Below are positions 1 through 33,123 of a stretch of 33,123 nucleotides of DNA, piece by piece. The first letter of the stretch is position 1. Every line of letters starts with the position of its first letter. Source of the DNA: an uncultured virus (IMG/VR IMGVR_UViG_3300013232_000002) (taxonomy: Duplodnaviria; Heunggongvirae; Uroviricota; Caudoviricetes). The notes beneath the pieces were generated by a model. That model saw only the letters and a list, made by a program, of their open reading frames with translations. It made no database searches and was not told the DNA's origin. Made by a program: the position numbers and the translations under genes. The DNA lies in the IMG/VR virus record IMGVR_UViG_3300013232_000002, positions 62,001 to 95,123 of that record; one strand, 5' to 3'.

Positions 1-1
1 T

Positions 2-958
2 GTACCACAGGGCATAGCAATCATCGCTACAAACGCTGGATTCAAAGGGACAAAGGCATGGGAGTGGAGGAAGTCTTACATCAACAATCCCAGATGGTGT
101 AAAAGCCTCTGGCAGAAGCCTTCCCCCTGGCTATCGAAGGAAGACATTCAAGAGTCGAAGGACCGCGATCCAATCGGTGCAGAGCATGCCCGCCTCTTCT
201 ATGGCAAGTGGTCTTCAGGCACCGGAAATGCACTAAGCGATGAGGACATCGATTCCATATTCTCAATGGATGGTCCTTTGAAGAAACCTGAGCCAGGGTG
301 GAAGTACATTCTCGGGTTAGACTTGGGAATCAAGCATGACCATGCGGGTGTTGCTGTTGTTGGTGTCAACCGCACTTTGCAGATTGTCCGTGTTGTACGT
401 GTTCGTGGATTTGCACCATCCATGGAAGTCAATGGAAGAAAGGAGGTGGATCTACAGCAGGTAGAGAACTACTCGTTGAAGATGGCCAAGACCTTTGGTG
501 TGTTGGGATTTTACGACAAGGCAGAAGGCGGGTCATTCATGGCCCAACGAATGAGGAGGTGTGGGGTGCGAATGCTGGAGGCTGCGTTTTCTAAGCCGGC
601 ATTCCAGACTGCTATGGCCACCTCATTCGTTCAGCTCGTAAAAGACTGCAGATTGGAAGCATACGAAGACAAGCAGGGCAGGCTTCGCCGAGACTTCGGC
701 AAGTTCAATATCGAACACAAGCCTCCTAAGAACTACAAACTTGTAGCAGTAAGCGACGAGTACGGGCATGCTGACGTGGGTGTGGCATTGATCATGACCC
801 TTCCCTACGCCGCCGAGTTGATCGGGACCATTGGTGCGTACTCGCCTACTGATGTAATTGCTTCTGGGCATGAAGATCCTCTGAAGGACGAAGAGGTAGA
901 CACCATGCCCGCCGAACTCCGAGAAATTTATGAGATGGACGACGTGGATCGGTATTAG
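2..958 (+). CDS. terL: Terminase large subunit, C-terminal part (5' truncated by the window)
   Basis: The frame is open from base 2 (VPQGIAIIATNAG...) into the 266..958 ORF. It has the coupling-motif-like 'IIATNAG', the RNase H-fold nuclease motif 'YILGLDLGIKHDHAG' and C-terminal 'GHADVGVAL'. It lies upstream of head genes. Confidence 0.85.
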   Translation, partial: VPQGIAIIATNAGFKGTKAWEWRKSYINNPRWCKSLWQKPSPWLSKEDIQESKDRDPIGAEHARLFYGKWSSGTGNALSDEDIDSIFSMDGPLKKPEPGWKYILGLDLGIKHDHAGVAVVGVNRTLQIVRVVRVRGFAPSMEVNGRKEVDLQQVENYSLKMAKTFGVLGFYDKAEGGSFMAQRMRRCGVRMLEAAFSKPAFQTAMATSFVQLVKDCRLEAYEDKQGRLRRDFGKFNIEHKPPKNYKLVAVSDEYGHADVGVALIMTLPYAAELIGTIGAYSPTDVIASGHEDPLKDEEVDTMPAELREIYEMDDVDRY

Positions 959-1000
959 GCTGAAGGACCAGAGCGATTATAATCCGGGAGGATTGATAGT

Positions 1001-1261
1001 ATGAATCACTTTCGAAGAGCCGTTGAGAGACAGCAGAAACTCGTCGATGACCACAATACATCGTCCCTCCTATTCCCAAGTGGGTTTCTGCAAGCACTGA
1101 GAAAGGCGATTGACTCCGGTTTGACATGCGACGAGATTTCTACACTACTTGTGCTGCAAGCCGGAGCACATGAGATGACAAGGAAGATCGATGCCAGAAC
1201 GATGCTGGCGGAGATCGGCGGGTTGATGTCCATCATGGAGCGGTCAACCCGCAAGAGGTGA
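1001..1261 (+). CDS. Hypothetical protein (86 aa)
   Basis: ORF with GGAGG RBS at ~987; colinear with neighbours. Confidence 0.6.
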   Translation: MNHFRRAVERQQKLVDDHNTSSLLFPSGFLQALRKAIDSGLTCDEISTLLVLQAGAHEMTRKIDARTMLAEIGGLMSIMERSTRKR

Positions 1262-1273
1262 TAGGGTGAATCG

Positions 1274-1747
1274 ATGGCCAAGAAAAAATACCCGCACGGA
1301 TACTTTGCTCATTTGGAGAGTAAGCGCAGACTGCGTTTCCTTCGAGTAGCCATCGAGCACATGGAGGGAAAACCCCTCCGAGGTCTTTTAGGTCTCCTCT
1401 TCTTCTGGGTCAAGGTCCCTCAGTATCAACTGCTGAGGGATGTTTTGTTTATCACCAAGGATGGGGACCCGATCTTAGTGCTGGCCGGATTCATCTTCAA
1501 CGGTGGATCCGTGCCGTTCTTTCTGTGGTGGCTCTACCCACCCGACCAGCCGGATTGCCTTCCGGCTTTTGTCGTTCATGATTACATCTGCTCAAAGCCT
1601 TTCCCATACGACTCGGCAAAGGCTCATACCATTCTACGAGACTGCTGCTTCGCAAATGGTGCCACATGCTTGAAGTCGTATGTTGTATGGTTGGGTGTGT
1701 GGCTATTTGGGCCGCGTTTCAAGAAGACAAAAAGAGGGAAGTCATGA
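1274..1747 (+). CDS. DUF1353-like phage protein
   Basis: Motif 'GFIFNGGSVP-FLWW-YPP...AFVVHDYIC...VWLGVWLFG' resembles the DUF1353 pattern (GF.tDgaS.P...aa.vHD..y...vr.fG). Confidence 0.7.
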   Translation: MAKKKYPHGYFAHLESKRRLRFLRVAIEHMEGKPLRGLLGLLFFWVKVPQYQLLRDVLFITKDGDPILVLAGFIFNGGSVPFFLWWLYPPDQPDCLPAFVVHDYICSKPFPYDSAKAHTILRDCCFANGATCLKSYVVWLGVWLFGPRFKKTKRGKS

Positions 1748-2073
1748 GCACACCCGATCTCGGAGTCTGCATTCCGGTGACCTACTCTCGCGTGCGAGAC
1801 GGAGACACCCCGGAGTTCAGGCTGCGTACTGGAATGGCGATCGCAATCAGGCCACTCGATTTCTCCAAGCCGGAAACTAACGAGCCAGGTGGACCCGAGG
1901 CGACTGCTCGACTACATCAGTTACTCTCGGAGGCGAAAGAAATACGATTGTTCTTTCCTCTGGCATCGACCGGGAAAGACCCGATTCTCGACGTCTTCGA
2001 CATCATACGCTCGGTGTTCACTTTTGATCGCGTACTGGCCCACGTTTACGTGGATGGGGAGTTGGTGCAATGA
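1744..2073 (+). CDS. Thermonuclease (SNase-like) domain protein
   Basis: 'RVRDGDT', 'IRPLDFSKPE', 'GGPEATARL' and 'FDRVLAHVYVDG' follow the staphylococcal nuclease motif order. The start ATG at 1744 overlaps the upstream stop (ATGA). Confidence 0.65.
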   Translation: MSTPDLGVCIPVTYSRVRDGDTPEFRLRTGMAIAIRPLDFSKPETNEPGGPEATARLHQLLSEAKEIRLFFPLASTGKDPILDVFDIIRSVFTFDRVLAHVYVDGELVQ

Positions 2074-3410
2074 GGAATATCCTGCTTAGTGCGATTCTGC
2101 TCCTGGCTAGCGTTTGCCAAGCAGGGCAGGTTGAGTGCGAATCCGCTACCTGTCGTGTCACTTGTGGCATGAAGATGGGCACGGGCATCACCATTACGAC
2201 AGGGACTGCTGGGTCTGTCTACGTGCTGACGAATCGGCACGTGGTCGAGCGGGCTCGAAGACCTGCAACGTGTGAATTCTTCATTGGGTCTCCCGTGATG
2301 ACCAGTGCCAAGGGAGAGGTTGTGGCTGTGAGCTACAACTACGACCTGGCAAGCATCAAGATACCCTCGACCCAGTTCATTCACGGCGAGCCTTACACAC
2401 TACCTCTTGCGACCGAGACACCCAAGGTTGGGGACAGCATCATTACTCTTGGGTTTCCTCGTGGCAAAGGACCAACGGCCTATGCGACCACAATTACAGC
2501 GTATGGTGTTTCCACGTTTGATTTTGCTCAGCCTCCTGCCGGTGGTCGCAGTGGTAGTGGCATCTTCGATAGCGATGCGACGCACTTGATTGGATTGCTA
2601 TCGGAACGTGAGTGGTTGAAACACCTCCCCTTGAATAAATGGGGTGGTGGTGAGAACCTTGAATCACTCTACGCCTTCCTGGCGTGGCCTCGCGATGTTG
2701 TAAGGGAACAGGCCAGTGCCCCTGCTGATGTGGTTGCAGAAGACGCTCAGCTATTCAGGCGACGGTTAGCTCCGCAGGGTAACGGTCCTTGCGATCCAGC
2801 CAATCCCAATTGCAAGGGAGGTAACTGCGGGCCTCAACAACAACCGTTTGCAGAGAGTGGTCCTCTGTTGCCGGGATGGGGTGGAGGGCTTCCCAAGCCT
2901 CCAGAGACAAACACACCACTACCACCGGCACCCGAGATTCCCACGGTCCCTGAGGTGGAGCCACCCGCCACACTGCCGACAACAGGCCCTGACGCCAAAC
3001 GTATCGAGGCCTTGGAGAATCTGGTGGCCCAACTGTCCTTCAGGATTGACGCCCTGGAAAAGAAATGCAACGGGGCAGGAACACCTGGACCAGTAGGACC
3101 TGTTGGTCCCACCGGTCCCCGCGGTCTTCAAGGAGAGCCTGGACAATCTGCTTCTCCTGCAGAAGCTCCCGACATCAATGTAATTACATCAGCAGTTGTT
3201 GAGCGGCTTCCCTCCGTCAAGGTTGTGTTGCTGGACGGGCAGGGGAATACTGCGAAAACACTGACTGCAAAACTTGGAGAGCCCATCAAACTTCCGGCCA
3301 CACGTCTTCAGACGTACACGACCGATGGGACCAAGTACACAGAAACAACGGCGCCTCTTGGAGAGCCGCTGGGGTTGAACGCGAAGTTCATTACTAGAAA
3401 GGGCGAGTGA
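2070..3410 (+). CDS. Secreted trypsin-like serine protease with Pro-rich linker, coiled coil and short collagen-like repeat
   Basis: Signal peptide MRNILLSAILLLASVCQA; triad motifs VLTNRHVV (His), YDLA (Asp), GRSGSGIF (Ser); Gly-X-Y run GTPGPVGPVGPTGPRGLQGEPGQ. Confidence 0.8.
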   Translation: MRNILLSAILLLASVCQAGQVECESATCRVTCGMKMGTGITITTGTAGSVYVLTNRHVVERARRPATCEFFIGSPVMTSAKGEVVAVSYNYDLASIKIPSTQFIHGEPYTLPLATETPKVGDSIITLGFPRGKGPTAYATTITAYGVSTFDFAQPPAGGRSGSGIFDSDATHLIGLLSEREWLKHLPLNKWGGGENLESLYAFLAWPRDVVREQASAPADVVAEDAQLFRRRLAPQGNGPCDPANPNCKGGNCGPQQQPFAESGPLLPGWGGGLPKPPETNTPLPPAPEIPTVPEVEPPATLPTTGPDAKRIEALENLVAQLSFRIDALEKKCNGAGTPGPVGPVGPTGPRGLQGEPGQSASPAEAPDINVITSAVVERLPSVKVVLLDGQGNTAKTLTAKLGEPIKLPATRLQTYTTDGTKYTETTAPLGEPLGLNAKFITRKGE

Positions 3411-3411
3411 G

Positions 3412-3702
3412 ATGCCCGATCCTGCAACGCTCCCCATCGAGGGAGAAGGAGTTGGTGTTATGGCTTCTGAAAGTTTGGTTGATCCCGCCATCCAGAGCGG
3501 TGCGCTCTCGAACCTTGCTGCGGAGCAGGGTGCGGCTGCTGCTCGTCGGATCATGCGAGCCGACCAGTTGGCGAACGATGCCGCTGCGATGTGGACCGTC
3601 CATTTGACGACCCCCACCATCATGGCGGGCATGGGGTTCCGGGTTGCCCAGCAGAGCGGTGGCTACCCGGCGAACACGGGAACCGGCACCGGTGGTGCCT
3701 GA
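3412..3702 (+). CDS. Hypothetical Ala/Gly-rich protein (96 aa)
   Basis: ORF starts 1 nt after the upstream stop; part of a tightly packed operon. Confidence 0.6.
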   Translation: MPDPATLPIEGEGVGVMASESLVDPAIQSGALSNLAAEQGAAAARRIMRADQLANDAAAMWTVHLTTPTIMAGMGFRVAQQSGGYPANTGTGTGGA

Positions 3703-3720
3703 GCCTAGGAGCTAGTACTC

Positions 3721-3954
3721 ATGAGCGAACCTTCCCCGTTGGTAGCGTTAGGCAAGATGGCGTCGGAAGCAGCGGCACGTATCGCCGAGGCTGATGCGAA
3801 GGCATTTAGAGCCCAGTACGCCTATCAAACGGGGAGGTTCGCTGAGTACTTCAAAGCGGAGTACACAGCCGCAGAAAAGGCGATCACCGATGAGTTCGAA
3901 CGAATTACTGGGGGACCGCCCACCACTGGAGGAGATGGCAAAACGGACGGGTGA
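3721..3954 (+). CDS. Hypothetical helical protein (77 aa)
   Basis: AGGAG RBS at ~3707; Ala/Glu-rich helical sequence. Confidence 0.6.
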   Translation: MSEPSPLVALGKMASEAAARIAEADAKAFRAQYAYQTGRFAEYFKAEYTAAEKAITDEFERITGGPPTTGGDGKTDG

Positions 3955-4486
3955 GGCGGGTGCCGGGCTGGTTGCAGCCACCAAAGCGGCTGCACTGAAA
4001 AACTGGATGGCAGATCAAGAGGCACACAGGGGACGAGTTGCCAACGCGGAGCAAGCAGGTTGGAAGGCACTAGGAATGGATATCGCATCAGCAGGACAGC
4101 AACAAGGAGTCTCCCGAGGAGGAGACATCGTGGTCACCGGAGACGTTTATGGTGACTCCGCTGTCTCGGCACTCGCGTCCAGAGCCATTGCTCTTGAGTC
4201 TCTTGCGAGACTCGAACGGCAGCAGGACCTACAACAGGTACAGTCACTGCCGCAATCTCAAGCACAGACAGTTCAAAAGAGTGGTGTTTCGTCAATGCTT
4301 GCAGGGGCATTGTTATCAGCAGTGTTGCTTACTGGAGGGGCTGGTATTGGTTTGGGTGTGCCATGGATGATGGGGGCTTTTGAGGACAAGCCAGCCAGTG
4401 CAGCGTCATCGGATGATACTGATACAGCAACGACAATTGAGGCATTGCAGATTTACGAGCCCAGTGAAGCAAGTGCTGATGAGTGA
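3935..4486 (+). CDS. Hypothetical membrane protein with one C-proximal TM helix
   Basis: Probable start is ATG 3935 after GGAGGAG; hydrophobic segment MLAGALLSAVLLTGGAGIGLGVPWMM. Confidence 0.6.
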   Translation: MAKRTGEAGAGLVAATKAAALKNWMADQEAHRGRVANAEQAGWKALGMDIASAGQQQGVSRGGDIVVTGDVYGDSAVSALASRAIALESLARLERQQDLQQVQSLPQSQAQTVQKSGVSSMLAGALLSAVLLTGGAGIGLGVPWMMGAFEDKPASAASSDDTDTATTIEALQIYEPSEASADE

Positions 4487-4489
4487 CGT

Positions 4490-4518
4490 TTGACTGTTTT
4501 ACCCAGTCGAGGTATTTA
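4490..4518 (+). promoter_or_regulatory. Possible sigma70-like promoter
   Basis: TTGACT-N17-TATTTA in the intergenic gap; the -10 box is imperfect. Confidence 0.25.
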
Positions 4519-4575
4519 CACCTAATGAAGTGATTGGGTTTCTTACTGTGCTGCTATACCCCAAAGGAGCGATTG

Positions 4576-5061
4576 ATGACCACAGAGAAAGAGAAAGAGA
4601 AGAAGACTACCAGTGATGTTTTTGATGAGTTGCCTCTGTGGGCTCAGATCCCACTCGCTGTCCTGGAGAAGTTTGGTGTATCAACTGTGATTGTTTTGGC
4701 TATTTTGTATGCTGCAATCTTCATGGCAATGCCGGAAGCTGTCTCTGTCGTCAATCGATACTGCGATGCAGTCTCTATCACGCAGGATATGATGGTTCAG
4801 ACTCAGAAGGACATTGCTGAGTCTCAGAAGACTCTGGTCAAGTCACAGGAGTCTCTGGTAATTTCACAAGAGCAGTTGGTCAAGGTTGTTGAAGATGTGA
4901 GCAGGACAGCGGCTGAGATCATTGCTGTTGAACGTGATACGAAGATGTTCATGGAGAAGGTCCAGACTGATCACGTGATGCAACTGGACAAGCTGAATAC
5001 TATTGAGGGGGCAGTATCTAAACCTGCTCCTTCGGTGGATGTGACAAACCCGGACAACTAG
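4576..5061 (+). CDS. Membrane protein with TM helix plus coiled coil (holin/spanin-like candidate)
   Basis: AAGGAG RBS; hydrophobic FGVSTVIVLAILYAAIFMAM followed by heptads (TQKDIAESQKTLVKSQESLVISQEQLV). Confidence 0.5.
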   Translation: MTTEKEKEKKTTSDVFDELPLWAQIPLAVLEKFGVSTVIVLAILYAAIFMAMPEAVSVVNRYCDAVSITQDMMVQTQKDIAESQKTLVKSQESLVISQEQLVKVVEDVSRTAAEIIAVERDTKMFMEKVQTDHVMQLDKLNTIEGAVSKPAPSVDVTNPDN

Positions 5062-5114
5062 TGAAAGAAAGATATCACTGAGCAGTTTGTATCTGTGATA
5101 TAGAGGGATTGGAT

Positions 5115-8100
5115 ATGCGACTGAAGAACATCGTTTGGTCCGGGTTGGTGTGGTCCCTGTTGATTGCCTCAGTGTTTTCGCAGGGAATGGTAAATGGTGG
5201 TTTCTTCCCTGGTGGTGGAAACGCACAGTATCCCCTGCGAAAACAGCCCTCCCTCTGGCTCGACAGCAGCCCCGGCTACTGCTGGACCGATGCGGCCTGC
5301 CAGTTCAACGCACCGGACAAGTCATCGCTCCAGTCGGCGGATTCGACAACGCTCGATCCCGAAACCAGTGATGTCCTGATTTGCGGTTGGGCGAAGTGGG
5401 ACACGGTCGGCACGATGATGTTGTTCCATAAGTCGTTTGGCAATCACGGCTACCAGATGTATAGCGTTGCTGATGGAACGCTATACGCTCATTTCGGAGA
5501 CGGGACTGAAGTATATGACACGTCGGCGGCAGGGACTGTAATCGCCAACAAATGGTACTTCTTCGCATACCACGCCGACAGAAGCAGTGATTTGAAAGTT
5601 TACGTCGGCGATGCGACCACAACACCAACCGTTGCCATTACGCGAGACATTTCCGCGAGAACCGGAAACGCCAATGCGATCACGGGATTTTGCGTTGGTG
5701 CCGACTCTACGCCAGCGAACCACTTTGACGGCAGCGTTGACTCTCTCATGGTGTTCAAAGCCGCCGACCTCAGCGCCGTCGCCCCCTCGATCATCTCATG
5801 GGCGTGGAACAGCGGTGCAGGCAGGCTCTGTAGTGAGATAACATCAGCACAGAAAACCGCATGGGGAGCGGTATCGGGGTGGGAGCTAGGAGAAGCATCC
5901 GGAACGAGATTTGACTCGTGGGGAACCAATCATTTAAGCCAAGCATTCTCGCCCATCATCAGCCCGACCACGTATGGGGCGGAGTTGCTGACGAATGGTG
6001 ATTTGGATGATTGGACAGGCTCGGACTTAGATAATTGGTATGATGACCCCGGAGATGGTGTACTGGCGAAGGAAACAAGCGACGTTCATACTGCGAGTGG
6101 GAGTGCTTTAAAACTTACGGGTGGATCTACGCCTGCCCTCACTCCACAAAGCGGCTCTTTAGCGATAGCGGTAACTGCGGGTCAAGTTTATCGTTTGTCT
6201 TTTTGGACACATGGCGATGGAATTAACGCAGGTAGGTATACCGTATATAATCCTGATCCACCATCTGGGGTTATTGATAGTATATACCTGACTACGACTG
6301 GTGTGACGGGAACATCGTGGACGCTAGTCACGCGTGATGTTACTATACCGACTGGTGTGTCACAAATTCAGATATACCTTCACTGTCCTAATGCTACTGG
6401 TGGTGCTGCTTACTTCGACGACGTATCCCTCAAAGCCATCACCACCGCAGCTCTCAACAACGGCGGATTCGAGACATGGACCGTGCCATCGGCTGCGGAG
6501 TTGGTGGCGAATGGGAATTTCACGGGCGGGATCACGGGGTGGACGAATAACGTGACCTATCCGTGGGATACGTTTGAAGGTGTTGCTGATGCACTACACC
6601 TTGCAAACAACGGGGATGGCACTCCAGCCAATTGTGCCGTAATATCGACTCCGTTTGCTATGACTGCTGGTGCCGTATATCGGGTGCAATATACTCTGAC
6701 GAAAACCAGCGGGCTCAGCGTTGCGATAGCAATAAAGCGTTCAGAATCGGACGCGAATAATGGATACGCCGCAACTCCGACAGATTCCGGGACGACTACG
6801 GCATATTTCAAGGCCCTATACACCAGTCCTAACGCAACATTCGAGATTACGAAAGACAACAGTAGTGCCTCCGACTGGACCATCGACAACGTCAGCATCA
6901 CCCAGGTGCCCAGCGACTCGACAAGTTGGACGGAGACATCTCAGGGTAGTGGGTACATCAGAAGGGAAGACGATGCACCCGACGCTGGCAGCCACTCATT
7001 GAGAATAGTCACCGACTCGGCAGGGTCTTTTGTTGGTGTGTACCAAACAGCACTCACGACCGGCAAGCTATACTCGGCAGCATTGAGGGCAAAACGATCT
7101 AGCGGCACGGACATACTTGGAGTTGGTGATTCTGTTGGGTCTGGACTATTCCCTGTCACGCCAACGGATGCATGGGCTTCGTACTCTGGGACGTTTCGTG
7201 CTGGTAGTGCTATCGTAATGGTCTACCGCCTGAATGGGGCTCTATCAACAACCGTTACCGACATTGACGGTTTCACCCTCACCGCAGCCGAAATCCTCGC
7301 TGGTCCGGGGATCGTGCGGGGGTTATCGCAGGATAGCGGGTTTGCCACGCAGTTGAACGGGACGAGCCAGTATTTCTCGTACACGGGGACGGCGTTTAAT
7401 CCTGGGACGGGGGACGCAGCATTCGGTTGTTGCATTTACGTCGATTCAATCAAAGACTTCGACATTGTGTCTGGTGGCACTATCGCCGTTGGTGCTGAGT
7501 GTTTTCGCTTGTCAGTACTGCCAGATGGCAGGATTACGTGCGATTTCAACGATGGCGTTGGGGCACGAGTGTCTGGGACAACTACAAATGTCCTGCTGCC
7601 AGGGAACTGGTACACAATCATCCTCAATGTCAAGCGTGATACGGTTGCCACTCTGTACATCAATGGGGCATCATGGTTGACGCTGGATGTGAGCGGCCAT
7701 CAGACGGCGTGTGCTCCTGGTCAATTGTATCTCGGCATTTACGCTGGTGGCGGTCAAGTCTTCCCTGGTCGCATTGACAACGCCTTCTACGCCAACCGCC
7801 TCCTGACCGCTCCAGAAATCGCCTACCTCCACAACAACGGCGAGTGGAGACAGTGGAGCGAGTTGGGCGTTGCAGGGACAGACGGCAGTGCGTTGACCAG
7901 TTCGGTGGTTGTCGGATTCTGGGACTTTGACGCCAAAGCCTCGCTCGGCACCGACGTTGCAAACGACAACGACCTGACGCCACAGGGCACACCCACCCAA
8001 AACAAGGGAATCAACTACTACGAAGGTGCCGTATCATATTGGATGGATCGGAGTGGGAATGGGAAGAATGCGGTAATCACTTCGATGGCGTCATACCCGG

Positions 8101-8615
8101 CTTACTCTAGCGTTTCGACGTTGAACGGAAAGCCGTATGTCTCGTTCGATGGAGTTGATGATTACTTGGCATCCGCTCTCACGAATACGGACGCATATAC
8201 GGTGTTTGCTGTGGGGAAGGCAGTTGATGTATCGGGGTTAACGAATGATCGGCTATGGGCGTTTGGTGGATTGTCAAGTATCTTCGTGAACACCGCGACG
8301 TGGGGATTCTACAGCAACGAGGCGAATGCTGTTGTAGACCTTGGCGGGACTTCCTCAGATTGGTCCATTATCTCGTTCGTCCGCACTAGCAATGCGGTAG
8401 TGAATGCTTACGTTGATGGTGGTACTGCTGTAACAATCGACCCGAGCGACGCGACGGCAGACACTATTCCTTTGACTATTGGTGCTACCGCCGGAACTGC
8501 TAACTTCATGGAAGGCAACATCGCCGCCATCATCGTCTACCCGCGAGCCCTCTCCGCTACCGAGCGTGGGGCGATTACGTCCTGGCTCCAGTCCATTTAT
8601 TCAATCGCACCATGA
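5115..8615 (+). CDS. Large LamG (ConA-like) / CBM4_9-like multidomain protein, putative adhesin or virion appendage, with signal peptide
   Basis: LamG motifs (KWYFFAYH...FDGSVDSL; GNWYTII...GRIDNAFYANRLLTAPEI; GNIAAIIVYPRALS), CBM-like NGxF...DDVSL/IDNVSI repeats and an N-terminal hydrophobic signal. Confidence 0.75.
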   Translation: MRLKNIVWSGLVWSLLIASVFSQGMVNGGFFPGGGNAQYPLRKQPSLWLDSSPGYCWTDAACQFNAPDKSSLQSADSTTLDPETSDVLICGWAKWDTVGTMMLFHKSFGNHGYQMYSVADGTLYAHFGDGTEVYDTSAAGTVIANKWYFFAYHADRSSDLKVYVGDATTTPTVAITRDISARTGNANAITGFCVGADSTPANHFDGSVDSLMVFKAADLSAVAPSIISWAWNSGAGRLCSEITSAQKTAWGAVSGWELGEASGTRFDSWGTNHLSQAFSPIISPTTYGAELLTNGDLDDWTGSDLDNWYDDPGDGVLAKETSDVHTASGSALKLTGGSTPALTPQSGSLAIAVTAGQVYRLSFWTHGDGINAGRYTVYNPDPPSGVIDSIYLTTTGVTGTSWTLVTRDVTIPTGVSQIQIYLHCPNATGGAAYFDDVSLKAITTAALNNGGFETWTVPSAAELVANGNFTGGITGWTNNVTYPWDTFEGVADALHLANNGDGTPANCAVISTPFAMTAGAVYRVQYTLTKTSGLSVAIAIKRSESDANNGYAATPTDSGTTTAYFKALYTSPNATFEITKDNSSASDWTIDNVSITQVPSDSTSWTETSQGSGYIRREDDAPDAGSHSLRIVTDSAGSFVGVYQTALTTGKLYSAALRAKRSSGTDILGVGDSVGSGLFPVTPTDAWASYSGTFRAGSAIVMVYRLNGALSTTVTDIDGFTLTAAEILAGPGIVRGLSQDSGFATQLNGTSQYFSYTGTAFNPGTGDAAFGCCIYVDSIKDFDIVSGGTIAVGAECFRLSVLPDGRITCDFNDGVGARVSGTTTNVLLPGNWYTIILNVKRDTVATLYINGASWLTLDVSGHQTACAPGQLYLGIYAGGGQVFPGRIDNAFYANRLLTAPEIAYLHNNGEWRQWSELGVAGTDGSALTSSVVVGFWDFDAKASLGTDVANDNDLTPQGTPTQNKGINYYEGAVSYWMDRSGNGKNAVITSMASYPAYSSVSTLNGKPYVSFDGVDDYLASALTNTDAYTVFAVGKAVDVSGLTNDRLWAFGGLSSIFVNTATWGFYSNEANAVVDLGGTSSDWSIISFVRTSNAVVNAYVDGGTAVTIDPSDATADTIPLTIGATAGTANFMEGNIAAIIVYPRALSATERGAITSWLQSIYSIAP

Positions 8616-8622
8616 GGACATC

Positions 8623-8985
8623 ATGTTTACCCTGCTTATGTTGATCGCTGTTGCCGCGAAGCCCGAGTCACCGCCCATGATGTCGCGGCAGCTCATCACT
8701 GTGAAAGCGGCTGACCTTGCTGCTGCCAACGCCGCTGCTGTCAAAGTCTTCGGCCGGAAGGCCACCGGGATGTTTAGCGTCAAATTCAATGATGGTAAAG
8801 ACCCCACCAAGCCGAAGGTGGTGACACACTACGCTGCATCCTTGTTGGCCACCAAACAGCAGATGGTGGACTTTAAGAAGGAGATGGCGTCACAGATCAC
8901 GGGTAACAAGGTGGTGGTCTACAGCAAGCCAACCAAAGGAAAACTTGAAGAGTTGAAGTTGAAACCTGTCATAACAACACCCTAG
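8623..8985 (+). CDS. Hypothetical basic protein with signal peptide
   Basis: ATG 8623 after GAGG; leader MFTLLMLIAVAA; Lys-rich. Confidence 0.55.
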   Translation: MFTLLMLIAVAAKPESPPMMSRQLITVKAADLAAANAAAVKVFGRKATGMFSVKFNDGKDPTKPKVVTHYAASLLATKQQMVDFKKEMASQITGNKVVVYSKPTKGKLEELKLKPVITTP

Positions 8986-9027
8986 TCAAGTAACACACTA
9001 CACATAAACCTTCAGGAGGTGATTTCC

Positions 9028-9480
9028 ATGAAACGTGCTTTGCTGATCCTTGTCATGGCGTTCCTGGTCCTACAGGCATGGCTGCTCATCCCGATGCAGA
9101 CCACCAACGCCCAGGTGAATCCCTACGGCCCGAACGTAAAGAGCAAGCTGCTTCGGTTCAATGTGGTTTGTGCCACGAACGGAGCCAATGAGGTGATTGC
9201 TGCGAAAGCTGCTACCAAGTACCGCATCATCTCATTCGCTATCAAGTCCCGTGCTGGTGTTGTGAGTTGGGCCTTGTACAATGGTGATCATTACATGTGG
9301 GCATCGGCAGTCGCTCCTGACCCGATTGACTTGGATGGGGTGAGTGGTCCCTGTGGCATGGTCTGGGATGAACAGATGGGTGGGTGGTTCGAGAGCGATA
9401 CTGTGAATGAGGCAGTGAACGTGTCTCTGAACGCTGCCGAGAGTGTGATTGTTGCTGGTACCTACGTCGAGATCAACTGA
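9028..9480 (+). CDS. Hypothetical beta-rich protein with signal peptide
   Basis: AGGAGG RBS; leader MKRALLILVMAFLVLQAWLL...TNA-Q. Confidence 0.6.
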   Translation: MKRALLILVMAFLVLQAWLLIPMQTTNAQVNPYGPNVKSKLLRFNVVCATNGANEVIAAKAATKYRIISFAIKSRAGVVSWALYNGDHYMWASAVAPDPIDLDGVSGPCGMVWDEQMGGWFESDTVNEAVNVSLNAAESVIVAGTYVEIN

Positions 9481-9494
9481 AGAGGAGTTGTGAA

Positions 9495-9845
9495 ATGGAT
9501 AGTGGAAGCATTGCAGGTCCAAACGGTGGGGAGTTGTACTACGATTATCCCGAAGTGGAAAATACTCAGGCCCAGATCACTCTTCCAGCAGCCGGTCTCA
9601 AGCGGTGTTGGGTGCTGGAGAATGTGTGCTACGGGTTCAATCAGACTCCCATGAGTGCCAAGGCTCTCACCATCGTGATCGGTGCTGATACGATGCAGGT
9701 TCAGGTGAGCGAGGCCAAGAGAACCAGTTACGGGCAGGAGCTTCGTACTGGTGCGAATGGCACGGCTGTGATCACACTGGCTGCGGATGACAGTGGGGCC
9801 ATCGGGCTGCTGGAGGTCTACTGCCGGAAAGAGTGGTGCCCGTAA
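9495..9845 (+). CDS. Hypothetical beta-rich protein (possible virion decoration)
   Basis: GAGGAG RBS; beta-strand pattern similar to the preceding gene. Confidence 0.55.
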   Translation: MDSGSIAGPNGGELYYDYPEVENTQAQITLPAAGLKRCWVLENVCYGFNQTPMSAKALTIVIGADTMQVQVSEAKRTSYGQELRTGANGTAVITLAADDSGAIGLLEVYCRKEWCP

Positions 9846-9892
9846 TAGGGTAGATGCAGTCCCTTCAGTACAAAATCAGATAGGAACCGGTC

Positions 9893-10696
9893 ATGGGACG
9901 AATCGTAGACGCCAGCGACGTGTTGCTTATGCTTGGTCTTAGCACCTCTCCCACAGCGGAAGAGACTGCTATTGTCAATCTGTCGATCACCCAGGCAGAA
10001 TCAGCTATCCGCCGCTACCTGGGTTACGACCCAGTACTATCGTCCAGGACCGAGTACTACCCGCAGATGGATCTCCAGGCGAGTGGCCCAAGTGTTTGGG
10101 AAGCCAACGCGACTAGTGCCTATCTTCGGCAGCAGACATCGGCGTCCACCAACGAGCTTCAAGTTCAACACATTCCTATTAGATCGAATCCGGCTATCGA
10201 TCTGCGAATCGACTACGATGGAAGGTCGGGAGCACGCTCTGGTTCTTTCGCAGCAGAGAGTCTAAAGACCGAAGGGGAAGACTACTGGCCGAACTACGAT
10301 GGCATGGACAGCGACGGTCATAAGATTTGTCGCGATGGCATTATCAGATCAGTTGGCTTGTGGCCCACCGAAGCTGGTTGTGTCAAGATTATTTACACTG
10401 GTGGGTATTCTTCGACGGAGCTTCGTGGGCAGAGTAGCTTAGTTGATGCTGGTCCAATCTGGGAAGCTACCCTACAAGAAACCATCCGCCGAGCCAAGAC
10501 CGTTTTCTTGACGAAGAAGGACACTACCGTTGGTTGGTTGGCGGGACCCATCACATCAGAGAACCTTGGTGACTACAGTTACACCATGGACTCTTCGTTG
10601 ATTAGCAAGTTGTTTGGCTCTTCTGCTGACTTGACTGCCGAGACTGTTTCGAAGCTGAGCAGTTTCGTCAACTGGGGTTTTTCACTTGGCGGGTAA
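9893..10696 (+). CDS. Head-tail adaptor (gp6/gp15-like)
   Basis: 'AESAIRRYLGY', 'VKIIYTGGY' and 'ITSENLGDYSYT' are typical of head-completion adaptors. Confidence 0.75.
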   Translation: MGRIVDASDVLLMLGLSTSPTAEETAIVNLSITQAESAIRRYLGYDPVLSSRTEYYPQMDLQASGPSVWEANATSAYLRQQTSASTNELQVQHIPIRSNPAIDLRIDYDGRSGARSGSFAAESLKTEGEDYWPNYDGMDSDGHKICRDGIIRSVGLWPTEAGCVKIIYTGGYSSTELRGQSSLVDAGPIWEATLQETIRRAKTVFLTKKDTTVGWLAGPITSENLGDYSYTMDSSLISKLFGSSADLTAETVSKLSSFVNWGFSLGG

Positions 10697-10701
10697 ATGA
10701 A

Positions 10702-11070
10702 ATGCTGCTATCAAACTTCCCACACGAGTGTACAATTCGCCGTGTAGTCCGTACTTCTGGTACGATGGGCAAGGGGAAGCCTACGTACATCAACGAGCAG
10801 ACTGCTGTTAAGTGCTGGGAACAGCCTGCTGGAACTAGTGAGGTACAAACGTATCAGAAGAAGGGCATGCAGATTACGCATACGATCTACTTCATTGCAA
10901 ATCCCAACGTCACCAGTCGTCATCAAATACTCGTTACGTCGAAGCAGGGTGTGGCGGTAGCATCTCCCGAAGTGTTTGATGTAATGAGCTCGGAATCACC
11001 AGACGCATCTGCCGGCCTCGGTGTGGTGTGGAGGGTTCAGTGCAGAAGAATTGATTCTGCAGAGGACTAA
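10702..11070 (+). CDS. Head-closure / head-tail joining protein (gp16-like)
   Basis: 122 aa beta protein directly after the adaptor; 'PHECTIRR...VKCWEQP...THTIYF'. Confidence 0.6.
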   Translation: MLLSNFPHECTIRRVVRTSGTMGKGKPTYINEQTAVKCWEQPAGTSEVQTYQKKGMQITHTIYFIANPNVTSRHQILVTSKQGVAVASPEVFDVMSSESPDASAGLGVVWRVQCRRIDSAED

Positions 11071-11072
11071 GA

Positions 11073-11417
11073 ATGCGAGTTGTTTGTAATTCACTGGAGG
11101 AGTTTTTCGAAGACTTGCAAACCCAGACAGCACTGTCGGGTCCGGAGTGTGTGTACCAGAAGACGGTGCGAGTGTCCATCTCGACCAAGAGGATTGAGCA
11201 GAGAGCACAACAATCGGTATTGCTGCAAGTGTCCGCTGTGGTGGGTTGCGACCAAGGGGAATACTTGTTGATGCTTGGGATGGATTGTGGTGTAGATTAC
11301 TTGGATGCCGAAGAGGATTGTCAAGGCAGCGAGTTGGCGATTCAGAGGAGATCGCACGTTCGTCAGCAAGCGTTGTCGTTGGGCCTTGTGGTGGGTCCTG
11401 GTGTAATTGATGTCTAA
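11073..11417 (+). CDS. Hypothetical protein (114 aa)
   Basis: Tightly packed + strand ORF. Confidence 0.55.
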   Translation: MRVVCNSLEEFFEDLQTQTALSGPECVYQKTVRVSISTKRIEQRAQQSVLLQVSAVVGCDQGEYLLMLGMDCGVDYLDAEEDCQGSELAIQRRSHVRQQALSLGLVVGPGVIDV

Positions 11418-11429
11418 GGAGAACAGACA

Positions 11430-11753
11430 ATGACTACGAGTAAAGAGTTGAAGCGTATTGCGAAGGAGAGATCGAGACTTCTTGCAAGACGGCACTTGGA
11501 AGAAGCGATGCTGGAGGAAGGCAACGAGAGCTGGTTGTTTTCCATCTCACGAATCGGAGACGATGGGAGGATGCAGACGACGATCGTTACCTCAGAGTTC
11601 CCCAAGGAACGCATGAACGAGTGCTTGAACGGGATACGAGGAAACATTCAGTCTTTGTCCCAAGAGGTACCCGAGCTGCCCCCAGCTCTGGAACCGGCTG
11701 TGTTTCCTTGGATGAAGCCGGCCGTTGGCGAGAAGGGACTGGCGAATGAGTAG
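11430..11753 (+). CDS. Hypothetical protein (107 aa)
   Basis: AAGGAG RBS at ~11416. Confidence 0.6.
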   Translation: MTTSKELKRIAKERSRLLARRHLEEAMLEEGNESWLFSISRIGDDGRMQTTIVTSEFPKERMNECLNGIRGNIQSLSQEVPELPPALEPAVFPWMKPAVGEKGLANE

Positions 11754-12174
11754 GTTTACGTTGCTGATACATCTGCTCCGATTCGTAGTCAATCGCAGCA
11801 ATTCAAAAGCGCAGAAGATGGCCTTCCGTTGGAAACGAGAGGCTCTTAGTGCTATGCGAGAGTTGTCGAAGTTGGAAGTGTCTCTGAAGCGCGAGAGACA
11901 GCAATGTGATCTCGCTTACGACAAGTACCGATCACGATTGGAGGAAGTTGAATCCAAGGTGGACGATCTTCGTCTGTTGATTGAGAGATACGACAAAGCA
12001 GAGGAGGCTTTGAACAACGAGATCGAGCTATACAGGGATGTTCGAGTTCCTGGGTTGCACCTGGCGAACGAAGAGATGTGTCGGCAGATCGAAGCACTCA
12101 TCGCGCTCAACGTGGGAAAGCAAGTAGCCTTCGATCCAACAAGTGGGAAGGGTAATCATGGGATTCTTGACTAA
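11746..12174 (+). CDS. Hypothetical coiled-coil protein
   Basis: Probable ATG 11746; long heptad pattern; overlaps the portal start. Confidence 0.55.
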   Translation: MSRFTLLIHLLRFVVNRSNSKAQKMAFRWKREALSAMRELSKLEVSLKRERQQCDLAYDKYRSRLEEVESKVDDLRLLIERYDKAEEALNNEIELYRDVRVPGLHLANEEMCRQIEALIALNVGKQVAFDPTSGKGNHGILD

Positions 12175-14755
12175 GTCGATCGCATCCAACCGAGCAATCT
12201 CTCAATCTGCTCGAGAGCGAGCGTTGTACGCAAAAGCATCGGGAGGTATGGGCAGCCTGATGGCGACCGGGCCGTACGATGTATTCTCTCAGTGGAACGC
12301 TCGGTCATCCATGAACGACAGGTACACGAAGTACTCGGGTTATCTTTACTCGGCGATTCATGCAATCGCCAAGCAGGCTGCGGGACAGCCGGTTCGTGTT
12401 GGACGGACCCCAGACTCCAAGGAAGACGGAAAGTCGAGGGGATTGACGACAAAGCAGAAGACCGCGATTCGGAAGATGACCCTTCTGTCTGTGAAGCAGA
12501 AGGCAGAGAATGACGGCATCGAGGTTCTCGAAGATCATCCATTGATCAAGGCGTTGGATCACCCCAACGCAGTACAGGGTCGATGGCAGTTCGTTTATTC
12601 ATTCATGGCTAACCTCTGCCTCACAGGCTGGTCTTACGTAGTCTCCGATGCCGATGCGGAGGGCCGACCAGAGATGTGGTCGGTACCGTCGTCGTGGATA
12701 ACACCCGTCCACGACGACGGTCCTTTCTCGTCGTTCAAGATGCTTCAACCTGGGAAGCCAGCGTCGCAGGCGATTCCGTTGAAGAAGGACCAAGTCTCGT
12801 TTGCTCATCTCCCCGATCCAAGCAATCCGTTGTCGGCACTTGCACCCTCGAGTTCGCAGGATCCATCAATCCGCATCAGCGGTCATATCGACAACAGCCG
12901 AGAGAAGTTCTTCGAGAATGGAATCTTCCCAAGTGTGATCGTCACAGTGGGCAAAGACCCCATGCCCGGTGCAGAGGGAGGCGGAGTCCGGCCGAGGCTT
13001 ACCGCTGCGCAGAGAAGGCAGCTCAACGCCGTCATCCGCAAGACGATGGGAGGGGTCGCCAACTATGGGAACCCGGCGATCGTTGATGGGATGATCGAGA
13101 GCATCACCCGGTTTAGCCTGACCGATCAAGAGATGGGTTGGGACAAATCGGATGCTTCCGTTCGTGCCGCAATCTTGGGTGCGTATGGAGTCCATCCATT
13201 CATTCTGGGCAGGGAGATCAGCGTTGGTGGATGGGCGCAAGCCACCATCATTCGCCAACTGTTCTACGATAATGTGAACACCTACCTCAACTTCCTGGGT
13301 GAGGTGGTGACTGGTGTCATCGGGGGAGGACGAGAGAACAACAGACTGGCAGTCTGGTGGGAAGCCTGCGAAGCAGTAGACCCAACCCAGCAAAACTCGA
13401 TGATCCGGTTTGCGCGGCAGAACAACGACATCTCGCAAGACGAGTTCCGCAGCATCCTCGGTCTGGCTCCCGACGAGGATCGCAACCAGCAGGTGCTTGA
13501 GAAGAGCACGGTCACCCCGATCATCACGCTCTTGGACAAAGTGTCACAGGGTGGAATCGAAAACACCCAAGCGATTGCTTTGATGGAAGGGTTGGGTGTG
13601 CCCACCGACATGGCGAAGAGGATTGCTGGCCCGAAGAAGAAACCCCCTGTCCAGCCTCCCGCCGTTCCTGGTGCTCCGGGCCAGCCTCCCATCCCTCCCG
13701 GGCAGCAGCCGAAGCCGGGCCAGCCTGCCGTGCAGCAGGGGCAACCTGAAGAGGAGGAAGAAGAGATCACCACTGAGCAGGCGGCGAAGATGCTCAAGGA
13801 GGCTCTTGGAGAGCTTCGCAAGGACACATCGACACAAGCGAGGTCGGTGGCGTCGATGGTGTTGGAGATGACTGAGTCTAAGCACTTGGCGAATCAACAC
13901 AACCAGCAATCTCATGCCCATGACGGTATGGGAGAGACCAAGCGAGATGCTGACGGGAAGCTGACACTCTCCGACGGAAAGCCTCTGCCCGATCACATTC
14001 CGAAGAACATACCACCGGCGTGGAAAGAGGTGATGGTTGCAATGGATCCCAAGGCCGAGTTGCTGGTCAAGGGAAAAGATGCAAAGGGACGATACCAGAG
14101 CGTCTACTCGAAAGCACATTGGGCAGAAGCAGCAGAGTCCAAGTTTGCCCGTGCCAATGAGATCCGTGCCAAGGAAGACCAGATCCGCAAGGAGATCGAG
14201 AAGGACGCCAAGAGCAAGGATCCCAAGACTCGCGACAGCGCTGCGTGTCTTCGGTTGATTCAACACACGGGGCTTCGTCCCGGCAGTGAGAAGGACACGG
14301 GAGCCGAGAAGCAGGCCTACGGGGCCACCACCATCCAGGGAAAGCACGTGGTTGTGAAGGGAGACAAAGTACGTCTTCGGTTTGTGGGGAAGAAGGGAGT
14401 CGACCTCGACATCGAGGTGACGGATCCCGTGGTGAAAGCCGACTTGATCGCCAGGAAAAGCACCGCCGGGCCTAGCGGCAAGTTGTATAATAATACGGGG
14501 GATTCCCAGCTTCTTGCCTATGCGAAGGATCGTGACGGTGGTGGTTTCAAAGTGAAGGATTTCCGGACTGCTCGCGGGACTTCTGAGGCGGTCGAGGTGA
14601 TCAAGAAGATGAAGGCGCCGAAGACTGAGAAGGAGTACAAGAAGGCAGTGAAGGAAGTTGCAACAGCCGTGTCGAAGAAGCTGGGAAATACTCCTACTGT
14701 CGCGCAACAATCGTACATCGATGCGGCAGTGTTCTCTGTTTGGAGAATTAAGTGA
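12158..14755 (+). CDS. HK97-type portal protein fused to a C-terminal DNA topoisomerase IB domain
   Basis: Portal motifs 'YSAIHAIAKQAAG', 'HPLIKALDHPN', 'LCLTGWSY', 'FFENGIFPS', 'ILGAYGVHP', 'ISQDEFRSILGL'. After a Pro/Gln linker and His motif come TopIB motifs IPPAW, GKDAKGRYQSVY, TGLRPGSE, YGATT, FVGKKG, KDFRT, LGNTPTVAQQSYID. Confidence 0.9.
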   Translation: MGFLTKSIASNRAISQSARERALYAKASGGMGSLMATGPYDVFSQWNARSSMNDRYTKYSGYLYSAIHAIAKQAAGQPVRVGRTPDSKEDGKSRGLTTKQKTAIRKMTLLSVKQKAENDGIEVLEDHPLIKALDHPNAVQGRWQFVYSFMANLCLTGWSYVVSDADAEGRPEMWSVPSSWITPVHDDGPFSSFKMLQPGKPASQAIPLKKDQVSFAHLPDPSNPLSALAPSSSQDPSIRISGHIDNSREKFFENGIFPSVIVTVGKDPMPGAEGGGVRPRLTAAQRRQLNAVIRKTMGGVANYGNPAIVDGMIESITRFSLTDQEMGWDKSDASVRAAILGAYGVHPFILGREISVGGWAQATIIRQLFYDNVNTYLNFLGEVVTGVIGGGRENNRLAVWWEACEAVDPTQQNSMIRFARQNNDISQDEFRSILGLAPDEDRNQQVLEKSTVTPIITLLDKVSQGGIENTQAIALMEGLGVPTDMAKRIAGPKKKPPVQPPAVPGAPGQPPIPPGQQPKPGQPAVQQGQPEEEEEEITTEQAAKMLKEALGELRKDTSTQARSVASMVLEMTESKHLANQHNQQSHAHDGMGETKRDADGKLTLSDGKPLPDHIPKNIPPAWKEVMVAMDPKAELLVKGKDAKGRYQSVYSKAHWAEAAESKFARANEIRAKEDQIRKEIEKDAKSKDPKTRDSAACLRLIQHTGLRPGSEKDTGAEKQAYGATTIQGKHVVVKGDKVRLRFVGKKGVDLDIEVTDPVVKADLIARKSTAGPSGKLYNNTGDSQLLAYAKDRDGGGFKVKDFRTARGTSEAVEVIKKMKAPKTEKEYKKAVKEVATAVSKKLGNTPTVAQQSYIDAAVFSVWRIK

Positions 14756-14756
14756 G

Positions 14757-15170
14757 ATGGCGGATGATTCGCTTGCGAAACTGTTGGTTGTTGCTTCACA
14801 GGCTGTTCGTCTGAAGCAGATCGAATCTACTCGGACAATCCGCCGTGCCGTTGCTAGGGAGATTCACACCAAGCAGGCTGGCAAGACGGAGGTTTCGATT
14901 GCGAGAGTAGTCTCCAAGGAGATCGACAAGCAGGTTGACGACATCGCCAAGAAACTTGGAACTGGGTCGAAGTTGAATTCCAAGGAGAATCTGAAGAAGT
15001 GGAAGAACTCGTTGATTGACGCAGTGCTTCCCGTGCTGGCGATCAAGATGGCAGAGGCGGCGGTGGCTCAGATGATCATGGTTGGTGTGAATCCACGAAG
15101 CAAGGGTGCAAGGGTTCTCACTCAGAGGAAGCATGAGGTTGAAGATGGAAGTATTTGGACAAGAGAGTGA
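14757..15170 (+). CDS. Helical protein, possibly the detached N-terminal part of the MuF head morphogenesis protein
   Basis: Starts 1 nt after the portal stop; helical and basic; occupies the position where the MuF N-terminus normally follows the portal. Confidence 0.5.
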   Translation: MADDSLAKLLVVASQAVRLKQIESTRTIRRAVAREIHTKQAGKTEVSIARVVSKEIDKQVDDIAKKLGTGSKLNSKENLKKWKNSLIDAVLPVLAIKMAEAAVAQMIMVGVNPRSKGARVLTQRKHEVEDGSIWTRE

Positions 15171-15315
15171 TGTATTCTTCGGGGAAATCTCGGACAAGGA
15201 TCCTCCCGACTGGAGAGAAGAGCTCGAAAACGAAGAGGATCCGGATGACGAGGAGCTCGACGAAACGTCCGCGGACGTGATTGCCATGTTGGGATTCGAT
15301 CCCAAGGAAATGTGA
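15133..15315 (+). CDS. Small highly acidic protein (60 aa)
   Basis: GAGG RBS before ATG 15133; sequence PDWREELENEEDPDDEELDETSADVIAMLGFDP. Confidence 0.6.
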   Translation: MRLKMEVFGQESDVFFGEISDKDPPDWREELENEEDPDDEELDETSADVIAMLGFDPKEM

Positions 15316-15327
15316 AAGGACCGCGTC

Positions 15328-15801
15328 ATGAAAGAGGTCGAGAAACTCGAAACCCTGAAGCACTTAACGTCGGCTGCGAAGAGCCTGTGCGAAATGACCA
15401 AGCATCTGAACGGCCAGCATGACCAATCCGAGCACGGTCACGGCGGTGGTGGAGGTGGTGCTGCTGGAACCGCGAAGCCTTCCAAAGCGGAGGAGTACAA
15501 GAAGGAGACCGGATTGGATCTTCCTCCCAGGAACGCTGAGGAGAAGTGGAAGAAGTCATACGGCTTCAAGAACGCGGCTCCTGGTGATATCGCCTACATG
15601 GATCAAGGCACGAAGGACGCATACAAACTCCACATCATGAAGATTCACGAAGATGTGAAGAACGGAACACCTGGAGTCTCTGGTGTAGTGCTCGATGACT
15701 TAAACAAACCCATTCGCGACATCTCCGATTCTTCCAGATTCGAGATGAAGTGGGCTTACGACGATCAGGTCGGAGCCGTATATAAGAAGCCGAAGAAATG
15801 A
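15328..15801 (+). CDS. His-motif-tagged hypothetical protein
   Basis: AAAGGA RBS; carries KHLNGQHDQSEHGH plus a Gly linker followed by a ~110 aa domain. Confidence 0.7.
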   Translation: MKEVEKLETLKHLTSAAKSLCEMTKHLNGQHDQSEHGHGGGGGGAAGTAKPSKAEEYKKETGLDLPPRNAEEKWKKSYGFKNAAPGDIAYMDQGTKDAYKLHIMKIHEDVKNGTPGVSGVVLDDLNKPIRDISDSSRFEMKWAYDDQVGAVYKKPKK

Positions 15802-18191
15802 CTACTGCAACAGAATGGCTGCTCGATAACCCCGAAGACGTCGAAGCTCTTAGCGAGCTGCTGATGGGTGTTGAGGATCTCCCGATTCGCTTGTGGACCG
15901 AAATCCCCAAGTGGATGAAGCAGGAGATCGCCAACCAACTGAAGGTCACTTTCGAGCAGCCATACTGGGACGACATTGCCAAGACCACCCTTGGTGATGC
16001 CGAGCGGGCTCTCGAGGCTGGCTTGCAGGAGGGGTGGTCCATTCGCAAGATCGCCAGCCAGATGCGAGAGTCGTTGGGTGGGGATCGGTACGCCAAAGTA
16101 CGGGCCTTGAACATCGCGAGAACTGAGTGCCTACCTGCCGACACTGTCGTCAATGGGGCAAATGTTGAATCTGTGTACAGGAGATTTTATTCTGGGCCTT
16201 TTGTTAAAGTCATCACCAAAGCAGGTCGAGAATTCTCCGGTACCCCGAATCACCCAGTGTTGACGACTAGAGGCTGGGTTGGACTTGGCGATCTCAAGAA
16301 ATCGGATAATCTTGTTTGCTACGGATTTGGTGTCAAAAAACTTGGTTTTTCTGGACGCCCAGACATAAATCACCCACCAACCACGATCGGCGATATATTT
16401 GATTCTCTTGCGGCAATAGGGATTGGAGAGAGGAGATTCGGAAGTAATGAAGATTTCCACGGCGATGGGATGAATGGCGAGATCGATGTTTTTGCTTCCA
16501 ACGGCTTTTTGTCTTATGGGAATTATTCCCCTATCGAGCAAAGCAGAGTAGATAATGTCTTCACCGAATCCGACTTTCGCCACACTCTTCTCGTTGCCGA
16601 GGGCAATCTTCTCTCTTGTGGGATCAGCGAGTCTAGCGGCCTCGGAGTAGTTTCTCAAAGCCATTCCCGATTTTATGATGACCCTTTGTATGCTTGCCGG
16701 ATCGACACTGAGGGATTTTGCTATCGTAGGGCAGGATTCTCCATTTACATACCTCGCAACAATTTCGGAAGTACGGTCTGTGAGGTGTTTGGTGGAGGAT
16801 CGGTACCCAGTAGCGAGCATCAATCTACGGGCTTCTTTTCTACTCCTTCTCTCTACTCCGAATCTCTTACAAATTCTGAGGATGGTGTATTTGCTACATC
16901 CCATGATCTTGCTAACAGCAATGCTGCTGAGACCGGATTTGTAGAGATCGATCAACTTCAGAGTATCATCAGAATTGAATCGTGGAGTGGGCATGTTTTT
17001 AACCTTACTACTAAGGATAGGTTTTTCAGTATAGCCGATGGTGTGTTTACGGGCAACTGCGGCAACGCATTGAATGGGGCCAGGAAGGCCTCGATCAACC
17101 GCCTAGTCGAGGACGTGGGCGATGATGTACCGATGCGCTCCACGTGGCTCAGCGTCCTGGCGAATACGACCAGAGACACCCACGCCAACCTCGATGGTAC
17201 TCCATGTGACAAGGATGGGATGTGGAGGCTGGGAGGTGTGAAAATACCTTGGCCTAGTCATGTCTCATTGCCGGCGAAGGAACGCTGCAACTGCATGTGC
17301 AGTCTAACCATCGACTTCGGAATGAATGAGTCGGCAGCTCATGAAGCGATCCAGGAGTACTATGACCGAGTAGATGACTACGAAGCAAAGTCAGTCAAGC
17401 ATCTCCCTGGGCAGCATGATCAGATGTCGCATGCTCATGGAGGAAGCTCTGTCGAGCAAACTCTGCGAAGTGGTAAGTACGAATCAGAGAGGATCAACAC
17501 AGAGACTGCATCTGGTGGTTTCTTCAAGATGACCTTCGAGGACGGAACGATCGGTGTGTACAAGAGAGGTGGGGATTACGAGCCCAACATCAGGATCACC
17601 GTGGAAGCAGGAACACACTACCGACGAGAGGCCGCATTTTATGATGTGGCGAAGGTGGTGGGGAATGAGGATCTAGTTCCGGAAACGGTGGTCCGTAGGA
17701 ATGATGTGACCAACATCGAGGGATCGGTACAGAAGTTCGTCAAGGATGCGCAAGCCATCGATAATCACATCCTGATCGACAACTGGTATGGAAAGAGTAA
17801 GAAGGACATCGCTCGTGCTGCCGCACAAGACTTCGTGATGGGAAACACGGATCGTCATCAAGGCAATTGGGTACTGAGCAAGGGGAAGATCCAGTTGATC
17901 GACAACGGTTTGTCTGTTCCTGTTCGTATTTCGTCTGGGAATACGCAGAGGGAAGAATTGCGACGCATCACCGATCTCGGATTTGTGCAGCAGGCTTCGG
18001 CAAACTCTATGAGTTTGAAGTCAGTGCGAAAACAGTGGGAAGGTAAGTGGGAGGAAATCGAGAAGGTGATGAAAAGTCATGAAATCGATTACGGGGGAAT
18101 CGCGGATGCTAAGAAGCGTTACGACATGTTGATGGATCCGAAGTATAAAGACTTCTACGAGTTGACGCAGGCCTACAGAGGGAGCCTTTGA
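15798..18191 (+). CDS. MuF (SPP1 gp7-like) head morphogenesis protein with intein and C-terminal PI3K/HipA-like kinase domain
   Basis: MuF motifs 'RALNIARTE', 'WLSV...TRDTHANLDG', 'P...LPAKERCNCMC'. Kinase motifs 'GVYKRG', 'RREAAFY', 'VPETV', 'GSVQKFV', 'DFVMGNTDRHQGN', 'LIDNG'. Confidence 0.85.
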   Translation: MTTATEWLLDNPEDVEALSELLMGVEDLPIRLWTEIPKWMKQEIANQLKVTFEQPYWDDIAKTTLGDAERALEAGLQEGWSIRKIASQMRESLGGDRYAKVRALNIARTECLPADTVVNGANVESVYRRFYSGPFVKVITKAGREFSGTPNHPVLTTRGWVGLGDLKKSDNLVCYGFGVKKLGFSGRPDINHPPTTIGDIFDSLAAIGIGERRFGSNEDFHGDGMNGEIDVFASNGFLSYGNYSPIEQSRVDNVFTESDFRHTLLVAEGNLLSCGISESSGLGVVSQSHSRFYDDPLYACRIDTEGFCYRRAGFSIYIPRNNFGSTVCEVFGGGSVPSSEHQSTGFFSTPSLYSESLTNSEDGVFATSHDLANSNAAETGFVEIDQLQSIIRIESWSGHVFNLTTKDRFFSIADGVFTGNCGNALNGARKASINRLVEDVGDDVPMRSTWLSVLANTTRDTHANLDGTPCDKDGMWRLGGVKIPWPSHVSLPAKERCNCMCSLTIDFGMNESAAHEAIQEYYDRVDDYEAKSVKHLPGQHDQMSHAHGGSSVEQTLRSGKYESERINTETASGGFFKMTFEDGTIGVYKRGGDYEPNIRITVEAGTHYRREAAFYDVAKVVGNEDLVPETVVRRNDVTNIEGSVQKFVKDAQAIDNHILIDNWYGKSKKDIARAAAQDFVMGNTDRHQGNWVLSKGKIQLIDNGLSVPVRISSGNTQREELRRITDLGFVQQASANSMSLKSVRKQWEGKWEEIEKVMKSHEIDYGGIADAKKRYDMLMDPKYKDFYELTQAYRGSL
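16128..17057 (+). mobile_element. Intein (310 aa) in the MuF domain
   Basis: Block A CLPADTVV directly after ARTE; block B GTPNHPVLT; block F WSGHVFNLTT; C-terminus VFTGN followed by Cys+1. The segment looks more AT-rich than its flanks. Confidence 0.88.
16131..16994 (-). CDS. Antisense-encoded putative homing endonuclease (two HTH-like units + DUF559/Vsr-like PD-(D/E)xK nuclease) inside the intein
   Basis: HTH-like 'LIDLYKSGLSSIAVSKIMGCSKYTILRICKRFGVERR' and 'VARYVNGESCPTIAKSLSVDPASIQRVI'; nuclease 'GEDIIYSALLDRG...RQKAVGSKNIDLAIHPIAVEI...RGWWVIYVW'; SD-like TAAGGT just upstream of the ATG on the minus strand. Confidence 0.75.
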   Translation of the reverse strand: MPTPRFNSDDTLKLIDLYKSGLSSIAVSKIMGCSKYTILRICKRFGVERRSRKEARRLMLATGYRSSTKHLTDRTSEIVARYVNGESCPTIAKSLSVDPASIQRVIIKSGMALRNYSEAARLADPTREKIALGNEKSVAKVGFGEDIIYSALLDRGIIPIRQKAVGSKNIDLAIHPIAVEIFITSESPLSNPYCRKRIKYIADRGWWVIYVWASRKTKFFDTKSVANKIIRFLEIAKSNPASSRQHWVIRGTGEFSTCFGDDFNKRPRIKSPVHRFNICPIDDSVGR

Positions 18192-21100
18192 TGCGAGTGG
18201 ACTTCTATCGACTTGACGAAGTGATCGGATCCATCCGCCTCGAAGATGGTGCTCTAATTGCAGACTCTTCTGTCGAGCATGTACTGGAGTCGGAGATTTA
18301 CGTACAGGGGACGTACTCTGCAGTAAAAACCCCAAGTGCGTTTCTGGAGAACCTCTATCTCTACTATCGATCTCCATATTTCTACGCGACTAAGATGCAG
18401 GAAGGGGATGCAGTCAAAGGGACCAAGCACCTTCCTGGAGAGCACGACCAACAAGACCACGCTCATGGCAAACTACTTGCAGTAGAGAACATCGAAGAAG
18501 GTGTTGGTGAACAGACTTTGTCGTACAAGGACTTTTCCAAGTGGAAAGGTTTGCGAAAGAAGATCGCAAACCTCGCGTTGTTTGATATCCAAACAAACAA
18601 ATTTGCAGGAATCATAGGCAGGTCGGAAGATGGCAAAGTCGTATCAATAGTCAGTTTGATGGGAGTTGGAAAGGGCTCTTCGATCGAGGTTGTAGATTTT
18701 GCGACTGGAGAACCCGGGTACGGTCGAAAGATGATGGCGGCCATCTGTGCTGTGGCCAGCAAACACAAACAAGGAATCACACTAACCAGTACCGAAGAAG
18801 CCTATGGTTTCTACGAGAAGATTGGAATGACAGATGCTGGCATGAATGTCAGCCTCAAGAAGTACGAGTTCACGAAGGAGCAGGCCAAGAAGTTCGCGAA
18901 AGATAATGCGGACACAAAGGCAAAGGACGAAGAGCCTGCTAATGGTGTTTTTGCTGTGCGGGTCAAAGCGACCAAGCACCTTCCAGGGCAGCATGATCAA
19001 TCAACGCATGGGCACGGGACAGGATCCCTGTCTGGTGTGAATGTCAGCAAGTGGTCGATGAACAACTCGTCGGCGAAGAGCTCAGCCAAGAAGATTGACA
19101 CGCTCGAGAAGTTGGCCGAGGCCGAGGACTGGACCGAGATCCTCAAGGTCGCATCATCGCAGCCTCCCAAGGGCGCCAATACCTATCAAAAGGGAGTGAT
19201 TCAGGCAGCGAAGAATCTGCTTGCCCACAAGAACAACGTAGTCGTTGCTCAAGCACCTGCTAAAGACTTGAAGACGAACAACGGTCTCGTTGATGCATCT
19301 CAGTGGAAGCAGGTCGGTCCCAAGTTGGGAACGCAACCGGGCGGGAAGTTCGTCGGGGAAGATGGTAAGGAGTACTATGTAAAATACCCAGAGAACCCCG
19401 ACGTCGCTCGAAACGAGGTGATCGCCAACAAGCTATACGAGATGACCGGGGCAGGTGTACCCAAGGCCCATCTCGTAGAAGGGCCTGACGGTAAAGTCGG
19501 TGTTGCTACGGAGTGGGACAACAATGCACAGAAGGCCAACTGGGGTGATGCCAGCACAAGAGAGCTGGCAGCGAAGGATTTCGCTACGCACGCCTGGTTG
19601 GCTAACTGGGACTGTGTTGGAGCAGGCTCCGAAAATCCAATGGACAACATCCGCATCTCTAACGGCAAGGCCGTGTCTGTTGATGTGGGTGGTTCGTTGG
19701 CTTATTCGGGTCTTGGTGGCAGCAAGCCCTTTGGAAAAATCTCCAATGAATGGGATACACTACGTGACACGAGTGTCAATCCAAGCTCGGCGAAAGTCTT
19801 TTCGAAGATGACTAAGGAGCAATTGATTGAGTCATCCGAGAAGATGAATATGGTGACGCGAGCTGGCATTGAGGCCATAGTGGAAACGTACCATGCCGGT
19901 GGTGCCGATAACTACATGAAGAAACAGAATCTCATCGATACGCTGATGTATCGAAGGTTCGATGTTCTTACCAGGGGAGAAAACTTAAAGAAGCAGATTG
20001 CAGAAAAGCCGGCTCCTCCCACAACCATCACCAAGCCGGATGGTTCTTCTGCTATCAGCAAACCCGTGCCGGCAACCATTCCACCGATGGTTATGCTCGG
20101 GTCAGGAAACAACGGATCACTGAAGTCTGCTCAGAACACGGCCAACAAGATGCACGAGCTTGCATCGCAAGGGAAGTGGGCCGAGTTGGAGGCGATGAAG
20201 ACCAACCCGGACAGCAAGAGTCACTACTACAAGAAGGTACATCAGTTCAAGCAAGACCTGCTCGCTGCGAAGAATGGTGGAGCTGTTGTTGATACCAAAC
20301 CACCGGCTACTCCGAAACCAGCGGTTACTCCGAAACCAGCGAATACACCAACGATCAACACAGCGGCATTTCCAACGAAACCGACGTTCTCTTCAACCAA
20401 TCTGACGCAGGTGTCGGTCAACAACGCGGCAGTAGAGAAGGCGTTGGAGCATGCCAAGAACGGAGACGTGTTTGCTCTGAAGAATATGACCCTCCCAGGG
20501 AGTCCCAAGCTAGCAGCGTGGCATGGGTCCCTGGTGGAAAACGTAGCATCGCAGATGAATCCGCCACCTCCGGCACGACAGCTCTCTGGTTCTCTGTCCG
20601 AAATCGCCAATAAAGCGAAGGTCGTCGTCGGAAAGGATTTGCCGACGAAGGTTGGAAAGTTTCTGGTTCTGGGAGAAGCGTCTCCCATTCCTACTGACGC
20701 TGTTCAGCCTAAACAGATACGTGCTGAATGGGAAAAGGGAAAGGACTCTTACAACAAACTCAACAATGCAGAAAAAGAGGCCATCAAAGACTACACCGGT
20801 GGTTCTTTCTACAGCATGAATCATCAGCTGCGTAACTTCAAAAAACTTACACCAGACACGGAGAGTGCTTGTTCTGCATTGAAAAAAGCGTCGATACCAC
20901 TTCCAGTTGGAATGAAACTCTCTCGTGGAATACCCGTATCAGGAGTAGAGGTAGAGAATCTAAGAAACTCGGTTGGCAAAGTTCTCCAGGATCGAGGGAT
21001 CATCAGTACATCTACCGGGAGTGGTTTTAGTGGAAACGTGAAAATGACATTTGTGGCGGGTCCTGGTGCGAAGGGACTTCCTGCGAAGAGGTTCAGTCAC

Positions 21101-21235
21101 GTCACGTCGGAGAACGAGTACATTCTTCCTCCGAACTCTCGTTTCTTGGTTACGGAAGCTGCAGATAAAAATGGAACCCTCCACGTCACCATGACCATCC
21201 TGCCCTTCGAAGACTCACAATGCTGCCCACCGTGA
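18188..21235 (+). CDS. Polyvalent effector protein: small N-terminal domain, His motif, GNAT, His motif, HipA/PI3K-like kinase, helical repeats, VIP2-like ADP-ribosyltransferase
   Basis: GNAT 'GEPGYGRKMMAAI...LTSTEEAYGFYEKIGM'; kinase-like 'GTQPGGKF..EYYVK..ARNEVIANKLY..WLANWD..DNI..VDVGGSL'; ART 'AIKDYTGGSFYSMNHQLR..LSRG..ISTS..ENEYILP' (R-S-E). Confidence 0.82.
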   Translation: MMRVDFYRLDEVIGSIRLEDGALIADSSVEHVLESEIYVQGTYSAVKTPSAFLENLYLYYRSPYFYATKMQEGDAVKGTKHLPGEHDQQDHAHGKLLAVENIEEGVGEQTLSYKDFSKWKGLRKKIANLALFDIQTNKFAGIIGRSEDGKVVSIVSLMGVGKGSSIEVVDFATGEPGYGRKMMAAICAVASKHKQGITLTSTEEAYGFYEKIGMTDAGMNVSLKKYEFTKEQAKKFAKDNADTKAKDEEPANGVFAVRVKATKHLPGQHDQSTHGHGTGSLSGVNVSKWSMNNSSAKSSAKKIDTLEKLAEAEDWTEILKVASSQPPKGANTYQKGVIQAAKNLLAHKNNVVVAQAPAKDLKTNNGLVDASQWKQVGPKLGTQPGGKFVGEDGKEYYVKYPENPDVARNEVIANKLYEMTGAGVPKAHLVEGPDGKVGVATEWDNNAQKANWGDASTRELAAKDFATHAWLANWDCVGAGSENPMDNIRISNGKAVSVDVGGSLAYSGLGGSKPFGKISNEWDTLRDTSVNPSSAKVFSKMTKEQLIESSEKMNMVTRAGIEAIVETYHAGGADNYMKKQNLIDTLMYRRFDVLTRGENLKKQIAEKPAPPTTITKPDGSSAISKPVPATIPPMVMLGSGNNGSLKSAQNTANKMHELASQGKWAELEAMKTNPDSKSHYYKKVHQFKQDLLAAKNGGAVVDTKPPATPKPAVTPKPANTPTINTAAFPTKPTFSSTNLTQVSVNNAAVEKALEHAKNGDVFALKNMTLPGSPKLAAWHGSLVENVASQMNPPPPARQLSGSLSEIANKAKVVVGKDLPTKVGKFLVLGEASPIPTDAVQPKQIRAEWEKGKDSYNKLNNAEKEAIKDYTGGSFYSMNHQLRNFKKLTPDTESACSALKKASIPLPVGMKLSRGIPVSGVEVENLRNSVGKVLQDRGIISTSTGSGFSGNVKMTFVAGPGAKGLPAKRFSHVTSENEYILPPNSRFLVTEAADKNGTLHVTMTILPFEDSQCCPP

Positions 21236-21251
21236 CATAGGAGAACAAACA

Positions 21252-21764
21252 ATGTCCGACGATCTGTCTACCAACAGAAAAGACGAGGGTGATTTCTTCA
21301 AAGAAGCCCTCGAGGATCTCAGCAATGCTGAGACGTCCGGCTACCTGGGAGACAAGCACTACGTCCAATCCATATTGCAGTTGGCAGCGGCCGAAGTGTT
21401 TGAGATGCTGCCCTCTGTCGTGGATCAGGAGCAGGGTCCGGAGAAGTTGATCTACGAAGTTGGCAAGAAGCATATGCGAACATTCTTCGGGGCCAAGGGC
21501 AACAAGGGTGTTCGTGGCTTCAACGAACCCGGAGGCATTGACGTCTTTGTTGCCAAGTGGTGTGGTGTTGACGAAACCAAACCGACCGATCGATTGATTG
21601 GTGGCTTCGCTGCTATGATCGGAGAGTTGTTGGAGGTCGAAGGATTCGCTAACCACAGCGAGGCCCTGAAGGAGCAATGGGCATGGCAAGTGGAAGCAAT
21701 CCTCGATCGTTACGCGATGATCTTCATGGGGATCTCCCCACCTCAACAGGAGCTTTTGACGTGA
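21252..21764 (+). CDS. Hypothetical acidic protein, candidate immunity protein for the upstream effector
   Basis: AGGAG RBS; directly downstream of the ART domain; function inferred from position only. Confidence 0.55.
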   Translation: MSDDLSTNRKDEGDFFKEALEDLSNAETSGYLGDKHYVQSILQLAAAEVFEMLPSVVDQEQGPEKLIYEVGKKHMRTFFGAKGNKGVRGFNEPGGIDVFVAKWCGVDETKPTDRLIGGFAAMIGELLEVEGFANHSEALKEQWAWQVEAILDRYAMIFMGISPPQQELLT

Positions 21765-22063
21765 GCAGTGATTTGCTGGTTGCCGCAAAGCAGGACGATC
21801 TTCATCTGGCCGCTGCGATTGAGCCGCGGTTTCTGGACCTCTGTGACGCTTACAAACGGATCAAGGGCGAACACATTCCCATCCCGGTCCCCATGATGAA
21901 GACAATCACTCTGTGGAGGCGTTGCCTCATTCGATTCAAGAGGGGTGACTTCCGCATCTCCTCTTCCGAGAAGAAGGCATGCAAGGAAGTTGCACAATGG
22001 ACCGTCGACGAGAACGGTCTACTCCGAAATCAACTTCCCGTGACAATTAACTGGGCACTCTGA
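21761..22063 (+). CDS. Hypothetical protein
   Basis: GTG start overlapping the upstream stop, AGGAG RBS. Confidence 0.55.
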   Translation: MSSDLLVAAKQDDLHLAAAIEPRFLDLCDAYKRIKGEHIPIPVPMMKTITLWRRCLIRFKRGDFRISSSEKKACKEVAQWTVDENGLLRNQLPVTINWAL

Positions 22064-22314
22064 TGGTACACATCCTTCGAAAACCAAGACCCACCATTGC
22101 AGACGTGCAGTGCTCCAGGCTGACTTTCCAGCCTGGAGATCGGTTGATCGTTCGAACGTACGTACGGTTGGACAATGACCAGACTCGCAAGCTCCGAGCG
22201 TCTATCCTGAAATGGGCGGGCTGTGAGGTGGAGATCCTCATCATCAACTGCTTGGAGATGGACATCGATGTCGAAAAACGTATCGACCTATCAGGAAGTG
22301 CTCCGGGGAGATGA
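22063..22314 (+). CDS. Hypothetical protein (83 aa)
   Basis: TGATG translational coupling with the upstream gene. Confidence 0.55.
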   Translation: MVHILRKPRPTIADVQCSRLTFQPGDRLIVRTYVRLDNDQTRKLRASILKWAGCEVEILIINCLEMDIDVEKRIDLSGSAPGR

Positions 22315-22507
22315 TGCATCTCTCGTAGTGTTTCTTCGTAACATGCAGAAGTTCGAGACTGCTTTCTGCGAGAAAATGATCGAGGGCAGCGATTTCACTC
22401 TGCGTCTTGAACTGCGTGGTGCGTTGGGGAAGATGGTCCATTGCCGAGTGAGCGTGGACCATTTCGATCGACCAGAGACTGTGAAGACCAAAAAGAAAAA
22501 TCTATAA
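22268..22507 (+). CDS. Hypothetical protein (79 aa)
   Basis: ATG 22268 (MSKNVSTYQEV) after GGAG. Confidence 0.5.
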   Translation: MSKNVSTYQEVLRGDDASLVVFLRNMQKFETAFCEKMIEGSDFTLRLELRGALGKMVHCRVSVDHFDRPETVKTKKKNL

Positions 22508-22576
22508 ACTCGAATCGATCGGTATTTCGGGTTTCAGGTGTCTGCTTTATATTTGGGTGATAACGTCCAGGTGACG

Positions 22577-22621
22577 AAAAGAACCGCGGCGTTTAGTTTC
22601 AAACACCGCGGTTTCTTTTTT
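22577..22621 (+). terminator. Rho-independent terminator (possibly bidirectional)
   Basis: AAAAGAACCGCGG...CCGCGGTTTCTTTTTT inverted repeat with a T tract. Confidence 0.7.
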
Positions 22622-22634
22622 GGAGTATCATTCG

Positions 22635-23237
22635 ATGGGAAAAGCAGTCACACTGTATCTTGGTCCTGGTGGAACGCATCTCGCCTCCCGCTCGCTTACT
22701 GTGACGCGTATGAGGGAAGCCGGCGACGATTCGGCTCCTGCGGCTCAGTACACCAATGCTGCAATCACCAACACGGATCAGGTGGTCACGTTCGACCTTC
22801 CTGCGAATCGCATTTGGCAGGCTGTGTTGATCGACACCAATTCCGCTGGTGGGACCAGCGAGCGACAGGTGCTCAACTTCCACACTGGTGACAATCTGTT
22901 CCCTGGTCCCAAGACCATCAACGGTTTGTCTGTGCTGACGATGGAAGACGAATCCTCCAGCTCGTCCAGCCATTCGTCCTCCAGTTGGAGCAGCAAGTCG
23001 AGTTCGAGTAGCAACTCCAGCAGCAGCTCGTCGTCGATCAGTACGAGCAGCTCGAGTGAGTCGTCGATCAGCACTTCCAGTTCGAGCAAGTCGTCCATCA
23101 GTACGAGCAGCAGCTCGAGCAGCACCTCCTTGAGCAGTGAGTCGAGCAGCAGCGCGAGTTCCACATCGACGAGTAGCCAGTCGAGCAGCAGCAATTCCAG
23201 TTCCAGCAGCGCATCGAGCAGTAGCTGGTCCAGTTGA
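22635..23237 (+). CDS. Beta-sandwich-like protein with ~94 aa poly-Ser C-terminal tail
   Basis: GGAG RBS before ATG 22635; Ser tract from 22953. Confidence 0.7.
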   Translation: MGKAVTLYLGPGGTHLASRSLTVTRMREAGDDSAPAAQYTNAAITNTDQVVTFDLPANRIWQAVLIDTNSAGGTSERQVLNFHTGDNLFPGPKTINGLSVLTMEDESSSSSSHSSSSWSSKSSSSSNSSSSSSSISTSSSSESSISTSSSSKSSISTSSSSSSTSLSSESSSSASSTSTSSQSSSSNSSSSSASSSSWSS

Positions 23238-23692
23238 TGAACAGGGTCGTCCGATCATTTGAGAAGTGGCAATCCAGAGCAGGGTCGTCTCCCCCTGCTC
23301 TGGATTGTGTAACCATCGAAGATGCAAGGGTTGCATTCGATGGTCAAGAGAAACAAGGTTCAAGGAAATCGAAGATGAAGAATCCCCAGCACAAGGTGAC
23401 GGTCAATCAAGGATCCGTACGCGAGTTTGCTGCGAACGGCGCTCAGTCGCAGATCGAGGTCCTCTACCGCCTGACCGCCGAGGCTGTCAAACGGTTGAAA
23501 CTGATTCCTGCGAAAGCATTCCGTCGCCAGCCTCGGTTCGAGGGCGGCAAGCCGTCGACCCATGACATCCTTCGTTGGCTTAACGACCTGTCGGAAGAGT
23601 CGTCGAAAGAGGACTTGTTCTTCCTTCGGCAGCTTCACGCGACTCTTCGAAGCCGCGTTCGTCAAGTCGTGATTGATGAAGTTGGGGCCTGA
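23234..23692 (+). CDS. Hypothetical protein
   Basis: Colinear ORF between the poly-Ser gene and the protease; start uncertain. Confidence 0.45.
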   Translation: MMNRVVRSFEKWQSRAGSSPPALDCVTIEDARVAFDGQEKQGSRKSKMKNPQHKVTVNQGSVREFAANGAQSQIEVLYRLTAEAVKRLKLIPAKAFRRQPRFEGGKPSTHDILRWLNDLSEESSKEDLFFLRQLHATLRSRVRQVVIDEVGA

Positions 23693-23729
23693 ACGCCTCC
23701 GGGCAATTCGCTACACTTAGTGAGAAGGC

Positions 23730-25571
23730 GTGAAGAAGATGACAGCCAACGACAAGTTGCTCGAGGGAATTCGAAGCAGGCAGCAGAAGAAGACCGAGTT
23801 CAATTACGGGATCCTCACGGCGGACAAGTACGTTGGAACGATCCAGGAGATGCTCGGTCATCCCTTCTGCTACCGCCACTTCTCGAAGACAACTACCAGC
23901 TTCTCCGATGTCCTGGAAAAGGCATCGAGGACCCTGGTCTACGGCAACCAAGACATGGTTGTCGATGATAGTGACTTTTCGATCGAAGGCATCGAACTTC
24001 CGAAGAACTACTTGGTCGTTTTCAGGCACATCCTGACCACGCCTCGGAAAGACCGGGACGGCGACATCCTGCGTACCGAGGGCATGATTCCCGATCCCAA
24101 GATGCTGTTGCTATGGCAGCATGTTCACACCATGCCCATCGGCAAGATGCTGGCGATTCAGGAGCACAACAGCAAGGTGCTTCGGCTGGTCTCCTGCGTC
24201 GTGGACATGAATCCGCTCTGCCATGACTCGGCGGTGATGATCGAGAACAAGATGGGGCGATTCAGCCACGGCTTCCGAGCCATCAAGTTCAGCAAGGTGA
24301 AGGAATCGCCTGGAGAATCTGAGGCTGGCTACGACATCAAGGAAGCGGAGATCATGGAAGAGTCTCTGGTGTCCGTTCCGGCGAATATCGATGCCGAGCA
24401 GGAGGAAGTGCTTCTCTCGTTGGTGGAGGGAGGCAAGTTGACCAGCGCCATCATGAAGCGTGTTGGCAAGAGGATCCGTAGCAAGAGACCGATCAGCGTT
24501 CCTGTCATGGTCGATCTCAAGCTGTCAATCAACGGCCAGGAGATCAGCGATGGAAAAGAAAAGCAAGTCCAAGTCAAAGCCGGCTCACCAAAAGAAGCCC
24601 ATGAAGGTGACGACGAAGTCGGTGGACAAGGACAAGAAGGACCATCCACCGACGCGAAAGGGGTGAAGTCGATTCTTCCCTGCGGCGGTATCAACGGTTC
24701 ATGGGAGTGGGTCCGTAATTCTCTTTACAACAAGGCTGAGACGTTCCTTGTGGATAAGGGGGTCATTTCACAACGCCCAACCATCAACTCCGGCGAAGTA
24801 CCGATGGGCCGATTCGTGTGGTTGGTTTCCACCTTCCCGGATTATGCGATTGTTTGCGCGGAGAATTTCAACAATAAGCCGTCCGATACCTACTACAAGT
24901 GCTACTGGCACTTGGGCGAGAAGGCGGTTCCTGAATTCTACGGCGAGCCCAAGGAGGTTACTGTGACCGTGTCGACCGAGATCCGAGAGAAGGGCTTGCT
25001 GGATGCCGCGAAGAGTTTGTGGCAGAAGGGAAAGAAGCCCAAGAGCGACGAAGAGGAAGACGAGAAGGAGCAGGACAAGAAGCCTGCGGCTTGTCCCAAG
25101 TGCGGCAGCGAAGACATCGACGAAGACGGTGTCTGCCAGGACTGCGGATATGAGATGGACGAGAGCGAGAAGCCGGAGGACGAAGAGGACAAGAAGAAAT
25201 CCTCACTCACCGGCGACAAGCGTGGCCGCGTTCTCTCCTCCAGCAATGAGGGCCTGATCAAGGAGGCCCTGGAATACCTCGACGAGGGGCACAAGATGGA
25301 TGGTGTGCCCAAACCCTGCAAGGCCTGTATCGGCCATGCTAAGGGCAATCTCTCCACGGTCATGGGGACCTTGGGAACCAGCGATGAAGGTGAAGCCTCC
25401 TCGAAGCCGGTCGAGAAGGAAGAAGTCACCGCCGACGGAGCGGCGATTCTGTTTCTTGCGAGTTCGACACCTGCCGACCGCAAGAAGATGGAAGGCATTC
25501 TCAAGCATCTCGTCTCTATGGACGAGCAAGAGAGTGTCACCCGGCAGTACCTGGCCCTCGCGGGACAGTAG
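23730..25571 (+). CDS. HK97-family prohead protease with long C-terminal extension (Zn ribbon, scaffold-like region)
   Basis: 'DRDGDI', 'LLWQH..MPIGK', 'FSHGF', 'EESLVSVPAN'; CPKC..CQDC; 'KRGRVLSSSN'. Confidence 0.88.
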   Translation: MKKMTANDKLLEGIRSRQQKKTEFNYGILTADKYVGTIQEMLGHPFCYRHFSKTTTSFSDVLEKASRTLVYGNQDMVVDDSDFSIEGIELPKNYLVVFRHILTTPRKDRDGDILRTEGMIPDPKMLLLWQHVHTMPIGKMLAIQEHNSKVLRLVSCVVDMNPLCHDSAVMIENKMGRFSHGFRAIKFSKVKESPGESEAGYDIKEAEIMEESLVSVPANIDAEQEEVLLSLVEGGKLTSAIMKRVGKRIRSKRPISVPVMVDLKLSINGQEISDGKEKQVQVKAGSPKEAHEGDDEVGGQGQEGPSTDAKGVKSILPCGGINGSWEWVRNSLYNKAETFLVDKGVISQRPTINSGEVPMGRFVWLVSTFPDYAIVCAENFNNKPSDTYYKCYWHLGEKAVPEFYGEPKEVTVTVSTEIREKGLLDAAKSLWQKGKKPKSDEEEDEKEQDKKPAACPKCGSEDIDEDGVCQDCGYEMDESEKPEDEEDKKKSSLTGDKRGRVLSSSNEGLIKEALEYLDEGHKMDGVPKPCKACIGHAKGNLSTVMGTLGTSDEGEASSKPVEKEEVTADGAAILFLASSTPADRKKMEGILKHLVSMDEQESVTRQYLALAGQ

Positions 25572-25650
25572 CGATATTTTTGGATGCGCTGAGGCATAGT
25601 GCCTAGGCGGCCACAAAGAGCAATAGTCAGTTTACATCAGAGGAATACAA

Positions 25651-27246
25651 ATGAGACTGACCAAAGCGTTGAAGAGCTGGCTCGTTGACAACAGTGGCGT
25701 TACGAAAGACGCCGCTGACAACGAGTTCAGGAAGGCGGCCGCCGAGGCGCTCGTGGCGGGCACCTTGACGGCGGAGAAGTTGGCGGAACTGACCAAGGAA
25801 GCCGACGACGAGCAGGCGAACCAGTTCAACGACCGGTTCAACAAGCTCGCCGACAGCCTCACCAAGGCCGTGGATCTCATGACCAAGAAATCGGTCGAGA
25901 CTCCCGAAGCCCCCGAGGCTCCCGAGCAGAAGGCTCCCAAGACCCCCGAGCAGAAGGGTACGTCGGAGCCCACCCGCCTCGCGAAGATGATCTCCAAGAT
26001 CGGCGGCTTCTCCGAAGACGACGACAGCACGCCGGAAGTTCGCGTGAAGTCGTCGGTCGAGGCTTACTCGACGACCAAGAGTGCTCTCCACTATCCGGAG
26101 CGCACGACCAAGAACAAGCCGCACTCGATGGCCGGCGAGCGAGTCACCGTCCACGGTCGCAGCATCGATTCCTCGTCCGACTTGGACAAGGCTCTGGCCG
26201 GTGTGTGGGCCAAGTATCAGCTGGCCTCAGTCACACCGCGAATCGCCGGCTCTCCCCACCGCGCATGGGAGTTGCTGAACGACCACGAGAAGGGCTTGCT
26301 GGTCCACCTCGCCGAGCGTTGCGAGTGGGACGCGTCGGAAGACGAGAAGCCCCGCATCGAGAAGGGCTACCGTGGGGGCATCAAGGCCCTCATCGACGAC
26401 TCCACCAGTGGTGGCTTGGAAGCCGCCCCGATCGTCTTCGACGATCTGGTGATTCAGGCCCCTCTGCTCAACGGCGAGTTGTACCCGCTGGTGACCGAGA
26501 AGGTCCTGGACCGCGGTCGCCGGATCGAGGGTGTCGCGACCCTCACCGTCACCGGATCGTGGGGTGGTGTCGATGACAGTGCGATTGCACTCTTCAACAC
26601 GACCTCGTATGTGTCGGCGTTCGACACCACGATCTACCGTTGGGAAGGTGCCGTGCGCATCGGCTTGGACTTCATGTCCGATACCCCGATCGACTTCGGC
26701 GCCCACATCACCGCGCAGTACGGTGAGAGGCTGTTGGAAGACCTCGACGATGTCATCGCCACCGGCAATGGGACGACCCAGCCGGAAGGCATCATGAACA
26801 AGTCGGGAACGACCGACGTTGCGTTCCTTGGAGCCACCTCCCTCGGGAACTACGAATCCTTGCGGTTCGGAGTCGCGAAGGCCGAGCACAAGGGCAACGC
26901 CAAAGCGTCCGCCATCTTCTGCGGAACCGAGACTTCGTACATGCGAGCCCACGCCATCCCGGTGGGTGCCTCGGATGCTCGTCGTCTCGGAGGCATGGAG
27001 TACGACAGCTACACCTGGATGCAGCGTCCGTACAAGATCAACGAGTCCCTGGACAACACGGACATCTTCTACGCCATCATGTCCCGGTACCGGATGTACC
27101 GGCGGAAGGGCTTCACCGTCCGCACTTCGACCGAGGGCGACACCCTCATCCGTGCGAACGAGATGCTGATCATGGTCATGGCCCGATACGGCGGCCAGCT
27201 CGAAAGAGGCGCGTGCGCGGCGTACACCGACGACGCTCCCGCGTAG
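25651..27246 (+). CDS. Major capsid protein, HK97 fold, with long N-terminal delta/scaffold domain
   Basis: 'IKALIDDSTSGGLEAAP', 'IATGNGTTQPEGI', 'MARYGG'; high-GC3 codon use; followed by a terminator. Confidence 0.9.
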   Translation: MRLTKALKSWLVDNSGVTKDAADNEFRKAAAEALVAGTLTAEKLAELTKEADDEQANQFNDRFNKLADSLTKAVDLMTKKSVETPEAPEAPEQKAPKTPEQKGTSEPTRLAKMISKIGGFSEDDDSTPEVRVKSSVEAYSTTKSALHYPERTTKNKPHSMAGERVTVHGRSIDSSSDLDKALAGVWAKYQLASVTPRIAGSPHRAWELLNDHEKGLLVHLAERCEWDASEDEKPRIEKGYRGGIKALIDDSTSGGLEAAPIVFDDLVIQAPLLNGELYPLVTEKVLDRGRRIEGVATLTVTGSWGGVDDSAIALFNTTSYVSAFDTTIYRWEGAVRIGLDFMSDTPIDFGAHITAQYGERLLEDLDDVIATGNGTTQPEGIMNKSGTTDVAFLGATSLGNYESLRFGVAKAEHKGNAKASAIFCGTETSYMRAHAIPVGASDARRLGGMEYDSYTWMQRPYKINESLDNTDIFYAIMSRYRMYRRKGFTVRTSTEGDTLIRANEMLIMVMARYGGQLERGACAAYTDDAPA

Positions 27247-27260
27247 TTTGGTCGCGTGCA

Positions 27261-27311
27261 AAACCCGTCGCCGGTTCCTCATGTTCTCCGGCCGGCGACG
27301 GGTTTCTTTTT
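27261..27311 (+). terminator. Rho-independent terminator after the capsid gene
   Basis: AAACCCGTCGCCGG / CCGGCGACGGGTTT stem followed by CTTTTT. Confidence 0.8.
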
Positions 27312-27358
27312 AGTCTCGGAGAACAAATGGAAACACGTACTCGGAGAACATACTAGTC

Positions 27359-27952
27359 ATGAGCACCATCGAAAAGAAACAAGTGACGGTCCTTCCGTTT
27401 GAGGTGGAAGCCGATAGTCCGAAGAACAGCGACCTGTTCATTCAGACCATCGGTGTTCGTCTTCGCAGCAGGATCAAGCAGACGGTCGAAGTGTTTGACC
27501 GAGACGAGGGCGAACGCTCCATCTCGGAAACCACGGCCAAGCTGATCAACGGTCTTCCTCGGAAGATCCCGGGAATGCACCTCCGGGTGGATCCCGCGAA
27601 GTGCATTTACGAAGTCAGCGATCCGCTGACGGACGATCCCGAGACGTTGGACAAGATCCGCAAAGCGATGATCCGGCAGGCCGGCTTCTCCAGCAACGGG
27701 AAGTTGAAGGGAGTCAAGGCAACGGATGGGAAGATGCACCGCGATGAGATGAAGACGCTCCTTCGCGAGATGCTCGGTTTCATTCGCATGAAGAAGATGC
27801 GAGTGGTCGCCGGCAAGGCCCCGACGATGGAAGACGTCGAAGGGATGCCGGGTGAGTTCCTCACCAATGCCCGCAACCTGGGACGGTGGAAGCAGCCCCG
27901 TTACGAGAAAGACGTGGAGGAGTGGTCGGCCAAGGTCGATCAGCTCTCTTGA
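27359..27952 (+). CDS. Hypothetical protein downstream of the capsid gene
   Basis: 197 aa ORF with GGAG RBS and phage-like codon use. Confidence 0.7.
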   Translation: MSTIEKKQVTVLPFEVEADSPKNSDLFIQTIGVRLRSRIKQTVEVFDRDEGERSISETTAKLINGLPRKIPGMHLRVDPAKCIYEVSDPLTDDPETLDKIRKAMIRQAGFSSNGKLKGVKATDGKMHRDEMKTLLREMLGFIRMKKMRVVAGKAPTMEDVEGMPGEFLTNARNLGRWKQPRYEKDVEEWSAKVDQLS

Positions 27953-27956
27953 CATC

Positions 27957-28535
27957 ATGGCCAAGATCGTAACCAAATCGACGATGGTTTCTGCCGGGAT
28001 CGTCACTCCTTCGGCCGCTGTCCTTGCAGCACGTGCTCGCAGGGACGAGAAAGCGGAAGGGAAGGAGTTGACGGTCCGTTGGTTCATCGACGAGGTGTCG
28101 GAGAAGATCGAACTGACCATGACCAAGCGAGTGCGGATAGCGACCGAGTACGTGAAAGACCGTATCGTTCGTAACATCAGCGTGCCTGTCGTTCGTGGTT
28201 TTGAGATTTTCAAGGACACAGTGCTGGATACTGACAATGGAAAGACCAGCACAAGGAAGCGGAGGGAGACCTTCGTAGTCGAGAGGAGCCAACGAGGTGA
28301 ATTCCCGAGAGCCGAGACTACGCAGTTGATGAAGACCATCTTCTCCGAGTATCGGAATGGGCCTGGCGGACCCGAGGGTTACATCGGGACTCCTCTCGAT
28401 TATGGTTTGATCTTAGAACTCCGGATGGATCGATCGTTCCTCGTACGTACATTGCAGGAAGAGGCGGACGTGGTGCGATCGATCCTTTCCGGTCCCATCC
28501 CTGGTGGAAAGTCAAACGACTTCGCTATTGAGTAG
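27957..28535 (+). CDS. Neck / tail-completion protein (HK97 gp10-like)
   Basis: 'RSQRGEFPRAETTQLMKTI', 'GYIGTPLDYGLILE..RSFLVRTL' match the gp10-like pattern. Confidence 0.7.
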   Translation: MAKIVTKSTMVSAGIVTPSAAVLAARARRDEKAEGKELTVRWFIDEVSEKIELTMTKRVRIATEYVKDRIVRNISVPVVRGFEIFKDTVLDTDNGKTSTRKRRETFVVERSQRGEFPRAETTQLMKTIFSEYRNGPGGPEGYIGTPLDYGLILELRMDRSFLVRTLQEEADVVRSILSGPIPGGKSNDFAIE

Positions 28536-28544
28536 TGGTGTTTT

Positions 28545-29045
28545 ATGGCAGTTGGACAAGCAGACCTCACCGAAGCGATCGTAACGGCTTGGAATAACTC
28601 CGGCCTGAACGACACCTTCAAAGCGCTGTGGTCCAGCAGCTACCCCACGGAATTCTCAGCTCTTCTTGACCAAGAAGCTCCGGGGGAACAACCGTTTCCT
28701 TACTGCGTACTTGATTCGTTGACGGCATCCGTTGCGTCGAGGATGTCCAGTAACGACACATCAATCCGCGAAGAGCGGAATGTTTCAATTCGATTCAACG
28801 TCCATGCGAGAGAAATCGAAAGCGACTCGAGAAGTTGCAAGGAGATCGCGGCTTTCTTGATGGGCGAAGTGCTCAAAGTGTTCGGAGGGCATCCCGAGGT
28901 GTCTCCGATGGGTGCGATTGTACTAACCTACGGAAATCATCTGCTGACGCAGTACGTCAGTGACTTCGGAGTGAGTACCGGCGAAGACGAGTATCAATGG
29001 ATCATCAACTACACAATGAAGATTGATGTTCCAGTTGCAGTATAA
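28545..29045 (+). CDS. Tail terminator protein (DUF3168-like)
   Basis: 'DQEAPGEQPFPYCV', 'IRFNVH'; position before the tail tube gene. Confidence 0.65.
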   Translation: MAVGQADLTEAIVTAWNNSGLNDTFKALWSSSYPTEFSALLDQEAPGEQPFPYCVLDSLTASVASRMSSNDTSIREERNVSIRFNVHAREIESDSRSCKEIAAFLMGEVLKVFGGHPEVSPMGAIVLTYGNHLLTQYVSDFGVSTGEDEYQWIINYTMKIDVPVAV

Positions 29046-29057
29046 AGGGAGGTCGAT

Positions 29058-29915
29058 ATGACACGCAGTTTAAGCGCTCCGAAGGCCGTCTTCAAAACGA
29101 GTGGGAGTCTCCTGAACACGTTGACCGACGGCTCCGTGAGTTCGATCACGCAGCCTGCGATGAACTACTCTGTCTCGTTGTCGGATGGGGTCAGCGACAA
29201 TCAGGCCAACCGGGTGTGGCAGTCAAGATTGCGGTCGATCCTGCAAGCGCAGCAGGAGACGATCAACCTCATGACCTTCGACGGTCTCGACATCGGAGGT
29301 GGCGATGGCAACGACGCTCTCGGGCAAGCGATGGACATCCAAGAGTTGGTGATGATCGCCATCGTGAACGAAAACGAAGTGGATGCGGATGGAGCGCTGG
29401 AGATCCTGCCGGCATCGTCCGAGGGATGGCAAGGGATGGGAACCCACACCGTAGCCAACGGTGGGGCACTGTACGGGCAGGGTGTGTTGATCAAAATGCA
29501 GCCTTCCGAGGTTGGCTTCGCCGTTGTGGACGGAACTAATCGAATCACACTCCGAGCGTCCGGAGGCGATGTTGCCTACAGCATTTACGTCTTCGGAAGA
29601 AGTGACACGGACGAGTCGTCTTCGTCGAGCGTATCTTCGAGTAGCTCGAGCGTGTCGTCCAGTTCGAGTGTGTCTTCCGAATCCAGTAGCCCATCTAGCC
29701 TGTCGTCAAGCTCTTCGATCAGCACATCTTCGATCAGCACCAGCAGCTCGTCGCTCAGCGCTTCCAGCTCCTCGGTCAGCACCAGCAGCTCGTCGCAGAG
29801 CTCTACCTCAGTCAGCTCGTCCAGTGTGTCGTCCCAATCCAGCAGTTCCGGCAGCAGCAATTCGAGCAGCAGCTCGTCGTCCACCAGCGAGTCGTCGAGC
29901 AGTCTTTCCAGCTAA
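29058..29915 (+). CDS. Putative virion protein with ~99 aa poly-Ser C-terminal tail
   Basis: GGGAGG RBS; ~185 aa beta-rich domain followed by a Ser tract from 29616. Confidence 0.75.
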   Translation: MTRSLSAPKAVFKTSGSLLNTLTDGSVSSITQPAMNYSVSLSDGVSDNQANRVWQSRLRSILQAQQETINLMTFDGLDIGGGDGNDALGQAMDIQELVMIAIVNENEVDADGALEILPASSEGWQGMGTHTVANGGALYGQGVLIKMQPSEVGFAVVDGTNRITLRASGGDVAYSIYVFGRSDTDESSSSSVSSSSSSVSSSSSVSSESSSPSSLSSSSSISTSSISTSSSSLSASSSSVSTSSSSQSSTSVSSSSVSSQSSSSGSSNSSSSSSSTSESSSSLSS

Positions 29916-29954
29916 TGACCTCGCAATTTAACTTCCGCTTAGGAGGAAAATGAA

Positions 29955-30362
29955 ATGAGTAGTGAAAACACGTTAACTGGAAGAAACGGACACTTCTCGT
30001 TCGACGGACAGGCTGTCGCTCGAGCGACGTCTTGGGATGTGTCCAAGAAACTGGTTGGTGGATCGGAGTGGGGTGACTCGGACTCCGCCGGCTACACCAA
30101 CCGTACTGCTGGGAGGAAGGACGCTACTTTCAACTCGGCAGGGAAGTTCGATACCGCCGACGAAGTGTGGGACATCTTCCAGCCGGAAGACATCGTGGCC
30201 GCGTTGCTGTACCTCAACACGTCGGCCCTCTTCTGGAATTTCCCGCGAGCTCTGAACCAAGACTTCAACATGTCGGTCAACATCGACACGCAGGAAGTCA
30301 TCGGATGGACGGCGGCGTGGGGAGCCGATGGGATCTTCTACTACCCCGGAGAAGCAGCGTAG
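29955..30362 (+). CDS. Major tail tube protein
   Basis: AGGAGG RBS; 'LTGRNGHFSFDG..SWDVS..GYTNRTAGRKDA'; followed by a terminator and then chaperones. Confidence 0.7.
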   Translation: MSSENTLTGRNGHFSFDGQAVARATSWDVSKKLVGGSEWGDSDSAGYTNRTAGRKDATFNSAGKFDTADEVWDIFQPEDIVAALLYLNTSALFWNFPRALNQDFNMSVNIDTQEVIGWTAAWGADGIFYYPGEAA

Positions 30363-30403
30363 TGTGATTTCGTTTGGGTTGCCGCCCGCGTCCAATTTGA
30401 TCT

Positions 30404-30468
30404 AAACCCCGCTGGTGGAATCGGGATGCCCGGCAACCCAATCCCGGTACCCGGCGGGGTTTTTTATT
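30404..30468 (+). terminator. Long-stem Rho-independent terminator after the tail tube gene
   Basis: AAACCCCGCTGG (30404-30415) pairs with CCGGCGGGGTTT (30451-30462) with one G-U pair; inner CGGGAT/ATCCCG stem; T tract. Confidence 0.7.
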
Positions 30469-30479
30469 AGGGAGAGCAG

Positions 30480-31118
30480 ATGGGAGACAGCGAAAGGACA
30501 TCACAAGCTCTTGGAGCAGGTGATTCCATCACCGTAGGTGAGAAGACCTATCGTCTTCATCCAGTGGTTGCGGGAAGCCTTGCTGATCTTGAGCGAGACG
30601 CGTTGAAGTACTACAAACGCCAGTACTTGGAAACGTACACCGACAACTTGGACTTGCTTCCCGGAAACGAGCATGCGAAGCAAGACTTGATGCTGCAGAA
30701 GTTGGAAGATGTTGCCAAGTGGGACCTGGAGGATCTTCCATCTCGATCGGTGTATTCGACGGTGGGCATTCCCATCGACGAAGAGATGCGGAAGTGGATC
30801 AAAGACAACTTCCAAGTGTCTCCAGAGCTTGAGATGTCGTGTCAGGTTGTGCTTGCGATGGCACTCGACAACAAGCGGATCACTCCGCAAAAAGTGTACG
30901 AGATGACTGGCAAGTACCCGAGAGAAGCGAAAGTGCGTTACGACCAGTGGTGGGTTACTGCTACTCGTACTGGGATGATCTCGTTCGTGCTGTCTTCACT
31001 TCGCTTAGATGATCGGACCGTTACCGACAAGGATGTTGCAGATTGGTCCATCGCCAAGTTGATTGAAGCATCACGTCTCGTTGAAAAAGTAACAGTGGCG
31101 TCGGTGGGAAATGGGTAG
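30480..31118 (+). CDS. Tail assembly chaperone (gpG-like)
   Basis: Lies between tail tube and tape measure genes; ends in the slippery heptamer G GGA AAT. Confidence 0.75.
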   Translation: MGDSERTSQALGAGDSITVGEKTYRLHPVVAGSLADLERDALKYYKRQYLETYTDNLDLLPGNEHAKQDLMLQKLEDVAKWDLEDLPSRSVYSTVGIPIDEEMRKWIKDNFQVSPELEMSCQVVLAMALDNKRITPQKVYEMTGKYPREAKVRYDQWWVTATRTGMISFVLSSLRLDDRTVTDKDVADWSIAKLIEASRLVEKVTVASVGNG

Positions 31119-31552
31119 AGCCCTCCGTCTTCGAGCGTGCTTCCAAGGATGAGAAGCCGGTCGAACTTGGAGGGCTATTACAAGGAATCACGTCATTTCA
31201 CATCAGGATGCTGACAGAGAACTCATTCAACGGAGGAGCAGGATACACATACGAGCAGGTGCGAAATATGACGCTGAACCAAATACACCATCGCCTCTGT
31301 GAGATGGATCTGCTCAAGAAGTTTGGAGAACGAAGTCGAAAGTACGCACTGGATGAAGTTCCGACGATACTCACTCCAGATGAAGATGGGATGATTGCCG
31401 GACGAGATGCTGACGGAAATCCAATCAAGAAGAAATTCAAGGTTGGAGGAAAGTCGCTGGTGCGAAGGTTGATGGAGCAGGCTGCCGCAAAGCGAGAAGC
31501 CGAAAAGACTCTGCAGAAGAAGCAGAGAGGAAAGAAGAAACGAAAGAGGTAG
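31106..31552 (+). CDS. Tail assembly chaperone gpGT extension reached by -1 frameshift
   Basis: The -1 frame from 31106 (GGG AAA TGG GTA...) is open into the 31208..31552 ORF ('GYTYEQVRNMTLNQI'). Confidence 0.75.
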   Translation, partial: GKWVEPSVFERASKDEKPVELGGLLQGITSFHIRMLTENSFNGGAGYTYEQVRNMTLNQIHHRLCEMDLLKKFGERSRKYALDEVPTILTPDEDGMIAGRDADGNPIKKKFKVGGKSLVRRLMEQAAAKREAEKTLQKKQRGKKKRKR

Positions 31553-31556
31553 AAAC

Positions 31557-33123
31557 ATGGGCCTCGAACTTGCCACTGCATCCATTGCCATCCGTGCTGA
31601 CCAAAGCCATTTGAACCAAGACTTCAAGGCCGCGGAAAGCTCGGTGATGGGTTACTTGAACAATATGCTCAATGGAGTACAGGGCAGGTTGATGGGAGCC
31701 CTGGCGATGGTGGGTGCTGGCTTCACAACGATGGGAGCGTTGTACAAGGCCGGCTCGTTCGAGCAGACGGTGATCGCCTTCGAGACCATGATAGGGTCGG
31801 CCCAAGAGACACAAGAAACTCTGGCCAATTTAACCGAGTTCGCAGCGAAGACTCCTTTCGAGATGCCCGAGATCGAGTCGGCAGCTCGAGGCCTGATCCA
31901 ATTCGGAGAGCGTGGCGACGAGTTGATGGAGACGTTGAATATGTTGGGAAACGCATCGGCAGGTGCGTCTGTACCATTCGGTTTTCTTGCTAATGTGTTC
32001 AACCAGATCCGTGGTGTGGGGAAACTACTCACTCAAGACTTCCGGCAGTTGAGCAGCCGCGGTATCTTGTCTCTCCAAGACATCGCAAAGCACTACAATG
32101 TTACGACCAGCGCTGCGCAGGAGATGATGAGCGAAGGGAAGATCACCTTCGAAGATGTGAAGAAAATCTTCAAGGGTCTCTCCGAGGAAGGTGGTCGGTT
32201 TGAAAACTTGATGGAGAAGCAATCCAAGTCGTTGCTTGGGTTGTGGTCCACCTTCAAGGACGCATTGGGCATCACGGCACGCACGTTGGGTGAAGTGATG
32301 ATGCCAGCGGCGAAGACTTTCGTCACCAATGCAATCGCGATGGCCGAGTCTATTCGTTTGTGGGTCACCGACAATTCCGAGTTCATTCAAGGAATCATCG
32401 ATACAACACTCGCCATCGGGAAATGGGTGATCGCACTAACTGCCGCTGCTGCCGCGATCAAGATGGTGTCGATGGCTGTTTCCGTTTACGACAAGGTCAC
32501 CAAAGCAGCATCAATCAGCAGCGCCATTCTCATGGCTCTTTCTGGTCCTGTTGGTTGGATCAAGCTCGTTGCAGGGATTGCCGCTGCTGCTACGGCGATG
32601 TACACCTTGAACGCATTATTCGACAAATCGGAGAAGAAGAAACCCTACTCCTCCGTCTTGGAAACCATCACGGGTCCTCGGACTGCTGAAGAGGAAGCAC
32701 CGACTGAGGCAGCGATCGCAGCAAACAAAGCGCTTGCGAAGTCAATTGACGATCTGAAAAGTGCTATCGTCAGCCTCAAGGAGACGGGTGATGACAAACC
32801 GCTTCTCTCGATGTTGAACGATGTTGATGCGTTGCAGAAGAAGATCGAGGAGACAAAGAAGAGTGTGAAAGCGTGGGAAGAGTTTGTACAGGATTACTCA
32901 TTCCTGGAGAAGCCTACCCCAACGCAGAACGAAGAATACGATAGGGCAATGACCCAAGGCGGACTCGGAAGAAAGCAGAAAGAACTCCGAGACCTTGAAG
33001 CGAAGATGAAGGAGTATCAGGAGCTTGCCAGGCTGACGGGTGGGTGGGGGCAGATGGAAGGCTTCATCAAGTCAAGCAAATCAACCACCTTAGAAGATCA
33101 GCAGAAAGACCTTGACGAGCTGG
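31557..33123 (+). CDS. Tape measure protein (3' truncated by the window)
   Basis: MGLELATASIAIRAD...; tape-measure domain 'FEQTVIAFETMIGSA..LTEFAAKTPFEMPEI..FNQIRGVGKLLTQDFRQLSSRG'. Confidence 0.88.
   Translation, partial: MGLELATASIAIRADQSHLNQDFKAAESSVMGYLNNMLNGVQGRLMGALAMVGAGFTTMGALYKAGSFEQTVIAFETMIGSAQETQETLANLTEFAAKTPFEMPEIESAARGLIQFGERGDELMETLNMLGNASAGASVPFGFLANVFNQIRGVGKLLTQDFRQLSSRGILSLQDIAKHYNVTTSAAQEMMSEGKITFEDVKKIFKGLSEEGGRFENLMEKQSKSLLGLWSTFKDALGITARTLGEVMMPAAKTFVTNAIAMAESIRLWVTDNSEFIQGIIDTTLAIGKWVIALTAAAAAIKMVSMAVSVYDKVTKAASISSAILMALSGPVGWIKLVAGIAAAATAMYTLNALFDKSEKKKPYSSVLETITGPRTAEEEAPTEAAIAANKALAKSIDDLKSAIVSLKETGDDKPLLSMLNDVDALQKKIEETKKSVKAWEEFVQDYSFLEKPTPTQNEEYDRAMTQGGLGRKQKELRDLEAKMKEYQELARLTGGWGQMEGFIKSSKSTTLEDQQKDLDEL

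Follow-up and report, generated by a model that had tools for sequence, protein, structure and literature searches.

An uncultured tailed phage encodes its portal protein and a type IB topoisomerase module in one chain

The window analysed here is a stretch of 33,123 nt (positions 62,001 to 95,123 of IMG/VR record IMGVR_UViG_3300013232_000002) from an uncultured virus of the Caudoviricetes, whose genome is complete and carries direct terminal repeats. Its central feature is a gene with a phage portal domain at the front and a type IB topoisomerase (TopIB) domain at the end (Table 1). The ORF listing gave a single unbroken plus-strand frame at 12143..14755, 870 codons when counted from GTG. The probable start, ATG 12158, lies six codons into this frame, and GGGAAGGG stands upstream of it; GTG 12143 and ATG 12248 are alternative starts, and the latter was chosen by public gene callers, whose version of the fusion protein (P0002) has 835 aa. 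Residue numbers of Pfam matches, the catalytic pentad and the His motif are counted here from GTG 12143, and pLDDT ranges refer to the 865-aa chain. The initial annotation had proposed an in-frame fusion of portal and TopIB without a stop, and this was borne out: the frame is open for 865 codons, and the matches to both Pfam domains exceed the respective cut-offs. Portal and TopIB are thus made as one chain in this complete uncultured 95-kb phage. The terminase end and the genes for an adaptor, a MuF-like protein, a protease-like protein, the capsid protein and the tape measure protein share the strand of the fused gene.

Table 1. Features of the portal-TopIB locus and the neighbouring head genes (positions in the window)
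Feature	Position	Strand	Remarks
Portal-TopIB gene	12158..14755	+	865 aa from probable ATG 12158; TGA stop 14753-14755
Portal core, Phage_portal PF04860	12464..13462	+	Residues 108-440 from GTG
Pro/Gln/Glu-rich tail, predicted disordered	13649..13768	+	About residues 501-541 from GTG
Two terminal helices, EITTEQAAKMLKEALGELRK...MVLEMTES	13772..13876	+	Natural C-terminus of the clade's bare portals
Junction motif KHLANQHNQQSHAHDG, His-rich	13880..13927	+	First of five KHLxGQHDQxxHxHG-type motifs in head genes
TopIB module, 271 aa	13940..14752	+	N-terminal beta domain and catalytic domain; Pfam, phmmer, AF2 model
R712 codon	14276-14278	+	Catalytic
K750 codon	14390-14392	+	Catalytic
R808 codon	14564-14566	+	Catalytic
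N849 codon	14687-14689	+	Catalytic
Y858 codon	14714-14716	+	Catalytic Tyr
ORF X, 137 aa, orphaned carrier domain	14757..15170	+	Homologous to the N-terminus of relatives' TopIB proteins
Small acidic partner ORF, 56 aa, ...FFGE..PPDWR..DPDDEELDETSADVIAMLGFDPKEM	15145..15315	+	Usual downstream neighbour of TopIB
157-aa gene: short leader, KHLNGQHDQSEHGHGG motif, Gly run, ~110-aa domain	15328..15801	+	Free-standing tagged cargo candidate
MuF-like head protein interrupted by intein	15798..18191	+	Pfam, PHROG, motif search
1015-aa multi-enzyme head protein	18188..21235	+	Two KHLPG(E/Q)HDQ motifs
Candidate prohead protease or scaffold	23730..25571	+	Weak Peptidase_S78 match

PF04860 matched the portal core (E=2.8e-24, 86.4 bits; cut-off 39.1), and hits to portal families of PHROG (phrog_12, phrog_2662) reached E 1e-28. 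Both the profile score above the curated cut-off and the position within a head and packaging gene module place the protein among the HK97-type portals. The 119 closest portal relatives are 42-65% identical to it, and no match to the portal part was found at E<=1e-5 among 50,697 phage records. A Pro/Gln/Glu stretch and a His motif (residues 580-595) follow the core where the initial annotation had located them. Its reading of the Pro/Gln/Glu stretch as the linker of the fusion had to be given up, however, because bare portals of the clade own the same kind of tail and stop just ahead of the site of the His motif; the stretch is the native portal tail. The nearest portal relative (P0122; 65% identity, 560 aa) ends after the terminal helices, which are predicted at residues 539-554 and 559-573 of the 865-aa model. 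In the same model, pLDDT falls below 50 in the Pro/Gln/Glu tail (residues 498-537) and again in the junction motif (residues 573-588), a segment predicted to be flexible or disordered. Comparison with the bare portals points to the His-rich motif KHLANQHNQQSHAHDG as the true portal/TopIB junction, and a further portal (P0124) has a motif of the same type at the same position.

A profile search with Topoisom_I (PF01028) gave a match at residues 663-856 (E=5e-26, 91.9 bits; cut-off 23.7), and Top1B_N_bact (PF21338) matched residues 623-646 with 19.5 bits, under its cut-off of 27. The E-values of the portal and TopIB matches are far beyond chance. In a phmmer search of PDB chains, residues 622-865 aligned with the TopIB of Deinococcus radiodurans (2f4q; E=7e-22), and R712, K750, R808, N849 and Y858 paired with positions 137, 174, 239, 280 and 289 of that enzyme in the contexts gl-R-pg, fvg-K-kg, kdf-R-t, lg-N-tp and s-Y-i. 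The claim of a complete TopIB with an intact bacterial-type pentad was therefore upheld, with two domains present and R-K-R-N-Y aligned to 2f4q; the pentad was invariant in all 120 aligned related modules. No match to PF00589, PF00521 or PF01131 occurred anywhere in the genome, so that the module is the only recognisable topoisomerase of this phage.

The AF2 model of the module (pLDDT 92.9) superposed with residues 1-271 on residues 6-287 of variola TopIB (2h7f; Z 21.5, rmsd 3.5, 263 residues aligned) and thus has the predicted two-domain C-clamp fold, whereas tyrosine recombinases reached Z 15.4 at most. The chain stops 12 residues past Y858, at the equivalent of residue 287 in the 314-residue variola enzyme, and the C-terminal segment that follows the catalytic Tyr in solved TopIBs is not present in the module. 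Since the module ends no more than 20 aa from the C-terminus in 135 of the best 149 representatives as well, we regard the short end as a clade trait and not as a truncation in this phage. Taken together, the domain matches, pentad and model suggest a compact type IB topoisomerase that is probably active.

The D. radiodurans enzyme (2f4q, 3m4a) was the best sequence match and shares the pentad with Asn in fourth place; its catalytic domain superposed at Z 19-20.5. Identity was only about 26-28%, however, and it is a cellular enzyme of 346 residues that stands on its own, in contrast to the fused C-terminal module of ~271 residues in the phage. The poxvirus TopIBs (variola 2h7f and 3igc; vaccinia 1a41) are minimal two-domain enzymes with which the phage model aligned over its full length, but they are free proteins of a eukaryotic virus, have ~27 more C-terminal residues and are only 20-21% identical; their pentad has His instead of Asn. 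Among cultured phages, weak matches (26-33% identity) were obtained with proteins of the Xanthomonas jumbo phages PhiXhv-12/15/16 and the Bacteroides phage BS162P1 whose annotation reads topoisomerase or topoisomerase 1B. These are not fused to a portal: the BS162P1 protein stands alone (254 aa) and that of PhiXhv-15 has 668 aa.

The fusion junction in the window rests on one assembly. The fusion protein P0002 is known from one contig, and a public sequencing run with 0.06 of the sampled words yielded four short contigs, all from relatives, none of which crosses positions 13,880-13,940. The repeated motif, present five times within 5.1 kb, may have led to a false join between a bare portal gene and a TopIB gene in the contig, and the order in relatives would agree with this: bare portal followed by X-TopIB was found in all four loci that have a homologue of the portal (L007, L044, L008 and L019). 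We consider such an artefact very improbable. The motif copies are only 63-75% alike at the DNA level and offer no long exact repeat that could mislead an assembler; the portal copy did not group with the others. Moreover, the frame remains open across the junction, the genome is complete and has repeats at its termini, and other fusions of PF04860 portals with TopIB (L040/P0063 and P0058) are independent and have other linkers.

ORF X, directly downstream of the fused gene, bears on the same question. It matched P0003 (E=2.4e-49) and, among others, P0247, P0254 and P0009, with relatives at loci L007, L044 and L008; no Pfam or PHROG match was found for it. In the window, ORF X stops where the motif would be expected to start, and it has a diverged tail and a stop codon of its own, which is unlike a broken join. 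The X of a relative, on a contig from the public run, continues into LPGQHDQQDH. By this gene order the fusion is a derived rearrangement, in which TopIB moved onto the portal and left X truncated.

The five motif copies are the only ones in the whole 95-kb genome; all lie on the plus strand and in head genes. No copy was found in the capsid protein and protease genes, which speaks against the motif being the site at which the head protease cuts for maturation. The product of 23730..25571 matched Peptidase_S78 just below the cut-off (E=4.5e-4, 20.8 bits; cut-off 21) as well as PHROG head protease and major head protein families, and it is a possible processing enzyme for head proteins. The other motif-bearing genes encode different domains. 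The MuF-like protein has a KHLPGQHDQMSHAHGG motif, and the C-terminal domain behind it gave a weak PI3/PI4-kinase-like match. In the 1015-aa protein, residues 146-222 weakly matched GNAT and residues 851-993 form an ADP-ribosyltransferase (ART) domain; the 157-aa protein had no Pfam or PHROG match. Judged by sequence, TopIB is one interchangeable cargo beside the GNAT-like, ADP-ribosyltransferase, kinase-like and ~110-aa domains, each behind the same motif.

In other phages, too, TopIB modules are nearly always preceded by a lineage-specific linker motif, of types such as KHLPGQHDQ, HPRD..GRF and GSGNFGH.GRPG. Across the loci, the motif regexes gave 126 matches on the plus strand and 1 on the reverse strand. 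We compared motif types within 8-kb loci and found the same type in 98 of 103 within-locus pairs (shuffles: mean 40, maximum 62; 0 of 2000 reached the observed value). These counts indicate that the motif type follows the phage lineage and not the cargo. A literature search for the motif strings returned only unrelated texts.

The TopIB module had 5503 matching representatives at E<=1e-3 and 1197 at E<=1e-30 (clusters at 50% identity). Among the best 149, at least 150 aa precede the module in 110 and fewer than 150 aa in 39. Of 119 long relatives listed, a hand count gave 50 portals (PF06381, 40; PF05136, 4; PF06074, 4; PF04860, 2) and 14 MuF proteins. A set of 71 distinct TopIB ORFs from IMG/VR contained 25 portal fusions (19, 3, 2 and 1 by family), besides fusions with MuF (4), NUDIX (6), ART (1) and GATase (1) domains and 34 ORFs with TopIB only. 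Modules of 50-70% identity thus occur on four portal families and on MuF proteins, behind short leaders, and in multi-enzyme chains that include NUDIX, InPase or ADP-ribosyltransferase domains. This spread is what would be expected of a shuffling cargo module, which we take TopIB to be.

The survey of what related portals carry at their C-terminus, as suggested in the initial annotation, was run on the 119 closest portal relatives. Of these, 94 were shorter than 650 aa and 25 were extended; a linker regex match at residues 533-579 was present in 11 of the extended ones vs 1 of the short ones. Other Pfam domains were found in 10 of the 119 (hand count) and TopIB in none. The domains at the same spot include a 2H phosphoesterase, an ART, a zeta-toxin-like kinase and others. 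Because unrelated enzymes occupy this spot, the portal C-terminus is a general cargo slot.

Solved portals are dodecamers whose C-termini point toward the capsid interior. With this orientation, up to 12 TopIB copies would enter each procapsid without a separate targeting step. We think it rather probable that up to 12 copies of TopIB are brought into the head as cargo by way of the portal, and these would be freed behind the motif and exit with the DNA; the packaging is what we infer, and cleavage, ejection and target are speculative. The portal C-terminus would bring the enzyme copies to the portal vertex. The motif would serve as a signal for hand-off or processing, recognised by one of the phage's own factors. 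The segment that holds it is predicted to be flexible, and motif type goes with the phage lineage, not with the cargo, which suggests such a signal and hence a freed enzyme; uncleaved TopIB would remain tethered to the portal and unable to be ejected. The released enzyme would leave the head together with the DNA and, in the cell, may remove supercoils from host DNA or from the entering phage genome with no need of ATP. The analogy proposed is poxvirus TopIB, which is carried in the virion and is held to act in this way.

Two functions had been offered in the initial annotation, relief of torsion during packaging or ejection, and cleavage and injection of the enzyme. The general cargo slot favours the second, and the first is less favoured. 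A swivel or clamp would stay covalently attached to the portal crown, where it would work on DNA in transit or at rest in the portal, relieve torsion during packaging or ejection or hold the DNA end, and would never be released. TopIB requires no ATP and could work in such a place, and in the predicted model a partly disordered tether of ~90 residues separates the portal core from the enzyme. Most carriers are portals, of four families, or MuF proteins, which according to the text of PMC5576092 adjoin the portal and bind it in SPP1, and a role at the portal channel fits these carriers equally well. Nevertheless, we regard a permanently tethered enzyme as unlikely, as the same slot elsewhere holds an ART or a 2H phosphoesterase, for which no packaging role is conceivable. 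TopIB also occurs behind the short leaders mentioned above (39 of 149 best representatives) and within chains that bear NUDIX, InPase or ART domains, and the nearest relatives have it on a protein other than the portal.

The preferred cargo reading has a parallel in the effectors and polyvalent proteins fused to portal or MuF proteins, which were proposed to be packaged and injected (Iyer, Burroughs, Anand, de Souza and Aravind 2017, PMC5512222). As in the present case, the enzyme forms the C-terminal part of a head protein, portal or MuF, and the gene lies among virion genes; the portal fusions named there carry PBECR, 2H and InPase domains. Unlike these, TopIB is not among the domains of the main text, in which 'topoisomerase' appears once, in a reference, and linker motifs are not described in it; the supplement may list more. 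Our literature search found no published description of a portal-TopIB fusion in a phage. A virion-borne topoisomerase is textbook knowledge for poxviruses. For phages it is undescribed as far as our search reached, yet there are 1197 clusters at E<=1e-30, and building TopIB into the phage capsid would be a widespread habit that has seemingly escaped description. If the enzyme is packaged, these phages would manage DNA topology at genome entry or packaging with an enzyme of their own, by means of a module of only ~270 residues.

The small acidic ORF raises a further possibility. Its motif was found downstream of TopIB in 66 of 80 IMG/VR loci, and the acidic ORF is sometimes fused in frame to TopIB, as at L048 and L086. 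TopIB could accordingly be a DNA-damaging or host-shut-off effector like the MuF polymorphic toxins, with the acidic protein as its immunity factor or inhibitor, and both the frequent neighbourhood and the occasional fusion would suit such a pair. We judge this improbable. Immunity proteins usually vary, but LGFDP in the acidic module was invariant across 54 distinct sequences. In many cases the next long head protein begins with the acidic module, which so seems to be packaged itself, and the fully conserved pentad would be competent for religation. As described in the main text of Jamet et al. 2017 (PMC5576092), MuF toxins resemble the present arrangement in having a head-protein carrier, a variable C-terminal enzyme and a small downstream gene. 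In contrast to them, the carrier here is the portal itself: the portal-TopIB protein had no match to the N-terminal MuF domain (PF04233), although MuF-TopIB fusions exist in relatives. MuF toxins are moreover tied to temperate phages, and the genome of this phage has no integrase match. The word 'topoisomerase' is absent from the main text and from six of the seven supplementary files of PMC5576092, the seventh being a picture-only PDF that cannot be searched.

A complex predicted for the TopIB module and the acidic peptide scored 0.24 (mark 0.32), a value that speaks neither for nor against binding. A more far-reaching reading, to which we give little credence, is that many uncultured tailed phages, like poxviruses, carry a capsid TopIB, here on all twelve portal subunits; that a modular junction-motif code, specific to each lineage, plugs any enzyme onto portal, MuF or leader; and that the conserved acidic peptide is a dedicated partner of TopIB, for example a DNA-mimic guard that would hold it away from the packaged DNA until ejection. 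In its boldest form, a tethered ring of TopIB would be a swivel or gate on the DNA in the portal. The junction motifs and the acidic peptide open cheap tests of how head cargo is loaded and released, and they could serve to load chosen proteins. The window offers the cleanest stoichiometry, with one gene that would give 12 copies per head if the chain is uncleaved.

The frame joining portal and topoisomerase runs without interruption from GTG 12143. GGGAAGGG lies directly 5' of ATG 12158, which is the likely start of the gene; public gene callers placed the start at ATG 12248, yielding the 835-aa public entry P0002. Residues of the fused protein are numbered from GTG 12143, except in the full-length model, which was numbered from ATG 12158. 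Pfam assigned residues 108-440 to Phage_portal (PF04860; 86.4 bits, cut-off 39.1) and residues 663-856 to Topoisom_I (PF01028; 91.9 bits, cut-off 23.7), with a sub-threshold Top1B_N_bact match at 623-646, and PHROGs also identified the N-terminal part as a portal (E 1e-28). The open frame and the two matches above cut-off, the second from the proposed profile search, bear out at sequence level the in-frame fusion described in the initial annotation.

In a search of PDB sequences, the C-terminal 284 residues matched the TopIB of D. radiodurans (2f4q, E 7e-22). R712, K750, R808, N849 and Y858 aligned with chain positions 137, 174, 239, 280 and 289 of 2f4q, which we take to be the catalytic residues of that enzyme. 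The five were invariant across all 120 aligned TopIB modules, and the catalytic pentad read from the sequence is intact. We modelled the last 271 residues with AF2 from a 25-row alignment (mean pLDDT 92.9). The top Foldseek matches of this model were exclusively TopIBs. VIA-align superimposed model residues 1-271 on residues 6-287 of the 314-residue variola TopIB (Z 21.5, rmsd 3.5, 263 aligned), and tyrosine recombinases ranked lower (Z ≤15.4). On these alignments the modelled module is a complete two-domain TopIB which, compared with the poxvirus enzyme, lacks only the final ~27 residues. The fused chain stops 12 residues past the catalytic Tyr. Since the module lies within 20 aa of the C-terminus in 135 of the 149 best representatives, this short end is a trait of the clade.

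Features of the portal-TopIB gene and its surroundings (window positions, unless given as residues of the full-length model or as whole-record coordinates)
Feature	Position	Strand	Remarks
Uninterrupted frame (ORF listing)	12143..14755	+	870 codons
Portal-TopIB gene, likely extent	12158..14755	+	865 aa
Folded portal	to ~residue 490		full-length model
Disordered Pro/Gln/Glu stretch	residues 498-537		full-length model
Two helices	residues 539-554 and 559-573		full-length model
Disordered segment holding His motif	residues 573-588		full-length model
TopIB	residues 590-865		full-length model, pLDDT >90
KHLPGQHDQ-type copy	13883	+	portal
KHLPGQHDQ-type copy	15403	+	157-aa ORF
KHLPGQHDQ-type copy	17400	+	MuF
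KHLPGQHDQ-type copies, two	18428 and 18977	+	1015-aa protein
ORF X	14757..15170	+	137 aa, directly after portal-TopIB stop
Acidic ORF	15145..15315	+	56 aa, ends AMLGFDPKEM; X lies between TopIB and this ORF
MuF gene	15798-18191		contains intein
Antisense intein ORF	16131-16994	-	287 aa
MuF C-terminal part	17400-18191		~250-aa domain behind motif
1015-aa head-module protein	18188-21235		
First fibre-like gene	2070-3410		between terminase and portal
Second fibre-like gene	5109-8615		between terminase and portal; 1168 aa
GTP cyclohydrolase I gene	G000:C1:33161-34111		outside window
Several methyltransferases	10.9-14.2 kb		outside window

To locate the fusion point, we compared the 119 closest portal relatives (42-65% identity), of which 94 were shorter than 650 aa and 25 were extended. 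The short ones are bare portals with the same Pro-rich acidic tail and terminal helices as the window protein, and the nearest portal (P0122, 65% identity, 560 aa) ends exactly where the window protein goes on with KHLANQHNQQSHAHDG. The Pro/Gln/Glu stretch, initially read as a linker, is therefore native portal sequence, and the fusion junction is the His motif. A linker regex matched residues 533-579 in 11/25 extended and 1/94 short relatives. By hand count, ten of the 119 carried other Pfam domains (2H phosphoesterase, ADP-ribosyltransferase, PF23474, zeta-toxin-like kinase or collagen). TopIB was found on none of them except the window's own protein.

A short motif of one of a few types, with a Gly run behind it, almost always precedes the TopIB module. 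The types are E-x-x-HPR-D/G..G-K/R-F, GG.GSGNFGH.GRPG.VGGS, F-D/N-P.Q.RD..G-R/K-W, NP.H..GRF, C.TG.GGF.PGN.C, GHEFHGNQW and, in this phage, KHLPGQHDQ..H.HG (also written KHLxGQHDQxxHxHG). All five copies of the last type stand at domain borders of head proteins, each ahead of a different domain; no others occur on either strand of the 95-kb genome, and the capsid and protease genes of this phage lack the motif. Other phages use other types in the same positional role. Seven regexes applied to the window and 81 further loci, 82 sources in all, gave 126 matches on the coding strand and one on the reverse strand. Within loci, 98 of 103 motif pairs were of the same type, a count inflated by near-duplicate loci and shared ancestry; over 2000 shuffles the count averaged 40 and peaked at 62, never reaching 98. 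We conclude from this excess that motif type tracks the phage and not the cargo, which points to a phage-encoded factor reading the motif.

ORF X had no Pfam or PHROG match. In the nearest relatives its homologue forms the N-terminal carrier of the TopIB proteins, among them P0003 (E 2.4e-49; its TopIB 71% identical to the window's), P0247, P0254 and P0009. In all four IMG/VR loci with a homologous portal (L007, L044, L008 and L019; 44-52% identity), a bare portal is followed by an X-...-TopIB gene. The window's X terminates at the expected start of the motif; on a 335-nt contig of a relative, X runs on into LPGQHDQQDH. From the gene order in the relatives and the cut at the motif we infer that TopIB shifted from X to the portal, with the motif as the point of transfer and X as the cut-short leftover. 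An assembly artefact wrongly joining portal to TopIB would also give such a junction, and no read in the one public run found spans it. However, the motif DNA copies are just 63-75% alike, L040/P0063 and P0058 are independent PF04860-TopIB fusions that use different linkers, and the record is a complete genome bearing terminal repeats; misassembly is thus very improbable.

Of 1.84 billion cluster representatives scored, 5503 matched the module at E≤1e-3, and 1197 did so at E≤1e-30; protein lengths among the best 150 spanned 259 to 1813 aa. Among the matches listed, we hand-counted 119 long relatives (478-1523 aa). A portal family was present in 50 (PF06381 40, PF05136 4, PF06074 4, PF04860 2), MuF in 14, and NUDIX, ADP-ribosyltransferase, InPase, 2H or PARP domains in others; in 100, likewise by hand count, the module ended no more than 10 residues before the C-terminus. 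An independent IMG/VR sample comprised 236 matching stretches, of which 80 loci were retained, and the Pfam scan covered 71 of 75 distinct TopIB ORFs. Of these 71, 25 were portal fusions (PF06381 19, PF05136 3, PF06074 2, PF04860 1), other partners were MuF (4), NUDIX (6), ART (1) and GATase (1), and TopIB was the sole Pfam family in 34. By its range of partners, TopIB is a shuffling module.

We consider it fairly probable that the portal is a vehicle loading up to 12 TopIB per procapsid, and that TopIB is one of several head cargoes, serving DNA around genome entry. The portal would place the copies inside the procapsid, and TopIB, perhaps released at the motif and ejected, would act on DNA around genome entry. 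This cargo reading is favoured because the portal slot is general, related portals bearing other enzymes there, because TopIB travels with obvious effectors, and because the TopIB of the nearest relatives does without a portal. The main rival, a swivel or clamp tethered at the portal, is unlikely. Portal- and MuF-fused effectors are already known (PMC5512222, PMC5576092); the main texts of these two papers do not mention topoisomerase cargo, nor do six of the seven supplementary files of PMC5576092. We found no literature describing TopIB in phage virions or on portals; "DNA topoisomerase IB" is already the label given to such proteins by public annotation pipelines.

Just downstream of the TopIB ORF, 66 of the 80 IMG/VR loci encode an acidic module (..HFG...DWR...DPDDEEL.ETP.DV.AMLGFDP), with LGFDP invariant in 54 distinct aligned sequences. 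It occurs as a small free-standing ORF, as the N-terminal part of the long head protein that follows or, in loci L048 and L086, as a continuation of the TopIB frame. That TopIB is a toxin accompanied by a guard seems to us doubtful, more so than the tethered swivel or clamp.

The window makes up the final 33 kb of the 95,123-bp record, whose terminal repeats measure 141 bp. Besides the end of the terminase gene, it contains lectin-like and fibre-like genes, an adaptor, portal-TopIB, MuF and the multi-enzyme protein of 1015 aa, as well as a protease-like gene and the genes for capsid and tape measure proteins. Outside the window lie family A DNA polymerase parts, a clamp-loader-like ATPase, a RecA-like protein, FEN, SbcCD-like proteins, an SNF2 helicase and GTP cyclohydrolase I. 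No Phage_integrase, GyrA/ParC family or type IA topoisomerase match was obtained in the 95-kb genome.

The MuF gene contains an intein with an antisense ORF that has helix-turn-helix and endonuclease-like PHROG matches. The sense frame is open over the same 864 nt, and GC falls to 48.5%. This antisense ORF recurs, at 37% identity over 266 aa, in the MuF intein of loci L001/L009, and the intein looks like a carrier of a homing-endonuclease-like gene on the opposite strand. The C-terminal domain of MuF has a weak, sub-cut-off PI3/PI4-kinase-like Pfam match (E 8.9e-5) and may be kinase-like cargo. The 1015-aa protein, with a weak GNAT match, an ADP-ribosyltransferase domain (PF03496) and two junction motifs splitting it, is by its predicted domains a polyvalent-type cargo protein. 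The two tail-fibre-like genes are unusual upstream of head genes; the first encodes a trypsin-like peptidase with a collagen- or fibre-like tail, the second a protein with Laminin_G_3 and CBM_4_9 domains. The gene for GTP cyclohydrolase I (E 1e-70) sits amid replication genes and, together with the methyltransferases, may be a sign that DNA or nucleotides are modified.

What the first reader, a model, noticed from the sequence alone, without database searches (positions are those of the whole stretch)
13880..21235. Five copies of a His-rich tag, each heading a different cargo: a candidate modular head-loading or maturation system for injected effectors
Seen: K-H-L-x-x-[QE]-H-[DN]-Q-x-x-H-[AG]-H occurs at 13880, 15400, 17397, 18425 and 18974, and I found it nowhere else in the window. 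Each copy sits at the N-terminal edge of a cargo module: TopIB (on portal), an unknown domain, a kinase (on MuF), a GNAT, and kinase+ART. Codons vary synonymously between copies, so conservation is at protein level. Established: MuF-fused toxins and polyvalent phage proteins are thought to be packaged and injected; the HK97 prohead protease cleaves its capsid protein after Lys; T4 uses a short capsid-targeting sequence. Inference: the motif is a capsid-targeting and/or K|H cleavage signal that releases effectors bearing an N-terminal four-His, possibly metal-binding, peptide. It may also act as a recombination joint for swapping cargo. I do not know of a described function for it.
Basis: partly seen in the sequence, partly recalled or inferred. 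Interest (0 to 1): 0.92.

Follow-up and report, generated by a model that had tools for sequence, protein, structure and literature searches.

The report
Header tag on phage-packaged enzyme modules
A short, almost invariant histidine-rich peptide stands in front of each enzyme module that this uncultured phage fuses to, or encodes beside, its head-assembly proteins; the same peptide heads such modules in well over a thousand proteins of other uncultured phages and seems undescribed, so it may be a general label for proteins that phages carry in the capsid and inject.

Summary
K-H-L-x-x-[QE]-H-[DN]-Q-x-x-H-[AG]-H occurs five times (13880, 15400, 17397, 18425, 18974). It occurs nowhere else in the 95-kb phage genome, and 0 matches are expected by chance.

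Each copy precedes a module:
- TopIB on the portal
- an unknown domain
- a PI3/4-kinase-like domain on an intein-split MuF
- a GNAT
- an unassigned region plus an ADP-ribosyltransferase

The core (K-H-L-x-G-Q-H-D-Q-x-[ST]-H-G) is widespread: more than 200 stretches in viral contigs, 1,321 representative proteins, and up to 19 copies per genome. It lay in the head-gene block wherever I mapped it, mostly between MuF and an S78-clan prohead protease, and never inside a Pfam match. It is almost absent from 185,579 cellular genomes.

In six related phages the same cargo follows different upstream sequences, and the reverse. Homology breaks at the tag in 65 of 80 similar pairs, so tag plus cargo is the exchanged unit.

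Best reading (0.45): a disordered cargo header that works like T4's capsid-targeting sequence. It would recruit modules into the prohead and mark where polyproteins are cut after the invariant Lys. Cleavage, packaging and metal binding are not shown.

I found no paper containing the motif. Earlier notes of this scan describe the same kind of tag on other genomes.

The parts
12143..13879 (+). Portal domain, a Pro/Gln/Glu-rich linker and a helix, upstream of tag 1 (first part of the 870-aa ORF 12143-14755)
   Evidence: Phage_portal 86.4 bits at aa 108-440; phrog_12 portal 2.5e-28
13880..13921 (+). Tag 1 (K-H-L-A-N-Q-H-N-Q-Q-S-H-A-H). The most deviant copy: N for the 92%-conserved G, and N for D
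   Evidence: conservation
13922..14755 (+). Cargo 1: type IB topoisomerase
   Evidence: Topoisom_I 96.1 bits; Top1B_N_bact 21.4 bits
15328..15399 (+). 24-aa leader of the 157-aa ORF, upstream of tag 2
15400..15441 (+). Tag 2, followed by a Gly run
15442..15801 (+). Cargo 2: unknown domain
   Evidence: No Pfam or PHROG family. No homologue of 86-275 aa. No usable Atlas hit
15798..17396 (+). MuF (SPP1 gp7-type head morphogenesis) domain, interrupted by a 310-aa intein (aa 111-420, nt 16128-17057)
   Evidence: Phage_Mu_F 27.1 bits; phrog_2468 6.9e-18; Intein_splicing 23.2 bits. The insert is absent from the relative's MuF. Coordinates
17397..17438 (+). Tag 3
   Evidence: Homology to the relative's MuF ends here
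17439..18191 (+). Cargo 3: PI3/PI4-kinase-like domain (below Pfam cut-off)
   Evidence: PI3_PI4_kinase 25.2 bits against a 27.1 cut-off
18188..18424 (+). 79-aa leader of the 1015-aa ORF
18425..18466 (+). Tag 4
18467..18973 (+). Cargo 4: GNAT acetyltransferase
   Evidence: Acetyltransf_10 25.7 bits, over the 23.6 cut-off
18974..19015 (+). Tag 5, preceded by A-V-R-V-K-A-T
19016..21235 (+). Cargo 5: unassigned region (a possible atypical kinase, not confirmed), a Pro/Thr-rich linker and a C-terminal ADP-ribosyltransferase (about nt 20738-21166)
   Evidence: ADPrib_exo_Tox 36.2 bits; aa 277-671 match no Pfam family; weak kinase leads
23730..25571 (+). Context: prohead serine protease (S78 family) with a long C-terminal extension. 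A candidate reader or cutter of the tag
   Evidence: Peptidase_S78 20.8-23.3 bits. 413 homologues with invariant His/Ser positions
25651..27246 (+). Context: HK97-fold major capsid protein with an N-terminal delta-like domain. A conserved R-V-K at aa 131-133 (nt 26041-26049) follows a variable acidic linker
   Evidence: Phage_capsid 38.8 bits. Alignment of 35 relatives

Best explanation
The motif is the core of a roughly 30-residue, intrinsically disordered 'cargo header'. It has a poorly conserved, mostly hydrophobic stretch ending in [VLI]-x-K. An almost invariant H-L-x-G-[QKR]-H-D-Q-x-[ST]-H-G follows, and then usually a Gly-rich linker.

**Shown**
- The header stands in front of each enzyme module that these phages encode in the head-gene block. 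It can sit at the N-terminus of a stand-alone gene, or at each junction of portal-, MuF- or cargo-cargo fusions.
- Header plus cargo is the unit exchanged between phages.

**Inferred**
- The header works like the T4 capsid-targeting sequence. It is read by a core head-assembly component, most likely the S78-clan prohead protease or what it docks on. This loads the module into the procapsid.
- The chain is then cut at the header, most likely after the invariant Lys. Modules fused to portal, MuF or each other are thereby freed inside the head and can leave with the DNA.
- The three His, the Asp and the Gln probably form the contact, or a metal site, that makes the header recognisable in very different phages.

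In this phage the modules delivered would be a TopIB, an unknown domain, a kinase-like domain, a GNAT and an ADP-ribosyltransferase-bearing module.
For: **Real and non-random**
- 5 copies in the window against 0 expected.

**Widespread, with a fixed core**
- 216 distinct contexts.
- 1,321 representative proteins at E<=1e-3 among 1.84 billion.
- In 654 tags from 224 proteins: K(-1) 94%, G(+3) 92%, Q(+7) 100%.

**It heads cargo**
- In 30 of 61 scanned ORFs that have a Pfam match, 0 of 48 tags lie inside the best-scoring stretch. The next domain usually starts 31-60 aa downstream.
- The last tag is always followed by at least 47 aa (median 305). The median spacing between tags is 242 aa.
- In stand-alone ORFs the tag lies 9-25 aa from the start Met.

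**Head-gene context**
- In 11 records where MuF, protease and the tags could all be placed (G001, G005, G008, G009, G010, G011, G015, G018, G027, G030, G033), every listed tag but one partial match lies between the MuF and protease genes.
- G008 has 9 consecutive tagged ORFs (15 tags by the stricter search), followed by protease, scaffold and capsid genes.

**Protease link**
- Peptidase_S78 occurs in 4 of 36 records and Peptidase_S78_2 in 24 of 36. The union is 28 of 36, and 12 of the 13 records that are at least 90% complete.

**A tag on a portal fusion argues for release, not only targeting**
- Portal-tag-TopIB here.
- Portal-tag-MuF-tag-... in G026.

**A tag at the N-terminus of single-module genes argues for more than domain separation**.

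- Among 118 ORFs of this phage, the only one shared with the tagged relative G039 but missing from three tag-less relatives is a cargo protein itself.

**Lys-directed cutting is plausible here**
- The capsid protein family keeps an invariant K directly after its variable linker. It reads R-V-K in 33 of 35 sequences. Tag 5 is preceded by V-R-V-K-A-T.
- K also sits at -4 in 8 of 13 tags of this lineage, against about 8% generally.

**Precedent**
- The T4 CTS is 10 residues. It is shared by divergent internal proteins, is sufficient for packaging, and is removed by the prohead protease (PMC9026906, passages read).
Against: - Nothing here shows that any tagged protein is in a virion, is cut, or binds metal.
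- The core is the same in phages with different head machinery. One type has S78 plus a delta-domain capsid protein; another has XkdF-type S78_2 plus a separate scaffold and a different capsid family; portal families also differ. That is unexpected for a site shaped by one phage's protease or capsid.
- No capsid or scaffold protein examined carries the core.
- G026 has 12 tags but no Pfam-detectable S78/S78_2. 8 of 36 records show neither protease family, though most of those are fragments.
- Tags are accessory. Only 2 of 17 relatives of this phage have them, and 1 of the 4 that are at least 90% complete. The cultured relatives of G008 (Arthrobacter phage Laroye, capsid 59% identical) have none in the first 22 kb, which hold the head-gene block.
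- The portal copy deviates at two near-invariant positions.
- A few tags are followed only by an acidic tail, not a domain.
- The lineage-specific upstream K-[ST]-[ST]-V-like element is not general: 33 of 654 tags, 5.0% against 2.8% expected.
Confidence: 0.45

Rival explanations
1. Inter-domain cleavage site only. The tag is simply the sequence the prohead protease cuts (K|H) to break polyproteins into modules. Loading into the head depends on something else, such as fusion to portal or MuF, or the variable leaders.
For: - Tags sit at every junction of multi-module ORFs, up to 10 in a 3,023-aa protein and between nine ART domains in a 2,201-aa protein.
- The Lys is invariant.
- An S78-clan protease is found in 28 of 36 records.
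Against: - Many single-module genes carry the tag 9-25 aa from their start, where there is nothing to separate.
- 13 of 19 module families occur both as the first and as an internal module.
- The conserved part lies mainly on the C-terminal (primed) side of the Lys and is identical across different protease families.
Confidence: 0.15
2. Intrinsic metal-binding clasp or handle. The three His, Asp and Gln, spaced five apart in a flexible segment, bind Zn/Ni/Fe. This compacts, cross-links or latches the cargo inside the head, without any protein reader.
For: - The H, H, D, Q and H positions are invariant irrespective of head-protein family.
- No reader gene co-varies with tags.
- A ferritin/Dps-like gene lies beside, or fused to, the protease in 10 of 36 tag-bearing records.
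Against: - The equally conserved K, L and G are not metal ligands.
- This phage has no ferritin-like gene.
- Metal binding alone does not explain why the tag is confined to head-gene blocks and always precedes cargo.
- No metal data exist.
Confidence: 0.15
3. Ejection handle. The tag is needed after assembly. It would thread each module through the portal and tail channel, or tie it to the leaving DNA or tape-measure protein, rather than serve loading or cutting.
For: - There is one tag per module, and the segment is flexible and followed by a Gly-rich linker.
- The tag is associated with MuF, whose SPP1 homologue sits on the portal (PMC5576092, passage read).
Against: - No evidence bears on ejection.
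- The motif is not basic, so DNA binding is not suggested by composition (sequence).
- MuF is detectable in only 25 of 36 records.
Confidence: 0.1
4. Recombination joint only. The motif persists because it gives microhomology for shuffling cargo genes, and the peptide itself has no role.
For: - Homology breaks at the tag in 65 of 80 similar inter-phage pairs (48 downstream only, 17 upstream only).
- MuF homology in this lineage ends at the tag.
- Some tag pairs share exact runs of 20 nt or more, for example 6 of 120 pairs in G008.
Against: - Conservation is at the protein level. Window copies share 20-31 of 42 nt, with runs of at most 14 nt and 4-7 synonymous differences per pair.
- The median exact run in the six arrays is 9-10 nt.
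- The reading frame and strand are always kept, and the reversed control finds 0.
Confidence: 0.05

Closest known systems
Phage-type polyvalent proteins and portal- or MuF-fused effectors (Iyer, Burroughs, Anand, de Souza, Aravind 2017, PMC5512222; passages read)
   Same: - Multi-domain chains of conflict enzymes (ART, GNAT, kinases, ParB, InPase, Zeta-like) encoded among head genes.
- They are fused to portal or MuF.
- They are proposed to be packaged, processed and injected.
   Different: - That paper proposes a zincin MPTase domain as the processing device. MPTase-PolyVal was found in 0 of 36 tag-bearing records.
- My term searches of its text found no inter-domain His motif (terms: histidine, linker, cleavage, processed, repeat, boundaries, interdomain, unstructured). 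Its FTP supplements were not seen.
- Here many modules are separate small genes that keep the header.
MuF polymorphic toxins (Jamet et al. 2017, PMC5576092; abstract and passages read)
   Same: An N-terminal MuF domain with a variable C-terminal effector, in the DNA-packaging/head module.
   Different: - Those are described as exclusive to temperate phages and prophages, mainly of Firmicutes.
- The tag is nearly absent from 185,579 cellular genomes: only 2 of 36 pattern matches are credible. It is abundant in viral contigs.
- The terms motif, linker and cleavage do not occur in that paper's main text.
T4 capsid-targeting sequence (CTS) of internal proteins (review PMC9026906; passages read)
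   Same: A short leader shared by divergent cargo proteins. It combines targeting to the prohead with removal by the prohead protease, and it is portable to foreign proteins.
   Different: - The sequence is unrelated.
- The CTS is strictly N-terminal and is read by the T4 scaffolding core and gp21. The tag here also stands internally, is repeated up to 10 times in a chain, and occurs in phages with S78/XkdF-type proteases.
- Its function is untested.
Protease-processed head and ejection proteins of giant phages (SPN3US gp245; PMC10052503; passages read)
   Same: Many head proteins, portal included, carry propeptides removed at a common motif by the prohead protease.
   Different: - The motif there is short and the cut follows Glu (E-124 in the passages read).
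- The propeptides are 20-254 residues long and are not a conserved tag.
- No modular cargo arrays are described.
Junction and marker motifs of polymorphic toxins and secreted effectors (VENN of CdiA, PxxxxDPxGL of Rhs, MIX of T6SS effectors) and encapsulin cargo-loading peptides.
   Same: A short conserved motif marks the start of a variable payload. It coincides with exchange breakpoints, or serves as a loading label for an HK97-fold shell.
   Different: - The sequence and the machinery differ.
- Here the label stands in phage head-gene blocks and precedes every module, not only the last.

Membership tests
Phage-type polyvalent / portal- or MuF-fused effector proteins (Iyer et al. 2017) | Several unrelated enzymatic domains in one polypeptide, encoded among virion head genes | tested here: met
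   The 1015-aa ORF carries GNAT, an unassigned region and ART. The neighbours are portal, MuF, protease and capsid genes
Phage-type polyvalent / portal- or MuF-fused effector proteins (Iyer et al. 2017) | Fusion of effector domains to portal or MuF | tested here: met
   Portal plus Topoisom_I, and MuF plus a kinase-like domain
Phage-type polyvalent / portal- or MuF-fused effector proteins (Iyer et al. 2017) | Zincin-like MPTase domain proposed to process the chain (frequent, not obligatory) | tested here: not met
   PF18818 was found in 0 of 36 records, this genome included. SprT-like zincins occur as tagged cargo in other phages, but not in the window
Phage-type polyvalent / portal- or MuF-fused effector proteins (Iyer et al. 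2017) | Packaged in the virion and delivered to the host | not testable with these tools
   Needs virion proteomics
MuF polymorphic toxins (Jamet et al. 2017) | N-terminal MuF domain | tested here: met
   Phage_Mu_F scores 27.1 bits, under the 29.6 cut-off, because an intein splits the domain. phrog_2468 scores 6.9e-18. It is 44-51% identical to an intein-free MuF
MuF polymorphic toxins (Jamet et al. 2017) | C-terminal toxin domain with an immunity partner | tested here: inconclusive
   The C-terminal domain is only kinase-like (25.2 bits, under the cut-off). No immunity gene was looked for
MuF polymorphic toxins (Jamet et al. 2017) | Restricted to temperate phages and prophages | tested here: not met
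   The tag pattern gives 36 matches in 596 Gb of cellular genomes, and only 2 are credible. The lifestyle of this phage itself was not tested
T4-type capsid targeting sequence | Short leader shared by divergent cargo proteins | tested here: met
   The same tag stands before TopIB, GNAT, ART, Zeta toxin, Macro, ParB, DRAT, SprT-like, NUDIX, DUF3626 and others
T4-type capsid targeting sequence | Strictly N-terminal, about 10 residues, cut by the S77 protease gp21 at its own motif | tested here: not met
   Tags are also internal and repeated. The sequence is unrelated. The proteases found are S78/S78_2
T4-type capsid targeting sequence | Sufficient to load a foreign protein into the head | not testable with these tools
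   Needs a reporter experiment
Substrate site of an HK97-type (S78-clan) prohead protease | The phage encodes such a protease | tested here: met
   Window ORF 23730-25571. 28 of 36 tag-bearing records
Substrate site of an HK97-type (S78-clan) prohead protease | The same site is present at the maturation cut of capsid or scaffold proteins | tested here: inconclusive
   The capsid protein has no tag core. It keeps an invariant K (R-V-K in 33 of 35) after the variable linker, resembling V-R-V-K before tag 5. The real cut site is unknown
Pre-toxin junction motifs of polymorphic toxins | A conserved motif at which homology between variants breaks | tested here: met
   65 of 80 similar inter-phage tag pairs share one side only. 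MuF homology ends at the tag
Pre-toxin junction motifs of polymorphic toxins | Part of a secreted toxin of a bacterial secretion system | tested here: not met
   The tag lay in the phage head-gene block in every record mapped and is near-absent from cellular genomes

The most novel reading that the evidence does not exclude
The tag is a universal, portable address label. Any tailed-phage prohead with an S78-clan protease would read it through the His/Asp/Gln cluster, possibly with a metal ion. Any protein placed behind it would then be loaded, cut free after the Lys and injected. The tag would define a largely unexplored catalogue of more than a thousand injected phage effectors, many of them of unknown fold. 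It would also offer a ready-made handle for loading foreign proteins into capsids.
Probability: 0.25. Interest if true: 0.92.

Novelty: new variant of a known kind. Interest (0 to 1): 0.78.

Why it matters
**A sequence marker for injected effectors.** How tailed phages other than T4 choose which proteins go into the head and reach the host is an open question. If the tag is what selects them, it can be used to list candidate injected effectors (anti-defence and host-takeover enzymes) directly from metagenomes. That list would include domains that no family library knows: 31 of the 61 tagged ORFs scanned here had no Pfam match.

**Modular evolution of effector sets.** The finding explains how effector sets evolve in modules. 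Tag plus cargo moves as a unit between fused and separate genes, and between phages.

**A simple experiment.** It sets up a direct test with a tag-reporter fusion and cloned head genes.

**Extension of the MuF-effector theme.** It extends that theme from prophages of gut Firmicutes to viral contigs whose tag is almost absent from cellular genomes.

Tried and rejected
- **Complex prediction.** Window protease (aa 1-262, 80-row alignment) with the tag (140-row alignment): no verdict, score 0.02 against a mark of 0.32. This says nothing either way.
- **AlphaFold2 of the 42-aa tag window with 140 sequences.** Mean pLDDT 63, essentially coil. I use it only as a hint of disorder.
- **'KHL' near the protease C-terminus as an autoprocessing site.** Only 8 of 120 homologues have any KHL. 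Coincidence; rejected.
- **A general K-[ST]-[ST]-V protease site upstream of tags.** 33 of 654 tags (5.0% against 2.8% expected). It is lineage-specific at best.
- **MPTase-PolyVal as the processing enzyme.** 0 of 36 records.
- **Ferritin/Dps as an obligatory partner.** 10 of 36 records, and none in this genome.
- **A reader gene that travels with the tags.** None found among 118 ORFs.
- **Looking for cultured tag-bearing phages.** tblastn of a 50-aa tag window found nothing relevant. tblastn of a four-tag protein found only cargo-domain hits in 659 records. The nearest cultured relatives of G008 have no tag. The cultured-phage collection cannot be pattern-scanned with these tools, so absence there is not shown.
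- **Homologues of the small ORF.** None at 86-275 aa.
- **Source names and literature.**
  - No informative source names for tagged proteins.
  - Twelve motif strings occur in 0 papers.
  - Three keyword searches gave nothing on the motif.
- **P0157 (7,059 aa, 20 profile stretches).** It matches only part of the profile and has no tag by regex. Not counted.
- **Testing the second 'kinase' by fold.** Not done; only two homologues were available for an alignment.

Full report
**1. The observation**

The window is the last 33 kb of a 95,123-bp viral record with direct terminal repeats, rated complete. Its + strand carries a head-gene block:
- terminase (C-terminal part)
- several tail-like genes
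- portal
- MuF
- an S78-type prohead protease
- an HK97-fold capsid protein
- a tape-measure protein

The motif K-H-L-x-x-[QE]-H-[DN]-Q-x-x-H-[AG]-H is present at all five stated coordinates, in frame. No further copy exists in six frames of the window, even with relaxed forms. None exists in the rest of the genome either: 5 forward, 0 reverse, 0 with the reversed control. One hundred dinucleotide shuffles gave 0.00 matches.

The copies share only 20-31 of 42 nt, and the longest common run is 14 nt. Of the residues identical in any pair, 4-7 use different codons, so selection acts on the peptide.

**2. What follows each copy**

| Copy | What follows | Evidence |
|---|---|---|
| 1 | Lies between the portal and a type IB topoisomerase (96 bits) | |
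| 2 | Lies 24 aa into a 157-aa ORF; the rest matches nothing | |
| 3 | Follows a MuF domain and precedes a PI3/PI4-kinase-like region (25.2 bits, under the cut-off) | |
| 4 | Heads a GNAT (25.7 bits, over the cut-off) | |
| 5 | Heads a 750-aa stretch with an unassigned part and a C-terminal ADP-ribosyltransferase (36.2 bits) | |

The MuF domain upstream of copy 3 is split by a 310-aa intein.

**3. The motif elsewhere**

They give 216 distinct contexts. The consensus is [VLI]-x-K-H-L-x-G-Q-H-D-Q-[SK]-[TS]-H-G-[SRN]-W-A, followed by Gly-rich sequence. The 'H-[AG]-H' ending is a local peculiarity of this phage.

A profile of 140 tag windows (alignment A1) gave these results:
- 367 proteins among 8,000 scored candidates of the 5.8-billion collection. 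They are named only 'hypothetical' or 'GNAT' by their sources.
- 1,321 representatives at E<=1e-3 among 1.84 billion, of which 325 reach E<=1e-10. Single-copy proteins can hardly reach significance, so this is a lower bound.

In 224 retrieved proteins, a regex that does not demand the Lys finds 654 tags. K(-1) is 94% conserved, L(+1) 85%, G(+3) 92%, D(+6) 86% (N 11%) and Q(+7) 100%.

No Pfam or PHROG family covers the tag.

By contrast, the same DNA pattern gave 36 single matches in 596 Gb of genomes from 185,579 prokaryote species. Of those, 34 lie in short or out-of-frame ORFs without the flanking Gly residues, and only two look real. So the tag belongs to viral contigs, not to prophages. 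That also calibrates chance: roughly 6e-11 matches per base.

**4. Anatomy**

I scanned 61 of the 111 tagged ORF clusters; the 50 left out were 636-nt fragments. Thirty of the 61 have a Pfam match. None of their 48 tags lies inside the best-scoring stretch of a family, and the next domain usually begins 31-60 aa after the tag.

Cargo families following the tag include:
- ADPrib_exo_Tox, ART-PolyVal, DRAT and PARP
- Zeta_toxin
- ddrB-ParB and ParBc
- InPase
- Macro
- NUDIX
- GNAT
- Topoisom_I
- SprT-like and ATLF-like zincins
- DUF3626 and DUF7178

Further measurements:
- Tags are spaced a median of 242 aa apart (interquartile range 183-315).
- The last tag is always followed by at least 47 aa (median 305).
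- In stand-alone genes the tag sits 9-25 aa from the start Met, often after a strand-like run such as S-V-Y-V-V-V-P-V or V-I-K-F-x-P-G-L-K-P-x-L.
- AlphaFold2 on the tag alignment gives coil at pLDDT 63. This fits a linear motif rather than a folded mini-domain.

**5. Genomic context**

I searched 36 long records that carry the tag:

| Family | Records | Records at least 90% complete |
|---|---|---|
| Phage_Mu_F | 25 of 36 | 9 of 13 |
| Peptidase_S78 | 4 of 36 | 3 of 13 |
| Peptidase_S78_2 (XkdF type) | 24 of 36 | 9 of 13 |
| Either protease | 28 of 36 | 12 of 13 |
| MPTase-PolyVal | 0 of 36 | 0 of 13 |

A relaxed pattern (H-x-x-G-x-H-[DN]-Q-x-x-H) hits 35 of the 36 records. All hits lie on a single strand per record, and the reversed controls give 0. 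Up to 19 copies occur per genome.

In eleven records MuF, protease and the tags could all be placed. Every listed tag lies between the MuF and protease genes, apart from one partial match in G008.

G008 (62 kb, complete) reads as follows:
- portal, then MuF
- nine consecutive tagged ORFs covering a quarter of the genome (15 tags by the stricter regex, 16 by the looser one)
- XkdF-type protease
- ferritin-like gene
- scaffold
- capsid

Exceptions exist:
- In G028 one tagged ORF follows the protease.
- In G003 two tagged ORFs lie downstream of the protease gene and two further untagged ORFs.
- G026 has no Pfam-detectable MuF or protease. It does encode a portal-tag-MuF-like-tag-...-tag polyprotein of 1,689 aa.

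**6. The tag is accessory**
- Relatives of this phage were found through the capsid protein (35 loci, 53-78% identical). Of 17 searched, only 2 carry tags, and only 1 of the 4 that are at least 90% complete.
- A relative with a 47%-identical portal has a plain portal and an intein-free MuF with a single tag.
- Cultured Arthrobacter phages whose capsid is 57-61% identical to G008's have no tag in the first 22 kb, which hold the head-gene block.
- This genome has 118 ORFs. The only one shared with the tagged relative G039 but absent from three tag-less relatives is the 1015-aa cargo protein itself. Portal, MuF, protease and capsid are shared by all.
- So no dedicated reader gene travels with the tags. 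They must be read by core head parts, or act on their own.

**7. The tag is the exchange point**

Six related arrays (G001, G008, G009, G010, G027, G030) hold 90 tags.
- They share 19 module families. In 13 of these, the same cargo is the first module of a gene in one phage and an internal module of a fused gene in another.
- In 151 orthologous module pairs, median identity is 0.40 in the 20 aa after the tag core and 0.10 in the 20 aa before the Lys.
- Among inter-phage tag pairs with at least 50% identity on some side, 15 keep both sides, 48 keep only the cargo side and 17 keep only the upstream side. Identical leaders head different cargos, and identical cargos follow different leaders.
- In the window's own lineage, the MuF alignment with the relative stops exactly at K-H-L-x-G-Q-H-D-Q.
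- At the DNA level, tags within an array are about 70-75% identical over 48 nt. The median exact run is 9-10 nt, and a few pairs share 20 nt or more. That offers microhomology, but protein-level constraint dominates.

**8. Mechanism**

Two facts pull in complementary directions.
- Tags on portal fusions make no sense as pure targeting signals. The portal is in the head by definition, and a payload on its interior end must be cut off to leave.
- Tags 9-25 aa from the start of single-module genes make no sense as pure domain separators.

The T4 capsid-targeting sequence combines both roles. It is 10 residues long, with targeting and processing determinants side by side. It is shared by divergent internal proteins and is portable to foreign proteins (PMC9026906). 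I therefore read the tag as a cargo header of that kind, cut next to the invariant Lys by the S78-clan protease.

Weak local support for Lys-directed cutting:
- This lineage's capsid protein keeps an invariant K, as R-V-K in 33 of 35 sequences, directly after its variable linker.
- Tag 5 is preceded by V-R-V-K-A-T.
- K sits at -4 in 8 of 13 tags of the lineage, against about 8% generally.

The main difficulty is that the core is the same in phages with different proteases, scaffolds and capsid families. This points either to a very conserved reader surface, such as the protease active-site cleft, or to intrinsic chemistry, such as a His3/Asp metal site.

None of cleavage, packaging or metal binding is shown. 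I put 0.45 on the loading-plus-processing header. Lower odds go to cleavage only, a metal clasp, an ejection handle, and a recombination joint only.

**9. Comparison and novelty**

The proteins belong to the known world of phage polyvalent proteins and portal- or MuF-fused effectors (PMC5512222; PMC5576092). They differ in four respects:
- The proposed MPTase processing domain is absent.
- The tag is not linked to prophages, whereas MuF toxins were described as exclusive to temperate phages.
- Many modules are separate small genes.
- There is a conserved header, which neither paper mentions in the text I could search. I did not see their supplementary files.

Twelve motif strings occur in no paper of the library. 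Three earlier notes of this scan describe the same kind of tag on other genomes and reach similar readings. One of them suggested a protease cut site just upstream, which I tested here with mixed results.

I class the finding as a new variant of a known kind: a new, widespread header motif within phage-packaged effector systems.

Noticed in passing
window 16128-17057 (+), inside the MuF ORF 15798-18191: A 310-aa intein (Cys at the start, Asn-Cys at the end) interrupts the conserved A-R-T-E motif of the MuF domain. A relative's MuF is contiguous at this point.
   Followed up: partly
window 12143-14755 (+): The portal protein is fused through a Pro/Gln/Glu-rich linker to a type IB topoisomerase. 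TopIB also occurs as tagged cargo in other phages' chains (P0012, P0119).
   Followed up: partly
G008 6004-6501 (locus L207); also G001, G010, G027, G011, G025, G004; fused to the protease ORF in G028 and G020: A ferritin/Dps-like gene sits next to, or is fused with, the prohead protease in 10 of 36 tag-bearing records. This recalls the ferritin-like cargo of encapsulins. None occurs in this window's genome.
   Followed up: partly
window 23730-25571 (+), aa ~455-480 and the C-terminal 60 aa: After its protease domain, the protease ORF carries a Cys-x2-Cys...Cys-x2-Cys zinc-ribbon-like element; several homologues have zinc-ribbon Pfam hits. A conserved C-terminal helix ends in Q-[YF]-R-x-L-x-G across 120 homologues. 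It may be the protease's own capsid-docking tail.
   Followed up: no
window 2070-3410 (+) and 5109-8615 (+): Two ORFs lie between terminase and portal. One is a 446-aa ORF with a trypsin-like peptidase domain and collagen-like repeats. The other is a 1168-aa ORF with three Laminin_G_3 (ConA-like lectin) stretches and a CBM_4_9 module. They are probably fibre or receptor-binding proteins placed unusually, upstream of the portal.
   Followed up: no
protein P0131 (2,201 aa): One chain holds nine ADP-ribosyltransferase domains, with tags between them (7 by regex, 9 by profile).
   Followed up: partly
G026 58570-63636 (locus L251 8571-13637): Portal and a MuF-like domain are encoded as one 1,689-aa polyprotein with three tags at the junctions. 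This complete 112-kb genome has no Pfam-detectable S78-clan protease.
   Followed up: partly
G008 41109-41141 (-), ORF next to the terminase gene: A partial tag (H-G-G-G-S-H-D-Q-S-S-H, without K-H-L) lies outside the cargo array.
   Followed up: no
loci L212 and L242 (MAG contigs from the genome collection): These are the only two credible tags in cellular-genome records. Both end in H-D-P-T-K-G instead of H-G-x-W-A. A similar H-D-P-T ending (without K-G) is seen in G003.
   Followed up: no
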